Below are positions 1 to 32,000 of a stretch of DNA of 32,000 bases, piece after piece. Made by a program: the position numbers and the translations under genes. Numbering within the stretch: position 1 is the stretch's first letter; each line of letters begins with the position of its first letter. The stretch spans positions 840,001 to 872,000 of the forward strand of contig NC_016070.1 in NCBI RefSeq assembly GCF_000253055.1, read 5' to 3'. The notes under the pieces are model-generated. The model searched no databases and had not been told where the DNA came from. It worked only from the letters and a program-made list of their open reading frames with translations. Source of the DNA: Thermoproteus tenax Kra 1 (GTDB lineage: Archaea > Thermoproteota > Thermoprotei > Thermoproteales > Thermoproteaceae).

Positions 1-2
1 AT

Positions 3-2108
3 GCTAGTGCGACCGTCGAGATTCCTGTAAACTATACTTTTCTCGACACTCTTCTCAATAATGCAACGCTCTTCAACGACTACGTGATCAACACGTTCTT
101 CTCGACAGTAGTGGGCAAAATTGCTCAAAGTGTTGCAAAATACTTTGCAAATTCAGGTATAAACAACCCGCCGTATAGGGTTATAGGAGGTCCGTTCTCA
201 GCAGGCAACCTTCATGGTTTTAGTTATAACCAGTTCGGCGAAATTAGCGGATTTCTCTTTGACTATTCGTACTACTATATATCCAGCTCTTTTAATTATT
301 GGGGACTTCCATTTACAAATATATGGGCCTTTATCCCCTATGGCGCGCTAGTCCGCGGCGACATCATCACAGTGCAGTACCCCGTGGGGGGCATCGTCGA
401 CATGATGTCTGGAGCTGACAAGGCTGGGTCACTGGTGTCCATCGGAGCCTGCGGCTTCGAGGTGCCCACCGGCTACGCGAGCGGGCTGAACTATTCGGCG
501 TGGAACGGGACGAGTCTAGAGCTGGGCGGCAACAAGACCGGCGAGGAGCTAGTGCTGTACCCGATGGCCCAGTTTGCCCCCCAGTACGGCCCCAACTGGT
601 TCGGCGATCTTGCCCTCTATTCGTGGCTCTATCCTCAGGCCGATTCGCCCAAAGAATCGGCGTCAGGACAGTTTGTCTCAGTCTTAAACACGACGTGGAC
701 CGCTCAGTTCATAATCGGCAAGACGGGCGAAGCGCCGATAATAACGTCGCAGTCTGTAGGGAAAGTGGCCTCCTGGAACCAAGCTGATGCAATACCGCAC
801 ACCGAGTATGCCGACATACTCTACCACTACGCCCCAACGTGCGTCCCGCCGCAGGCGAACAACGGAGGCGGCGGAGGCAGCGGCATAGTGGTGGGCCCGC
901 CTCCTACACCGCCGCCCCCGCCCGGAGGCACGCCCACTAAAGACGGCATAATTCTATGGGAGTTGGTCCCCCTCGTGGCCTGCAAATCGCTCTTCTGCGA
1001 GCCGGCCAACGCCTGGTGGAATGGGCACTACACCGGCGTCTACGCCCTCCCGAACATAGCGTACGGCATCGCCGTAGAGTGGACGGGCAGCTCTCCGACA
1101 AACGTCACTATATACGTCGACTCGCCCTTGGCCAGGTTCATCAACGGCTCTTGGATCCACGGGAGCCCGCTGACGATGAAGGTGTTCGGGAGGGCGGTAG
1201 AGGCGTTCAATCTGACTCTGGGCACGTTCGAGCTCGACCCCGGCGTCTGGTACCTCGTGTTGCCCGGCCGCGCGGTCCCGCTCGGGAACGGGCCGGATCC
1301 GCCGCAGACCTCGGGCTGGTCGGCCGTGCCGCCCGCGTGGTTCATTTCGCCGCGCTGGAGCTCCAACGGGACGCGGGATGTGCACTTCCTGTGGTTCAAA
1401 GTGGGGGGCGCTCTGTATGGGGACACCTACACGGTCGTTGTGCCGGACGTGCTCTACAGAGTCGACAACAACTTCACAAAGATCGCAACGCCCGAGAGCG
1501 AGGTCAGACTGCTCCTCTATCTGCCTACCGGGGGATGGGCCACCTATCCGCCCAACTACGTCGGCTATACGCCCAACGACACGCGGCTCGGCCTATTGCC
1601 CTTCAGGTCCTACACCGGCGGGTACGAGTACTGGACCGGCTTTGAATACGACGACACGACCGCCTTCGCGGGCTCGTTGGCTGCGGCGGGGAGGCTGTTC
1701 AATCTGACCCTCGGGGGCCAACCGGTGCTCAACGCCACAGTGGAGCAGATAGACGTGAGGGCCGCCGTCGAGGTGGGGCCCTCGGGCGTCTCAGTGGAGT
1801 CGAGCGACCCAGCCGACACCATCGGATACTACATCTACCTCCGCCGCAACGGGACGTGGGTTATGCGGGCCTTCTGCCCCGGCTCACAGATCCAGCTTCC
1901 GCCGAACCTCACCATATGGCCGTGGGACCCCGCGCTGGTGGTGCCGGCAGTATATCACGTCGGGAGGATCCGCGAGAACGGCACCATACTCTATCCAGTG
2001 GGCCTCGGCTCCGTGGTCTTCAACTGGTGGTCGCTCCCGCCGTACGCGGGAGGGCAGAGCTCGGTAGACCAGTTTATAAAGGCCGGAGTCTGCGAGCCGG
2101 TGAAGTAG
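3..2108 (+). CDS. Large secreted/cell-surface glycoprotein; N-terminus lies upstream of the window
   Basis: The frame is open from nt 3, so the GTG at 84 in the ORF track is only the first in-window start. The stop is TAG at 2106-2108. There are at least 14 N-x-S/T sequons. A Gly5 plus Pro-rich linker (NNGGGGGSGIVVGPPPTPPPPPGGTP, about 858-935) separates two domains. No enzyme motif was recognised. Confidence 0.6.
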   Translation, partial: ASATVEIPVNYTFLDTLLNNATLFNDYVINTFFSTVVGKIAQSVAKYFANSGINNPPYRVIGGPFSAGNLHGFSYNQFGEISGFLFDYSYYYISSSFNYWGLPFTNIWAFIPYGALVRGDIITVQYPVGGIVDMMSGADKAGSLVSIGACGFEVPTGYASGLNYSAWNGTSLELGGNKTGEELVLYPMAQFAPQYGPNWFGDLALYSWLYPQADSPKESASGQFVSVLNTTWTAQFIIGKTGEAPIITSQSVGKVASWNQADAIPHTEYADILYHYAPTCVPPQANNGGGGGSGIVVGPPPTPPPPPGGTPTKDGIILWELVPLVACKSLFCEPANAWWNGHYTGVYALPNIAYGIAVEWTGSSPTNVTIYVDSPLARFINGSWIHGSPLTMKVFGRAVEAFNLTLGTFELDPGVWYLVLPGRAVPLGNGPDPPQTSGWSAVPPAWFISPRWSSNGTRDVHFLWFKVGGALYGDTYTVVVPDVLYRVDNNFTKIATPESEVRLLLYLPTGGWATYPPNYVGYTPNDTRLGLLPFRSYTGGYEYWTGFEYDDTTAFAGSLAAAGRLFNLTLGGQPVLNATVEQIDVRAAVEVGPSGVSVESSDPADTIGYYIYLRRNGTWVMRAFCPGSQIQLPPNLTIWPWDPALVVPAVYHVGRIRENGTILYPVGLGSVVFNWWSLPPYAGGQSSVDQFIKAGVCEPVK

Positions 2109-2128
2109 CCGATCTGTTGAACGTCCAA

Positions 2129-2173
2129 TTTACAACCGAAAATCCCGCCATTTAGGGCGGGGAGCGCGGTCAT
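2129..2173 (+). repeat. Solo copy (a) of the dispersed palindromic repeat: TTACAACCGAAAAT-CCCGCC-ATTTA-GGGCGGGG-AGCGCGGTCAT
   Basis: Positions 2144-2173 match the reverse complement of 13312-13341 at 29 of 30 positions. It lies about 20 nt after the glycoprotein stop and is followed by a T6 run at 2180-2185. Confidence 0.85.
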
Positions 2174-2267
2174 TTCCCGTTTTTTAATGAGAACGTTATC
2201 GCCGACGGTGATAGCGGCCTAGGTGTTTAGCGGCCATTGTACTATCTGAGCTTCGGAGAAAACTGCC

Positions 2268-2900
2268 CTATCCTCCGAAGGCCCTATCGCCGGCATCGCC
2301 GAGACCGGGCACTATGAATCCATCACTGTTCAACACCTCATCTATAGCCACTGTGAACACTTCAGCTGTAGGATAACTGGACAACACGCGCTCTATGCCC
2401 ACAGGCGTCGAAATAACCGAGACTGTTATAAGTCTTTTCGGAACGCCGCTTTTGAGCACCTCGCCGATAGCGGCAGCCATTGTCGTACCCGTGGCCAACA
2501 TGGGGTCTGCCAGTATAACCACTTGTCCATCCACCCTCGGTATCCGCGAATAGAACACGTCAACGCCTATCTTTCCACCCTCCTCCCTCCTCCTCGCCGC
2601 CACCACTCCTATCTTGGCCTCCGGGAAGGCCTTAAGTAGTCCCTCGACTAATGGCATGGCGGCCCTCAGCACCTCGACTATGACTACTTTGTCTAAGTCC
2701 TCTAGAACCAACCCCTCGGCCTCTCCAAGAGGCGTCCTCACTTTGACGACTCTCTTGGGAAACGTCCTTGCGATCTCGTAGCCCACTATTCTCCCCAGCC
2801 TCACCAAGCCCTTCCTGAACTCTAGGCTGGCCGTATTCGCGTCCCTCAACCTCGTGAGGATATGTTGAGCGTAGGGGTGATCGATTATGTGTACCGGCAT
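2268..2900 (-). CDS. upp: Uracil phosphoribosyltransferase
   Basis: The 210-aa protein aligns end to end with the UPRT family as I remember it ([20 protein letters not shown]..., PRPP loop [15 protein letters not shown]-terminal [11 protein letters not shown]). Confidence 0.93.
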
Positions 2901-2954
2901 GCGACAATATCAGTGGCTATTTTTATAGTGTCTGTATTTCTCTTGACAGGGAGA

Positions 2955-3170
2955 CGGCAAGCTTCGCCCTTTAGGGCGGGGCCGGATTTAGGCTAGCGTC
3001 TATGGCAGAGCAATAAAGAGAGGGGTCTAATAACGCGCTCCATGCTCCAGCTGCAGCACGCTAACCCCAGAGAGTGGCAACGGGCGAGATCCCCATTGTG
3101 GAGGTTCCACATGAGCGTGGAGGGGATCGTAATGTTTTTATCAACATTGCGATGAACGCCTATGAGTCCG
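2955..3170 (+). repeat. Decayed copy (b) of the GC-rich promoter-bearing repeat unit (candidate ncRNA, + strand)
   Basis: It has the palindrome CGCCC-TTTA-GGGCG at 2965-2978, the box GGATTTAGGC at 2984-2993, and the conserved ATGGCAGAG at 3002-3010, which is followed by TAA after 3 sense codons. Positions 3042-3103 are homologous to the reverse complement of 21465-21522. The unit ends in the hairpin AATGTT-TTTATC-AACATT, which includes a T5 run (about 3131-3148). Confidence 0.5.
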
Positions 3171-3258
3171 ACCGAGCTCTTCAGAAGCCACGACGACTAC
3201 ACCGATAATAGGGAGTGTGCGCAGAGCGGCCGACCGATGTGCGGCCGTGATTAGGAGC

Positions 3259-3834
3259 ATGGAGTGGGGCGCACGTCTGTATTATCTGGGCGAGGGCGCT
3301 GCGTTCCTCCTCGCCATATTGTCCGTCGCAGTGGCCTATCTCTGGAACTATTGGGATCCTATATACGGAGTTCTATTGCCAACTATCGCCGTGGCCATAG
3401 CCATAGTCCCCCATGAGTTGGCCCATAGACAAGCAGCCCGCTCAATGGGCTGTCTATCTCGTTTCGTCCTCTGGCCCACGGGCTTTCTTACTACGTTGAT
3501 CTTGAACGGGATCGTGGGATTTATCGCGGGGGGACCCATACTTTTCATCTCAGGCTATACAGCGATATCGTGCTATAGGTACGGAACATCGCAAGAGGGC
3601 TTGATCTCCCTAGCGGGGCCGGCCACAAATATAGCCATATCAGCGCTATCGCTAATTTTGCTCCATGCAGTCACGGGTTGGTCCGTTTTTCTTCAGTATC
3701 TCTCCAGACTCAATGCGTTCGTAGCGTTCTTCAATCTGCTCCCCCTCGGAGTGTTGGACGGGGCAAAGATATTCAAGTGGAACATAGCCGTGTGGGCCGG
3801 CATGTTGGCGCTCTCAGTGCTTTTGTGGATATAG
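3259..3834 (+). CDS. Membrane-embedded zinc metalloprotease, M50 / site-2 protease family
   Basis: HELAH (HExxH) sits in a hydrophobic segment, together with NLLPLGVLDG (the NxxPxxxLDG motif of M50) and multiple TM segments. ATG 3259 is preceded by AGGAG. The longer GTG 3217 start sits only about 5 nt after the TATA-like GATAATAG (3204-3211), so I prefer 3259. Confidence 0.8.
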   Translation: MEWGARLYYLGEGAAFLLAILSVAVAYLWNYWDPIYGVLLPTIAVAIAIVPHELAHRQAARSMGCLSRFVLWPTGFLTTLILNGIVGFIAGGPILFISGYTAISCYRYGTSQEGLISLAGPATNIAISALSLILLHAVTGWSVFLQYLSRLNAFVAFFNLLPLGVLDGAKIFKWNIAVWAGMLALSVLLWI

Positions 3835-3876
3835 GTCGGAAGCAGAGCGGCGAGGGCCTCACTGGCGTGTTGAGGA

Positions 3877-6345
3877 TCATTTTTCCAGGCGGGAGAGTCT
3901 GTCGAGCAACTTCCTATACTCATCCTTCAACCTCTCTACCTCCTCTCTGAGCCTCTGGTATTCCGCGCCCCTCTCTTGGGCCCTCCTTATCTTCTCGATG
4001 ACTTCGCGCGCCATCCTTCTGATTCTGCCGTCGACGTCCTTCTCTGCAGTCTCCTGTAGCTGAGGCAGTAGGCGCGGATCAAGTAGCTCCAGAGCGGCAG
4101 TCACGGCGGCCGCCCTAATGCGGTAGCTCTCATCCCTCAAGCTCCTAGTCACAACTTCGATGACCTCGCGGCGCGGACCGAACTTGGCCAAGGCCTGTAC
4201 CGCAGTCATCCTTATCCATGTGGGCTGATCCTCAGAGGCGTATCTGAGTACTATGGCGAGCGCCTCCTCAGTGCCCAACTCGGCGAGTCCCTCTATTGCT
4301 CCGCGCGTTATAATGTCCATGTGGCCTCCGTAGCTTAACGCTCTCTTCAAGCTATGCTCAGCGAAAGCCCACTTTATCTTCCCAAGGGACTTAGCGGCCT
4401 CGTACCTTACGTAATAGCTCTCGGAGCTATCGTGGAGTATGCGGTCTAGGAACTCCGCAGCCTCAACTCTTCTTGCCGTCCCCAACGCCTCAACGATGGC
4501 CCGGCGCGCGCGAGGGCTTTTGACATCTTTATATGCTTCAATTAGGGCCTCGACGGCCTCCCTCGTGCCAATATGCCCTAGAGCCCTGGCGGCCTCAGCG
4601 ACGACCCCCCAGAAATTGTCGCGGAGCGCCCCCCTTAGATATTCTACGGCCTTCCTGCTGCCGTTCTTTCTGAGGCCCTCGACAGCTTGAATTCTGCAGT
4701 AGAGGTTCTCGTCTCTGAGCATTGTTCCAAGGACCTCTACGGGATAATTTACATCGACCACTTTCAACAGCTTGAACTCCGGATCGATGCAAACATATTT
4801 GATCCCCGGCTCAAGGTGTATCTCGACCCTCTTTTCGTTGAAGTTTATAGTTCGCCTCTCCCTCCTTGTCTCATACACTAAGTCGATTTCTAAAGGCAAA
4901 GTGTATAGGGGATAGCTGTCGTCGCCTTGAGCCTGCTCCAACACTAGACGCAATCCGTTGTTTTTGTTCCAAACGGCCTTTATGACTGGGTGGCCCGCCG
5001 AGTAGAAAAACTGGCGCCAGAGCCACTCTAGGTCGGCGCCGCTGGCCTCCTCCAAGCTCTTCCTCAGATCCTCTATATCTGCGTTTTTGTATTGATATTT
5101 AGTCAAGAAGAGCTTTAGGCCCGCTCTGAAGGCTCCATCGCCCAAAATGCTTCTGACCATATGTAGCACTACGGAGCCCTTTTCGTACGAGTGTCTATCG
5201 AACATCTCCTCAGGTAAGGCGTATAGGTTTACGACTATGGGACGCGCATAGCGGGACGAATATTCGTTTAGATACGTCTTGAGATTAGAATATATCTCAT
5301 ATAGATATTCCTCCCTGCCCTTAGAGCGCTCAGTCCACAGTGCCTCTATGAACGTAGCGAACGATTCGTTGATGGCTATATGGCTCCAGTCCTTTGCGGT
5401 GACCAAGTCTCCGAACCACTGGTGGGCCATCTCGTGCGCTACGAGGGGGTCCGATGTGAAGTCCTCGTTCGCACACGGAAACTCATCGTAGGGACAGTGG
5501 GCGTGTTTGTCATGGAGCGTCCAGTCGGTCAATATCGTGGCTGTGGCGTTCTCCATTCCGCCATAGATGAACTCTTGTACCACTATCTGGGCGTATCTCT
5601 CGTAGGGGTACGGAACTCCGAGGTATTCCGAGAAGAACTTCATTATGTCGCAAGTATGGTAAAAGGTGTGACGGGCTAGGCCAGCGCGCCCCCTGGGCAG
5701 ATAGTACTCCAACTCTACATCGCCACACCTCTCTCTTAAGATCTCAAAGTCTCCGGCAGCGAACGCTATGAGGTACGGAGACATGGGATGCCTCATTTCC
5801 CACACGTATGTCACCGCATCGCCGAGATCCCTCCTCTCTTGCAACACGCCGTTGCTGACGGCTACATACGGCTTTCTGACCGTAATGGCTAGACTAAAGG
5901 GGAATTTGATGTTTGGCGAATCAGGCAGAGGCAGCCAATATCTATTGTCCTCGGCCTCGCCTTGGGTCCAGACCATGGGCACTCTATAGGGATGGCCTCT
6001 GTCGGGCTTGACAAAGTAGAGCCCCTTCCTGGGCTTCGCCATATAAGCCACCTCGACCTCGCCCTCCTCGCCTGCGCGCAGCTTCAGTTCCAGCGACAGA
6101 GTCTCTCCATCGTAGCTGTACTGCGTAGACGCGCGCAGGACTTCTAGCTCCACCGCATCGAGCGCGATGGTTGCGAGATCTCTTTTAGCCCTAATCTTGT
6201 ACCTAACCGATCCTTTGATCGCAGCGTTATCGAAATCGACCTCCACGTTGGCCCAGAGCTTAAGGACGTCGAAGTCGTATTTGCGCGGGAATCTGGGGAG
6301 ATATTCCGGGAAGGCGAAATCCCTGCCCAGGAGATATTTGCTCAT
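3877..6345 (-). CDS. M1-family aminopeptidase (aminopeptidase N / tricorn-interacting-factor-like) with C-terminal HEAT repeats
   Basis: It carries the GGMEN exopeptidase motif, the HEMAHQWFGD zinc site plus the downstream NESFATF glutamate, and a C-terminal third made of repeated HEAT-like helices (…AVEALG…, …AAKSLG…, …AIEGLA…). Confidence 0.93.
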   Translation of the reverse strand: MSKYLLGRDFAFPEYLPRFPRKYDFDVLKLWANVEVDFDNAAIKGSVRYKIRAKRDLATIALDAVELEVLRASTQYSYDGETLSLELKLRAGEEGEVEVAYMAKPRKGLYFVKPDRGHPYRVPMVWTQGEAEDNRYWLPLPDSPNIKFPFSLAITVRKPYVAVSNGVLQERRDLGDAVTYVWEMRHPMSPYLIAFAAGDFEILRERCGDVELEYYLPRGRAGLARHTFYHTCDIMKFFSEYLGVPYPYERYAQIVVQEFIYGGMENATATILTDWTLHDKHAHCPYDEFPCANEDFTSDPLVAHEMAHQWFGDLVTAKDWSHIAINESFATFIEALWTERSKGREEYLYEIYSNLKTYLNEYSSRYARPIVVNLYALPEEMFDRHSYEKGSVVLHMVRSILGDGAFRAGLKLFLTKYQYKNADIEDLRKSLEEASGADLEWLWRQFFYSAGHPVIKAVWNKNNGLRLVLEQAQGDDSYPLYTLPLEIDLVYETRRERRTINFNEKRVEIHLEPGIKYVCIDPEFKLLKVVDVNYPVEVLGTMLRDENLYCRIQAVEGLRKNGSRKAVEYLRGALRDNFWGVVAEAARALGHIGTREAVEALIEAYKDVKSPRARRAIVEALGTARRVEAAEFLDRILHDSSESYYVRYEAAKSLGKIKWAFAEHSLKRALSYGGHMDIITRGAIEGLAELGTEEALAIVLRYASEDQPTWIRMTAVQALAKFGPRREVIEVVTRSLRDESYRIRAAAVTAALELLDPRLLPQLQETAEKDVDGRIRRMAREVIEKIRRAQERGAEYQRLREEVERLKDEYRKLLDRLSRLEK

Positions 6346-6392
6346 AGGAGAGAATCAGCAAATCAATATTAGCGTTGCGCATAGGTATGACT

Positions 6393-6428
6393 CCTGCCCT
6401 AAAGGGCGAGGCTTTCAGGTGTAATAAC
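6393..6428 (-). repeat. Solo copy (c) of the palindromic repeat in the divergent aminopeptidase/PhoH intergenic region
   Basis: The + strand reads CCTGCCC-TAAA-GGGCGAGG-CTTTCAGGTGTAA. The tail TTCAG(G/T)TGTAA is shared with copies at 13843-13856 and (reverse complement) 2129-2140. It is about 55 nt upstream of the aminopeptidase ATG and directly upstream of the PhoH TATA box AACTTTTAAAC. Confidence 0.75.
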
Positions 6429-6456
6429 TTTTAAACTGACGCACACCTTCCGGGGC

Positions 6457-7572
6457 GTGCTGGACAAGATAAAGCCGCAGACTATAGGCCAGGAGAGGGC
6501 CTTGAACGCCCTATCTGACTCCGAAAACGAGGTGGTGGGACTCTTCGGGCCGACAGGTACGGGCAAATCTCTTCTGAGCATAGCCTACGGCATAGACTCA
6601 ACGCAGAAGGGCAAGTACAAACGCTTCATCATAGCTAGGCCCGTTGTCGATGTCTCTAGTGGGCGCTCTCTCACGCCTGAGAACTTAGGCGAGATGTACT
6701 ACAAATTGGCCGCCGCCTACTTGAGCGATATCTTGGGTGAATTCTTGGAGAGGTCCGAGATAGAGAAGATGTTGAGGGAGGAGACTATAGTGGTCACCGA
6801 CGTTAACTATCTAAGGGGGAGGACATTCGACGACTCTATAATCTTTCTTGACGACGCCCAGAACGTACAGCCTGACAGTGCGGCCGAGATACTCTTGAGA
6901 ATAGGGCGCAACAGCAAGTTGGTGATAGCGGGCGATCCAGTCTTTCAGAGGGCTGAGGGGGAAACCGACGGAGCCACGCTGTTGAGGGAGGCGTTGTTGG
7001 GCGAGGAGAAGGCCGCCGTCGTGGACCTCGGAGTCAAGGACATAGTCAGACCAGGCGCCCGCAGAGGGATAAAGCTGGCGTTAGAGCTGAGGATGAGGAA
7101 AAGGAAACTCTCCGACGTTGAGAGATACATTCTAGACTCCTTCAGAGTATATGCGCCCGATGCAGATATAGTTACCGTCGTTGAATTCAAGTCGGATAAA
7201 GATTCCTTGGGCATCAAGGGAGATCTCCCAGACGCCCTTGTATTTGTCAAGGAGGGCCATCTTGGGCGGGCCGTGGGGCGGGGCGGGGAGAGGATAAAGA
7301 ACGTGGAGAACGATACTGGCTTGAGGTTGAGACTCGTGGAGATGACGCTAGACTTCAAAAACTGGGTGAGGTCTTTGCATCCCGCTGGCTGGATCTCAAA
7401 ACATATAGTCGACGCGGACTTTGCAGGTCCCGAGCTATTAGTCACTGTCAGGAAGAGCGAGTTCGGCTCATTCGTGGGCCACAGGGGCGCCTATGTGAGA
7501 CTCATGGATCGAGTCTTCCGCAGACTTCTTTCGATCGGCGTCAGAGCAGTTGAGGCCGAGGAGGAGAGGTGA
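6457..7572 (+). CDS. PhoH-like ATPase fused to KH RNA-binding domain(s)
   Basis: It has Walker A GPTGTGKS and a Walker B-like IIFLDDAQN. C-terminal KH-type GxxG is present (LGRAVGRGGERIKNVE), with a second KH-like segment (FGSFVGHRGAYVRLM). The GTG start is about 22 nt after the TATA-like box. Confidence 0.85.
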   Translation: MLDKIKPQTIGQERALNALSDSENEVVGLFGPTGTGKSLLSIAYGIDSTQKGKYKRFIIARPVVDVSSGRSLTPENLGEMYYKLAAAYLSDILGEFLERSEIEKMLREETIVVTDVNYLRGRTFDDSIIFLDDAQNVQPDSAAEILLRIGRNSKLVIAGDPVFQRAEGETDGATLLREALLGEEKAAVVDLGVKDIVRPGARRGIKLALELRMRKRKLSDVERYILDSFRVYAPDADIVTVVEFKSDKDSLGIKGDLPDALVFVKEGHLGRAVGRGGERIKNVENDTGLRLRLVEMTLDFKNWVRSLHPAGWISKHIVDADFAGPELLVTVRKSEFGSFVGHRGAYVRLMDRVFRRLLSIGVRAVEAEEER

Positions 7573-7847
7573 AAACAAGACTGCATCTATTCATAAAAGG
7601 AGAACTGGATCTGCCAGGCGTTCCTTTTCGTCAGATTATGAGGGAGGTGGCTAGAAGAAATAGGGTTACAGGTTGGGTCAGATTTCTCGACGGAGAGACC
7701 GCCGAGGCCGTCCTTGAGGGCGAGGAGAGGGACGTAGATGCAGTTCTGAGGTGGGCCTATGCCGGTCCCCAAGGCACAAAGGTGAGGGAGGTCAAAATAA
7801 TCAGAGAGACTTACACAGGCGAGTTCTCCGACTTCACTATAAAATAA
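7569..7847 (+). CDS. Acylphosphatase-like protein with a degenerate active-site signature
   Basis: The fold-level signature GWVR...DG..EAVLEGEE..V...L.W...GP....V..V...E.YTGEFSDFTI matches acylphosphatases. The phosphate loop reads IKGELDLPGVPFR (2-residue insertion) and the GWVRN Asn is Phe (GWVRF). A GTGA overlap joins it to the PhoH stop. Confidence 0.7.
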   Translation: MKTRLHLFIKGELDLPGVPFRQIMREVARRNRVTGWVRFLDGETAEAVLEGEERDVDAVLRWAYAGPQGTKVREVKIIRETYTGEFSDFTIK

Positions 7848-8421
7848 AGGAGAGTGCTGTGTATATTGCAAAACCTACCGCCAGATGTGCAAGGTACGGG
7901 AGCCCGTATTTGGCAACTACGTATTCCTCGTCCACGTCAGCCGGCGGCCTATACTTCTCCAGATCGTGGACGTCGCCGACTATGTACTTCACGCCGCCTC
8001 TGAGAAGCTCGTCGCGTGATACACAGACGTGGGTCAACCTCTGTAAAGGCGTCATTCTGCAGGGCCTGCGGGAGTTGAGGTAATAGAGCCAGAGCATAGT
8101 GCCTACAATAGAGAAGGCGGTTCCCATGACGACCACGGCCGGAGTGGGAAAGTAGGGTGCAGGAGGCGGGAATAGCGATATAGCCAGCAAGGCCAGAGAG
8201 TCGGCGTAGCCAGCGCCCATCGCCCTCATGGCTAGGGCCAACATTGCGCCGAGTACAGGCGACATCAGATAGAGCGGGGCAGTCCACGAGAGATATGCAG
8301 CAAGTGCGGCGGGCAGATACATCGCCAAGATGATCCATACGTCGATCTCCCTGGTCTTGAGGTCTTGGCGTGCGGCAATTGAGAGGAGGACGAGCTCGGC
8401 CAGGATAAGAGCCTTGATCAC
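7837..8421 (-). CDS. Polytopic membrane protein, probably an A24-family (prepilin/preflagellin peptidase-like) aspartic protease
   Basis: The N-terminal TM is followed by ARQDLKTREID (first Asp context). MGAGYADSLAL is an atypical version of the GxGD motif. A soluble insertion is present, and the final TM has LPYLAHLAVGF. The match is by motif pattern only. Confidence 0.45.
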   Translation of the reverse strand: MIKALILAELVLLSIAARQDLKTREIDVWIILAMYLPAALAAYLSWTAPLYLMSPVLGAMLALAMRAMGAGYADSLALLAISLFPPPAPYFPTPAVVVMGTAFSIVGTMLWLYYLNSRRPCRMTPLQRLTHVCVSRDELLRGGVKYIVGDVHDLEKYRPPADVDEEYVVAKYGLPYLAHLAVGFAIYTALSFIL

Positions 8422-9314
8422 AGCCTCTGTTTAATTAAATCTATCCTCGGCGTTTTGAGAGGATCAATGCCTCTCTCCAGGGCCAACTTAGCTGTAGCTA
8501 ACCCCACGTGCTTCAAGAAAGTTAGTACGCCGCCTATAGTCATGTCGACTTTAAACAGCTCTCCGCCCACTAGATCCACAGTGATCTCCACTCGCCGTCT
8601 GTGCTCAAGCGGAATTTGCTCGCTCGTCAGAGCCATCAGGGGGCTGGAGGCCCCTTCTATCCAGTTGTGGTGGGCCTCAGGCAAGATCTCGACAGGCGAG
8701 TCCATCTTGGCGTTCTCGTTAATCTCATTCTTCACGCGGTAGGCGACGCCCTGCATAGAGGCTGGCGCCACGATAGTGGGCCTTCTGGATATCACAGACT
8801 TAAGTCTCTCCTCCAAGGCTGAGTCGTAGGGTAGAGAGTCCGGCAAAGCGAACTCGATCCCATAGATCCTCCTTAGGACCCAGAGGGCGGCCGTGAACAT
8901 CTGCGGCAGAGCTGCACGAGGCGCCGAGGCCTTTGGCACCCTTATTGTGGGGATGCCCAACTCCGCCAATCTACCGCCGGTAGTTATCGCGACGACGGGA
9001 ATCCCTCTGCGCAGAGCCTCTTGGGCGGCCGTTATGGTCTCTACGGTATTCCCCGAGTATGAGACTGCGATCATCAGCCCCCGCCTGCCCCTAAAGAAGT
9101 AGTCCTTCACCACCACGACGTCGAAAGGCCAGTCGTACAGAGCCGAGAGATCCCTCAAGAGATCTCCCACGACGCCCGACCCGCCCATGCCGGCGACGTA
9201 GACTCTATCGTCTGGCCCTATCTCATAGCGTCTGCCACCTACGTCGTACTTCAGCTCGAAGTCGGGCGCTCTGCGCAATATATACTGCTCCCAACGCATA
9301 TAATCTTCTATCAT
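8418..9314 (-). CDS. pgi: Bifunctional phosphoglucose/phosphomannose isomerase (SIS domain, crenarchaeal PGI/PMI type)
   Basis: Long stretches match the P. aerophilum PGI/PMI as I recall it: VSYSGNT.ET, AITTGGRLA..G.PT..VPKASAPRAALPQ, GVAYRVKNE.NENAK, VEILPEAHHNWIEG, TPRID. Confidence 0.9.
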   Translation of the reverse strand: MIEDYMRWEQYILRRAPDFELKYDVGGRRYEIGPDDRVYVAGMGGSGVVGDLLRDLSALYDWPFDVVVVKDYFFRGRRGLMIAVSYSGNTVETITAAQEALRRGIPVVAITTGGRLAELGIPTIRVPKASAPRAALPQMFTAALWVLRRIYGIEFALPDSLPYDSALEERLKSVISRRPTIVAPASMQGVAYRVKNEINENAKMDSPVEILPEAHHNWIEGASSPLMALTSEQIPLEHRRRVEITVDLVGGELFKVDMTIGGVLTFLKHVGLATAKLALERGIDPLKTPRIDLIKQRL

Positions 9315-9332
9315 ACCCAGCTATCTTCGGAG

Positions 9333-9342
9333 AGTTAAAATA
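9333..9342. promoter_or_regulatory. Single A/T box (GTTAAAATAG) shared by the divergent pgi and XPB-like genes
   Basis: This is the only A/T-rich element in the 29-47 nt spacer. It lies about 20-24 nt from the pgi ATG (9314) on the minus strand and about 22-26 nt from the in-frame GTG 9362 on the plus strand. Confidence 0.5.
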
Positions 9343-9343
9343 G

Positions 9344-11311
9344 GTGGCTCTCCGTCTTTCTGTGCGTTTTCGCGTTGTAATAAACGGCGTTGAGGTCGTC
9401 AGAGAGTGGAGTTGGGACAAGATATTGAGCGTTAAAGAGGAGTTGAAAAGAATGGGCTTTAGATGGACCGGCGATGGATGGGTGGGTAGAGTGCGCGACC
9501 CAATGCAGCTCTATACTTTAAGGACGCTCTTAGATCTCACAGACGACGAGCTCGGAAGGCTACAACAGACGGTCCAAGCGCCTCGAGGCGACGTAGTGAT
9601 GGTCGTCGGCGAGATACCCGAAAAGCTGAGGCCCTACGTCGTTGCGAGCTACGGCGCCTCAAGCGTCGTATCAGTCTCCAGATTTATCAGAGACTTCGTG
9701 TCCTCCGACAAGACCGCGATAGCACAATCGCAGTCCTACGAGGACTACGTAAGGAGGGCTGCAGAAGAGTTCAGAGCGCTGTTGAGAGGGCTGGACGTGC
9801 GCGGCGATCTGAAAAGCGCTATAGACTCGGCGATTGAAATTGCGTTGAGCTCGGAGAGGCTCAAATCGCTCTATGAGCGCAGAGTGGCGTGGAGAACCGT
9901 CGAGTTGGGCCCCACCTCAGCGGCTTTGAACTTCGCCAGCAAGGAGTTAGTAGACGAGCTGAGGTCGTTTAAGCTGGCCTACAATATTGTTGGAAAAAAC
10001 GGCGAGGTGAAGCAAACGTTTATACAATTAGTGAAGGTTTCAAGAGATAAAGAAAAGATAATATTGAAATATCCTATATTTCTCCGGAATAAAATATCAG
10101 AAATCTTAAAAAAGTATGGATATATTACTAAGATATCAGATATATCATATAAGAAACTGAGCTATAGGAGCTCGGTCAGGTTGTTGGAGTTCCAGAGAGC
10201 AGCGCTAGAGGCGTGGATCAAGTCGGGCTACCGCGGGACTGTGGCGGTGCCCACCGGCGGAGGAAAGACCTTTATAGGGCTGGGGGCTATGGCCGAGACA
10301 GGCGAGGCCACGTTGATACTCGCAGTGACAAAGGAGTTGGCTTTGCAGTGGATAGAGAGGGTAAGGAAATACCTCGGCGTCCAGGCAGGCCTACTAGGGG
10401 GCGGAAGCCACGATGTGAGAGATGTCACGGTGGCTATTTATAATTCGGCGGTAAAGTATATAGACGAGCTCATGAACAGATTCGGCCTGGTAATCTTCGA
10501 CGAGGCCCACCACGTCCCGGCTGAGACGTTCAAGGAGGTGGCTCTGGCTCTGGACTCGCCGAAGAGGTTGGCGCTCTCGGCGACGCCCAAGAGGGACGAT
10601 GGGAACGAACTGTTGATCTTCGAGGCGGTGGGCCCCCTAGTCTTCAGAGCGTCCTACAGAGAGATGATAGAGGCAGGTTTGGTAGTGCCCATAGAGCACT
10701 ACAGAGTCTACGTCAGATTGACGCCGGAGGAGGAGTCTGAGTACAAATCCGCCGAGAGGTCCACTGATAATGCCATTGTTCTCAGGAATATAGCCGCTCA
10801 AGCCTCAGCCAAGATACAAGCGGCCATTGATATAATTAAACGGGAAGTGTCTCTGGGCCACAAAGTGATAGTGTTTACCCAATTCTTGGAACAGGCCAGG
10901 GCAATATATCAGCGGTTAACGGAGCACCAGATACGCGCCGAGCTGATAACTTCGGAGGAGAGGGACAGAGACGCGGCTTTCGCTCGCTTTGCCTCAGGCC
11001 TAGTGCGCGTGGTGGTGACCACCACAGTGTTGGACGAGGGAGTCGACGTGCCTGACGCGGACGTTGCAGTGGTAGTCAGCGGTAGCGGCTCAAAGAGACA
11101 GATGATACAGCGAGTGGGCAGAATAGTGAGGGCATCCCAAGGGAAAAGCGTCGGACGAGTCTACGAGCTGGTGGCGAGAGGGACAATTGAGGAGGCTCTA
11201 TCGGAGAGTAGACACGTGGACGACATAGTAGAGGAGAGCGTATGCAAAAGGCTTTCTGAGAGCGCGCTTAGAGAGTTCCTGTCTAAGACATCGTTGTTAG
11301 AATACAAATAA
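9344..11311 (+). CDS. XPB/Rad25-type SF2 DNA helicase with a ~280-aa N-terminal extension
   Basis: Helicase motifs are present: AVPTGGGKTF (I), IFDEAHH (II), LSATPKRDDG (III plus RED-like RDD), VLDEGVDVPD (V), QRVGRIVR (VI). The start is uncertain. GTG 9344 gives the maximal ORF, but GTG 9362 fits a leaderless start better. Confidence 0.8.
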   Translation: MALRLSVRFRVVINGVEVVREWSWDKILSVKEELKRMGFRWTGDGWVGRVRDPMQLYTLRTLLDLTDDELGRLQQTVQAPRGDVVMVVGEIPEKLRPYVVASYGASSVVSVSRFIRDFVSSDKTAIAQSQSYEDYVRRAAEEFRALLRGLDVRGDLKSAIDSAIEIALSSERLKSLYERRVAWRTVELGPTSAALNFASKELVDELRSFKLAYNIVGKNGEVKQTFIQLVKVSRDKEKIILKYPIFLRNKISEILKKYGYITKISDISYKKLSYRSSVRLLEFQRAALEAWIKSGYRGTVAVPTGGGKTFIGLGAMAETGEATLILAVTKELALQWIERVRKYLGVQAGLLGGGSHDVRDVTVAIYNSAVKYIDELMNRFGLVIFDEAHHVPAETFKEVALALDSPKRLALSATPKRDDGNELLIFEAVGPLVFRASYREMIEAGLVVPIEHYRVYVRLTPEEESEYKSAERSTDNAIVLRNIAAQASAKIQAAIDIIKREVSLGHKVIVFTQFLEQARAIYQRLTEHQIRAELITSEERDRDAAFARFASGLVRVVVTTTVLDEGVDVPDADVAVVVSGSGSKRQMIQRVGRIVRASQGKSVGRVYELVARGTIEEALSESRHVDDIVEESVCKRLSESALREFLSKTSLLEYK

Positions 11312-11317
11312 AATTTC

Positions 11318-11497
11318 GTGGAGACAACTGAGGCTTGGCTCTATCTGAGCTTGGAAACTGTTATCGGGATTATAATTTTATCAATAATAGGTATAATAGT
11401 AATAAATATTTTTAAAAATATAAATCAATTATATAATTATATAGAGAATGATATAAAATATATATTAAATACAACAAGATTGATTATAAGGATATGA
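11318..11497 (+). CDS. Small hydrophobic ORF 1 of the AT-rich island (59 aa, not in the ORF track)
   Basis: I translated it by hand: VETTEAWLYLSLETVIGIIILSIIGIIVINIFKNINQLYNYIENDIKYILNTTRLIIRI. It has one TM segment, and its TGA overlaps the next ATG (ATGA at 11494-11497). The start codon is uncertain (GTG 11318 or TTG 11351). Confidence 0.35.
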   Translation: METTEAWLYLSLETVIGIIILSIIGIIVINIFKNINQLYNYIENDIKYILNTTRLIIRI

Positions 11498-11610
11498 GAC
11501 TTCTATATCAAATATTAAAAATAATTTTAATATTATTTGAAATAATAATACTATATGATATACTAATTCAATTTAAAATGCTCTTATCTTTGTTTCGATG
11601 GAGTCCATAA
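11494..11610 (+). CDS. Small hydrophobic ORF 2 of the AT-rich island (38 aa)
   Basis: I translated it by hand: MRLLYQILKIILILFEIIILYDILIQFKMLLSLFRWSP. It overlaps ORF 1 by 4 nt and ORF 3 by 13 nt. Confidence 0.3.
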   Translation: MRLLYQILKIILILFEIIILYDILIQFKMLLSLFRWSP

Positions 11611-11870
11611 CTGAGTTAATCTTTATAATTTTTATATTATTATTTCTATTACTAATCTATTATTTAATTTTAAAATTAATATTTAATATATCATTAATAA
11701 AATATAAATTTATTTTATCAAGATATGCTGTTTGTGGCGCTAACTATACTTTTACTTATTATTCGAATGAGTATAATATCTCTGCGGTCAAGGCGTGTTT
11801 AAAAATTATAGTGTTTTCCAATGGCTCCTACGCTGTTTCAACGGCTTACCTTTATGTGAGATCACGATGA
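11598..11870 (+). CDS. Small membrane-anchored ORF 3 of the AT-rich island (90 aa)
   Basis: It has an N-terminal TM helix (LIFIIFILLFLLLIYYLILKLIF). The Tyr/Ser-rich tail has 2 Cys and four N-x-S/T sequons. A 90-codon open frame in such AT-rich DNA is unexpected by chance. Confidence 0.45.
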   Translation: MESITELIFIIFILLFLLLIYYLILKLIFNISLIKYKFILSRYAVCGANYTFTYYSNEYNISAVKACLKIIVFSNGSYAVSTAYLYVRSR

Positions 11871-12132
11871 AGGTAGATCAACGGATTAAGGCGATCAGAA
11901 TCGTCTAGCTTCTTCACACATCGTCTATCGGCCGGACTTCGTCATTAGGATGCACCGTTTATTCGCCTTAAATTTTTAACTTCTCTTTAAAAATAACGTT
12001 ATTACTATATTAAACTATTATTTTTTATTATATTATTATGATTTAATTTAATTACTAAATAGAAAAATTAATTGATTATTATTTATGATCAAGAATACGT
12101 TAAATTAAAAAATATAGCACAAATTAGGCGCT

Positions 12133-12474
12133 ATGGCTGAGGGGAAGGACTTATCACAATTTCAGAGGGTGGTGATAGACCAAGACCTATGTATATCGTG
12201 CGGCGCTTGCGTTGCAGTCTGCCCCTGGCAAGCCCTCGAATTGGACGAAAACGCTAAGGCGAGGCTCATCTGGGAGAAGTGTTACGACGACTTTAGCTGT
12301 GTGGCCGCCTGCCCCGTTAAGTGTATATATAAGGTCAGCGAGGCGCCGGAGGACGCCAAAAAGAAGCCTAACTGGTACAGACTTGGCAGACAGCTATCGC
12401 CGGACGAGCAGAAGATACTCCAGAGCTGGAAGGCCAAATACGGCATACAAGTGGATCCACTGCCTCCAAGCTGA
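12133..12474 (+). CDS. Dicluster ferredoxin-like protein with a C-terminal extension
   Basis: It has CISCGACVAVCP (CxxCxxCxxxCP) and CYDDFSCVAACP (CxxDxxCxxxCP, the Asp-for-Cys variant typical of 3Fe or Asp-ligated clusters). A TATA-like box lies about 25 nt upstream. Confidence 0.85.
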   Translation: MAEGKDLSQFQRVVIDQDLCISCGACVAVCPWQALELDENAKARLIWEKCYDDFSCVAACPVKCIYKVSEAPEDAKKKPNWYRLGRQLSPDEQKILQSWKAKYGIQVDPLPPS

Positions 12475-12583
12475 TAAACTGAGCGTTTTTAATAATTTCT
12501 CAATAGTTTTACAGAGAATCTTTTACAAATATTGACATTGAAACGGTGCTATAAGCATTTTAAAGGCTATCTACGACATCACT

Positions 12584-13315
12584 GTGGACGAGCTGAGGGA
12601 AGTGGCCGACCTGTTAAATAGATCTAATTGCGCTGTAGCGCTCACTGGTGCCGGCGTCTCGACTCCCAGCGGAATTCCGGACTTTAGAGGACCTCAAGGG
12701 CTCTGGAGAAGAATAGATCCACGGAGGTTCGAGATTGCGTACTTCTATGCGCATCCCGGCGAGGTCTGGAGGTTGTTCGTGGATACGTTTCTTGCTCAAG
12801 CTGAGGCTAAGCCTAACCCTGCTCATCTGGCCTTGGCCGAACTAGAGGCCAAGGGGAAGATCTGTGCGGTGATAACGCAGAACGTCGACGGTCTGCATCA
12901 GAGGGCTGGCTCCAAGAGAGTGATCGAGCTACACGGCTCTTTGCGATATGCAGTATGTACGTCATGCGGCGCAAGATTTCCACTCTCAGAGGTCCTTAAA
13001 GGCCCTATAGACGATGCGCCGAGATGTAGAGTATGTGGCGGCGTGTTGAAGCCAGATGTGGTATTCTTTGGGGAGCCGTTGCCCTACGAGGCTCTACAAG
13101 ATGCAATGATGTTGGCGGAGCTCTCGGATGTATTTATGGCGATCGGAACATCTCTAGCGGTGGCGCCGGCCAATAGGTTGCCGTTAATAGCTAAAAGAAA
13201 GGGGGCAAAGTTGGTGATAATAAACCAAGACCCCACGGAGCTTGACGAATTCGCCGATATTATAATAAGAGGTAAAGTTGAAGAAATCTTGCCGCGCATA
13301 GCGGAGCTGATATGA
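12584..13315 (+). CDS. cobB: NAD-dependent protein deacylase, Sir2 family
   Basis: Motifs present: GAGVSTPSGIPDFRG, TQNVDGLH, ELHGS, and the zinc ribbon CxxC...CxxC (CTSCG...CRVCGG). The GTG start is about 22 nt after the GCATTTTAAAGGC box. The stop codon lies inside repeat copy (d). Confidence 0.93.
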   Translation: MDELREVADLLNRSNCAVALTGAGVSTPSGIPDFRGPQGLWRRIDPRRFEIAYFYAHPGEVWRLFVDTFLAQAEAKPNPAHLALAELEAKGKICAVITQNVDGLHQRAGSKRVIELHGSLRYAVCTSCGARFPLSEVLKGPIDDAPRCRVCGGVLKPDVVFFGEPLPYEALQDAMMLAELSDVFMAIGTSLAVAPANRLPLIAKRKGAKLVIINQDPTELDEFADIIIRGKVEEILPRIAELI

Positions 13316-13876
13316 CCGCGCTCCCCGCCCTAAAGGGCGGGGTTTCTCCTCGTCCACGCCTTCATCGGCATCCAAGATACCTCCGGCGTGAGCTCATTGG
13401 GCATGGGGCCGGGCGGCACGCCTCTATCCCTCTCGGCGTGGACGTGCTGCGTCCGCCTTCGACGTACAGCCCTATCCAGCGCCCGGCCAGCGCCTCCCCA
13501 GGCCTCTGCGGAGGCCTTCGGCGGCCCCAGACGTCGGCTCTGTACTCGCTCAGCCCCTCATACGCCGCGTATTTGGGACAGCCCGCGTAGACCTCCGACG
13601 CGGCCTCCCGGAGCATCCCGGCGGGCCCTCCGATCGCCGTATATCCGCAGTGCCCCTCCCCCGTCCTCCAGGACGCCCTTAGTCTGGGCCGCCCCATCCA
13701 CCGCTGGGCCGCCCCTCGTTGGAGCTCGCCCCCCGCGCGGGGCCCGCCCCTGCTCCTCCCTCTTTTTCTGTCATCTTCGCTAACTTTGCCATGAAAAATA
13801 CGCCAATCGGCTTAAATCCATCCCCCATCCTAAAGGGTGGGGCCTTCAGTTGTAAGCGGTGGATGTAGGAGCCCAT
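13312..13876 (-). repeat. GC-rich repeat unit A (candidate structured ncRNA on the minus strand), bounded by two copies of the palindrome
   Basis: Palindrome (e) is at 13822-13842, the box GGATTTAAGCC at 13819-13809, ATGGCAAAG at 13792-13784, and palindrome (d) at 13323-13342. The 5' ~120 nt is homologous to unit B. Positions 13345-13410 are homologous to 26785-26850. Only broken ORFs are present (37 codons, then a 111-codon ORF in another frame). Confidence 0.55.
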
Positions 13877-14005
13877 CTATATCAAACTCTCCGTAGGACG
13901 CCGGTCTCCACGCCCGGGGCTGTGGCTTCGGGCACACGGCGAGCCCACCTGTGAAGGCCGGCGTCGTGAAAGGGAAGTTGCCGAATGTCCGCTAAATCGA
14001 CTCAT

Positions 14006-14560
14006 TCATTTCGGCTCTAAGGTCGCGTGTTCACAAATTATCTTGAACGGACGCCTTGTCTCCAGCGATCTCTCCACGCTCTCTCTAAGGGCATCTATAT
14101 TTATACAACCTATGGCGCGACCCCCCTCCAATAACTTCAGAGCCTCAGAGGCCAGAAACACGAACTTATCGGCTGCCCCCTCCTGTAGCTTCACATAGGC
14201 GGCAGCCAAAATTATCAGCCCTTGAAGCCGGCCATCTCTGCTCTTTCTCCACAGAGGCTCCAACTCGGCGTGCGCCTCCCAGAACCTCTCCTCGTTGAAC
14301 AGTTGGACAAATCGGGCGATGTCTCCAGACCCTATGCGCTCCTCGTTCGTTATATCGATGATGTAGCGCACAGATCCCAATGTAGTCTCGATCCTCTCCT
14401 TGCCCCATTCTGGATCCACATCGCCTAGTACGAGCTCTATATGTTCTGAGGCCACTCTCACATTCAATACAGGCAAAACGCTCCGGAGCTCTCGCAGAAG
14501 CTTGGGTCTATCGCTCGGCGTATGACCACTATTATCAACTATATATAGATATCTCTTCAT
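14006..14560 (-). CDS. DUF309-domain protein (last gene of the six-gene operon)
   Basis: The C-terminal half (FNEERFWEAHAELEPLWRK...LQGLIILAAAYVKLQEG) matches the DUF309 signature as I remember it. The N-terminal ~80 aa are unassigned. The start overlaps the upstream stop (TAATG). Confidence 0.65.
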   Translation of the reverse strand: MKRYLYIVDNSGHTPSDRPKLLRELRSVLPVLNVRVASEHIELVLGDVDPEWGKERIETTLGSVRYIIDITNEERIGSGDIARFVQLFNEERFWEAHAELEPLWRKSRDGRLQGLIILAAAYVKLQEGAADKFVFLASEALKLLEGGRAIGCINIDALRESVERSLETRRPFKIICEHATLEPK

Positions 14561-14892
14561 TAAATTTTAACTAATATCTTCTTTAATTCTATTTGTAAAT
14601 CAACAATTACTTTTAGATCTCCATATGTTTGTTTTATACGTCTAACTTGTGCCAGTGCTCTATTTATTTGCTCCACTAAAGGCGTGTTATCCGGCAGGGG
14701 ACCGCCTGCGTAGAGCTCAACGCCCTCCCCCAGTTTTAGCTCTACGCCGAACGCTCTGGCAAGCTCGACAAATTTATGAAATCGTTCCTCTAAAGCCTCC
14801 AACGTCCCTCTGCTGTCGCGATATCTCTCAGCATATTCCTTTAGGCTCTCGAGCATCCTCTCCAATTCGCTGAGCGAGAGGAAGAGCGTCAT
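14560..14892 (-). CDS. Hypothetical helical/coiled-coil protein (110 aa), operon gene 5
   Basis: It has an ATGA overlap with the upstream gene and a TAATG overlap with the downstream gene. No motif was recognised. The C-terminal codons lie in an AT-rich patch. Confidence 0.6.
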   Translation of the reverse strand: MTLFLSLSELERMLESLKEYAERYRDSRGTLEALEERFHKFVELARAFGVELKLGEGVELYAGGPLPDNTPLVEQINRALAQVRRIKQTYGDLKVIVDLQIELKKILVKI

Positions 14893-15320
14893 TCCGACCC
14901 TATGAAATAGGCTATCTCTATATTCTTAACGCAGAACTTTATGAACTCAGGCGTCACCTCTTTACAGCCTAGCTTGTTGATCTCCACCTCGGGCTCCTTG
15001 ACCGACTCTGAGGGCTTTATCTTGGGCAACGGCGGAAACAGCTCCGGGAGTCTCTCGGGAGTTATATATGCTCTATTGGGCTCTATAACTATCGAGTAGT
15101 CCTTGAGATCCAGTTTTTGAGCCATATCGGTGGCGGCCACCACTATCTCCATTATCTCATTGAAGGCGGCATAAAGATGGCCCATCGAGCCCAGCTGGAT
15201 TAAGTATTGTCCAATCTGGCGCTGGCGCCCCAATAGGGTCGGAGTAGCCTCTATGACTTTCTGGAGCTCTCTCAGCCTCCACAGAACTTGATCGACGTTT
15301 TCCGAACTTATTATTATCAT
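14889..15320 (-). CDS. Hypothetical protein (143 aa), operon gene 4
   Basis: It has ATGA overlaps at both ends. No motif was recognised. Confidence 0.6.
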   Translation of the reverse strand: MIIISSENVDQVLWRLRELQKVIEATPTLLGRQRQIGQYLIQLGSMGHLYAAFNEIMEIVVAATDMAQKLDLKDYSIVIEPNRAYITPERLPELFPPLPKIKPSESVKEPEVEINKLGCKEVTPEFIKFCVKNIEIAYFIGSE

Positions 15321-15454
15321 AGGATTATTCTAATTCCGTTTTCTAGAGGTTGGATATATACATATTCATTTTCACCTAATATCTTTATCAAAATATCTTT
15401 TATATCTTGATCTATTGTGAGAGAAGATACTTTAACTTTTCTGAGGGACTTCAT
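15317..15454 (-). CDS. Hypothetical micro-protein (45 aa, not in the ORF track), operon gene 3
   Basis: I translated it by hand: MKSLRKVKVSSLTIDQDIKDILIKILGENEYVYIQPLENGIRIIL. It exactly bridges the two flanking genes with ATGA overlaps at both ends. Confidence 0.5.
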   Translation of the reverse strand: MKSLRKVKVSSLTIDQDIKDILIKILGENEYVYIQPLENGIRIIL

Positions 15455-15660
15455 GGGACTAGAGTTATGATATTTTTACGTATTATTACATATATTCCTC
15501 TGGGCATGATCTCCAAAAGATCTATAGGTATACTGGGCCGCTGAGGCGGCCAGATTAAGTCAACTCTCTCCCCCTTTATAACAAGAGGTTCAACTCTTCT
15601 TGCAGGTATCGCGTTTATGGTCTTATACAACAAGTTCAATTGATCAGTGTGAACGATCAT
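15451..15660 (-). CDS. Hypothetical protein (69 aa), operon gene 2
   Basis: GAGG lies 4 nt upstream of the ATG, in the 19-nt spacer after the PP-loop gene. An ATGA overlap joins it to the downstream micro-ORF. Confidence 0.55.
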   Translation of the reverse strand: MIVHTDQLNLLYKTINAIPARRVEPLVIKGERVDLIWPPQRPSIPIDLLEIMPRGIYVIIRKNIITLVP

Positions 15661-15679
15661 TGCCTCAGTTCGATGTCGG

Positions 15680-17476
15680 CTATTTAAGGTTCATCTCCTC
15701 ATTTGTCCTATATACTAAATATTGAGCAGATGGACAAGCCTTTGAACAAATGAGACAACCTATACACCTTTCTTTGTCGACTCTGAAGCGCCCATCGGGT
15801 CCCCGACTAAGCGCCTTGGTGGGACACCAACTAATGCACAAATCACAGTGGCCACATATCTGGGCTCTGACCACCAACGCGGCCGCGTGAAGGGCTCCAT
15901 CTCCCTCGATAGTTCTAAAATCGGGCGATATGGTCGCTCGGAGCTTTCCTCCAGATACCTCAACGCCGTTGGAGCCGACGTTGACATTACCCATCATCTT
16001 CAACAGCTCTAGGGCCGTGGGCACATCGGGACGGCCGCCCTCTATCTCCACTTTATCATCTCGGCGTCTGACGATAACAGGATATCTCCCCTCCGCCTTT
16101 ATCTTCAGAAATCTGGCGACATCGCCGGGCACGCCCCTCTTCCATCTCCAGATGCCGTATTCCTCGTAGAACTGCTCTCCGTAGAAGCTCACGACCTCCT
16201 CGGCCAGTCTGCGGTATATCTCAGGGTATCTCCTCCGGACTTGCTCCAGCTCCGCCATCTCGTTGGCCGGACATATAAGGCAGCCGAGTCTGTCGAAGCC
16301 GTACTCATAGGCCTTGTTGTAGGGGAGACCGTGGAGCACTATGTATGCCCATACGTCCAATGCGCTCCACTCGTGAAGCGGCGCCACGACTATAGTCTTG
16401 GCGACCCACTTGCTGGATGAGATGGGCTTCTGCCTCGCCCTCTGGAAGGACTCAGCTGCCCTCTGGCCTACAACCGTCACGACGCCCTGGGGGAACCTCT
16501 CAAGATAGGCCTTAGTGATCGGAGCCATCTTCAATACTTTGCAACACCACCTGTAGTCGCGCGCGGGAGGCCCGAACTCCTTCACGGCACGCCAGAAGGA
16601 ATCGCCGGCCGAAGCCCATATCAGCTCGGCTCCGTACCTCTGGGCCACCAATTTGACGTTCTCGTAAGTCTCCGGGGCCTCCAAGCCTGTGTCGTTAAAG
16701 AGAAGGTAGAAGGGGTGGCCGGTCCTCTTAACGAGATCTAGCGCGACCAAGCTGTCTTTGCCCCCAGAGTAGGACACGACGACAGGCAGCTTATATTGAG
16801 AAAACGCTCTCTTGAGAAACTCGACAGCTCTCTCGGCCTTTCTCTCAATATAGGCTCTGTTGAGCTCTGCGAACGTCTTTAAGTCGCTGGGGACCCCGGG
16901 GGGTAGCTGCGGCTTAGCCCTCCACGACTTTATAATGTGTAGACGTCTACCTCTGAAAAGTTTCGCAACGCCGTGAATCCTCCCATCCCTCGTCGATACA
17001 ACTACGTGCGTATACTTTTTCTCTGGGAGTGAGCCCTCGAGAATTTTCTCCTCATGGACATCGTAATTGACAGGCAGAGTGTCTAAATCCAAGATGGCCC
17101 ACCACCCCCTCCTCTGCGTGAGTATCTCGGCGGCGCCCTCATAGAGGGGTCTGAAACGCCACCTCCTCTCCAGAATATCGTAGAACCTGTGGCCGATTAC
17201 GCGCCCCCTCACGATCACCTCGTCGGCTTGGTCGGCGTAGCCCGGTATCTTGTTGAGGAGCACTACCTCATCTCTGGGTACTAAGAGCGATGCTAAGGCC
17301 CAATCGCCTTCCTCGTTGGCTATGGCCTCTTGCACTATTTCCTTATCAACATCGAAGGCCGGTCTTGGATCAGAAGGCTCCGTTATAGGCGTGGCCGAGA
17401 TCTTTGCGCAGTTGCCAGCCGCCTCGCGGGGGTCCAGTACGGGCACATTGAAGTCCTCGCACCAGTAGAGCAACAT
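15680..17476 (-). CDS. PP-loop ATP pyrophosphatase of the PAPS-reductase family, with an N-terminal PUA-like region and a C-terminal 2x[4Fe-4S] ferredoxin domain
   Basis: The SYSGGKDS PP-loop is present, with PAPS-reductase-like core motifs (RWCCKVLK, GQRAAES). The C-terminus has CGHCDLCISWCP and CIGCLICSKACP. The N-terminal YWCEDFNVPVL looks like a Cys-depleted zinc ribbon. Confidence 0.8.
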   Translation of the reverse strand: MLLYWCEDFNVPVLDPREAAGNCAKISATPITEPSDPRPAFDVDKEIVQEAIANEEGDWALASLLVPRDEVVLLNKIPGYADQADEVIVRGRVIGHRFYDILERRWRFRPLYEGAAEILTQRRGWWAILDLDTLPVNYDVHEEKILEGSLPEKKYTHVVVSTRDGRIHGVAKLFRGRRLHIIKSWRAKPQLPPGVPSDLKTFAELNRAYIERKAERAVEFLKRAFSQYKLPVVVSYSGGKDSLVALDLVKRTGHPFYLLFNDTGLEAPETYENVKLVAQRYGAELIWASAGDSFWRAVKEFGPPARDYRWCCKVLKMAPITKAYLERFPQGVVTVVGQRAAESFQRARQKPISSSKWVAKTIVVAPLHEWSALDVWAYIVLHGLPYNKAYEYGFDRLGCLICPANEMAELEQVRRRYPEIYRRLAEEVVSFYGEQFYEEYGIWRWKRGVPGDVARFLKIKAEGRYPVIVRRRDDKVEIEGGRPDVPTALELLKMMGNVNVGSNGVEVSGGKLRATISPDFRTIEGDGALHAAALVVRAQICGHCDLCISWCPTKALSRGPDGRFRVDKERCIGCLICSKACPSAQYLVYRTNEEMNLK

Positions 17477-17480
17477 GAGT

Positions 17481-17524
17481 CAACCTCGATGTAGCGTTAT
17501 ATAATATTACAACATCGGAGGTTG
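17481..17524. promoter_or_regulatory. Inverted repeat straddling the TATA box of the six-gene operon (candidate operator)
   Basis: CAACCTCGATGT (17481-17492) and ACATCGGAGGTTG (17512-17524) are complementary apart from one extra G. They enclose AGCGTTATATAATATTAC. The A/T box is centred about 24 nt upstream of ATG 17476 on the minus strand. Confidence 0.45.
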
Positions 17525-17628
17525 GCCCAGTATATCCCGAGGCTCTGTCAGCCAAGCCACGGCGGCTCTAGGTCTTCGCCGCTCTTCTCCGCCTAAAGTA
17601 TATAAAAATAGAGCATAAAGAGGTGACG

Positions 17629-18312
17629 ATGCGCGCTCTGATCCTCGCCGGAGGTTTCGGCAAGAGGCTCGCCCCCCTCACCAACGAGGTACCCAAGCCA
17701 CTCGTGCCCGTGGCCGGGAAGCCCATCCTCGTCAGACAGATCGAGTGGCTGAGGGAACAAGGAGTGACCGACTTTGTCGTGGCCGTCGGCTATCTGCGCC
17801 ACAAGGTCTTCGAGGCGCTGGGCGATGGGAGGAAGTATGGAGTGAGGATATTCTACAGCGTCGAGGAGGAGCCCCTCGGCACAGGGGGCGCCATAAAGAA
17901 CGCGGCGCCCTTTCTGGAGGACGACGTGTTCCTGGTCACCAACGGCGATGTGTTGACCAATCTGCGCGTGGAGCCCCTACTGAGGGCGCTCGAGGGCGCC
18001 GACGCCGCCATAGCCCTCGTCCCCCTCAGAAGCCCCTACGGCGTAGTGGAGATAGACGGCGAGGGGCGCGTGCTGGCCTTCAGAGAGAAGCCCGTGCTGG
18101 AGCACTACATCAACGCCGGCGTCTACGCCATGAGGAGGGAGGCGCTCAAGGATCTCCCCGACAGAGGCAACATAGAGGAGACGTTGTTCCCCAGATTGGC
18201 CGAGAGGAGGAGGCTGAGGGCCGTGGTCTATAAAGACGCCTTCTGGCGCTCCATAGACACCCTCAAGGATTTAGAGGAGGCTGAGAAGATGTTGAGCGAT
18301 GGAAAATCTTGA
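17629..18312 (+). CDS. Sugar-1-phosphate nucleotidyltransferase
   Basis: [32 protein letters not shown] is the classic NTP-transferase N-terminus, and EEPLGTGGA is also present. The TATA box GTATATAAAAATAG lies about 25 nt upstream. GTG 17623 is an alternative start. Confidence 0.88.
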
Positions 18313-18937
18313 AGACCTACTCCTGAAATACGCCTTATTGAACGCAGTTAAGTACGGAGGCAGAGCCGACGCTAAGGCAGTGATGTCTAAGTTGATGGCC
18401 GAAAGAGCGGATCTGAGGCCAAGGGCGCGCGAGATAAAAGAGCTTGTGGAACAGCTGGTGGCCAAGGTAAACGCCATGAGCCCTCAGGAGCAGTATACGC
18501 TCTTGGCATCGCGCTGGCCTGAGGCTCTGGAGGAGAGGAGGCCCAGGGAGGAGAAAAGGCCTGGAATCGACTCGCTTCCCGCGCTTCCAAACGCTGAGAG
18601 GGGCGTCGTGGTCCGCTTCGCACCCAACCCAGACTTCGTCCTACATCTCGGCAGCGCGCGGCCGGCCGTGCTCAACTACGCCTACAAGCTGAAATACGGA
18701 GGCAAGTTCATACTTAGGTTCGAAGACACAGATCCCAAGATAAAGAGGCCGTTGATAACGGAGGAGGTTAACGCCTATGAGGCAATAAGGGAAGATCTGA
18801 GGTGGCTCGGCGTGAAGTGGGATGAAGAGTACATTCAATCGCAGCGTATGGAGATATACTACGAATATGCGAGAAGGCTCATCGAGTTAGCGGAGCCTAC
18901 GTGGACACTTGCAAGACCGAGGAGTGGCGCAAGCTGA
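18299..18937 (+). CDS. gltX: Glutamyl-tRNA synthetase, N-terminal segment (frame 1 of a frameshifted gene)
   Basis: It has the archaeal GluRS N-terminal helical domain plus the class I catalytic start [21 protein letters not shown] (HIGH-type HLGS). Homology ends at ...YARRLIEL, and 15 non-homologous codons follow before the stop. Confidence 0.85.
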
Positions 18938-20019
18938 GGAACGCGGGTAAGGCGTGCCCCCACAGAGGGCAGTCGGTGGAGGAGAACTTAGAGCTCTGGG
19001 ACAAAATGCTGAGGGGGGACTTCAGAGAGGGCGAGTCGGTGCTCAGAGTGAAGACAGACTTGACGCACCCAGACCCCAGCGTGAGGGACTGGGTGGCTTT
19101 CAGGATCATAGACGTCGAGAGGAACCCGCACCCTCTAGTCGGAGCTAAATATCACGTGTGGCCCACTTACAACTTCGCCGTATCTATCGACGACCATCTA
19201 ATGGGTGTGACGCACGTGCTCCGCGCGCAAGAACACAGCGTGAACACAGTAAAACAGTCCTTCGTCTTCAAACACTTCGGCTGGACCCAGCCGGTGACTA
19301 TACACTTCGGCAGACTGAAGGTGGAGGGCGGATCTCTCAGCAAGTCTAAACTGAAGGCCCTTAAGTTGCGATACGACGATATAACTATGCCGACCTTGGC
19401 AGGGCTCAGGAGCCGCGGGATCCAGCCGGAGGCAATATGGGAGCTCATACTGAGCGTTGGGATCAAGCCCTCCGACGCGACAGTATCCCTTGCTAACCTC
19501 TTCTCTATCAATAGAAAGATTTTGGACCCGAAGGCGGACAGATATATGTTTGTCCCCGAACCCGTGAAGTTGGTTATCAACCTGCCCAAGAGGATCGTTG
19601 CGAAGATACCGGTGCACCCCAGCTTCCCGGAGAGGGGCCATAGAGAGTACGAGCTAGGCCCCGGGGAGGTCTCACTGTATATCTCCAGGAAGGACGCCGA
19701 ACTAGGCTCCTTTAGGCTAATGGAGTTGGCCAACGTAGTTGTGCGCAGAAAAGAGGGAGATGTATACTACGGAGAGGTGGTCGGATATACGATAGACGAG
19801 GCGCGCGAGGCGAAGATGCCCATAATCCAGTGGACGCCCGATAATTCAAGGGAGGCGGTCGTGATAAGGCCTGTGGCCGCCGGCAAGAAGGCCGTCGAGA
19901 GAGGCCTCATAGAGCCTGGCGCCGAGACTCTGAGGGAGGGCGATATAGTACAGTTCCTTAGATATGGATTTGTCAAATTGGGCTTCCAGAGACACTATGG
20001 AGTTCATATATATCCACGA
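18892..20019 (+). CDS. gltX: Glutamyl-tRNA synthetase, remainder (second frame); no stop codon before the DUF354 ATG
   Basis: [25 protein letters not shown] continues the GluRS sequence. [26 protein letters not shown] and an LSKSK (KMSKS-type) motif are present, with the C-terminal [11 protein letters not shown]. This frame is open from 18826. The listed ORF 18901..21000 continues in frame into the next gene. Confidence 0.85.
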
Positions 20020-21000
20020 ATGAGGGCTCTTTTCGACGCTCTTACTCCGAAACAAGCAAGGATCGCAGCAATCCTAAAGCGGGAGGGCGGCCTACAGCTG
20101 ACGATCACATGTAGGGAGTACTACCATCTGAGGGACATGTTGGAGCAATACAAAGTCGACTACATCTGCATAGGTAGGTACGGGGAGACGACCGAGGAGA
20201 AGTTGGTCGAGGGGCTCAAAAGACAGCTCCAGATGGTCGAGATAATGAGGGGCTTGGACGGAGTAGTGTCCTTCCCGAGCCCCGATGCCGTAAGGACCGC
20301 GTTTGGCCTCGGGAAGAAGTCTGTGGTATTGAACGACACGCCGCATGCCTATCACGCCAATTCGCTGACTATACCGCTCTCCGATGCGCTGATAGCGCCG
20401 TCCGCGATACCGCAAGACGCATGGAGGCGTTATTGTCCCAAGAAAGTGATGACTTTCGACGGCGTGTTTGAGTATATGTGGACGTCGAGACATACCCCCA
20501 ACTTAGAGAGCGTGAGGAAGTTGGGCCTGGAGCCAGGCAGCTACGTGGTCTTTAGACCCGAGGAGGCCAAGGCGGCGTACTACCAGTGGAACAACGTCCA
20601 GCTTAGGGCCAAGCTAGTCGAACTTGTCAAGGAGATGGGCTACGTTGTGGTCAATATCCCCAGATATCCAGACCAAGTGATCGAGGGAGCTATAAATTTA
20701 ATAAAGGCGGTGGACCACTTAGATCTAGCGTATTATGCCGCAGCGGTCATCACAGGTGGGCTGACTATGTCGACGGAGGCCGCTCTGTTAGGCACGCCCG
20801 CCGTTTCGTACTTTCCCGGCGACGTGTATATAGATAGGTATCTGGAGAGGGCCGGGGCCCCACTCCTTAGGTGCTCTTCAATGGACGAGTGCATCCATGT
20901 TGTCAAGAAGGCGTTAAGTATGGGCAGAGCGCCCCCGCCCAAGATGGAGGATCCGCTCAAGGCGATCGTCGCGGCGGTTCAGGAAATATTCGGAGGATAA
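20020..21000 (+). CDS. DUF354 family protein (GT-B glycosyltransferase-like)
   Basis: [32 protein letters not shown] resembles the DUF354 N-terminus (MKI.FDI..P..V..F...I..L...GHEV.ITAR) as I remember it. At 326 aa it fits the family size. ATG 20020 is in frame with the upstream gltX segment. Confidence 0.65.
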
Positions 21001-21059
21001 AAGCGACTTACGTGCTGAGCTTGGGATTAGCTTTATATTGGGAGAGGTTCATTAGTTCA

Positions 21060-21440
21060 ATGGACGTGCGCTCGGTGGCCCTCCTCAAAGTGGGGAAGGA
21101 CTATGGAGTCGTTATGTTCGAGATGAAGATCGTTGGGCTGCGGGAGCTCGATGAGGAGCCCAAGTTGTATATTGGCGATGTGGAGAACATAGAGGCGGAG
21201 ATACTCCGCGTTGTGCCCGAGATCTCCTCGATGCCCCACTCAGACATATTGGTGGAGGACAACGGGAGGAGGATGTACTTAGTGCGGCTATACCTTGGCG
21301 ATGGCAGAGTTGAATATGCGTTGATAATATCGCCCAGAAACAGCGTCAAGGGTCTCATCAAGAAGCTCTTGGATCAACGTTGGGCGTTGAGGTTCTTAGT
21401 CGAGCAGAGAAAGGTCGCGAAACAATCGTACTGGCGATAG
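21060..21440 (+). CDS. Hypothetical protein (126 aa)
   Basis: This is the internal ATG of listed ORF 20871..21440. The upstream 63 codons overlap the DUF354 3' end and its downstream spacer, so I take them to be non-coding. No motif was recognised. Confidence 0.5.
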   Translation: MDVRSVALLKVGKDYGVVMFEMKIVGLRELDEEPKLYIGDVENIEAEILRVVPEISSMPHSDILVEDNGRRMYLVRLYLGDGRVEYALIISPRNSVKGLIKKLLDQRWALRFLVEQRKVAKQSYWR

Positions 21441-21826
21441 TCGCCCATCTCTGTTACCTCCAGACTGCCCACACCGTGGGGGCCTCGGCCGTTGCCCGGG
21501 GTTAGTGGGCCGCGGCTGGGGCAGGCATTGCGGCGTCCCCCGCCGGGGCCATCTTGCGTTTGAGTTTGCCCCCGCGCGGCGCCCGCCCTTGCCCCCTTTT
21601 TCTTGGCCCTCTTCACAAGCTCTGCCATGAAAATAGATGGCTTAAGACCTACCCCATCCTAAAGGGCGGGGCTTGCTGTTTGTACTGTCAGCCACATCCC
21701 CGGCCCTGGGGGTACGGCCGATCAGCCGCGCCCGTGCGCCGGGGCACGGCCGGCCTCCTCCGCCCCGCCCTCGCGGCGTCTGGCGGGGGCGGGCCAAAAA
21801 TCTGACCCCGGGGGAGGGCCGGGACA
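21441..21826 (-). repeat. GC-rich repeat unit B: one 5' module plus the tail of a second unit, joined at palindrome (f)
   Basis: The palindrome CCCCATCC-TAAA-GGGCGGGG is at 21652-21671, the box GGTCTTAAGCC at 21649-21639, and ATGGCAGAG at 21628-21620. Positions 21620-21510 are homologous to unit A and 21465-21522 to unit b. Positions 21740-21800 resemble the CCTCCTCG plus stem-loop 3' module of units A and C. Confidence 0.55.
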
Positions 21827-22402
21827 TCACGAGGGGGCATAGGTGGCACTAAGTCTCTCGAGCAATTCGACGAAGCCGTTTTCATTTATGTACTCTAGCC
21901 AGTCGACATCCTCGTGGATGCACTCGCCGTTGGTTACACATCTGCGGATAAGCTCAACTGTCTGGTCGGGTCTTCTGTATGTTACATCCAACTGAATCAA
22001 TTGGTCCCATCTCTCCTTGGCTCGAACTAAGATATAGTCGAGAACCTCGGCCCAGACGTTGTCCAGAATCTTTTTAATAGGCCATCCCCTCCTCGCGAGC
22101 TCCTCGTATAAGACGTCCGGCCTTTTCCTCAACACGAAGATCCGCTCGACGTCATCGTTCTCAAGAAGCTCCAAGACGTGTGTGTCTATTATATAATCGC
22201 CGACGAGCTCCGTTTGTAGCAGACGCCGGGCTCTGTTTATATCCAGTATATCGTAGGTCTGAGAGGTCGGGTCCCAGAGAGTGAACTCCTTTCCGGCTAG
22301 AAGGGATGCGACCTCAATACAACGGGCGCCCAGAGCCTCGGCCAACCCCCTACAGATCGTCGTCTTGCCCACTCCGGGAGTTCCCGTGATTAAAACCCTC
22401 AT
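21827..22402 (-). CDS. Adenylate kinase isoenzyme 6 / Fap7-type nucleoside-triphosphatase
   Basis: MRVLITGTPGVGKTT is a P-loop right at the N-terminus, and the 191-aa size fits. The ATG directly abuts the asnS stop. Confidence 0.8.
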   Translation of the reverse strand: MRVLITGTPGVGKTTICRGLAEALGARCIEVASLLAGKEFTLWDPTSQTYDILDINRARRLLQTELVGDYIIDTHVLELLENDDVERIFVLRKRPDVLYEELARRGWPIKKILDNVWAEVLDYILVRAKERWDQLIQLDVTYRRPDQTVELIRRCVTNGECIHEDVDWLEYINENGFVELLERLSATYAPS

Positions 22403-23698
22403 CTAGGGATATTTGCGTCTGATATCTCTGGGGAACGGAACTGCATCTCTTATATGCTCGAGCCCGGCTATCCACATAACTAGTCTGTCCACGCCGAGGC
22501 CAAAGCCGGAATGAGGCACTGAGCCGTACCTACGTAGATCGATGTACCACTGATAGTCCTTAGGATCGTAGCCGAAACGCCTTATTTTGTCGACGAGCTC
22601 GCCCTCATCGTATATCCTCTCCCCGCCTCCTATGATCTCGCCGTAGCCCTCGGGCGCGAGCACGTCGACACTGAGGGTCACCTCGGGCCTCTTTGGATCG
22701 TTGCGGTGGTAGAAGGCCTTGATTTTCTCCGGAAAGCCGTAGAGCTGTATCGGCTTATCGAACTGGAGCGTCAATATTCTCTCTTCGTCGGCCCCAATGT
22801 CGTCGCCCCAGTTTATCTTGACCCCCTTCTTCTGGAGTATCTCTATGGCCTCATCGTAGGAGATCCGGTAGAACGGCGGCCTTATATTTTCCAAGGGAGC
22901 GGCGTCTCTGCCCAACATCTTCAGCTCATCCCTCCTCTCCTCCAACACCTTGGAAACCACATAGGATATGAGCTCCTCATTGACCCTCATTAAGTCCTCC
23001 AGGTGGTACCAAGCCATCTCCGCCTCGGCGTGCCAGAACTCGGTCAAATGCCTCCTAGTGCGGGAGGGCTCGGCTCTGAAGCTCGGCGCTATGGTATACA
23101 CTTTCTCAAGGCTGAAGATGAGGGCCTCCAGGTAGAATTGAGAACTCTGGGTCAGATAGACGAAGTCGTCGAAGTAGGGGACCTTGAACAGAGTGGCCCC
23201 TCCCTCGACAGCTGCTGTGATGAACATGGGGCCTTGTACCTCGTAGTAGCCGTTCCTTCTGAAATACTCATGTACGGCGCCGAACACTGTGTGTCTGATC
23301 TTTAAAACGGCTTGCATCTTTCTACTCCTGAGCCACAGATGTCTGACATCGAGTAGATACTCGCTGTCGGCCTGTGCGGCATCCTCGTTGATCGGATACG
23401 GAGAACCTATGTAGTACCAGTCGACAGACTCTACATGCATCTCTTTGCCGCCAGGGGCTCTGGGCTCTTCCTTCAATATTCCAGTTGCCACCAAGGATGA
23501 TTCGAGGTTCAGCCGTTGGGCTACGTCGAACGCGGGAGTCCCCCTAGAGAAGACCAGCTGTATGATCCCAGTGGAGTCTCTCAGAACAATGAAGATCTTG
23601 TCCTTCAGCTCACGCTTTCTGTAGACCCACCCTCTGACGGTGGCCCTCCCGCTCGACCTCAAGGCGTCGGCTATACTTATGGCGCTCTTATACGCCAT
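22403..23698 (-). CDS. asnS: Asparaginyl-tRNA synthetase
   Basis: It is class IIb, with AsnRS-specific strings as I recall them from the Pyrococcus enzyme: SFRAEPSRTRRHLTEFWH, LAPEGYGEIIGGGER, LRRYGSVPHSGFGLGVDRLV. Confidence 0.92.
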   Translation of the reverse strand: MAYKSAISIADALRSSGRATVRGWVYRKRELKDKIFIVLRDSTGIIQLVFSRGTPAFDVAQRLNLESSLVATGILKEEPRAPGGKEMHVESVDWYYIGSPYPINEDAAQADSEYLLDVRHLWLRSRKMQAVLKIRHTVFGAVHEYFRRNGYYEVQGPMFITAAVEGGATLFKVPYFDDFVYLTQSSQFYLEALIFSLEKVYTIAPSFRAEPSRTRRHLTEFWHAEAEMAWYHLEDLMRVNEELISYVVSKVLEERRDELKMLGRDAAPLENIRPPFYRISYDEAIEILQKKGVKINWGDDIGADEERILTLQFDKPIQLYGFPEKIKAFYHRNDPKRPEVTLSVDVLAPEGYGEIIGGGERIYDEGELVDKIRRFGYDPKDYQWYIDLRRYGSVPHSGFGLGVDRLVMWIAGLEHIRDAVPFPRDIRRKYP

Positions 23699-23701
23699 AG
23701 C

Positions 23702-23962
23702 CTATCGTTGTTGGATCTCTCTGTAGATTCCCACTACTACTCCGTTGGGGCATTCGTCAGTGGAGAGCCCGACATAGTCCCCCTCTTTATACTCCCTACT
23801 CCTCTCTTGTCCCCCCTCGCATTTGATGACTGTGATGAGTCTGGGCTGACCGGCGCCGCTTGGCTCCACTCTCTCGCTGGATCTCACGAAGAAGTATAAC
23901 ATAACTCCCAATGCGGCTACAGACAGGGCGAACACGGCCAGCAGTCCATAGTCTAACGGCAT
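23702..23962 (-). CDS. Small membrane-anchored hypothetical protein (86 aa), first gene of the asnS operon
   Basis: It has one N-terminal TM helix (LLAVFALSVAALGVMLYFFV) and a TATA-like AATATTTAAGG about 28 nt upstream. It ends 3 nt before asnS. Confidence 0.55.
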   Translation of the reverse strand: MPLDYGLLAVFALSVAALGVMLYFFVRSSERVEPSGAGQPRLITVIKCEGGQERSREYKEGDYVGLSTDECPNGVVVGIYREIQQR

Positions 23963-24068
23963 ATCCTCAAAATAGAGACGGCCTTAAATATTATTGACCG
24001 CTACGCCTGGACTATATTGATATAAACTAAAAAATATATAGATGTATTAAATTTATATTAATTATAAT

Positions 24069-24884
24069 TTATTTTTTATGTTTATTCTCTAAAATACCAG
24101 CTTTTATATAATATTCGTTGCCATAACCCTGGAGTTCCAATAACTCATAAAGGGAATGGACGGCCGAGAGCACCACGGCGCCCGATTTGCCCGCTGAGGC
24201 GTTTACTGCATATCGCAAGTCCTTGCCTGCATGTTTAAGTGCGAACGTGCCCTCGCCCTCCGACAACATTCTGTCGATATAGACGGATCCTATCTCCTTG
24301 AACACCGTCTGGGACAACAGATCTTTGAACACAGTCGCCGGTATTCCGTAGGCGACGGCCAGCGATAAGGCCTCGCCTAAGACGGCCACAGTGCCTATCA
24401 GTAGGGAGTTGTAGGCCAGTTTCAGAGCCACCGCTTTTTCCAACTCGCCAACAAGGACCACTTTGCCGAGGGAGAACATAACAGACGTATATTTATCCAA
24501 CAGCGTCCTTTCGCCGCCGAGGAGGTAGATGGCATCCCCCCGCTCGACGTTCCCGGGGCCTCCCACTATAGGCGAGGCGAAGGCGGGTATCCCTCTAGAT
24601 CTCAGCCTCCGCACGGCCTCTACAGCGCCGTTGACTGAGTAAGTCCCCATCAAGGCCGCCGCCTCGCCCCCTATCTGTTCGACTATTCCCATTAGGGCCT
24701 CATCATCTGCGACGAAGATCGCCACGAGCCCTCGGGCGTCTGAGAGTCCCTCAATAGCTGTGGCGGGCAGTCCGGAGAGCTTCTCTCTAGTCCTATTCCA
24801 AGCGTATACTTTGTGGCCCAAGGCCGCAGCCCTTTTGACGAAGGCGGAGCCCATCCTGCCGGTCCCTACTACCGTGATCTCCAT
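24069..24884 (-). CDS. NAD(P)-dependent beta-hydroxyacid dehydrogenase family oxidoreductase (3-hydroxyisobutyrate/6-phosphogluconate dehydrogenase-like)
   Basis: It has an N-terminal Rossmann VVGTGRMGSAFVKR....GHKVYAWNRT. Length and helical C-domain are typical of the family. Confidence 0.8.
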   Translation of the reverse strand: MEITVVGTGRMGSAFVKRAAALGHKVYAWNRTREKLSGLPATAIEGLSDARGLVAIFVADDEALMGIVEQIGGEAAALMGTYSVNGAVEAVRRLRSRGIPAFASPIVGGPGNVERGDAIYLLGGERTLLDKYTSVMFSLGKVVLVGELEKAVALKLAYNSLLIGTVAVLGEALSLAVAYGIPATVFKDLLSQTVFKEIGSVYIDRMLSEGEGTFALKHAGKDLRYAVNASAGKSGAVVLSAVHSLYELLELQGYGNEYYIKAGILENKHKK

Positions 24885-24916
24885 GAAAAGATTGTAATAA
24901 CGGTTTTTATCTCATT

Positions 24917-25954
24917 GTGGCTAGGGTCTTGTCAGTCGATCCTCTGAGGCCTGACGTGGAGAAGATAAGGATAGCGGCCTCGGCTATACGGAGAGGGGAG
25001 CTTGTGGCGTTTCCAACGGAGACAGTATACGGGTTGGGGGCCGACGCGTTCAACGCCAAGGCCTCCCGGCTCATATTCGAGGCCAAGGGAAGGCCCGCGG
25101 ACAATCCGCTCATAGTCCATGTGGCCTCCTACGATCAAGCCGCCTCACTGGGCGAGTTCCCCGAGGAGATTGCCGAGATTGCCAGGAGGGTGTGGCCCGG
25201 CCCCATAACCTTCGTGGTCAAGAAGAGGGCGCCCCTGCCAGACGTGGTGACGGCAGGTCTTCCCACTGTTGCGCTGAGGTGTCCGGCCCACCCAGTCGCG
25301 CTCAAGCTCATAGAGGAGTCGGGGGTGCCGATAGCTGCGCCGAGCGCCAACAAGGCGGGCCGGCCCAGCCCAACTGAAGCGTCGCACGTCCTTGAAGACT
25401 TAGGCGACAAAGTCCACATAATTTTAGACGCCGGAAGGACGTTCTTCGGCGTTGAGTCGACGATAATAGATGTGACTAAGAGGCCGCCGGTCTTGCTTAG
25501 GCCGGGTCCCTTCACGTTGGAGGAGCTTAGGTCTATCTTCGGAGAGATAAAGGTGCCTGAGTTCGCGCGAGGTCTGGGGGAGGCCGACGTGGCCTTGGCC
25601 CCCGGGATGAAGTACAGACACTATGCCCCCGAGACTCCCCTAGTCGTAGTAGACTTTGACTTGTCGGCTGCAGTGAGAGAGGCGCACAGACGGGGCTTGA
25701 GAGTGGCCGTGCTGTGTATAATGGACAAATGCGCAGAGGGGGATGCAGTTGTGAAACTAGGCAGCGACCTCTATGAAGTTGCCAGAAACCTCTACGACGG
25801 GCTGAGGAGGGTGGACAAACTCGGCGTGGACCTCGCCTTGAGCCCAGCCGTAGAGGAGCGCGGCATAGGCCTGGCCATTATGAACAGGCTCCGCAAGGCT
25901 GCGGGCTTTAAGGTGGCTAAGACGTTAAATGAGCTCCTAGATTTTATCGGATGA
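24917..25954 (+). CDS. sua5: L-threonylcarbamoyladenylate synthase, Sua5/YwlC type (YrdC + Sua5 domains)
   Basis: Motifs present: FPTETVYGLGADAFN, KGRPADNPLIVHV, SANKAGRPSPT, plus the C-terminal Sua5 domain. At 345 aa the size fits. Confidence 0.92.
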   Translation: MARVLSVDPLRPDVEKIRIAASAIRRGELVAFPTETVYGLGADAFNAKASRLIFEAKGRPADNPLIVHVASYDQAASLGEFPEEIAEIARRVWPGPITFVVKKRAPLPDVVTAGLPTVALRCPAHPVALKLIEESGVPIAAPSANKAGRPSPTEASHVLEDLGDKVHIILDAGRTFFGVESTIIDVTKRPPVLLRPGPFTLEELRSIFGEIKVPEFARGLGEADVALAPGMKYRHYAPETPLVVVDFDLSAAVREAHRRGLRVAVLCIMDKCAEGDAVVKLGSDLYEVARNLYDGLRRVDKLGVDLALSPAVEERGIGLAIMNRLRKAAGFKVAKTLNELLDFIG

Positions 25955-26721
25955 CTTGGATCGAGGACTTCTTCGACGAGATCTATAGGGACTTTATGGA
26001 GCACTACAGAGGGCCGGAGGCAAGCTACAAAGAGGCGCAGTTCCTCATCAGAAAGTTGGGGATCGAGCCGGGCAAGCTATTTCTTGACGCAGCATGCGGA
26101 CATGGCAGACACCTAAGGTATATGCCCGAGGGGACTGTCGTTGGCCTTGATATAAATCTAAAGTACCTCAAAGAGGCTAAGAAGTACGCCGACGTTGTGG
26201 CGGCCGACCTAAGGCTACCGCCGTTCAGGAGAAGGGCGTTCTCCGGGATCTATATAATGCACAGCTCCATAGGGATGTTCGGCGACGAGGAGGACGTCGA
26301 GATACTCATGTGGCTCTCAGGCACTATAAAACCGGGAGGCGTCATGGCGCTTGATCTGGCCAACAAGGTGAAGATCGACAGAGCTTACGCCGCGTTAGGC
26401 GACTCTTGGAACTTCTGGATATCTGCGGGGCCGTACCGAATTTTATCTACGGCGACCTATAACCCCCTCGTTGGAAGGATCAAAGAGCGGAGGATCATAT
26501 ATAGGTCCGGGGAATATCTGGGGACAAAGACGCTGGAGCTCAGACTCTACTCCCCCAGCGAGGTGAATCTGATGTTGCGCAGCATCGGTATGACGATCCG
26601 AGAGGTTTACGGCGATTTCGACGGTTCTCCATTTTCGGAGGTATCGGATAGATACATAGTGATAGCGGTCAAGACAGGCGGTGTGCCCGAGGCTCTGAAG
26701 GCGGCAGCCAGTTGGGCTTAG
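25951..26721 (+). CDS. Class I SAM-dependent methyltransferase
   Basis: Motif I is FLDAACGHGRH. An ATGA overlap joins it to the sua5 stop. Confidence 0.8.
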   Translation: MTWIEDFFDEIYRDFMEHYRGPEASYKEAQFLIRKLGIEPGKLFLDAACGHGRHLRYMPEGTVVGLDINLKYLKEAKKYADVVAADLRLPPFRRRAFSGIYIMHSSIGMFGDEEDVEILMWLSGTIKPGGVMALDLANKVKIDRAYAALGDSWNFWISAGPYRILSTATYNPLVGRIKERRIIYRSGEYLGTKTLELRLYSPSEVNLMLRSIGMTIREVYGDFDGSPFSEVSDRYIVIAVKTGGVPEALKAAASWA

Positions 26722-26940
26722 GTGAACCGTCTATCCCTAGGCGCCCACCGCTGATTGCAGCCGGCCGCTCGTGCCCAGGCGCTTCCTCCTCGCCCGCGCC
26801 TTCGCTGACAGCCCGGCTGCCTCCGGCGCGGGGCCATCGGGCATGGGGGCAACGGCCCTTTTCCAGAGGCAGGCCCGATCGGGCCGCTCGTGGGACGCCG
26901 CCCCTCGCCGCTGTAGATACACGCGTTTAAGCCCTCCGCC
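26722..26940 (-). repeat. GC-rich repeat unit C (3' stem-loop module of the family; promoter module unclear)
   Basis: Positions 26785-26850 align ungapped with 13345-13410 at 48 of 66 positions by my hand count. A nested stem-loop has identical geometry in both copies. A TTTAAGCC box at 26926-26933 reads in the opposite orientation to units A and B. Confidence 0.5.
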
Positions 26941-27104
26941 TGCGCCAGAACAGAATTTTCTCAACGCCTCGGGTCGCCGGTCCCTAAGGAGCTCGCGGTG
27001 CGCCTGGGTTGTTCAGCGTAGCTTGGACACCCTCAGACCCCTCGGACGAAGCCAGTGTAGCAAAAGAGGAGCCACAGCTATAAAGGCCGGTATACTGTGT
27101 CTCA

Positions 27105-27971
27105 ATGAGGCTCTATTATTTCAAAAACGCCGAAGATCTAGCCAAGGCCATATCGGCGCGTTTAGGCATTGACGCAAGACAGATAGAGGAGAGGGATTTT
27201 CCAGACGGCGAAGTTCTGGTCAGAGTGGAGCCTGCGAGGGAGGTAGCGCTTATCGCCAGGCTTTATCCGGACGTTAATAAGAATCTAGTGAAGCTCTACT
27301 TGGCGCTAGATGCTCTGACAGACTATGGGGCCGAGCGCATAGTCTTGGTAGCGCCCTATCTCCCCTACGCGAGACAAGATAGAAGGTTTAGAGAGGGCGA
27401 GCCCATAAGCTCTAAGACTGTGCTGAGCCATCTCAAGCTATACCCTGTCACCCACGTTGTGACAGTAGATCTACACAAGGCCTATATATCTGACTACGTC
27501 GGAGGCATCAGGTTCATCAATATATATCCCTCCTCTCAATTCGCCGAGGTTTTAAGGAGGTGGAATGTCTCACATGTGTTGAGCCCCGACGCGGGATCTC
27601 TGGGCAGAGCTGAGGCGTTGGCGAAGGCCCTGGGGGCTTCCTACGACTATTTCGAGAAGTTTAGAGATAGGGAGACAGGCGAGATATATATGAGACCCAG
27701 AGAGGGGACCAGCTTGCAGGGCAAGGCCGTGGCGATTGTAGACGACATATTGGCGACTGGAGGAACTCTCGTGGACGCCTGCAAGAACGCGAGGATGTTG
27801 GGCGCCTCGGCGGTGTACGCGGCGGTCACCCACTGCATGTTGTTGGGCAACGCCAGAGAGAAGATCAAGGGATGCATCAGCGCATTGTATTGCACCAACA
27901 CAATCCCCTGCGAGTACTCGAGCGTTGATATAGCGAGACCTCTCGCCGAGGCCCTCGCCTCTATCTTGTAG
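27105..27971 (+). CDS. prs: Ribose-phosphate pyrophosphokinase
   Basis: It has FPDGE near the N-terminus, PYLPYARQDR, and the PRPP loop AIVDDILATGGT. The TATA box GCTATAAAGG lies about 25 nt upstream. Confidence 0.92.
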   Translation: MRLYYFKNAEDLAKAISARLGIDARQIEERDFPDGEVLVRVEPAREVALIARLYPDVNKNLVKLYLALDALTDYGAERIVLVAPYLPYARQDRRFREGEPISSKTVLSHLKLYPVTHVVTVDLHKAYISDYVGGIRFINIYPSSQFAEVLRRWNVSHVLSPDAGSLGRAEALAKALGASYDYFEKFRDRETGEIYMRPREGTSLQGKAVAIVDDILATGGTLVDACKNARMLGASAVYAAVTHCMLLGNAREKIKGCISALYCTNTIPCEYSSVDIARPLAEALASIL

Positions 27972-27973
27972 AG

Positions 27974-28984
27974 CTAGAGAGCCCAAAACTTGGAGTGGAT
28001 TCTCCTTATGTCTTCCAACGTCTTGTTCAACTTGCCCCACGCGTAGTGGTCGCTCTCGCTGGACTCCTCGGGCGCCTTCGCGTCCTGGCCGGTCAACAGC
28101 TCGACCACCATCTTGGAGCCCCTCTTTATTACATCATAGTTGTAGCCCCCCTCTAGGAGAACCACTAGCGGCACGTTGAGAGACGCGAGGGCCCTCAACG
28201 CATATTCATAGCCGGCAAGGGTCAGCCCCATATCGGCCAAAGGGTCGTCTCTATGCGCGTCCCATCCCAACGACACGATTATCCTTCTGGGGCCGTACTG
28301 GCGCAAAATGGGCACCACTACCTCATCCAATATCTTCTTGAATCCATCGTCTCCGAGCCCAGGCGGCATGGGCACATTCACGTTGTATCCCTCGCCGCGA
28401 CCCCTCCCGACCTCATCGGGGAAGCCTGTGCCTGGATATAACGTCAATGGATCTTGGTGCGTGGACACGTACAGTATGTCTCTGTCGTATAATATTTCCT
28501 GGGTGCCGTTTCCGTGGTGTACATCTATATCCACCACTGCGACGCCTTCGGCGTAAATGGCCCCCGAGGCGGCTGTGTTGAATATACAGAAGCCTTGTGT
28601 AGGAGCTGTCAGAGCTCTGCCTGCCTTACCGGCGTGGTGGCCGGGCGGCCTCGCCAAGATATATGCGTGTTCCCCGGAATCGATAGCATCTAACATGGCC
28701 GCCACGGCCAAGATAGCCGCATCGCAAGTCTTTGGAGATACCCAAGTATCGCCGTCGAGCTCAGTGAGGGCGCCTACGTTACATAAGTCCTTGATATAGT
28801 TTATATAACTTCTCTCGTGGACTCGCTCCAAGACGTCCAATACGTCTTCCCTCATGTTGGGCCGTGTCGGCGTTATGCCCCCTTGGAGAACTCCGTCTAA
28901 GGCGTAGTCCAGACGCCTCGGGCTCTCGGGGTGACCTGAGGCAACTTGGTGCTCCTTGAAAATGTCGCTGTAGTAGACCCGCAT
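27974..28984 (-). CDS. Histone deacetylase-family amidohydrolase (AcuC/acetylpolyamine amidohydrolase-like)
   Basis: Motifs present: RPPGHHA, DIDVHHGNGTQ, and a LEGGYN-type C-terminal motif (LLEGGYNYD). Confidence 0.9.
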   Translation of the reverse strand: MRVYYSDIFKEHQVASGHPESPRRLDYALDGVLQGGITPTRPNMREDVLDVLERVHERSYINYIKDLCNVGALTELDGDTWVSPKTCDAAILAVAAMLDAIDSGEHAYILARPPGHHAGKAGRALTAPTQGFCIFNTAASGAIYAEGVAVVDIDVHHGNGTQEILYDRDILYVSTHQDPLTLYPGTGFPDEVGRGRGEGYNVNVPMPPGLGDDGFKKILDEVVVPILRQYGPRRIIVSLGWDAHRDDPLADMGLTLAGYEYALRALASLNVPLVVLLEGGYNYDVIKRGSKMVVELLTGQDAKAPEESSESDHYAWGKLNKTLEDIRRIHSKFWAL

Positions 28985-29040
28985 AGTCTACTTTACTACA
29001 ATAAAATAAAAGCGAGGAGCTTTTAAGGCGACATAATGAC

Positions 29041-29229
29041 ATGCTGTTGAAAAAGAGGAAGACTGAGGAGGAAGACGAGGAGGATCTCGAGAGGCTCCTA
29101 AGAGATGAGGGCGGCGACGATGAGGATGAGGGAGAGAAGTTCCTCAAAGTGAAGATAGAGGTCGAGGGGCTCAAGGAGTTGGTGCAGGCGGTCGAAGAGC
29201 TCGTGGAAGCCATAAGGTCTAAAAAGTAG
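29041..29229 (+). CDS. Small highly acidic hypothetical protein (62 aa) preceding the riboflavin genes
   Basis: The sequence is MLLKKRKTEEEDEEDLERLLRDEGGDDEDEGEKF...; the AGCTTTTAAGGCG box lies about 20 nt upstream. It is low complexity, so coding status is uncertain. Confidence 0.4.
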   Translation: MLLKKRKTEEEDEEDLERLLRDEGGDDEDEGEKFLKVKIEVEGLKELVQAVEELVEAIRSKK

Positions 29230-29244
29230 GAGAGAACCCTCTGT

Positions 29245-29931
29245 ATGGACTGCGTAATACCAATGGGCTCTTTTGAGCAACACGGCCCCTTTCTACCTCC
29301 AACTGTCGACACAGAGATAGCGACCCATGTGGCGAAGAGGATAGGGGGAAGCCTGGGGGCCAGAGTCCTAGAGCCAGTGTGGTATAGTTGTAGCCACGAG
29401 CACATAGATTTCCCGCCCACGATATCAGTCCCATGTGAGACCTTCGCTGACTACGCAAAGGCCGTGATAAAGGGCGCGCTGAAGTGGTGCGAGAGAGTCC
29501 TAGTGGTGGCGGGACACGGCGGCATAGCCGATATAGGCAACGCTGTAGCATCCCAGTTGAACTACGAGCTGGGTCCTCGAGTCCTCTGGATAAATATTTG
29601 GTCGTTGGCGCCCGTGAGGGACCACGCAGGCTCGGACGAAGCAAGTATATATCTGGCCATAGGGGGGAGAATGACGGCGGTGCCTGACAAGAGGATCTGC
29701 GAGGGGGACGTTCATTTGATGAGGTATCTTAGGACGTCGTGGATGTCGAAGAGCGGAATTGTAGGCTGCATAGACCCCGCCGAGATCTCAGAGGAGAGGG
29801 GAAGGTCATTGCTGGAAACTATAGTTTACAAGGCGCTTGAGAAGGCGAACACTTTTTTAACGGCAACTCGGGAAATTGGCGGTGCACAGCATAATGCAAC
29901 TCAAGTTGATCGGGTACAGAGAGTGGACTGA
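29245..29931 (+). CDS. arfB: Creatininase-family amidohydrolase, probably the riboflavin-pathway formamide hydrolase
   Basis: Creatininase-family motifs are present: PMGSFEQHGPFLPPTVDT, VVAGHGG, DHAGSDEAS. The assignment to ArfB rests on its position directly upstream of GTP cyclohydrolase III. Confidence 0.7.
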   Translation: MDCVIPMGSFEQHGPFLPPTVDTEIATHVAKRIGGSLGARVLEPVWYSCSHEHIDFPPTISVPCETFADYAKAVIKGALKWCERVLVVAGHGGIADIGNAVASQLNYELGPRVLWINIWSLAPVRDHAGSDEASIYLAIGGRMTAVPDKRICEGDVHLMRYLRTSWMSKSGIVGCIDPAEISEERGRSLLETIVYKALEKANTFLTATREIGGAQHNATQVDRVQRVD

Positions 29932-30544
29932 GACTCTCGGCTTCAGAAGGGAGCACATAATTCAGCAGACGCAAGCGGAGTTACACAAGAGGATATGGGC
30001 TGAGTTTACATCGCTGGATGCTCTGCCGCATCAGATGAGGTACGACTACGCCATGGTCTACTCCAACAACGTGCCTGCGGAGTCTCTCATTGCGAAGGTT
30101 AAGTCGATCCAGGAGGCGGCGCCAGTGCCCGTGGACTACTGTATAGGCAGAGGGAGGACTCCGCTTGAGGCTTACGAGCGTTGCGGCGATGGATCTACAG
30201 AGGGCGGGCCGGCCGTGGTGGGGCATTTGGATATTGTCAATAGCACGAGACAGACCGAGAAGCGCGGCTCCTACGATATCTATATTGTCGTTGGAGATCT
30301 ATTGAACAAGATAAACTCAATATGCAGAGGTCTGGGCTGTCTCTCCTTCTATTTGGGAGGCGACAATATAATGATATTCCTCCCAGATGTAGAGGCAGGG
30401 TTCCAGATATATGACCAAGTGTATATCGACGTGAGGCTAGGGATCGGAATAGCCGAGAGGCCCTATCAAGCCTTCACTAAGGCGACGGAGGCCTTGGACT
30501 CGATGCGGAGGGATAACGTTGTCGGCGTGAGGATCCTAAGATGA
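29894..30544 (+). CDS. arfA: GTP cyclohydrolase III (GGDN family)
   Basis: It has IGYREWTETLGFRRE (compare the DNYGPWT motif) and FYLGGDNIMIFLP (GGDN). I prefer ATG 29894 over the TTG 29876 in the ORF track. It overlaps the arfB 3' end by 38 nt. Confidence 0.8.
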   Translation: MQLKLIGYREWTETLGFRREHIIQQTQAELHKRIWAEFTSLDALPHQMRYDYAMVYSNNVPAESLIAKVKSIQEAAPVPVDYCIGRGRTPLEAYERCGDGSTEGGPAVVGHLDIVNSTRQTEKRGSYDIYIVVGDLLNKINSICRGLGCLSFYLGGDNIMIFLPDVEAGFQIYDQVYIDVRLGIGIAERPYQAFTKATEALDSMRRDNVVGVRILR

Positions 30545-31194
30545 GGCCATATGTCTATCTAGTGGCGGCGGTTACTATTGACGGAAGGATAGCTAGCAAG
30601 ACCGGCTACTCCAAGCTATCTTGCCCCATAGATCTGAGGAGACTACACGAGCTCAGGGGTAGGGTTGATGCAGTGATGGTGGGGGCTGGCACAGTCAGAG
30701 TAGACAACCCGCGGCTCACAGTCAGATACGCTCAGGGCAAGAACCCTGTCAGAGTCGTCGTCGACGGAGCCTTGTCGCTCTCCCCTGAGATGAGGGTCTT
30801 CGACAACTCTGCGCCGACTATACTCTTGACGACCGAGAGGGCTCCTCAAGAGAAGGTCGACGTCTTCGCTAGAAAGGGCGTCAGAGTGGTACAGTTCCCG
30901 GGCGACTCAGTGCCGCTGAGGGAGGCCCTCGAGATGTTGTACAAGGAAGGAGTCAAGACGGTCCTAGTCGAGGGAGGCGGCCACGTGAACTGGCAGATCC
31001 TAAGCCAGTGTCTCGCGGACGAGCTCATTATAACTGTGACTCCCTACGCCTTTGGCGCCGGAACTTCGCTTCTTGAGGGACAAGGCTACGCTGATACTGA
31101 GTCGGCCCCGTTCAAGCTGAGGCTGATATCGGCTGAGGTGTGCGAGTGCGGGCAGGAGGTCGTCCTAAGGTATAAGGTTGAGTGTAAACATTAG
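30541..31194 (+). CDS. arfC: 2,5-diamino-6-ribosylamino-4(3H)-pyrimidinone 5'-phosphate reductase (RibD C-terminal domain type)
   Basis: VAAVTIDGRIA...D...LHELRG..DAVMVGAGTVRVDNPRLT and VLVEGGG are typical of RibD_C reductases. An ATGA overlap joins it to arfA. Confidence 0.85.
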   Translation: MRPYVYLVAAVTIDGRIASKTGYSKLSCPIDLRRLHELRGRVDAVMVGAGTVRVDNPRLTVRYAQGKNPVRVVVDGALSLSPEMRVFDNSAPTILLTTERAPQEKVDVFARKGVRVVQFPGDSVPLREALEMLYKEGVKTVLVEGGGHVNWQILSQCLADELIITVTPYAFGAGTSLLEGQGYADTESAPFKLRLISAEVCECGQEVVLRYKVECKH

Positions 31195-31233
31195 TTTACA
31201 CAAAAAATTTATTTGAATAAACTGAGGTTGATA

Positions 31234-31884
31234 ATGCATCGGCTTGAGAGAGCCTTGGAGTATTTAAGGGCTGGCAAACCCGTCCTAGTATACGACGGAG
31301 ACGACAGAGAGGCTGAGGCGGATTTCGTTGTTCCGGCCAAGTCAGTTACGCCGAACTTGGTGAGGTGGCTCAGAATAAATGCCGGCGGGCTCCTATGTTT
31401 CGCCACTACTGAGGAAATAGCGAGGGCTCTAGGTCTCTCGTTTTTGTCCGAATATTATTCCAAACTGGGCCTCTCAACTCGCCCCAGATATGGAGACGAC
31501 CCGGCCTTTATGGGGTATGTGAACCACAAAAAGACGTTCACAGGCGTGAGGGACTCAGACAAGGCTCTGACTATAAAGGAGCTTGCCCATATAGCCGAGC
31601 TTGCGCTTAAAGATCCCTCGCTAGCTAGAGAGGAGTTCCTATCTAACTTCTACGCGCCCGGTCATGTGCCCATACTGGGGGCGCGCCTGGGGCGCAGATG
31701 GGGCCACACAGAGCTGTCTATGATCTTGGCCAAGGCAGCGGGGTTGCCGCCGGCGGTCGCGATAATAGAGGTATTGGGGCCGAGCACAGAGGCCATGACC
31801 TATCAAGAGGTGAGCGAGTTGGCCGAGACTCTCGGAGTCCCGCTCCTGCGTGGAGAGGACCTAAAGGCCTTTGCGCAGTTTTAG
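31234..31884 (+). CDS. ribB: 3,4-dihydroxy-2-butanone 4-phosphate synthase
   Basis: Motifs present: GKPVLVYDGDDREAEADFV, GGLLC, GHTELS. I prefer ATG 31234 over the TTG 31213 in the ORF track. Confidence 0.88.
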   Translation: MHRLERALEYLRAGKPVLVYDGDDREAEADFVVPAKSVTPNLVRWLRINAGGLLCFATTEEIARALGLSFLSEYYSKLGLSTRPRYGDDPAFMGYVNHKKTFTGVRDSDKALTIKELAHIAELALKDPSLAREEFLSNFYAPGHVPILGARLGRRWGHTELSMILAKAAGLPPAVAIIEVLGPSTEAMTYQEVSELAETLGVPLLRGEDLKAFAQF

Positions 31885-32000
31885 AACTATCTTGGCGTTC
31901 TGCGCATCTCTCACAAACTTGGCCACATAGGGCGCTAGGCGGTCTATCTCCCTTCTGGGAACTGTGTTCCAGGTGGGGCACGTCTTGTCAACGTAGACCT
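31861..32000 (-). CDS. 3' end (46 codons) of a gene that starts beyond the right window edge
   Basis: The minus-strand frame is open from nt 31998 to the TAG at 31863-31861: VYVDKTCPTWNTVPRREIDRLAPYVAKFVRDAQNAKIVLKLRKGL. The other two minus frames have stops. It is convergent with ribB and overlaps it by 24 nt. It is absent from the ORF track because it has no in-window start. Confidence 0.4.
   Translation of the reverse strand, partial: VYVDKTCPTWNTVPRREIDRLAPYVAKFVRDAQNAKIVLKLRKGL

Follow-up and report, generated by a model that had tools for sequence, protein, structure and literature searches.

IS608 is a known system with which the repeats reported here can be compared. The palindromes of IS608 are imperfect and subterminal; its transposase, TnpA, binds them on the top strand, and the element inserts 3' of TTAC, a tetranucleotide that is the left cleavage site and lies outside the element (PMC3201880, PMC5934647). 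TTAC is paired with a 4-nt guide, AAAG, that adjoins the left hairpin at its 5' foot, the A and T directly 3' of the left hairpin form base triples, and the right cleavage site is located 10 nt 3' of the right hairpin (PMC3201880, PMC5934647).

Derivatives that carry no transposase are known in haloarchaea. The PATEs of Haloquadratum have near-terminal palindromes like those of IS605-type transposons, and they exhibit neither inverted terminal repeats nor target duplications (Dyall-Smith et al. 2011, PMC3119063). Some are 52-bp "terminal-only" forms that are attributed to repeat-mediated deletion between the two palindromes, and that are possibly mobilisable (PMC3119063). A related structure, the "RE-like tetraloop", consists of an 8-bp stem capped by a loop of UUCA or UUUA, and occurs in IS1341 sense-overlapping RNAs, in PATE-derived RNAs and in the Rfam family HgcC (Gomes-Filho et al. 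2015, PMC4615843). Halobacterium expresses RNAs that derive from PATEs and contain the tetraloop, and overexpression of one of them affects growth; the same authors treat PATEs as counterparts of REPINs (PMC4615843).

The genome paper on Thermoproteus tenax lists only five transposase ORFs or fragments, calls IS elements "rare" in this organism and makes no mention of the palindromes considered here (PMC3189178). In this report, we analyze a stretch of 32,000 nucleotides from T. tenax Kra1 (positions 840001-872000; hereafter, the window), in which a GC-rich palindrome, CCCCGCCC-TTTA-GGGCGGGG, occurs six times. We conclude, with a probability of roughly 85%, that the palindromes are the subterminal, transposase-binding hairpins of IS200/IS605 insertion sequences, surviving in T. 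tenax as gene-less derivatives. Elements of this kind are known in other archaea, and what is new is their occurrence in T. tenax; to our knowledge, neither PATEs nor solo ends derived from IS200/IS605 have previously been described for this organism.

Six palindromes with shared flanks

Both strands of the window were searched with the 20-mer CCCCGCCCTTTAGGGCGGGG, allowing up to three mismatches. The six resulting sites, which we call c1 to c6 in coordinate order, are 2143-2162(+), 2962-2981(+), 6392-6411(-), 13323-13342(-), 13823-13842(-) and 21652-21671(-), and c4 matches the query perfectly. The number of sites expected by chance, as estimated from 100 dinucleotide-preserving shuffles, is 0, and the density within the window is 0.19 copies per kb. 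A repeat finder recovered the same palindrome family and reported c1 and c4 as an inverted-repeat pair, I1 (2140-2176 versus 13309-13345; 37 nt, 92%). Over the hairpin and the tail that follows it, these two copies are identical at 29 of 31 positions.

Conservation outside the stem was assessed by alignment of the copies in a common orientation and by rescanning with four mismatches. The 5' flank TTAC-A(A/C)C(C/T)GAA(A/G)(A/G) is present at c1, c3 and c5, is degraded at c6 (GTACAAACAGCAAG), and is absent from c2 and c4. On the 3' side, c1 and c4 share the flank AGCGCGGTCAT, and c3 has a shortened form, GTCAT. The remaining copies (c5, c6 and c2) are followed instead by G(A/T)..GG(A/T)(T/C)TTA(A/G)GC and then by ATGGCA(A/G)AG. 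Folding of the copies as single-stranded DNA yields a perfect 8-bp stem for c4 only (-11 kcal/mol). Both c1 and c2 fold well, and the stems of c3, c5 and c6 are imperfect, with energies of -4 to -5.5 kcal/mol.

All six copies are intergenic or located at the 3' ends of genes, and their neighbors are upp and genes coding for an M50 peptidase, an M1 aminopeptidase, PhoH, a Sir2 protein (cobB), a DUF309 protein and an AAA_18 kinase. Coordinates in the published gene table correspond to window positions plus 840,000 (for example, upp is at 842268-842900 and the Sir2 gene at 852584-853315). The original prediction had described six dispersed palindromes, and this description was borne out by the search, with coordinates that agree to within 1-3 nt. 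It was also right about the identities of the surrounding genes and about the placement of every copy between genes or at a gene end. The flanks that it saw beyond the stem are real, with the 5' type at c1, c3 and c5 (and more weakly at c6) and the 3' type at c1 and c4, as is the near-identity of the last two copies. No Rfam family matches the window at its gathering threshold, and the window contains no tRNAs.

Individual copies and their insertion sites

Two copies, c1 and c3, are solo, "terminal-only" elements, in which a single hairpin bears both a left-end guide and a right-end tail. Solo c1 (2134-2173, plus strand) consists of AACCGAAAA, the hairpin at 2143-2162 and the right-end tail AGCGCGGTCAT, and its layout is that of the 39-nt metagenomic solos described later. 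A TTAC at 2130-2133 (plus strand), the putative target and left cleavage site, abuts its 5' side, again in the position found in the metagenomic solos. Solo c3 (6387-6420, minus strand) comprises ACCTGAAAG, the hairpin at 6392-6411 and the tail GTCAT, with TTAC at 6421-6424. This copy is directly upstream of the PhoH TATA box.

One ORF-less element of 540 nt, a PATE that we call unit A (13312-13851, minus strand), has c5 as its left end and c4 as its right end. Both hairpins have the TTTA loop on the minus strand and lie 500 nt apart in direct orientation, one with flanks of the left-end type and the other with flanks of the right-end type; unit A has no terminal inverted repeats. Its right-end tail occupies 13312-13322, and TTAC is at 13852-13855. 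The interior is GC-rich, and the match to full IS elements is limited to the left and right ends. The single annotated ORF of unit A, TTX_0987, matched only itself among 5.8 billion protein clusters, and we therefore treat the unit as noncoding. Similarity to TnpB was not detected anywhere in the window by tblastn and blastn with a Thermoproteus TnpB element, and the window contains neither a TnpA gene nor a recognizable tnpB remnant.

The remaining copies, c6 and c2, are decayed left ends. The hairpin of c6 (21652-21671) heads a truncated element, unit B (21441-21685, minus strand), and is accompanied by about 130 nt homologous to unit A, with 74% identity over 137 nt to positions 13717-13851. 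Unit B has no right end and lies in a region without annotation in the published genome. We considered small proteins beginning MAKLAK... and MAELVK... that could be read 3' of c5 and c6, and rejected them, because the DNA similarity between units A and B runs across a 1-nt indel; unit B is therefore regarded as noncoding. Copy c2 (2962-2981, plus strand) is a degenerate left-end hairpin without TTAC, followed by GGATTTAGGC and ATGGCAGAGC, which show weak similarity to units A and B. A TTAC together with a guide of the type (A/G)AA(A/G) is found at c1, c3 and c5. Since c6 has GTAC in place of TTAC and c2 has no target tetranucleotide, both are classified as decayed. The combination of GTAC with CAAG at c6 was at one point considered as a compensatory pair of cleavage site and guide, and was dropped on comparison with the actual IS608 pairing scheme.

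A possible seventh relic, at 26783-26848 (minus strand), is 74% identical to the part of unit A beside its right end, and has no hairpin. The solos and unit A measure 34, 40 and 540 nt, and are too short, or lack the ORF, to encode a transposase. By inspection, no duplicated flanks that would indicate target duplication were found. The tail AGCGCGGTCAT shared by c1 and c4 differs from the tail AGGAGGTCAG of the metagenomic elements, a difference in sequence which suggests that both copies derive from one subfamily within the T. tenax lineage.

To examine the sites in relatives, we used loci around cobB orthologs from one Thermoproteus species (L123), a second Thermoproteus species (L124-126) and a Pyrobaculum (L264). 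The two Thermoproteus loci are syntenic with positions of approximately 2.7-24.7 kb in the window, a span that takes in c2 to c6, at a DNA identity of about 65-75%. The relatives are only about 70% identical in DNA, and the boundaries of insertions were resolved at the protein level. When up to four mismatches are allowed, the hairpin occurs six times in the window, not at all in L123 or L264, and once in L124, where it belongs to an IS copy. The palindrome is absent from the spacer between upp and the M50 gene of L123 (the c2 site) and from the spacers between pepN and phoH of L123 and L124 (the c3 site). The convergent cobB and DUF309 genes share 20-39 nt in each of the three relatives, where cobB codes for 252-254 aa; in the window, a spacer of about 690 bp lies between them and holds c4 and c5, so that T. 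tenax has about 700 bp more DNA at this site. In L123 and L124, the 125-aa gene shares about 50 nt with the AAA_18 kinase gene; in the window, 386 bp separate these two genes around c6. In sum, c2 to c6 are missing at orthologous sites in both other Thermoproteus species, and the cobB site is also empty in the Pyrobaculum. These comparisons show that c2 to c6 were gained in the T. tenax lineage, as lineage-specific insertions. The presence or absence of copies at orthologous loci had been singled out earlier as bearing on mobility, and the absence of these five copies from relatives favors it.

At the cobB and kinase sites, the insertions exceed the elements bounded by TTAC and TCAT by about 150 nt. 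From the TTAC of unit A to the DUF309 gene (13852-14010), there are about 155 bp of extra DNA that the relatives do not have. About 150 nt on the TTAC side of unit B (21686 to approximately 21830) are likewise missing in relatives. Neither segment has a clear match; both contain weak GGGCG(G/T)GG..AGGA-like strings, and they may be debris of older insertions or right ends.

The insertions rewrote the 3' ends of three genes: cobB, TTX_0988 and TTX_0999. The cobB ORF spans 12584-13315, and its TGA stop codon (13313-13315, plus strand) falls within ATGACCGCGCT, which is the shared tail in reverse complement, and is supplied by the element-terminal TCAT (ATGA on the plus strand). The resulting protein has 243 aa and is 5-13 residues shorter than the 29 closest relatives in the database (P0002-P0030), which have 248-256 aa. 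Protein alignment at the cobB site shows that the last 10 or so residues have been lost, and that the T. tenax protein ends in ...IAELI*. In protein alignments, the DUF309 hydrolase TTX_0988 has gained EHATLEPK* at its C-terminus, and the C-terminus of the AAA_18 kinase TTX_0999 has been replaced near c6. Two short-read contigs with an identical cobB both stop inside the hairpin, as often happens when an assembly breaks at a repeat. The ORFs at 1991-2173(-) and 13312-13590(+), which begin MTALPALNGG and MTALPALKGG, are read-throughs of the repeat. Thus, three earlier claims about this region can be upheld: that the cobB stop codon falls within the repeat, that an element replaced the 3' end of the gene (as the reduced length and a stop codon made of element DNA attest), and that the two MTALPAL ORFs arise by reading through the palindrome and its flank.

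An end architecture shared with TnpA/TnpB-encoding elements

Metagenomes were scanned with a 27-nt pattern, TTACAMCYGAARGCCYCRCCCTTTAGG, that was built from the T. tenax left ends, and at least 120 contigs matched. The corresponding unit in hot-spring metagenomes is preceded by TTAC and reads AACTGAAAG-hairpin...hairpin-AGGAGGTCAG. Among the matches listed, we distinguished 112 contexts, in which the sequence 5' of TTAC is unrelated. In about 52 of these listed contexts, the hairpin is followed by AGGAGGTCAG and then by unrelated DNA, as expected of solos, and in about 46 it is followed by ATGG, a TATA box (TTTATAAGCC or similar) and a gene. The listed contigs, which total 873 kb, contain at least 54 solos, at least 72 left ends, at least 23 right ends and at least 15 other hairpins. 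The metagenomic solo is 39 nt long, with the form AACTGAAAG-hairpin-AGGAGGTCAG, and its representatives (at least 54) lie in unrelated contexts.

Elements with two ends, which are closed by a second hairpin and AGGAGGTCAG, fall into three size classes. Those of about 1.79-1.8 kb have ORFs of 134 aa and 406-422 aa, coding for TnpA and TnpB. Those of about 1.3-1.47 kb have one ORF, of 380-430 aa, and encode only TnpB. The smallest, of about 250 nt, have no ORF. In Pfam searches, the 134-aa protein is Y1_Tnp (PF01797, IS200-like transposase; E 8e-42), and the large ORFs are OrfB_IS605/TnpB. Both proteins are encoded in L253 and L257, and TnpB alone in L263, L245, L207 and L229. A T.G mismatch at the third stem pair is conserved in 131 of 185 hairpins, and a few stem pairs exhibit compensatory changes. 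A search for empty sites of the metagenomic solos returned only self-matches. In two comparisons (L249/L250 with L188, and L169 with L209), contigs share a left flank and carry a solo in one case and a full IS in the other. Because the right flanks differ, these pairs are no proof of deletion of the core in situ.

The hairpin is also present upstream of tnpB genes in relatives of T. tenax. A sequence of the form GGAAAG-CC(T/C)CGCCCTTTAGGGCGGGG is present about 40 nt upstream of a TnpB-like ATG in L124-126 and L128. In L124, the only hairpin, GGAAAG-CCTCGCCCTTTAGGGCGGGG-ATGC..., is about 40 nt 5' of a gene whose product has MJ0013 and Cas12f1-like TNB domains (TnpB), and 455 proteins related to it were found in metagenomes of Thermoproteus and Pyrobaculum. 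Locus L127 contains a whole element, with a variant hairpin that lacks GAAAG at the same position upstream of tnpB, and with a right end, ...GGGGAGGAGGTCAG, that finishes ...GCGGGGAGGAGGTCAG. The left hairpin of this element provides the TAG stop codon of the upstream gene.

In viral contigs, a scan revealed a solo like those of T. tenax, TTACAACTGAAAG-hairpin-AGGAGGTCAG (in L130), as well as bacterial-looking contigs with a conserved block that is closed by GAAAG-CTCCGCCCTTTAGGGCGGGG-TTGATTAC; a search of viral contigs for related loci by using the TnpB protein found none. When genome contigs were scanned for the bare hairpin CCCCRCCCTTTAGGRYGGGG, the matches listed included many unrelated bacteria and archaea, so the bare hairpin is not lineage-specific. 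Among those matches, only one is in Thermoproteales, in a Thermocladium MAG (L094).

Elements of this family begin after TTAC with a spacer of 5 nt, which is followed by AAAG and the hairpin; the right tail has 10 nt and ends in TCAG. The T. tenax tail has 11 nt and ends in TCAT. These results show that the T. tenax copies have the same end architecture as elements that encode TnpA and TnpB. As in IS608 and ISDra2, there is a TTAC target, an AAAG guide and a right cleavage site separated by about 10 nt from the 3' side of the hairpin, as well as an "AT" directly 3' of the left-end hairpin and an imperfect palindrome with a conserved mismatch. The present family differs from IS608 in the distance between TTAC and the foot of the hairpin (9 nt versus 19 nt) and in the right cleavage tetranucleotide (TCAG or TCAT versus TCAA), and, unlike IS608 and ISDra2, the T. 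tenax copies lack tnpA and tnpB. By analogy with IS608, we infer that each of these motifs has the corresponding role in T. tenax.

The resemblance to the PATEs of Haloquadratum walsbyi and other haloarchaea is also close. In both cases, gene-less derivatives of IS605-type elements have palindromes in direct orientation and a short 5' targeting oligonucleotide, and very short versions exist in which the palindromes are merged. The host here is a hyperthermophilic crenarchaeon (Thermoproteales) and not a haloarchaeon, the T. tenax solos are 34-40 nt in contrast to the 52 bp of terminal-only PATEs, and the T. tenax copies, unlike PATEs, look decayed.

Among the readings offered by the original prediction was that of a terminal sequence of a small non-autonomous mobile element, and this reading is supported by the empty orthologous sites and by the occurrence of the hairpin at the boundaries of TnpA/TnpB elements. 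In the past, the elements would have moved as single-stranded DNA under the action of a Y1 (HUH) transposase, TnpA. The enzyme would bind the hairpin, and the 4 nt at its 5' foot (AAAG) would recognize TTAC, the target and left cleavage site. The cut at the right end would follow TCAG, or TCAT in T. tenax, at a distance of about 10 nt from the 3' side of the hairpin. Such a "peel-and-paste" route would generate no target duplication. Solos could have originated when the core that separates two near-identical hairpins was deleted, or else through mobilization of a minimal unit. In the present-day T. tenax genome, the copies are probably immobile fossils, since half of the hairpins show degradation and, among the entries listed, the published gene table has several fragments of COG0675 (TnpB, IS605 OrfB) and no COG1943 (TnpA). 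The left ends, with a relic TATA box and ATG, could nevertheless still drive noncoding, HgcC-like transcripts.

Competing explanations and implications

The original prediction had likened the palindromes to REP elements. REP/RAYT systems are found in Pseudomonas and E. coli and are evolutionarily related to IS200/IS605. The T. tenax solos share with REPs and REPINs their short length (34-40 nt), extragenic location, palindromic character, conserved flanks and relationship to the ends of IS200/IS605 elements, which are handled by Y1 HUH enzymes; the treatment of PATEs as REPIN counterparts (PMC4615843) points in the same direction. In a true system of this kind, one domesticated Y1 transposase, the RAYT, would maintain the REPs and propagate them. 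However, the copies in the window are single or, where 500 nt apart, direct, with no inverted REPIN doublets, and the flanks are not of the GTAG type seen 5' of REPs. They are instead ordinary transposon ends of the IS608 type (TTAC/AAAG and a tail of 10-11 nt), common to autonomous elements with TnpA and TnpB. Moreover, no RAYT gene is in evidence, there being no Y1 transposase in the window or among the published annotation entries listed, and half of the six hairpins have decayed. We therefore find membership in the REP/RAYT family unsupported and consider it very unlikely.

Two regulatory roles for the palindrome had also been suggested. An 8-4-8 palindrome has the typical shape of an operator, and c2, c3, c5 and c6 lie from a few to a few tens of nucleotides upstream of TATA-like boxes, as would suit a site at which a dimeric transcription factor coregulates the neighboring genes. 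Yet the orthologous promoters of relatives lack such sites, c1 and c4 are located between convergent 3' ends, and the conserved unit takes in flanks that are asymmetric and correspond to the ends of transposons. Beside c5 and c6, furthermore, the TATA boxes are part of the inserted element itself. A transcription-factor site is consequently not supported, and we regard it as highly improbable. A hairpin that acts as a terminator or insulator between genes would fit the positions of c1 and c4 between convergent genes and the T run at 2181-2186 that follows c1. Against this role, termination in archaea depends on oligo-T tracts and is not known to rely on hairpins, and four of the six copies are at 5' ends or within inserted DNA. 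Promoters and convergent 3' ends are occupied alike. The copies are also not conserved in relatives whose convergent genes simply overlap. This proposal, too, is unsupported, and we give it almost no credence.

The transposon origin is compatible with an additional function, in which the left-end promoter and right-end hairpin of unit A, and perhaps the solos, would have been exapted as genes for functional small RNAs that resemble HgcC, sotRNAs or omega-RNAs. One such product might be a transcript antisense to cobB at its 3' end. Units A and B each retain a TATA-like box, TTTAAGCC at 13812-13819(-) and CTTAAGCC at 21637-21644(-), which starts 6-7 nt past the hairpin and is followed after 16-22 nt by an ATG. 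The consensus of Rfam HgcC (RF00062) ends in CCccCGcccUUuAgggCGggGAGGAGGUCAG, and the elements resemble the 3' part of this consensus and the end of sot0042 in having an 8-bp stem, a UUUA or UUCA loop and then AGGAGGUCAG. The right end of unit A (13304-13383, minus strand) matches HgcC at 23.3 bits, below the gathering score of 50, with the middle of the model missing, and a metagenomic mini-element of about 250 nt (in L147) scores 53 bits, above the threshold. The sot0042 model (sotRNA RE-like tetraloop, RF02656) matches the hairpin alone. The expression of tetraloop RNAs from PATEs in Halobacterium (PMC4615843) also accords with a role as RNA. On the other side, the folding energy of unit A is only marginally better than that of shuffled sequences (z = -1.7), its interior has no relatives, and the hairpins are decaying. 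We judge exaptation of this kind to be unlikely.

The preferred reading, that the palindromes are ends of IS200/IS605 elements, leaves two further proposals about their present significance. The solos might be the archaeal equivalent of REPs, as minimal substrates that a Y1 transposase can still mobilize in trans, or else the solos and unit A might have been exapted as promoters and structured ends of HgcC-like or omega-RNA-like small RNAs with effects on neighboring genes. We are doubtful of this pair of proposals; if either were true, a genome that has been described as nearly free of mobile elements would hold a large hidden population of such units.

For the T. tenax genome, these findings mean that IS200/IS605 activity left six small scars in 32 kb, despite the "rare" IS elements of the published description (PMC3189178). 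Three genes were shortened or lengthened by the scars, at least one annotated ORF (TTX_0987) is a spurious product of them, and housekeeping genes now have relic promoters and hairpins beside them. More broadly, one deeply conserved module, a hairpin plus a tail, links a crenarchaeal repeat, the haloarchaeal PATEs, Rfam HgcC and the right ends of TnpB/omega-RNA elements. The link does not represent a novel kind of system, and it is useful for genome annotation and for finding the guide RNAs of TnpB.

Solo elements and full insertion sequences at shared left flanks

Two sets of metagenome contigs (L249 and L250 versus L188, and L169 versus L209 and L262) have a common left flank up to TTAC, the tetranucleotide that lies directly 5' of the elements and that we take as their target. 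In each comparison, one side carries the 39-nt one-hairpin (solo) element and the other a full 1.3-kb insertion sequence (IS). Because the left flanks agree up to TTAC but the right flanks are unlike between solo and full-IS contigs, these sequence comparisons suggest rearrangement or recombination at the elements, rather than simple deletion of an IS core.

Possible further traces of the repeat in T. tenax

A GC-rich noncoding spacer of approximately 380 bp (26722-27100) includes 66 nt (26783-26848) with 74% identity to the segment adjoining the right end of unit A, the 540-nt gene-less element next to cobB. The hairpin is absent from this 66-nt stretch, and the spacer, especially the 66 nt, may be a seventh relic that has decayed further than the others. 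Two short-read contigs whose cobB is identical to that of the window (L121 and L122) both end near window position 13338, within the hairpin, which is where a repeat that disrupts short-read assembly of the T. tenax genome would be expected to cut them off.

Other features of the window

An AT-rich island at 11200-12100 (27-30% GC, versus ~55% elsewhere), flanked by genes for an XPB-like helicase and a ferredoxin, is dense in direct and inverted AT-rich repeats. The matching interval encodes a 60-aa protein and a small ATP-cone protein in one Thermoproteus species (L123); in a second (L124-L126), it has small ORFs and lacks the ATP-cone gene. Within 18299-21000, the glutamyl-tRNA synthetase gene (TTX_0996 and TTX_0997 in the published annotation) is split: 18299-18937 lies in one reading frame, and the second part, from 18901 onward, lies in another and continues in frame into a DUF354-like glycosyltransferase. 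In relatives, the synthetase and the glycosyltransferase are two separate, intact genes.

The hairpin as an IS end in other contigs

At positions 1-700 of L124-L126, a TnpB element adjoins the M50 peptidase gene, in the place taken by upp in T. tenax and L123; the tnpB of L125 is broken by a stop codon. In metagenome contig L127, the PALP-domain gene upstream of a TnpB element ends on a TAG that belongs to the element's left-end hairpin (3945-3964), much as cobB in the window takes its stop codon from element DNA. GAAAG-CTCCGCCCTTTAGGGCGGGG-TTGATTAC also closes a conserved block in high-GC, bacterial-looking contigs from a viral contig collection (L132-L142), which suggests that this hairpin, with its guide, also forms an IS end in bacteria.

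What the first reader, a model, noticed from the sequence alone, without database searches (positions are those of the whole stretch)
11312..12130. Very AT-rich 0.8-kb island tiled by three overlapping small hydrophobic ORFs
Immediately after the XPB-like gene the composition collapses. I count 5 G/C in the 60 nt at 11381-11440, whereas the flanking genes are clearly G+C-rich. Stop codons should be very frequent in such DNA, at roughly one codon in ten by a crude base-frequency estimate. Even so, three same-strand ORFs tile 11318-11870 without a gap. The first is 59 aa (11318-11497). The second is 38 aa (11494-11610), with an ATGA overlap. The third is 90 aa (11598-11870), with a 13-nt overlap. 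Each has a strongly hydrophobic TM-like segment. The 90-aa product also has a Tyr/Ser/Cys tail with four N-glycosylation sequons. A second AT-rich block (11960-12125) follows a short normal-composition spacer. The pattern suggests a recently acquired cassette from a virus, plasmid or AT-rich donor that encodes membrane micro-proteins. Possible roles include toxin or holin-like proteins, immunity proteins, or pilin-like proteins. I see no class III signal-peptide motif.
Basis: partly seen in the sequence, partly recalled or inferred. Interest (0 to 1): 0.65.

Follow-up and report, generated by a model that had tools for sequence, protein, structure and literature searches.

The report
Conserved AT-rich membrane micro-protein operon
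The AT-rich island is not recently imported DNA: it is an old three-gene operon for tiny membrane proteins shared by Thermoproteus and Pyrobaculum that has become extremely AT-rich only in Thermoproteus, followed by a known methylation-guide small RNA gene and a promoter region.

Summary
Window 11312-12130 (Thermoproteus tenax Kra1, genome about 851.3-852.1 kb) falls to 13-25% G+C in a roughly 55% G+C genome. Three same-strand ORFs tile 11318-11870, which shuffles almost never reproduce (P <= 0.0005).

The three ORFs are real genes for single-pass membrane micro-proteins. I found them, with the same order, sizes, GTG/ATG/ATG start codons and coupled start/stop junctions, in five other AT-rich lineages. 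Three of those five are syntenic Thermoproteus loci lying between the XPB-like and ferredoxin genes. The other two are short, unplaced metagenome contigs. The same trio also occurs at normal G+C (52-54% in P. neutrophilum) in two Pyrobaculum genomes, about 2 kb from XPB. The cassette is therefore ancestral, not recently acquired. I found no viral or plasmid relatives.

The extreme AT content includes third codon positions (GC3 0.13-0.25, against 0.55-0.70 in neighbouring genes). It is a local, Thermoproteus-type compositional state that the amino-acid composition has followed.

The "normal-composition spacer" is the published C/D box sRNA Tte-sR119, on the opposite strand. The second AT block is the divergent promoter region for sR119 and the ferredoxin gene.

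The function of the trio is unknown: Pfam, NCBIfam, PHROGs, PADLOC, PDB and Foldseek gave nothing. My best guess is a small heteromeric membrane complex with a glycosylated, disulfide-bonded ectodomain.

The parts
11318..11497 (+). Micro-protein gene 1 (TTX_0982, 59 aa, GTG start 7 nt after the XPB stop codon). The product has an acidic N-terminus (M-x-x-x-E5), one transmembrane segment and a C-terminal 'DIKYM' amphipathic tail.
   Evidence: ORF listed. Named TTX_0982 'hypothetical protein' in the genome paper's table. Orthologues in L006, L007, L009, L011, L012, L008 and L013 are aligned. A Pyrobaculum versus Thermoproteus pairwise BLASTP gives E = 5e-7.
11494..11610 (+). Micro-protein gene 2 (38 aa, ATG within an ATGA overlap with gene 1). 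The product has an invariant M-R N-terminus, one transmembrane segment and a conserved Phe near the C-terminus. No TTX_0983 entry appears in the stored text of the published T. tenax gene table.
   Evidence: ORF listed. 35-38 aa orthologues are present in all eight lineages. The search of the supplement found TTX_0982 and TTX_0984 but no TTX_0983 (that file was cut when stored).
11598..11870 (+). Micro-protein gene 3 (TTX_0984, 90 aa). The product has an N-terminal transmembrane helix with Glu5/6, then a domain of about 50 residues with two invariant Cys and several N-x-S/T sequons.
   Evidence: ORF listed and named in the table. The AlphaFold2 model has a helix at 2-43 plus a three-stranded sheet, mean pLDDT 72. 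A profile-profile comparison with the Pyrobaculum pair gives E = 1.7e-4.
11887..11950 (-). C/D box sRNA gene Tte-sR119. This is the 'normal-composition spacer'. On the minus strand the boxes are C ATGACGA, D' ACGA, C' GTGAAGA and D CTGA, with guides of 14 and 12 nt.
   Evidence: My box-and-spacing pattern matches the core at 11895-11945. The orthologous element matches in L006, L007 and L011, and nothing else matches in 240 kb scanned. The exact 64-nt sequence is listed as TtesR119, with 44,390 reads, in Additional file 1 of PMC4644070.
11951..12132 (.). AT-rich divergent promoter region between sR119 (transcribed leftwards) and the ferredoxin gene TTX_0985 (rightwards, ATG at 12133).
   Evidence: G+C is about 0.25. 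On the minus strand TTAAAAAT lies at -29 to -22 from the sR119 5' end. The promoter role is an inference from that position. An AT-rich block upstream of the ferredoxin gene is also present in L006, L007 and L009.

Best explanation
The island has three ordinary components.

**(1) The micro-protein operon, 11318-11870.** This is an ancient, vertically inherited operon of three translationally coupled genes (GTG/ATG/ATG starts; junctions that overlap by 1-17 nt or abut). It encodes three single-pass membrane micro-proteins of about 55, 36 and 80-98 residues. It is conserved in Thermoproteus and Pyrobaculum. I infer, but have not shown, that the three products assemble into one small membrane complex. 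In that complex protein 3 would expose a small Cys-bridged, N-glycosylated beta-domain outside the cell, and proteins 1 and 2 would be its transmembrane partners.

In the Thermoproteus-type lineages the operon's DNA has shifted to 10-34% G+C at all three codon positions. The proteins are constrained mainly for hydrophobicity and a few key residues. They could therefore follow the DNA, with Ala/Val/Leu/Gly replaced by Ile/Phe/Leu(TTA)/Asn/Lys/Tyr. That the shift is a local compositional change in an orthologous operon is shown. Its cause is not. It could be local AT-biased mutation with weak selection, or selection for AT-rich DNA or RNA.

**(2) The spacer, 11887-11950.** This is the expressed C/D box methylation-guide sRNA Tte-sR119, on the minus strand.

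**(3) The second AT block, 11951-12132.** This is the shared promoter region of sR119 and the ferredoxin gene.
For: **Source of the window.** The window is T. tenax Kra1, genome position = window + 840,000. The contig size of 1,841,542 bp agrees.

**Distribution of the trio.**
- It lies between XPB and ferredoxin in T. uzoniensis, in two Thermoproteus MAGs and in a near-identical strain.
- It is also on two short AT-rich contigs.
- It is on the opposite strand, about 2 kb from XPB, in P. neutrophilum and a P. aerophilum-like contig.
- Start codons are GTG/ATG/ATG in seven of the eight lineages. The L011 gene-1 start was not pinned down. Lengths and gene junctions are kept throughout.

**Evidence for coding.**
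- Tiling by open frames has P between 0/3000 and 15/3000 in each of the six AT-rich lineages taken separately.
- pS is 0.5-0.8 (largely saturated) while pN is 0.32-0.44 among Thermoproteus pairs and between the two Pyrobaculum, and up to 0.55 between the genera. Frames are intact throughout.
- The four within-species differences in the island are all base substitutions, at the same density as in XPB.

**Homology across genera.** ORF1 gives BLASTP E = 5e-7. ORF3 gives profile-profile E = 1.7e-4 with both Cys aligned.

**Composition.**
- Trio G+C is 0.10-0.32 and GC3 mostly 0.13-0.38, with two genes higher (L007 gene 1, L009 gene 2). Flanking genes have G+C 0.51-0.57 and GC3 0.55-0.73.
- The P. 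neutrophilum trio has G+C 0.52-0.54 and GC3 0.58-0.68.
- The FLIMNKY fraction is 0.62-0.65 in Thermoproteus against 0.43-0.53 in Pyrobaculum, at equal hydrophobicity of 0.55-0.59.

**Membrane character.** It does not depend on AT content. The Pyrobaculum products also have one transmembrane segment each (Kyte-Doolittle mean 2.3-2.9). Their ORF3 has three sequons at corresponding positions in both species.

**sR119.**
Against: **Function.**
- No function could be assigned. There were no hits in Pfam, NCBIfam, PHROGs, PADLOC or PDB sequences. Foldseek found nothing with E <= 0.001.
- The beta-domain models are of low confidence, with pLDDT 45-80.
- Complex formation and outside-facing topology are inferences. 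The charge distribution of ORF3 (acidic N-side, basic C-side) would by the positive-inside rule favour the opposite topology.
- No expression data for the three genes were available to me.

**Homology.** The ORF3 link across genera is statistically modest when taken alone. A pairwise BLASTP found nothing.

**Cause of the AT-richness.**
- Other genes in the window keep GC3 of 0.55-0.70, so simple genome-wide mutation bias does not explain why this operon differs.
- Polymorphism density in the island is not elevated (only four sites).
Confidence: 0.72

Rival explanations
1. One reading: a recently acquired cassette from a virus, a plasmid or an AT-rich donor, encoding toxin-, holin-, immunity- or pilin-like micro-proteins.
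For: G+C and codon usage deviate strongly from the host genome. The products are small hydrophobic proteins with no known family.
Against: - The locus, gene order and frames are the same in Thermoproteus species whose XPB is only 67-70% identical.
- Orthologues at normal G+C occur in Pyrobaculum.
- Viral contigs, phage records, plasmid records, PHROGs, PADLOC and BFVD gave no relatives.
- There is no tRNA gene and no repeat pair that brackets the island. No integrase-like family turned up among the window ORFs I scanned.
Confidence: 0.03
2. A non-coding structural AT-rich element, such as a replication-origin unwinding element or a spacer, in which the ORFs are accidental.
For: It is very AT-rich and easily melted DNA in a hyperthermophile. 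The origin of T. tenax has not been located, according to the genome paper.
Against: - Open frames are kept in eight lineages despite saturated synonymous divergence and about 10% stop-codon frequency in the other frames.
- The Pyrobaculum orthologues are not AT-rich at all.
- The genome paper places cdc6 at about 1.6 Mb and the only ORB motif at about 58 kb, whereas this locus is at 851 kb.
Confidence: 0.03
3. The genes are real, but the AT-richness is itself selected in Thermoproteus at the DNA or RNA level. This rival overlaps with the best explanation; it differs only on the cause of the AT content. One version is a built-in attenuator: T-runs and rare codons keep expression of membrane-active proteins very low when they are read through from XPB. 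Another version is an easily melted or chromatin-free zone that serves the neighbouring sR119 and ferredoxin promoters.
For: - AT content is extreme even at synonymous sites, while neighbouring genes keep GC3 of 0.55-0.73.
- It persists in six lineages whose synonymous sites have turned over.
- The AT trough is centred on gene 2 and the 5' part of gene 3, and its left edge varies. Gene 1 has G+C 0.49 in L007, 0.32 in T. uzoniensis and 0.23 in T. tenax.
- Gene 1 starts 7-15 nt after the XPB stop, which leaves little room for a promoter of its own.
- Two T5 runs lie inside the operon and none in XPB.
Against: - No direct evidence exists.
- L009 lacks the sR119 element but is equally AT-rich.
- Pyrobaculum manages with normal G+C.
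- Other short AT-rich patches occur in the window, for example inside XPB at 10021-10160. This suggests a more general tendency of weakly constrained sequence to drift towards AT.
Confidence: 0.3
4. The trio is a set of leaderless pilin-like or pseudopilin-like proteins, or accessory membrane components, of a type IV filament system. It would be functionally tied to the nearby A24 prepilin peptidase (TTX_0979) and to the TFF subsystem-4G locus that ends at TTX_0973.
For: - Proteins 1 and 3 begin with a short segment carrying an invariant Glu at position 5 or 6, followed directly by the hydrophobic helix. This resembles mature Flp, TadE or type IV pilins (the comparison itself is from my own knowledge).
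- The ORF3 model is a long N-terminal helix plus a small beta-sheet.
- UniRef names the P. neutrophilum ORF3 orthologue 'TadE family protein'.
- An A24 peptidase gene lies 3 kb upstream in T. tenax (E = 6.7e-4). In the Pyrobaculum contig it lies in the same neighbourhood, about 5 kb from the trio.
- TTX_0973 belongs to arCOG05616, the adhesin hallmark of TFF subsystem 4G.
Against: - No member shows a conserved class III signal peptide or the G/XXXXEY motif.
- No member hits the Pfam TadE, Flp or pilin families even at E <= 10.
- Foldseek found no pilin structures.
- Housekeeping genes separate the trio from the peptidase and from the TFF locus.
- No ATPase or platform gene is adjacent.
Confidence: 0.12

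Closest known systems
Archaeal C/D box sRNAs: Tte-sR119 (T. tenax) and Pca-sR48 (P. calidifontis)
   Same: The 64-nt element at 11887-11950 (minus strand) is identical to the published TtesR119 sequence. It has canonical C, D', C' and D boxes with 12-14-nt guides. Its D guide (AGCTAGACGATT) matches that of P. calidifontis sR48 (GGCTAGACGACA).
   Different: Nothing differs; this part of the island is already known. The published table labels its strand 'pos', but the sequence given is the reverse complement of the window's + strand.
Type IV pilin-like proteins, and TadE/Flp pseudopilins with class III signal peptides
   Same: Proteins 1 and 3 have a short N-terminus with Glu5/6 followed by a hydrophobic helix. 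Protein 3 is predicted as a long helix plus a small beta-domain with a Cys pair and sequons. An A24 peptidase and a TFF locus are in the wider neighbourhood. UniRef gives one orthologue the name 'TadE family protein'.
   Different: There is no leader peptide and no conserved [KR]-[GA] cleavage motif. There are no Pfam TadE, Flp or pilin hits and no structural match. The trio is not adjacent to an assembly ATPase or platform gene.
AT-rich horizontally acquired genomic islands (xenogeneic DNA)
   Same: Locally very low G+C and codon usage far from the host norm.
   Different: The position and content are conserved across a genus and beyond, and orthologues exist at normal G+C. There are no mobility genes and no repeat pair bracketing the island. 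No foreign relatives were found.
Accessory membrane micro-proteins of larger complexes (for example KdpF, CydX, Ost4; from general knowledge)
   Same: Single-pass proteins of 30-60 residues, encoded in translationally coupled operons and constrained mostly for hydrophobicity.
   Different: No partner complex is encoded beside them, and there is no sequence similarity to any such family.

Membership tests
Archaeal C/D box sRNA (for 11887-11950, minus strand) | C (RUGAUGA-like), D', C' and D (CUGA) boxes, with guides of about 12 nt and a short D'-C' loop | tested here: met
   ATGACGA / 14 nt / ACGA / TGT / GTGAAGA / 12 nt / CTGA. The same architecture is found in L006, L007 and L011. The pattern matched nowhere else in 240 kb.
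Archaeal C/D box sRNA (for 11887-11950, minus strand) | Expressed as a stable small RNA | not testable with these tools
   No read data were available here. The literature provides it: TtesR119 is listed with 44,390 reads in Additional file 1 of PMC4644070.
Archaeal C/D box sRNA (for 11887-11950, minus strand) | Guide complementarity to an rRNA or tRNA target (N+5 rule) | not tested
   No T. tenax rRNA sequence was at hand. The D guide is shared with Pca-sR48.
Type IV pilin / TadE / Flp-like proteins | Class III signal peptide: a charged leader and a [KRDE][GA] cleavage site before the hydrophobic helix, or the Flp G/XXXXEY motif | tested here: not met
   A regular-expression scan of 24 proteins found only two sporadic, non-conserved matches and no Flp motif. 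The patterns were written from memory of FlaFind and the Flp literature.
Type IV pilin / TadE / Flp-like proteins | Sequence membership in pilin families (Pfam TadE, Flp or archaeal pilin models) | tested here: not met
   No such family hit any of the members scanned at E <= 10 for ORF1 and ORF3, or at E <= 1 in the six-protein scan that included ORF2.
Type IV pilin / TadE / Flp-like proteins | 'Lollipop' fold: a long N-terminal helix packed on a beta-sheet, similar to solved pilins | tested here: inconclusive
   The AlphaFold2 models show a helix at 2-43 (or 3-50) plus 2-3 strands, but pLDDT in the beta part is 45-80. Foldseek against the PDB had a best E of 2.0 and no pilins among the listed hits.
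Type IV pilin / TadE / Flp-like proteins | Encoded with, or dependent on, a TFF assembly ATPase, platform protein and prepilin peptidase | tested here: inconclusive
   An A24 peptidase gene lies 3 kb upstream and a TFF-4G adhesin gene 9 kb upstream. PGI, XPB and other housekeeping genes lie between them and the trio. No ATPase or platform gene is nearby.
Horizontally acquired genomic island | Absent from the orthologous site in related genomes | tested here: not met
   The trio is present at the same site in T. uzoniensis and in two Thermoproteus MAGs, and near XPB in two Pyrobaculum genomes.
Horizontally acquired genomic island | Mobility hallmarks (integrase, tRNA target, flanking direct repeats) or relatives in mobile elements | tested here: not met
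   There is no tRNA gene and no repeat pair brackets the island. No integrase-like family appeared among the window ORFs scanned. No viral or plasmid relatives were found.
Archaeal replication origin | ORB elements flanking an AT-rich unwinding element, usually next to orc1/cdc6 | tested here: not met
   The ORB consensus gave two matches in the window at up to 2 mismatches, both far from the island (19826 and 25009), against 1.8 expected by chance. The genome paper places cdc6 at about 1.6 Mb and the only ORB at about 58 kb. The region is protein-coding.

The most novel reading that the evidence does not exclude
The trio is an unrecognised membrane module, found across Thermoproteus and Pyrobaculum, that belongs to the type IV filament world. 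It would consist of leaderless pilin-like proteins that insert without prepilin processing and work with the neighbouring A24 peptidase and TFF-4G system. In addition, its DNA in Thermoproteus would be kept extremely AT-rich by a self-reinforcing process that applies to hyperthermophiles. AT-rich DNA breathes at around 86 degrees C, so its cytosines deaminate faster, which drives it further towards AT wherever proteins are constrained only for hydrophobicity.
Probability: 0.1. Interest if true: 0.7.

Novelty: new member of a known kind. Interest (0 to 1): 0.4.

Why it matters
**An unnamed protein family.** The result shows that three very small ORFs are genuine, conserved genes. One of them has no entry in the T. 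tenax gene table text I could search. The gene calls stored with the T. uzoniensis and one MAG locus also miss it. These genes define a family of membrane micro-proteins, seen so far only in Thermoproteus and Pyrobaculum, that has no Pfam or NCBIfam model. For annotators, this is a warning that AT-rich "gaps" in GC-rich hyperthermophile genomes can hide real genes.

**A compositional shift within one operon.** The same operon has about 52% G+C in Pyrobaculum and 10-30% in Thermoproteus-type lineages, inside genomes of roughly 55% G+C. The amino-acid composition has been dragged along with the DNA while hydrophobicity stayed constant. This makes it a compact natural test case for how mutation bias, thermal DNA stability and protein constraint interact.

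**A correction to the recent-transfer reading.** A reading based on composition alone would have been wrong here.

Tried and rejected
**Leads that went nowhere**
- **Replication origin or unwinding element.** The ORB consensus gave only chance-level matches, none near the island, and the genome paper places cdc6 and the only ORB elsewhere. Rejected.
- **Viral or plasmid origin.** I searched IMG/VR with the ORF3 profile, ran blastn of the island and tblastn against phage records, tblastn against plasmids, and scanned PHROGs and BFVD by Foldseek. All were negative.
- **Defence-system proteins.** PADLOC gave only one weak hit, Csx28 at E = 0.0076 for one Pyrobaculum ORF1, which I treat as noise.
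- **Known families.** Pfam, NCBIfam and PDB sequence searches found nothing meaningful.
- **Structure.** Foldseek against the PDB had a best E of 2.0. The second model, for the P. neutrophilum protein, was too poor to search with.
- **Rfam.** There were no gathering-level hits in the window. E-value scans gave only sub-threshold HgcC-like hairpin hits outside the island.
- **A wrong guess of mine.** I thought the GC-rich gap at 13316-14005 might be the permuted Thermoproteus SRP RNA. That gene lies between TTX_0683 and TTX_0684.

**Searches that were wasted or blocked**
- The search for related loci on genome contigs with XPB returned only irrelevant bacterial helicases.
- The metagenome scans added only a contig whose match is 100% identical to the L013 ORF3.
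- The exact-protein look-up for Vulcanisaeta XPB failed, so I could not test for the trio outside Thermoproteus and Pyrobaculum.
- Pairwise BLASTP of ORF2 and ORF3 across genera is uninformative. The case for homology rests on ORF1, the ORF3 profile comparison and the shared operon architecture.
Full report
**1.
- Between the XPB-like helicase gene (9344-11311) and a ferredoxin gene (12133-12474), G+C in 200-nt windows falls to 0.135-0.225 across 11300-11799. It recovers to 0.35-0.40 around 11700-11999 and falls again to about 0.25 across 11900-12199. The flanking genes are at 0.52-0.60.
- The three + strand ORFs have exactly the reported coordinates and overlaps.
- In this stretch 7-12% of codons in any frame are stops. 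Even so, 99% of 11318-11870 is covered by + strand open runs of at least 36 codons. That was reached in at most 1 of 2000-5000 shuffles that keep local composition.

**2. Where the window comes from.**
- The best named relatives of the helicase are from Thermoproteus uzoniensis (67% identity) and Pyrobaculum (55-59%).
- The window's own ORF3 sits on a 1,841,542-bp contig.
- The gene table of the T. tenax Kra1 genome paper matches the window coordinate for coordinate, with genome position = window + 840,000:

| Gene | Window position | Annotation |
|---|---|---|
| TTX_0979 | 7837-8421 (-) | A24 prepilin peptidase |
| TTX_0980 | 8418-9314 (-) | PGI |
| TTX_0981 | 9344-11311 | XPB |
| TTX_0982 | 11318-11497 | ORF1, hypothetical |
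| TTX_0984 | 11598-11870 | ORF3, hypothetical |
| TTX_0985 | 12133-12474 | ferredoxin |
| TTX_0986 | 12584-13315 | Sir2 |

- The search of the stored table text found no TTX_0983, so ORF2 seems to have no published entry.

**3. The trio is conserved, so it is neither accidental nor recent.**
- I fetched the DNA around XPB orthologues. T. uzoniensis (L006), two Thermoproteus MAGs (L007, L009) and a 99%-identical strain (L005) all carry three tiled ORFs directly after XPB and before the ferredoxin gene. Their sizes are 54-60, 36-38 and 88-90 aa.
- A profile search of 1.84 billion representative proteins found only a handful of further ORF3 relatives. Two of them lie on short AT-rich contigs that again carry the whole trio (L011, L012).
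- Pyrobaculum neutrophilum (L008) and a P. aerophilum-like contig (L013) carry a 54-55, 36 and 79-81 aa trio on the opposite strand, about 2 kb downstream of XPB.
- Start codons are GTG, ATG, ATG in seven of the eight lineages. I did not pin down the L011 gene-1 start. The genes overlap by 1-17 nt or abut, which suggests translational coupling.
- Homology across genera is supported in four ways:
  - ORF1 gives BLASTP E = 5e-7 over its full length.
  - ORF3 gives profile-profile E = 1.7e-4 with both invariant Cys aligned.
  - ORF2 has the same MR(x)L(Y/F)H N-terminus.
  - The operon architecture is identical.
- Synonymous sites between lineages are largely saturated (pS 0.5-0.8). pN is 0.32-0.44 within each genus, about 2.5 times that of XPB but still below pS.
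- In each AT-rich lineage taken separately, the open-frame tiling is improbable, with P between 0/3000 and 15/3000.

**4. Composition.**

| Lineage set | Trio G+C | Trio GC3 | Flanking-gene G+C | Flanking-gene GC3 |
|---|---|---|---|---|
| Six AT-rich lineages | 0.10-0.32 | mostly 0.13-0.38 | 0.51-0.57 | 0.55-0.73 |
| P. neutrophilum | 0.52-0.54 | 0.58-0.68 | 0.52-0.57 | 0.69-0.72 |

(flanking-gene values exist for four of the six AT-rich lineages, because L011 and L012 are too short to carry flanking genes)

- There are two exceptions among the AT-rich lineages. L007 gene 1 has G+C 0.49 and GC3 0.49. L009 gene 2 has GC3 0.43.
- Synonymous choices are shifted wholesale. Leu is TTA in 17 of 30 codons, against 8% in reference genes. 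Phe is TTT in 11 of 11, Asn is AAT in 10 of 11, and Lys is AAA in 8 of 9.
- Amino-acid composition has followed the DNA. The FLIMNKY fraction is 0.62-0.65 against 0.43-0.53, while overall hydrophobicity is unchanged at 0.55-0.59.
- The left edge of the AT trough differs between lineages. Gene 1 has G+C 0.49 in L007, 0.32 in T. uzoniensis and 0.23 in T. tenax.
- The AT-richness is therefore a DNA-level state that arose or spread within the Thermoproteus-type lineages. It is not a donor signature.
- Its cause is open. Other short AT-rich patches exist in the window, including one inside XPB at 10021-10160. This fits AT-ward drift wherever constraint is weak.
- No other gene here has low GC3, however, and polymorphism density in the island equals that of XPB (8.6 per kb, only four sites).

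**5. The rest of the island.**
- Downstream of ORF3, a stretch of about 50 nt at normal composition is conserved in T. tenax, T. uzoniensis, L007 and L011.
- On the minus strand it has C, D', C' and D boxes at canonical spacing. My pattern matched only this element in 240 kb of sequence.
- It turned out to be published. The 64 nt at 11887-11950 (minus strand) are identical to TtesR119, a C/D box sRNA detected by RNA-seq with 44,390 reads (PMC4644070, Additional file 1).
- Its D guide matches P. calidifontis sR48.
- A TATA-like TTAAAAAT lies at -29 to -22 from its 5' end.
- The second AT block (11951-12132) is therefore best read as the divergent promoter region of sR119 and the ferredoxin gene. 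L007 has an extra ATP-cone gene inserted there.

**6. What the proteins are.**
- Each has one strongly hydrophobic segment in every lineage, including the GC-normal ones. The membrane character is therefore not an artefact of AT-rich codons.
- ORF1 has an invariant M1, E5, L8 and Y9 and a C-terminal 'DI(K/E)(Y/H)M' helix.
- ORF2 is little more than one transmembrane helix with an invariant M-R start.
- ORF3 has Glu5/6, a transmembrane helix, an invariant Tyr, two invariant Cys, and sequons. Three of the sequons are at corresponding positions in both Pyrobaculum species.
- AlphaFold2 predicts a long helix plus a small sheet for ORF3, with only moderate confidence.
- Nothing matched in Pfam, NCBIfam, PHROGs, PADLOC, PDB sequences, or Foldseek against the PDB or BFVD.
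- My working model is a small heteromeric membrane complex that displays the ORF3 ectodomain. This is an inference from operon coupling and from these protein features.

**7. The pilin lead.**
- UniRef calls the P. neutrophilum ORF3 a 'TadE family protein'.
- An A24 peptidase gene lies 3 kb upstream, and it is also in the neighbourhood in Pyrobaculum.
- The window starts inside TTX_0973 (arCOG05616), the adhesin hallmark of archaeal TFF subsystem 4G.
- Against membership: there is no class III signal peptide or Flp motif, no pilin-family hit, no structural match and no adjacent ATPase or platform gene. I keep it as a minority rival.

**8. Verdict.**
- The finding is real and now largely explained. 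It is a conserved but uncharacterised micro-protein operon, a known sRNA gene and a promoter region.
- The recent-acquisition reading is refuted.
- What remains interesting is the function of the trio, and why this one operon became so AT-rich in a GC-rich hyperthermophile.

Noticed in passing
window 2143-2162, 2962-2981, 6392-6411, 13323-13342, 13823-13842, 21652-21671: A GC-rich hairpin, CCCCGCCC-TAAA-GGGCGGGG, occurs six times in the window at up to 3 mismatches, against none expected by chance. All copies lie in gaps between my gene calls. No Rfam family matches apart from sub-threshold HgcC-like hits. It may be a dispersed terminator-like or REP/MITE-like element.
   Followed up: partly
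window 13316-14005 and 21441-21826: Two unannotated gaps have 66-70% G+C. They share a repeat of about 150 nt (13690-13880 versus 21530-21710) and have no Rfam match. The 690-nt gap is absent in T. uzoniensis, L007 and L009, where the Sir2 gene abuts the DUF309 gene. A related 67-nt stretch lies just after XPB in P. neutrophilum (L008 7226-7292). It is not the permuted SRP RNA, which lies between TTX_0683 and TTX_0684.
   Followed up: partly
window 7837-8421 (-) and 84-2108 (+): TTX_0979 is a sub-threshold Peptidase_A24 (prepilin peptidase) match. TTX_0973 is the arCOG05616 adhesin-like protein that ends a putative type IV filament (subsystem 4G) locus. The neighbourhood of A24, PGI, XPB and the trio is kept in Pyrobaculum (L013 5781-6392 is the A24 gene).
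   Followed up: partly
L007 7582-7869: One Thermoproteus MAG has an extra 92-95 aa ATP-cone gene. It is inserted between the sR119 orthologue and the AT-rich ferredoxin promoter block, and is absent in T. tenax, T. uzoniensis and L009.
   Followed up: no
window 10021-10160, 14521-14650, 15311-15440, 23971-24150: There are other short patches with G+C below 0.25. One lies inside the XPB coding sequence, in a Lys/Ile-rich segment that is conserved as protein in T. uzoniensis.
   Followed up: no
window 11494-11610; L006 7134-7244; L007 7140-7250: The 36-38 aa middle gene has no TTX_0983 entry in the stored text of the published T. tenax table. It is not among the gene calls stored with the T. uzoniensis and L007 loci, although it is conserved in all eight lineages. 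It looks like a systematically missed gene.
   Followed up: yes
L003, L004 and L005 contig ends (window about 11778-11823): Three independent Logan assemblies of near-identical strains all break inside the AT-rich island. Such islands are likely to be under-represented in short-read assemblies.
   Followed up: no
window 18299-18937 and 18901-21000: The class I Glu/Gln-tRNA synthetase catalytic domain is split over two overlapping ORFs in different frames. The second ORF continues without a stop into a DUF354 domain. This could be a frameshift, a sequencing error or a fusion; I did not examine it.
   Followed up: no
L009 4268-4459: This Thermoproteus MAG lacks the sR119 element between ORF3 and the ferredoxin gene, although its trio is equally AT-rich. 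The AT state therefore does not depend on the sRNA gene.
   Followed up: partly

Follow-up and report, generated by a model that had tools for sequence, protein, structure and literature searches.

A PP-loop/iron-sulfur enzyme gene and the small-gene operon beside it in Thermoproteus tenax are probably two units rather than one modification system

In BrxP, the PAPS-reductase component of type-4 BREX, as in some SspD proteins, a PAPS-reductase domain is followed by an alpha+beta region and a Cys-rich 4Fe-4S ferredoxin-like region (PMC12839542). DndC and SspD are likewise PP-loop ATP pyrophosphatases of the PAPS-reductase fold with Fe-S, and the same fold is found in APS reductase (CysH with a [4Fe-4S] cluster; Pseudomonas aeruginosa, PDB 2GOY). 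Archaeal PAPS-reductase/ferredoxin proteins are gathered in the PRK13795 'hypothetical protein' models, a family to which no function is assigned. The window analysed here, a 32,000-nt stretch of the T. tenax Kra 1 genome, contains six tightly packed minus-strand genes, named by the length of their proteins in amino acids (g598, g69, g45, g143, g110 and g184), whose ORF coordinates and lengths agree exactly with the original prediction.

The first gene, g598 (15680-17476, minus strand), encodes a PP-loop/iron-sulfur protein of 598 aa with the domain order described for BrxP and the SspD subset. A degenerate N-terminal Zn ribbon and an N-terminal module (residues ~30-190) are followed by the PP-loop domain (232-404), an alpha+beta linker (~440-535) and a 2x[4Fe-4S] ferredoxin domain (536-585). 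PAPS_reduct (PF01507) was matched in Pfam with an E-value of 1.1e-44, together with Fer4 families. In alignment A1, SGGKDS (237-242, inside SYSGGKDS at 235-242) and two CxxCxxCxxxC motifs (541-551 and 571-581) are invariant, while the Zn ribbon retains two Cys where homologues have CxxC...CxxC. The predicted degenerate ribbon, SYSGGKDS PP-loop and paired [4Fe-4S] motifs are thus all present, and the large protein was rightly taken for a PP-loop/Fe-S enzyme with kinship to DndC/SspD. The predicted 'PUA-like' segment found no support in Pfam or in a PDB profile search, and the sole support for PUA in the family is a JGI label, 'PUA domain', on one fragment; the module at ~30-190 is a putative RNA-binding region. 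Residues 3-586 align with positions 12-584 of the NCBIfam model PRK13795.1-2 (E 1.1e-121), placing g598 in that family, and since its score of 407 lies below the equivalog cut-off of 456, it represents a divergent (Thermoproteaceae) branch.

Among named relatives in PADLOC, the best-scoring is BrxP (E 2e-54; g598 residues 195-595 against model positions 95-520), ahead of DndC (1e-15) and SspD (5.6e-15), so the proposed kinship to DndC/SspD stands as weak but significant HMM similarity, although neither is the nearest relative. Unlike BrxP, g598 has no DUF4007 fusion and carries an extra conserved N-terminal module of ~190 residues with the Zn ribbon. It is single-copy, occurs across archaeal phyla in housekeeping neighbourhoods and does not sit in a sporadic defence island. 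The domain architecture of DndC/SspD differs, and against the DndC model TIGR03183 g598 scores 42.5 bits, far from the cut-off of 290.4. None of the 11 neighbouring proteins tested proved to be a BREX, Dnd or Ssp partner: BrxC, PglZ, BrxL and cysteine desulfurase were absent from this set, as were dndB, dndD, dndE, sspB and sspC. The suggestion that the module is defence-related is therefore left without support.

An XPB-like helicase gene at 9344-11311 of the window raises a more specific version of this idea, namely that it and g598 make up an unrecognised DNA phosphorothioation defence locus of the Dnd/Pbe type. The helicase matches PADLOC PbeA at 3.8e-55, g598 matches BrxP, DndC and SspD, and in one other locus (L006) a related helicase lies ~0.9 kb downstream of g598. 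However, the helicase is equally close to housekeeping XPB (8.8e-56), and its PbeA match covers only residues 370-616, the SF2 core. The defining feature of PbeA is the fusion of its helicase to an HKD nuclease (PMC10853773), and Pfam found no such nuclease in the T. tenax protein. The neighbours tested gave no PbeC, PbeD or DndD-type match either, and outside Thermoproteus co-occurrence amounts to one clear case in 77 loci, about chance level, making a hidden locus of this kind extremely improbable.

The catalytic domain of g598 resembles APS reductase closely in one respect, as its CC (311-312)...CxxC (399-402) is in register with the [4Fe-4S] ligands of 2GOY. Databases name g598 an assimilatory APS/PAPS reductase, which would make sulfite for cysteine synthesis with a built-in ferredoxin donor, and in addition to the shared PAPS_reduct fold, APS and PAPS reductase activity has been reported for two PAPS-reductase homologues of Methanocaldococcus jannaschii (PMC6286981). 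Yet g598 falls far below every curated CysH/APS-reductase cut-off (83.6 against 154, 74.4 against 165 and 66.6 against 235), and its BrxP score is ~100 bits above the CysH models. It lacks the C-terminal catalytic Cys tail, no Cys between residues 403 and 540 being invariant in alignment A1 after the CxxC, where reductases have their catalytic Cys. The reductase does not have the additional N- and C-terminal domains of g598, and the conserved 190-residue N-terminal module with its Zn ribbon plays no part in sulfate reduction. In addition, the family is common among archaea without sulfate activation, many methanogens with such homologues having no sulfate-activation genes (PMC6286981). A role in sulfate assimilation is on this evidence very unlikely.

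Whereas the cofactor-ligand motifs are read directly from the alignment, the substrate and chemistry can be proposed by analogy, and g598 is likely a sulfur-inserting nucleic-acid modification enzyme. Its N-terminal module would be of the nucleic-acid-binding type, and its PP-loop would use ATP to adenylate a position in a nucleic acid, most likely RNA (tRNA or rRNA). A [4Fe-4S] cluster on the CC...CxxC of the catalytic domain would carry or activate the sulfide that replaces the adenylate, with electrons supplied by the C-terminal ferredoxin domain. The enzyme would thereby work like Fe-S-dependent thiolases and the phosphorothioation enzymes DndC, SspD and BrxP, and not like a sulfate-assimilation reductase. 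We found no experimental test of the substrate or chemistry of g598 in the literature. In favour of such an enzyme, a gene for a Trm1-like tRNA methyltransferase lies directly against g598 in 7 loci from at least three phyla, although the two genes are convergent and the loci are few.

Downstream of g598, the packing is as predicted. A 19-nt spacer, CCGACATCGAACTGAGGCA, separates it from g69 and carries GAGG 2 nt before the g69 ATG; ATGA overlaps join g69/g45, g45/g143 and g143/g110, and a TAATG overlap joins g110/g184. Both AT-rich patches are present, at 14561-14650 (GC 0.21) and 15321-15500 (GC 0.28). The tight coupling proposed for the five small genes is thus confirmed, and orthologous loci keep overlapping (1-14 nt) or abutting (no gap) junctions. 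All five, g45 included, are under purifying selection, with dN/dS of 0.03-0.17 in the informative pair of loci L104/L112.

To ask whether these genes belong to one system with g598, we compared 80 species-level loci of the g598 family, whose homologues occur in Thermoprotei, Methanosarcinales, Thermoplasmata, Thermococcaceae, Asgard, Bathyarchaeia and Aenigmatarchaeota. Neighbourhood conservation was the check that the original prediction had set for a single six-gene system, naming a lack of conservation of the small ORFs beside the PP-loop gene as what would speak against it, and this is what we found. The small genes adjoin g598 in 3 of the 80 loci, all Thermoproteus, and tblastn and profile HMMs detected none within 8 kb of the PP-loop gene in the other 77. 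In Pyrobaculum, Vulcanisaeta and other lineages g598 sits in differing neighbourhoods, and clustering of neighbour genes revealed no partner common to several archaeal phyla.

Conversely, the small genes occur without the enzyme gene. Three context types were distinguished: type A in Thermoproteus, type B in Pyrobaculum, and type C in a deeper lineage. About 15 Pyrobaculum-type loci have the cassette without g598, in the same slot between NTP-transferase and Sir2 genes as in Thermoproteus (NTP-transferase, then g69-g45-g143-g110, two CBS genes in L081 and the DUF309 gene, then Sir2). In type C, g69-g45-g143-g110 follows a type-IV-pilus-like cluster, again without g598, and in GCA_027051355.1, an assembly of this deeper lineage, the PP-loop gene and the cassette lie on separate contigs. 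The two units are independent of each other.

The promoter signals agree with this division. In a scan against the archaeal consensus YTTAWAWA, CTTAAATA is a perfect match that ends 21 nt upstream of the g69 ATG and overlaps the g598 stop codon; it is the best among the 24 gene starts of the window (background P 0.0034 per 21-nt window), at a position typical of first genes. A TATA-like box lies at equal distance before g69 in types A, B and C, the flanks being otherwise unalignable. The box and the 19-nt spacer (15661-15688, minus strand) thus make up a putative promoter of g69-g45-g143-g110-g184. In turn, g598 has a TATA-like box, ATTATATA, with one mismatch to YTTAWAWA, which ends 22 nt before its ATG with the geometry of other first genes, in the intergenic region (17477-17622, minus strand) between the divergent g598 and NTP-transferase genes. 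Because the cassette occurs without g598 and g69 has its own TATA box, the six-gene stretch most likely consists of one gene and a five-gene operon.

Some features do speak for a single nucleic-acid modification system made up of all six genes, with the small proteins as accessory subunits of the PP-loop enzyme, perhaps by a Thermoproteus-specific recruitment. The genes share a strand and the GAGG spacer before g69, the order is kept in all Thermoproteus-type loci (L001-L003, L094 and L097-L100), and in one of these, L003, the longest ORF called for g598 extends over the start of g69. Transcription could readily run on from g598 through the spacer into g69, and the six genes may be co-transcribed in T. 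tenax. However, the adjacency is confined to one genus-level lineage, the enzyme gene lacks the small genes in every other archaeal lineage sampled, the cassette persists with no enzyme gene nearby, and g69 keeps its own TATA box. A six-gene system is very unlikely, and the phyletic and neighbourhood data already largely refute it.

The cassette family is tiny and has no known counterpart; exhaustive HMMER recovered g143 in only 6 clusters among 1.84e9 representative proteins. The first core gene, g69 (15451-15660; all five genes are on the minus strand), has orthologues in all three context types, invariant W37-P38, P45, Y57-V58 and P69 (alignment A2) and a dN/dS of 0.03, and gave no match in Pfam, NCBIfam, PADLOC, PHROGs or PDB. 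The second, g45 (15317-15454), missing from the ORF track, is real as predicted: each of the three context types has an orthologue of 43-45 aa (alignment A3), and dN/dS is 0.13-0.17; its GC is 0.275, and a 23-residue match to mS35 is borderline (E 0.02). The third, g143 (14889-15320; dN/dS 0.08), is modelled by AF2 at moderate quality (pLDDT 67) as a long helical hairpin (6-69), a small beta-sheet and a C-terminal beta-hairpin, and Foldseek returned nothing from the PDB with E below 1. It has a conserved LPExxPxLP in a Pro-rich, low-pLDDT linker and, in the C-terminal hairpin, conserved C119 and C130 (alignment A4). The fourth, g110 (14560-14892), is the best-conserved member (53-72% identity across contexts, alignment A5; 26 metagenomic loci; dN/dS 0.08-0.09), with a helical N-terminal half in a poor single-sequence AF2 model (pLDDT 56) and an AT-rich 3' end directly upstream of g184.

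The last gene, g184 (14006-14560), encodes an alpha/beta-looking N-terminal domain (~1-75) and, as predicted, DUF309 (PF03745; residues 82-133, 53.5 bits against a cut-off of 27, E 1.9e-14). It weakly matches the DUF309 protein TTHA0068 of Thermus thermophilus (PDB 2CWY), from which it differs by the extra ~75-residue N-terminal domain; DUF309 itself has no known function. In types A and B this gene comes after the cassette; type C lacks it, and homologues without the cassette occur in L083-L086. Between g110 and g184, locus L081 of the Pyrobaculum type has two mini-CBS genes, and the other type-B loci have a ~450-bp insert.

Several of these features recall a mobile, defence or toxin-antitoxin-like foreign module that landed beside g598 by chance: the genes are small and tightly coupled, their distribution is very narrow and patchy (6 clusters) over three differing genomic contexts, and GC3 is atypical (g45 0.22, g69 0.40 and g110 0.45, against ~0.65 in neighbouring genes). 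In L081, moreover, g69 and g45 can each be read through only with a frameshift, and the g45 frameshift recurs in the independent assembly L082. However, the cassette has no match in PADLOC, PHROGs or the IMG/VR viral contigs, the T. tenax locus shows no integrase, tRNA gene or flanking repeats, and purifying selection is strong. Thermoproteus and Pyrobaculum have the NTP-transferase/Sir2 slot in common, and the cassette has diverged in step with housekeeping genes (g110 58-60% against g598 ~60%), which points to vertical inheritance. Because orthologues have low GC3 too (0.30-0.43 for g45), this composition is a stable trait rather than a mark of recent transfer. A foreign origin thus has only a slim chance of being correct.

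We therefore consider it probable that two functionally independent units became neighbours in the Thermoproteus lineage, g598 alone and the five-gene operon. The former would be transcribed as one gene from the TATA-like box upstream of it. The latter would be expressed from the TATA box that lies at the very end of g598, and be built on the four-gene core g69-g45-g143-g110, whose conserved start/stop overlaps would enforce stoichiometric co-translation. We infer that the four core products may form a small soluble hetero-oligomer, and g184, with the two CBS mini-proteins in Pyrobaculum, looks like an optional accessory module that may have a regulatory or ligand-sensing role.

The six minus-strand genes at 14006-17476, which we name by the length of their products in amino acids (g598, g69, g45, g143, g110 and g184), had been read as one nucleic-acid modification system, and all six ORFs were found exactly where the original prediction placed them. 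The 19-nt spacer between g598 and g69, CCGACATCGAACTGAGGCA, contains a GAGG motif that is separated from the g69 ATG by 2 nt, and the same reading of the sequence revealed ATGA overlaps at the g69/g45, g45/g143 and g143/g110 junctions and a TAATG overlap at g110/g184. Both AT-rich patches reported within this stretch are real, with a GC content of 0.21 at 14561-14650, which is the 3′ end of g110, and 0.28 at 15321-15500, which comprises the whole of g45 and the 3′ end of g69. The GC3 of g45 was 0.22 compared with ~0.65 in neighbouring genes, and its orthologues are AT-rich too (GC3 0.30-0.43). The low dN/dS values of 0.03-0.17 indicate that the 45-aa ORF is a real gene, as had been proposed, and so are the other four small ORFs (g69 0.03, g45 0.17, g143 0.08, g110 0.09 and g184 0.08 in L104/L112, an informative orthologue pair with dS of 0.18-0.43).

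To follow the PP-loop gene, represented here by g598, we took one genome per species and obtained 80 loci from Thermoprotei, Desulfurococcales, Methanosarcinales, Thermoplasmata, Thermococcaceae, Bathyarchaeia, Asgard archaea, Aenigmatarchaeota and others. Using tblastn and profile HMMs, we found the small ORFs beside the PP-loop gene in only three of these loci, all from Thermoproteus and all with the gene order of the window, so that the association of the small ORFs with the enzyme gene is not conserved. The location of the PP-loop gene differs in each lineage examined, and it adjoins the small genes only in Thermoproteus; in Pyrobaculum (L004) it is abutted by a convergent gene, and its neighbours are different again in Vulcanisaeta L005, in L087 and in L089. 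Across the 80 loci the neighbours are housekeeping genes that vary by lineage, and clustering of all neighbours within 4 kb showed lineage-specific partners, with a convergent gene for a Trm1-like tRNA methyltransferase at 7 loci as the sole recurrence across phyla.

The small genes were followed in their own right. Since a word-indexed protein search misses known g143 orthologues, an exhaustive HMMER search was used for g143 and returned relatives in only 6 clusters among 1.84 billion representative proteins. A metagenome scan with g110 yielded 26 loci of two classes. Type A, which is Thermoproteus-like, has the order NTP-transferase gene, g598, g69, g45, g143, g110, g184, Sir2, and type B (~15 loci), assigned by source names to Pyrobaculum, strains WP30 and JCHS_4 among them, has the order NTP-transferase gene, g69, g45, g143, g110, an insert, g184, Sir2, without g598. 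A third arrangement, type C, is defined by the most divergent member of the g143 clusters, in which g69-g45-g143-g110 follow a type-IV-pilus-like cluster with neither g184 nor g598 nearby. In GCA_027051355.1, the type-C genes (L121) and the PP-loop gene (L088) are on separate contigs, the latter in a different neighbourhood, and in one Pyrobaculum MAG the accession numbers of the PP-loop and small-gene proteins are ~650 apart. Locus L081, of the Pyrobaculum type and reached through relatives of g184, has a neighbourhood like that of the window, with DUF354, GluRS and NTP-transferase genes at one end and Sir2 at the opposite end, and carries g69, g45, g143, g110, two mini-CBS genes and g184 in that order, with the PP-loop gene absent throughout its 14.5 kb. 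The start/stop overlaps among g69, g45, g143 and g110 are retained in all contexts, and g184 is a frequent accessory of these four genes and also occurs without them in other lineages (L083-L086). Four genes, g69-g45-g143-g110, thus make up the conserved unit, here called the cassette. The slot between the NTP-transferase gene and Sir2 holds the cassette in both Thermoproteus and Pyrobaculum, and therefore the cassette was probably there in their common ancestor.

Two features of individual cassette loci are recorded here. At 5481-5825 of L081, g69 and g45 are each readable only through a frameshift, that of g69 falling at a poly-C run; the g45 frameshift recurs in an independent Logan assembly (L082), and g69 and g45 are intact in the other type-B loci. 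The two smallest genes may be undergoing lineage-specific decay. The cluster immediately upstream of the type-C cassette (977-5616 of L119; loci L090-L092 and L119-L121) is preceded by an HTH regulator gene and encodes a T2SSE-family ATPase, a polytopic platform protein of 504 aa, two pilin-like proteins whose signal peptides are of class-III type, and small proteins of 71 and 167 aa. A link between cassette and pilus was considered and rejected, as type-IV-pilus-like genes are absent near the type-A and type-B cassettes and from the window.

The region immediately upstream of g69 contains the sequence CTTAAATA, which matches the archaeal TATA consensus YTTAWAWA perfectly, overlaps the g598 stop codon and ends 21 nt before the g69 ATG; a match of this kind arises by chance with a probability of 0.0034 per 21-nt window. 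Other first genes of the window (upp, PhoH, ferredoxin, g598 and NTP-transferase) have one-mismatch boxes ending at −17 to −22, and the TATA scan of the window found no box at the operon-internal GluRS and AAA_18 genes. In types A, B and C, a TATA-like box lies at an equal distance upstream of g69, in flanks that are otherwise unrelated. Some transcription may nevertheless read through from g598 into g69 across the 19-nt spacer. Given the distributions of the cassette and the PP-loop gene together with the putative g69 promoter, the region is best read as one gene followed by a predicted five-gene operon. The single six-gene modification system is thus not supported, as the small genes stand beside the PP-loop gene only in Thermoproteus, the cassette exists without g598, and g69 has its own putative TATA box. 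In compact crenarchaeal genomes, close packing of genes is weak evidence of a common function.

The PP-loop of the PAPS-reductase type assigned to g598 was corroborated by Pfam, with PF01507 matching residues 232-404 over profile positions 2-174 of 175 (E 1.1e-44, 153 bits against a cut-off of 22.5), and the SGGKDS loop itself (S237 to S242, an SGGxDS motif) is invariant across the 14 diverse homologues that we aligned. The two [4Fe-4S] motifs originally noticed form a C-terminal 4Fe-4S dicluster region in Pfam, and their CxxCxxCxxxC signatures at 541-551 and 571-581 are invariant in the same 14 homologues. Equally invariant are C311-C312 and C399/C402, which are in register with the CC...CxxC [4Fe-4S] ligands of the Pseudomonas APS reductase 2GOY, suggesting that g598 carries three Fe-S clusters rather than two. 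The N-terminal zinc ribbon is indeed degenerate in g598, which retains two cysteines compared with the CxxC...CxxC of homologues such as P0099 and P0120. Pfam gave no match at E up to 10 in the N-terminal fragments of four diverse family members, a 19-sequence profile of the N-terminal module matched nothing among PDB sequences, and the PUA label has as its sole support the JGI name 'PUA domain' carried by one family fragment (P0194).

The best full-length model for g598 is PRK13795.1-2, a 'hypothetical protein' model in NCBIfam, which matches end to end (E 1.1e-121) with 407.2 bits against an equivalog cut-off of 456. By architecture, g598 is a member of the PRK13795 family (NF010366-NF010369), and by score it falls into a divergent sub-branch; its nearest named homologues are from Thermoproteus, at 67-70% identity. 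We found no full-length structure of the family in the PDB and no functional study of it in the literature.

Although the databases label the g598 family 'PAPS reductase', its best named relative is BrxP of type-4 BREX, which matches residues 195-595 over model positions 95-520 of 779 in PADLOC (E 2e-54), with DndC (1e-15) and SspD (5.6e-15) far behind. In BrxP and some SspD proteins, a PAPS-reductase domain is followed by an alpha+beta domain and a Cys-rich ferredoxin-like region, according to a 2026 comparative study (PMC12839542), and g598 has the same domain order. However, the match ends at model position 520, leaving the DUF4007 part of BrxP absent from g598, and none of the neighbouring proteins tested matched the BREX partners BrxC, PglZ and BrxL or DUF4007. 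For the DndC equivalog TIGR03183, g598 scored only 42.5 against a cut-off of 290.4, and no Dnd partner (dndB/D/E) was found among 11 neighbouring proteins scanned with Pfam or PADLOC or among the five window proteins covered by the NCBIfam scan. A PbeA/Dnd-like link was also considered through the 655-aa SF2 helicase at 9344-11311, which has an uncharacterised N-terminal region of ~280 residues and is kept at the same position in Thermoproteus. It was rejected because the helicase core, the only part matched, scores equally with archaeal XPB (8.8e-56) and PADLOC PbeA (3.8e-55), the HKD domain is absent, the neighbours tested include no PbeC/PbeD-type match, and helicase and g598 co-occur at chance level.

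Sulfonucleotide reductases (CysH) are defined by a catalytic cysteine in the C-terminal tail, within an ECGLH-type motif. With the APS-reductase subtype of CysH, g598 shares the CC...CxxC [4Fe-4S] ligands, but it scored far below the curated cut-offs of all four CysH/APS-reductase models (PRK02090, 83.6 against 154; TIGR00434, 74.4 against 165.1; TIGR02055, 66.6 against 235.3; TIGR02057, 45.8 against 254.2). In the 14-homologue alignment, there is no invariant or nearly invariant cysteine from residue 403 to the ferredoxin domain at 541, and the catalytic C-terminal cysteine of sulfonucleotide reductases is therefore absent from g598.

From its sequence, we infer that g598 inserts sulfur into nucleic acid, most likely RNA, in an ATP-dependent and Fe-S-mediated reaction, both substrate and product being part of this inference. 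We favour this reading because of the fold and cofactor ligands, because the similarity to BrxP is much stronger than that to CysH, because the reductase cysteine is missing, because the N-terminal zinc-ribbon module is conserved, and because the g598-type family occurs in archaea without sulfate activation (PMC6286981). In such a reaction, the PP-loop would adenylate the target nucleic acid, the [4Fe-4S] cluster of the catalytic domain would serve as the sulfide carrier, and the ferredoxin domain would act as an electron conduit. A Trm1-like convergent gene of ~360 aa, recognized by eye from its 'FYNP..NRD' motif, abuts the PP-loop gene downstream at a median distance of 22 nt in seven loci (L033, L041, L044, L053, L058, L066 and L068) from Desulfurococcaceae, Thermoplasmata and Aenigmatarchaeota, an adjacency that gives a weak hint of a tRNA connection for the enzyme.

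The cassette proteins remain without a recognizable identity, as originally stated: g69, g45, g143 and g110 matched nothing at E < 0.01 in Pfam, NCBIfam, PADLOC or PHROGs, toxin-antitoxin, defence and viral families included, and profile searches of the PDB returned no more than a match of 23 residues to mS35 (E 0.02) and an Sm-like one (E 1.3). The structural model of g143 (pLDDT 67) combines a helical hairpin and a small sheet with a Pro-rich linker, which is poorly modelled, and a beta-hairpin that bears cysteines, and Foldseek found no structural neighbour for it at E < 1; the single-sequence prediction for g110 was unusable (pLDDT 56). Three ideas on the cassette were discarded. By eye, g45 and g69 (in its C-terminal half) had been guessed to have an AbrB/SpoVT-like fold, but Pfam, PDB profiles and an hhalign comparison of the two families gave this no support; hhalign gave no sign of paralogy between g143 and g110, and a viral origin gained no match in PHROGs or in two IMG/VR scans. 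As a structural guess, the cassette products could form a small soluble hetero-oligomer of fixed stoichiometry. The DUF309 assignment of g184 proved correct (residues 82-133, 53.5 bits against a Pfam cut-off of 27); we found no described function for this domain, and the CBS mini-genes of L081, together with the DUF309 gene, hint at a ligand-sensing accessory.

Several other features of the window were observed. A 690-bp insert at 13316-14005, ORF-poor and with a GC content of 0.66, separates the convergent Sir2 and g184 genes, which abut or overlap in the Thermoproteus loci L002 and L003 and in the Pyrobaculum-type loci, where the insert is absent. Its ORFs have no Pfam match, it resembles none of the retrieved loci, Rfam gave only a weak HgcC match at 13304-13383 on the minus strand (E 0.004), and its minus-strand fold has z = −2.5, leaving a structured RNA or a decayed insertion as candidates; for the window as a whole, neither Rfam nor ARAGORN identified an RNA gene. 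A palindromic hairpin, CCCCGCCC-TAAA-GGGCGGGG, is present in four copies (6398-6411, 13323-13342, 13823-13842 and 21658-21671), all apparently intergenic, compared with 0.01 expected by chance. On the minus strand, a TATA-like box and 'ATGGCA(A/G)AG' come after the copies at 13823 and 21658, which have ~135 nt in common at 74% identity. The hairpin may represent a repeat associated with promoters or terminators, or else a small gene or RNA present in several copies. The 820-bp region at 11311-12132, which separates the XPB-like helicase gene from the ferredoxin gene, has a GC content of 0.24 and no ORF of at least 100 aa, and its equivalent in L002 and L003 is AT-rich too, with short hydrophobic ORFs only. 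Within 18299-21000, a frame change near 18880-18900 divides the GluRS gene into an N-terminal part at 18299-18937 and a remainder from 18901, which continues in frame and without a stop into the DUF354 gene at ~20008-20020. In Thermoproteus L001, GluRS (574 aa) is a single gene and DUF354 (323 aa) a gene of its own, the two sharing an ATGA overlap, and the anomaly in the window is due either to a pair of sequence errors or to genuine frame changes in this essential gene.

As the six-gene modification system fails, no new system is revealed, and what is left is one representative of an enzyme family that is known but uncharacterised, beside a narrow-range operon of unrecognised proteins. A joint reading, which we consider improbable as a whole, would make the PRK13795 enzyme a housekeeping nucleic-acid sulfur inserter (making, for example, a thio-base or a phosphorothioate backbone link in tRNA or rRNA), with its N-terminal zinc-ribbon module binding RNA and three Fe-S clusters delivering sulfur, and the cellular stock that type-4 BREX and Ssp defence recruited as their BrxP and SspD phosphorothioation enzymes, and would make the cassette a new four-subunit complex of folds not yet seen, found only in Thermoproteaceae and one related lineage. 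The cassette itself is well-conserved, strongly selected 'dark matter' in a few Thermoproteales lineages, as yet with no functional handle. The true substrate of the PRK13795 family is a question for the whole family rather than for the g598 locus, and one that is testable in tractable archaea.

Follow-up and report, generated by a model that had tools for sequence, protein, structure and literature searches.

The usual scaffold of the omega-RNAs or reRNAs that accompany TnpB extends for about 100-150 nt from the transposon boundary. A hairpin of 8 bp closed by a UUCA or UUUA loop was described by Gomes-Filho et al. as the right-end tetraloop of IS1341-type (tnpB) elements, being common to tnpB sense-overlapping transcripts, PATE-derived RNAs and the HgcC family (PMC4615843). 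HgcC RNAs of T. kodakarensis start at internal TSSs within transposase genes, and some of the copies are orphan (PMC4247193). A possible k-turn has been reported for RAGATH-18, another TnpB-associated RNA (PMC11061315).

Two copies of a repeat, named A and C, were analysed here in a 32,000-nt stretch of the Thermoproteus tenax Kra 1 genome (hereafter the window). They do not represent a new RNA class but a known kind of element: very probably, both are what is left, now orphaned, of the right ends of insertion elements of the IS200/IS605 family (IS1341-type, with a tnpB gene), and the stem-loop would be a module of the right-end RNA of these elements. As with the omega-RNA or reRNA of ISDra2 and of the archaeal SisTnpB1, the module has the orientation of the tnpB sense strand, shares its last codons, runs to the right end, is structured and covaries, and it is located within about 100 nt (copy A) to about 150 nt (the family of metagenome homologs described below) of the boundary. 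Unlike in those systems, there is no tnpB partner in the window and the sequence is unrelated to the characterised scaffolds.

A repeated module with a nested stem-loop

An earlier note on this DNA had aligned positions 13345-13410 with 26785-26850 without gaps, counting 48/66 identities, and had placed the same nested stems in both copies. The recount gave exactly 48/66, and all elements were found where they had been placed: the outer stems CACGCC/GGCGTG (13355-60/13385-90) and CGCGCC/GGCGCG (26795-800/26825-30), the internal loops TTCATC or TTCGCT with TCC, and the inner stems GGCATC-CAA-GATACC and GACAGC-CCG-GCTGCC. The pair was also recovered as repeat D5 in a repeat search of the window (74% identity, 13343-13408/26783-26848) and by sensitive blastn within the window (E = 6e-8). 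No further 66-mer with at least 38/66 identities was detected on either strand of the whole 32-kb window, and the pattern CGCCGGAGG-N16-GAAGGCG had exact matches only at copies A and C, a count reached by 0/100 shuffles. The features referred to in the text are the following:

13311-14032, unstranded: unit A, a lineage-specific insertion of about 720 bp between convergent DUF309 and SIR2 genes, with synteny in L003, L004 and L006
13340-13412, minus strand: copy A, 73-nt module, apparently the former last ~24 tnpB codons PMPNELTPEVSWMPMKAWTRRN; it holds the nested stem-loop and is part of alignment A6
13385-13392, minus strand: copy A outer stem, 5' strand CUCACGCC, pairing with 13353-13360; NC helix of the putative k-turn
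13353-13360, minus strand: copy A outer stem, 3' strand GGCGUGGA
13367-13381, minus strand: copy A inner hairpin GGUAUC-UUG-GAUGCC, C helix; the portion aligned to helix 1 of the Rfam HgcC model
13382-13384, minus strand: copy A GGA, putative k-turn positions 3n, 2n and 1n; G30 and A31 invariant in A6
13361-13366, minus strand: copy A GAU bulge and GAA, putative k-turn positions L1-L3 and 1b-3b; A51 and A52 invariant, G50 in 11/12
13323-13342, minus strand: copy A right-end-type hairpin CCCCGCCC-UUUA-GGGCGGGG, with TAG in the loop (13330-13332)
13312-13322, minus strand: copy A right-end tail AGCGCGGUCAU, where similarity to the copy at 2140-2176 stops
26722-27104, unstranded: unit C, a 383-bp intergenic stretch that measures 29 bp in the relative L004
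26780-26852, minus strand: copy C, 73-nt module PMPDGPAPEAAGLSAKARARRK, found by tblastn of P0021 and 78% identical over 73 nt to the metagenome homolog L121
26825-26832, minus strand: copy C outer stem, 5' strand CCCGCGCC, pairing with 26793-26800
26793-26800, minus strand: copy C outer stem, 3' strand GGCGCGGG
26807-26821, minus strand: copy C inner hairpin GGCAGC-CGG-GCUGUC
26801-26806, minus strand: copy C AGC bulge and GAA, opposite GGA at 26822-26824
26727-26779, minus strand: copy C 3' part, a GC-rich hairpin and then CUAGGGAUAGACGG, with a presumed boundary

Further pairs could be added to the outer stem, which then measures 8 bp in copy C and 7 bp in copy A. When the isolated 40-nt minus-strand segments were folded, copy A adopted the proposed structure (-18.1 kcal/mol, z -3.4), and copy C reached -24.8 kcal/mol (z -2.1) with one extra pair inside the internal loop of its MFE structure. 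Within contexts of 68-121 nt or 156-176 nt, the energies were unremarkable, the z-scores were non-significant and both copies took other MFE folds. As thermodynamics alone is weak, support for the fold comes from the comparison of homologs. In copy A, a distal GUCCACGCC (13435-13443) constitutes a longer alternative partner for GGCGUGGAC of the outer-stem 3' strand; this alternative pairing was preferred by the MFE in the 156-nt context and is absent from the other copies.

Relation of the repeat to the 3' end of tnpB

Translation of the minus strand gave PMP..PE......K...RR(K/N) in both copies. A profile built from the translated copies A and C and L121 detected eight short ORFs with E-values of 1e-16 to 1e-10, and in intact relatives the tail, ..PMPxxPxPEVAVLxxKEWARRK.., makes up the last ~25 residues of TnpB. 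In P0009 and P0010, the tail, ...GPVPLAPMPSEPAPEVAVLTVKEWARRKSLDAINKHELIKMSI, is directly preceded by KCPRCGFRAGRD(I/V)IA..NL, in which the second CxxC of the TnpB zinc finger and the RuvC-III motif are recognised; the sole Pfam match of these ORFs was the C-terminal end of the Cas12f1-like TNB domain PF07282. P0021 (132 aa) similarly shows a zinc finger and a RuvC-III motif directly upstream of the tail. It is similar to genes annotated as TnpB in 309 plasmids (best E 7e-11) and comes from a contig, L146, with RuvC-I/II-like motifs upstream. In an exhaustive HMMER search, the full-length protein P0033 (415 aa) scored 108 bits with the NCBIfam model NF040570, guided_TnpB (cut-off 100), and its C-terminus, ...PMPYDPAPEVAVLPMREWARRKSLDATNNHELMRVSI, is the same tail as in the translated copies.

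When P0021 was compared with the window by tblastn, the two best hits were copy A (13419-13339, E 7.5e-4) and copy C (26853-26761, E 5.6e-4); no TnpB sequence was detected beyond these copies and none was recognisable upstream of either. Pfam scans of the window ORFs revealed neither tnpB nor tnpA, the S. solfataricus TnpBs had no significant tblastn hit in the window and no Pfam family was matched by the long ORFs, regarded as spurious, in units A, B and C. By these similarities, copies A and C are homologous to the 3' end of tnpB, on its sense strand. As the repeat corresponds to what was the 3' end of a now decayed tnpB, part of the conservation reflects a former coding constraint.

Further relatives were sought with models and patterns. 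The covariance model R1 scored copy A with 76.8 bits (E 6e-19) and copy C with 82.9 bits (E 1e-20), values that are no independent evidence because both copies are among the sequences from which R1 was built; it detected no third copy in the window and none in the syntenic relatives. In a metagenome scan with CCGGAGGN{14,18}GAAGGN6CGAGGAG, a pattern that was too loose, L121 was the sole true homolog among the matches listed, the others being chance matches in GC-rich coding DNA. The pattern CCCATGCCCNATGN{5,9}CGCCGGAGG matched genome contigs only 5 times, in bacteria and at chance level. No relative was found by viral pattern scans and a viral protein-locus search, and blastn of the metagenome family against plasmids gave no match. 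Logan contigs from this organism break off within the hairpin, as is expected of a repeat.

Right ends in the window

No Rfam family matched at gathering thresholds, and no tRNAs were detected. HgcC (RF00062) showed a weak match to the minus strand of copy A (13304-13383; 23.3 bits, E 0.004) and no match to copy C. Two landmarks of the HgcC model are present in copy A, namely the inner hairpin followed by GAUGA at the 5' side and, 10 nt downstream of the outer stem, the 8-bp UUUA hairpin followed by GAG.G.GGUCA. HgcC and sot0042 (RF02656) are the models of the sotRNAs of Halobacterium and Thermococcales, and both of them match annotated 3' ends of S. solfataricus tnpB. Unlike in HgcC, the central ~60 nt of the model are missing, and neither copy C nor the metagenome family is matched. 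Membership in RF00062 was rejected, with copy A below the gathering score of 50 bits and copy C unmatched.

The right-end hairpin of copy A continues with GAGCGCGGUCA and bears the TAG stop of the former tnpB frame in its loop, so that in this frame copy A reads ...PMPNELTPEVSWMPMKAWTRRNPAL*. By blastn against plasmids, the hairpin and its tail matched sequence beneath an annotated TnpB gene of S. solfataricus pMGB1. Both tnpB genes of this plasmid end ...CTCGCCCTT(T/C)AGGGCGGGGAGGAGGTCAG, and the first has its TAG stop in the hairpin loop (...KGTLAL*). Their ends, annotated as IS605 right ends, were matched by the Rfam models sot0042 (E 4e-10) and HgcC (E 1e-6 and 5e-4). The layout of copy A, an 8-bp UUUA hairpin with the stop in the loop, is that of the pMGB1 tnpB ends. 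Inside the window, the copy at 2140-2176 is 92% identical to the copy A hairpin plus GAGCGCGGTCAT up to GGTCAT and divergent beyond. Copy A thus stops at a transposon right end with a subterminal hairpin. The right-end-like tetraloop (8-bp stem, UUUA loop) is present in copy A and absent from copy C, for which a transposon boundary is presumed at the terminal CUAGGGAUAGACGG, a sequence that resembles the terminal CUAGGGACAAACGG of the metagenome family and lies 5 nt from a methyltransferase stop codon.

Six right-end hairpins were located in the window, all of them intergenic, at 2144-2163 (plus), 2963-2982 (plus), 6391-6410 (minus), 13322-13341 (minus), 13822-13841 (minus) and 21651-21670 (minus). 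In each of them the loop contains a TAG in frame with a TnpB-like ending, ..(T/S/N/G)(P/L/F)(A/T)(L/I)*. Six solo IS200/IS605 right ends per 32 kb is an unusually dense scatter.

A second repeat family was also observed, comprising 13697-13851, 21536-21680 and, on the opposite strand, 2944-3100 (73% identity, E 3e-18). Its layout consists of a right-end hairpin, a TATA-like GGATTTAAGCC and the ATG of short Lys/Gly-rich ORFs (MAKLAKMTEKEGG.., MAELVKRAKKKG..), and it may be the start of another decayed element. Elsewhere in the window, an AT-rich island at 11318-12130 (~35% GC vs. 55% elsewhere) is rich in short AT repeats and encodes two small hydrophobic proteins of 59 and 90 aa, with small ORFs being present there in the relatives too. 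The Glu/Gln-tRNA synthetase is apparently split into the overlapping ORFs 18299-18937 and 18901-21000, the latter continuing with a DUF354 domain for which relatives have a gene of its own; this arrangement may be a frameshift, a fusion or an assembly error.

Insertion context of both copies

Units A and C are lineage-specific insertions relative to the syntenic relatives, and both are flanked by housekeeping genes. In three of these relatives, the tails of DUF309 and SIR2 overlap each other. Next to unit A, SIR2 is shortened by ~9 C-terminal residues (13304-13315), with its TGA stop (13313-13315, plus strand) inside the terminal GGTCAT of the element, and DUF309 is longer by 8 residues, EHATLEPK (14006-14032). 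Both neighbour genes were re-terminated by the insertion.

The members of the metagenome family are mostly deletion derivatives, in which a deletion of variable extent separates a conserved left end with a TATA box from the tnpB tail that holds the stem-loop, and this tail is followed by a hairpin of 12 bp and the boundary ...CUAGGGACAAACGG; left and right ends are joined with an internal deletion in L140, L141, L142 and L145. This joining of a TATA-bearing left end to the tnpB tail and right end is as in the PATE/MITE-like IS200/IS605 derivatives of Haloquadratum and Halobacterium, from which the window units differ in having no recognisable left end: the left end of the family was not found in units A and C (all z < 2.3), and a resemblance between it and the TATA region of unit C, noticed by eye, was rejected on the same scores. 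Among the metagenome contigs, L137 carries an intact serine-recombinase and TnpB (IS607-type) element (918-2712) about 1.3 kb upstream of the family remnant, and in L136 and L142 the family left end is closely preceded by right-end hairpins in reverse orientation.

This context bears on whether the orphan copies have been domesticated, i.e., whether they are independently transcribed small RNAs, with a k-turn that binds L7Ae and with 3' ends, where the guide once lay, antisense to the 3' ends of the convergent SIR2 and methyltransferase genes and regulating them. A convergent gene end does face both copies, and each has a TATA-like box upstream of it on the minus strand, GGATTTAAGCC around 13810 and CCTTTATAGC around 27070, but a position at a gene end is expected anyway of a tolerated insertion. 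Pairing is perfect in both copies despite 10/15 differences in the inner hairpin, while the flanking tnpB has decayed beyond recognition; however, the compensatory differences could predate the insertions, and A and C may stem from two active subfamilies. Precedents exist in the expression of orphan HgcC RNAs in T. kodakarensis (PMC4247193) and in the altered growth of Halobacterium upon overexpression of a PATE-derived RNA (PMC4615843). With two copies only in 32 kb, and no others found by the covariance model, domestication is considered improbable.

Conservation and covariation of the fold

The two copies were aligned with ten metagenome homologs (L121, L136-L146), giving alignment A6 (12 sequences, 73 columns, ungapped), and pairing was scored over 168 cells for the structure proposed in the earlier note, with its outer stem extended to 8 bp. 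Standard pairs were formed in 97.6% of the stem cells, compared to 35-54% when the partners were slid by 1-3 columns. Two-sided changes were detected at 4 pairs (8 cells); for instance, at column pair 26/55 nine sequences have U-A, both window copies G-C and L146 C-G. The covariation score (0.352) was above those of all 500 shuffles (mean 0.236), and RNAalifold recovered the inner stem and five outer pairs without being given a structure. On the other side, a G.A mismatch appears at inner pair 2 in three sequences, the independent compensatory events are few (~5-6) and, because the homologs were found through a peptide search, the sample favours conserved open-frame copies.

The alignment contains 22 G.U cells, due to which the complementary strand pairs in only 85.1% of the cells. 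Therefore, the structured strand is the tnpB-sense strand, that is, the minus strand of the window.

These data support the presence of a conserved secondary structure with covariation in the module. The nested stem-loop that had been proposed from copies A and C was thus borne out when ten homologs were added, their stems being preserved far above the slid controls, and so was the choice of the minus strand, which had been made from the wobble pairs of both copies.

Since intact relatives have the stretch in the TnpB reading frame, conservation could also be purely at the protein level, with the C-terminal tail of TnpB as its object and the stems as a by-product. In agreement with this, the variable columns of the non-window sequences lean to the third codon position (12 vs. 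5 and 6), and the invariant GA and GAA sit in conserved Glu and Lys codons. Nevertheless, two-sided changes preserve pairing even where they alter the protein. At pair 28/53, a C to U change replaces Pro by Leu and is matched by a synonymous G to A change of the partner (AAG to AAA), so that pairing was preserved at the expense of the amino acid; at pair 26/55, the change of the partner replaces Glu by Ala or Gly. As the two-sided changes at these pairs include non-synonymous ones, coding does not account for the pairing. Moreover, a by-product would not explain the fall of the slid controls to 35-54% paired, nor the perfect pairing of the window copies, in which codon positions show no bias (10/10/14) and about half of the tail residues differ from the family. 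A purely protein-level explanation is thus very unlikely, and the comparison of homologs instead depicts the nested stem-loop as a real, conserved fold, probably of the guide-RNA scaffold overlapping the tnpB end.

A putative k-turn in the internal loop

In RNA order, the module consists of the outer helix, GGA, the inner hairpin, three variable bases, GAA and the outer helix again. The core of the H. marismortui Kt-7 is GGA opposite NNN-GAA. This consensus, with the hairpin as C helix, is found in 11/12 sequences of A6, in which G30, A31, A51 and A52 never vary, G50 is kept in 11/12 and the closing pair of the C helix is C=G in 11/12. The homolog L141 has A in place of G50, a synonymous substitution by which the key G.A pair is lost. 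As in Kt-7-type k-turns and archaeal L7Ae sites, a C helix closed by C=G is followed by a 3-nt bulge and then by G.A and A.G, with 3b.3n being A.G in the window copies; unlike in them, one homolog has no 1b G, and the likeness is one of sequence pattern alone. With that reading, the internal loop fits a canonical k-turn (a 3-nt bulge followed by tandem G.A/A.G), which makes the resemblance stronger than the loose one that had been put forward as a speculation. The consensus of HgcC shows the same GA-hairpin-GAUGA layout as the module.

L7Ae is part of C/D, H/ACA and RNase P particles, and its binding to the putative k-turn of the module is plausible. A further step would be that the k-turn is functional, with L7Ae as an integral subunit of the TnpB-omega-RNA particle in this archaeal clade; upon loss of tnpB, a small RNA made of the k-turn module and the right end would survive in complex with L7Ae, and its former guide segment would be antisense to the 3' end of a convergent host gene (SIR2, methyltransferase). 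This extended proposal is rather unlikely. The reRNA of an IS607 TnpB that derives from RAGATH-18 is also a TnpB-associated right-end RNA with a possible k-turn (PMC11061315), but it is bacterial and of other sequence and fold, and the window copies gave no Rfam match to it.

Other RNA classes were considered for the module and rejected. For a box C/D sRNA, copy A offers CCGAUGA and copy C CAGCGAA, without a D box to pair and without a match at Rfam gathering thresholds. For an H/ACA sRNA, the 3' flanks ACGAGGAGAAAC and GCGAGGAGGAAG lack ACA, there is no internal pocket and no Rfam match was obtained. SRP RNA, RNase P RNA and tRNA were excluded by the Rfam and tRNA scans.

Known recognition by TnpA needs only a subterminal hairpin and a guide tetranucleotide, which counts against a role of the fold as ssDNA, namely as an extra right-end hairpin for this transposase during transposition. 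Such a role is scarcely credible: although IS200/IS605 transposition employs strand-specific ssDNA end hairpins (PMC4615843), DNA hairpins tolerate G.T wobbles and no more than ~10 nt separate the copy A module from the right-end hairpin, the module of the metagenome family is ~75 nt from the boundary, behind a 12-bp hairpin, and a motif of RNA is seen in the 3-nt bulge and the conserved tandem G.A/A.G.

Discussion

Under the preferred interpretation, that of orphaned right-end fragments of tnpB-carrying elements, the stretch would have a double use in intact relatives, encoding the last ~25 residues of TnpB and forming, on the same strand, a right-end RNA of the omega-RNA/reRNA/sotRNA/HgcC type. 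This RNA would overlap the 3' end of tnpB, scaffold the TnpB protein and stop at the transposon boundary. In the predicted module, an outer helix of 8 bp is joined to a 6-bp hairpin with a triloop through an asymmetric loop (3/6 nt) that holds the tandem G.A/A.G; this fold probably acts in the RNA as a binding scaffold for TnpB and possibly for L7Ae. Selection for pairing would have been exerted mainly while the parent elements were active, and the window copies would now be relics, perhaps still transcribed, perhaps not.

Thus, a GC-rich repeat that resembled a new structured RNA is explained as transposon debris, the scaffold of a TnpB right-end guide RNA. TnpB elements have peppered the intergenic regions of this archaeon, with six right-end hairpins in 32 kb and one insertion that re-terminated SIR2. 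The family defines a TnpB/omega-RNA clade that is missed by the current Rfam models, and offers a clean example of a single stretch under protein and RNA-structure constraint together. If true, the putative k-turn of this archaeal omega-RNA would be relevant to the reconstitution or engineering of TnpB editors from thermophilic archaea.
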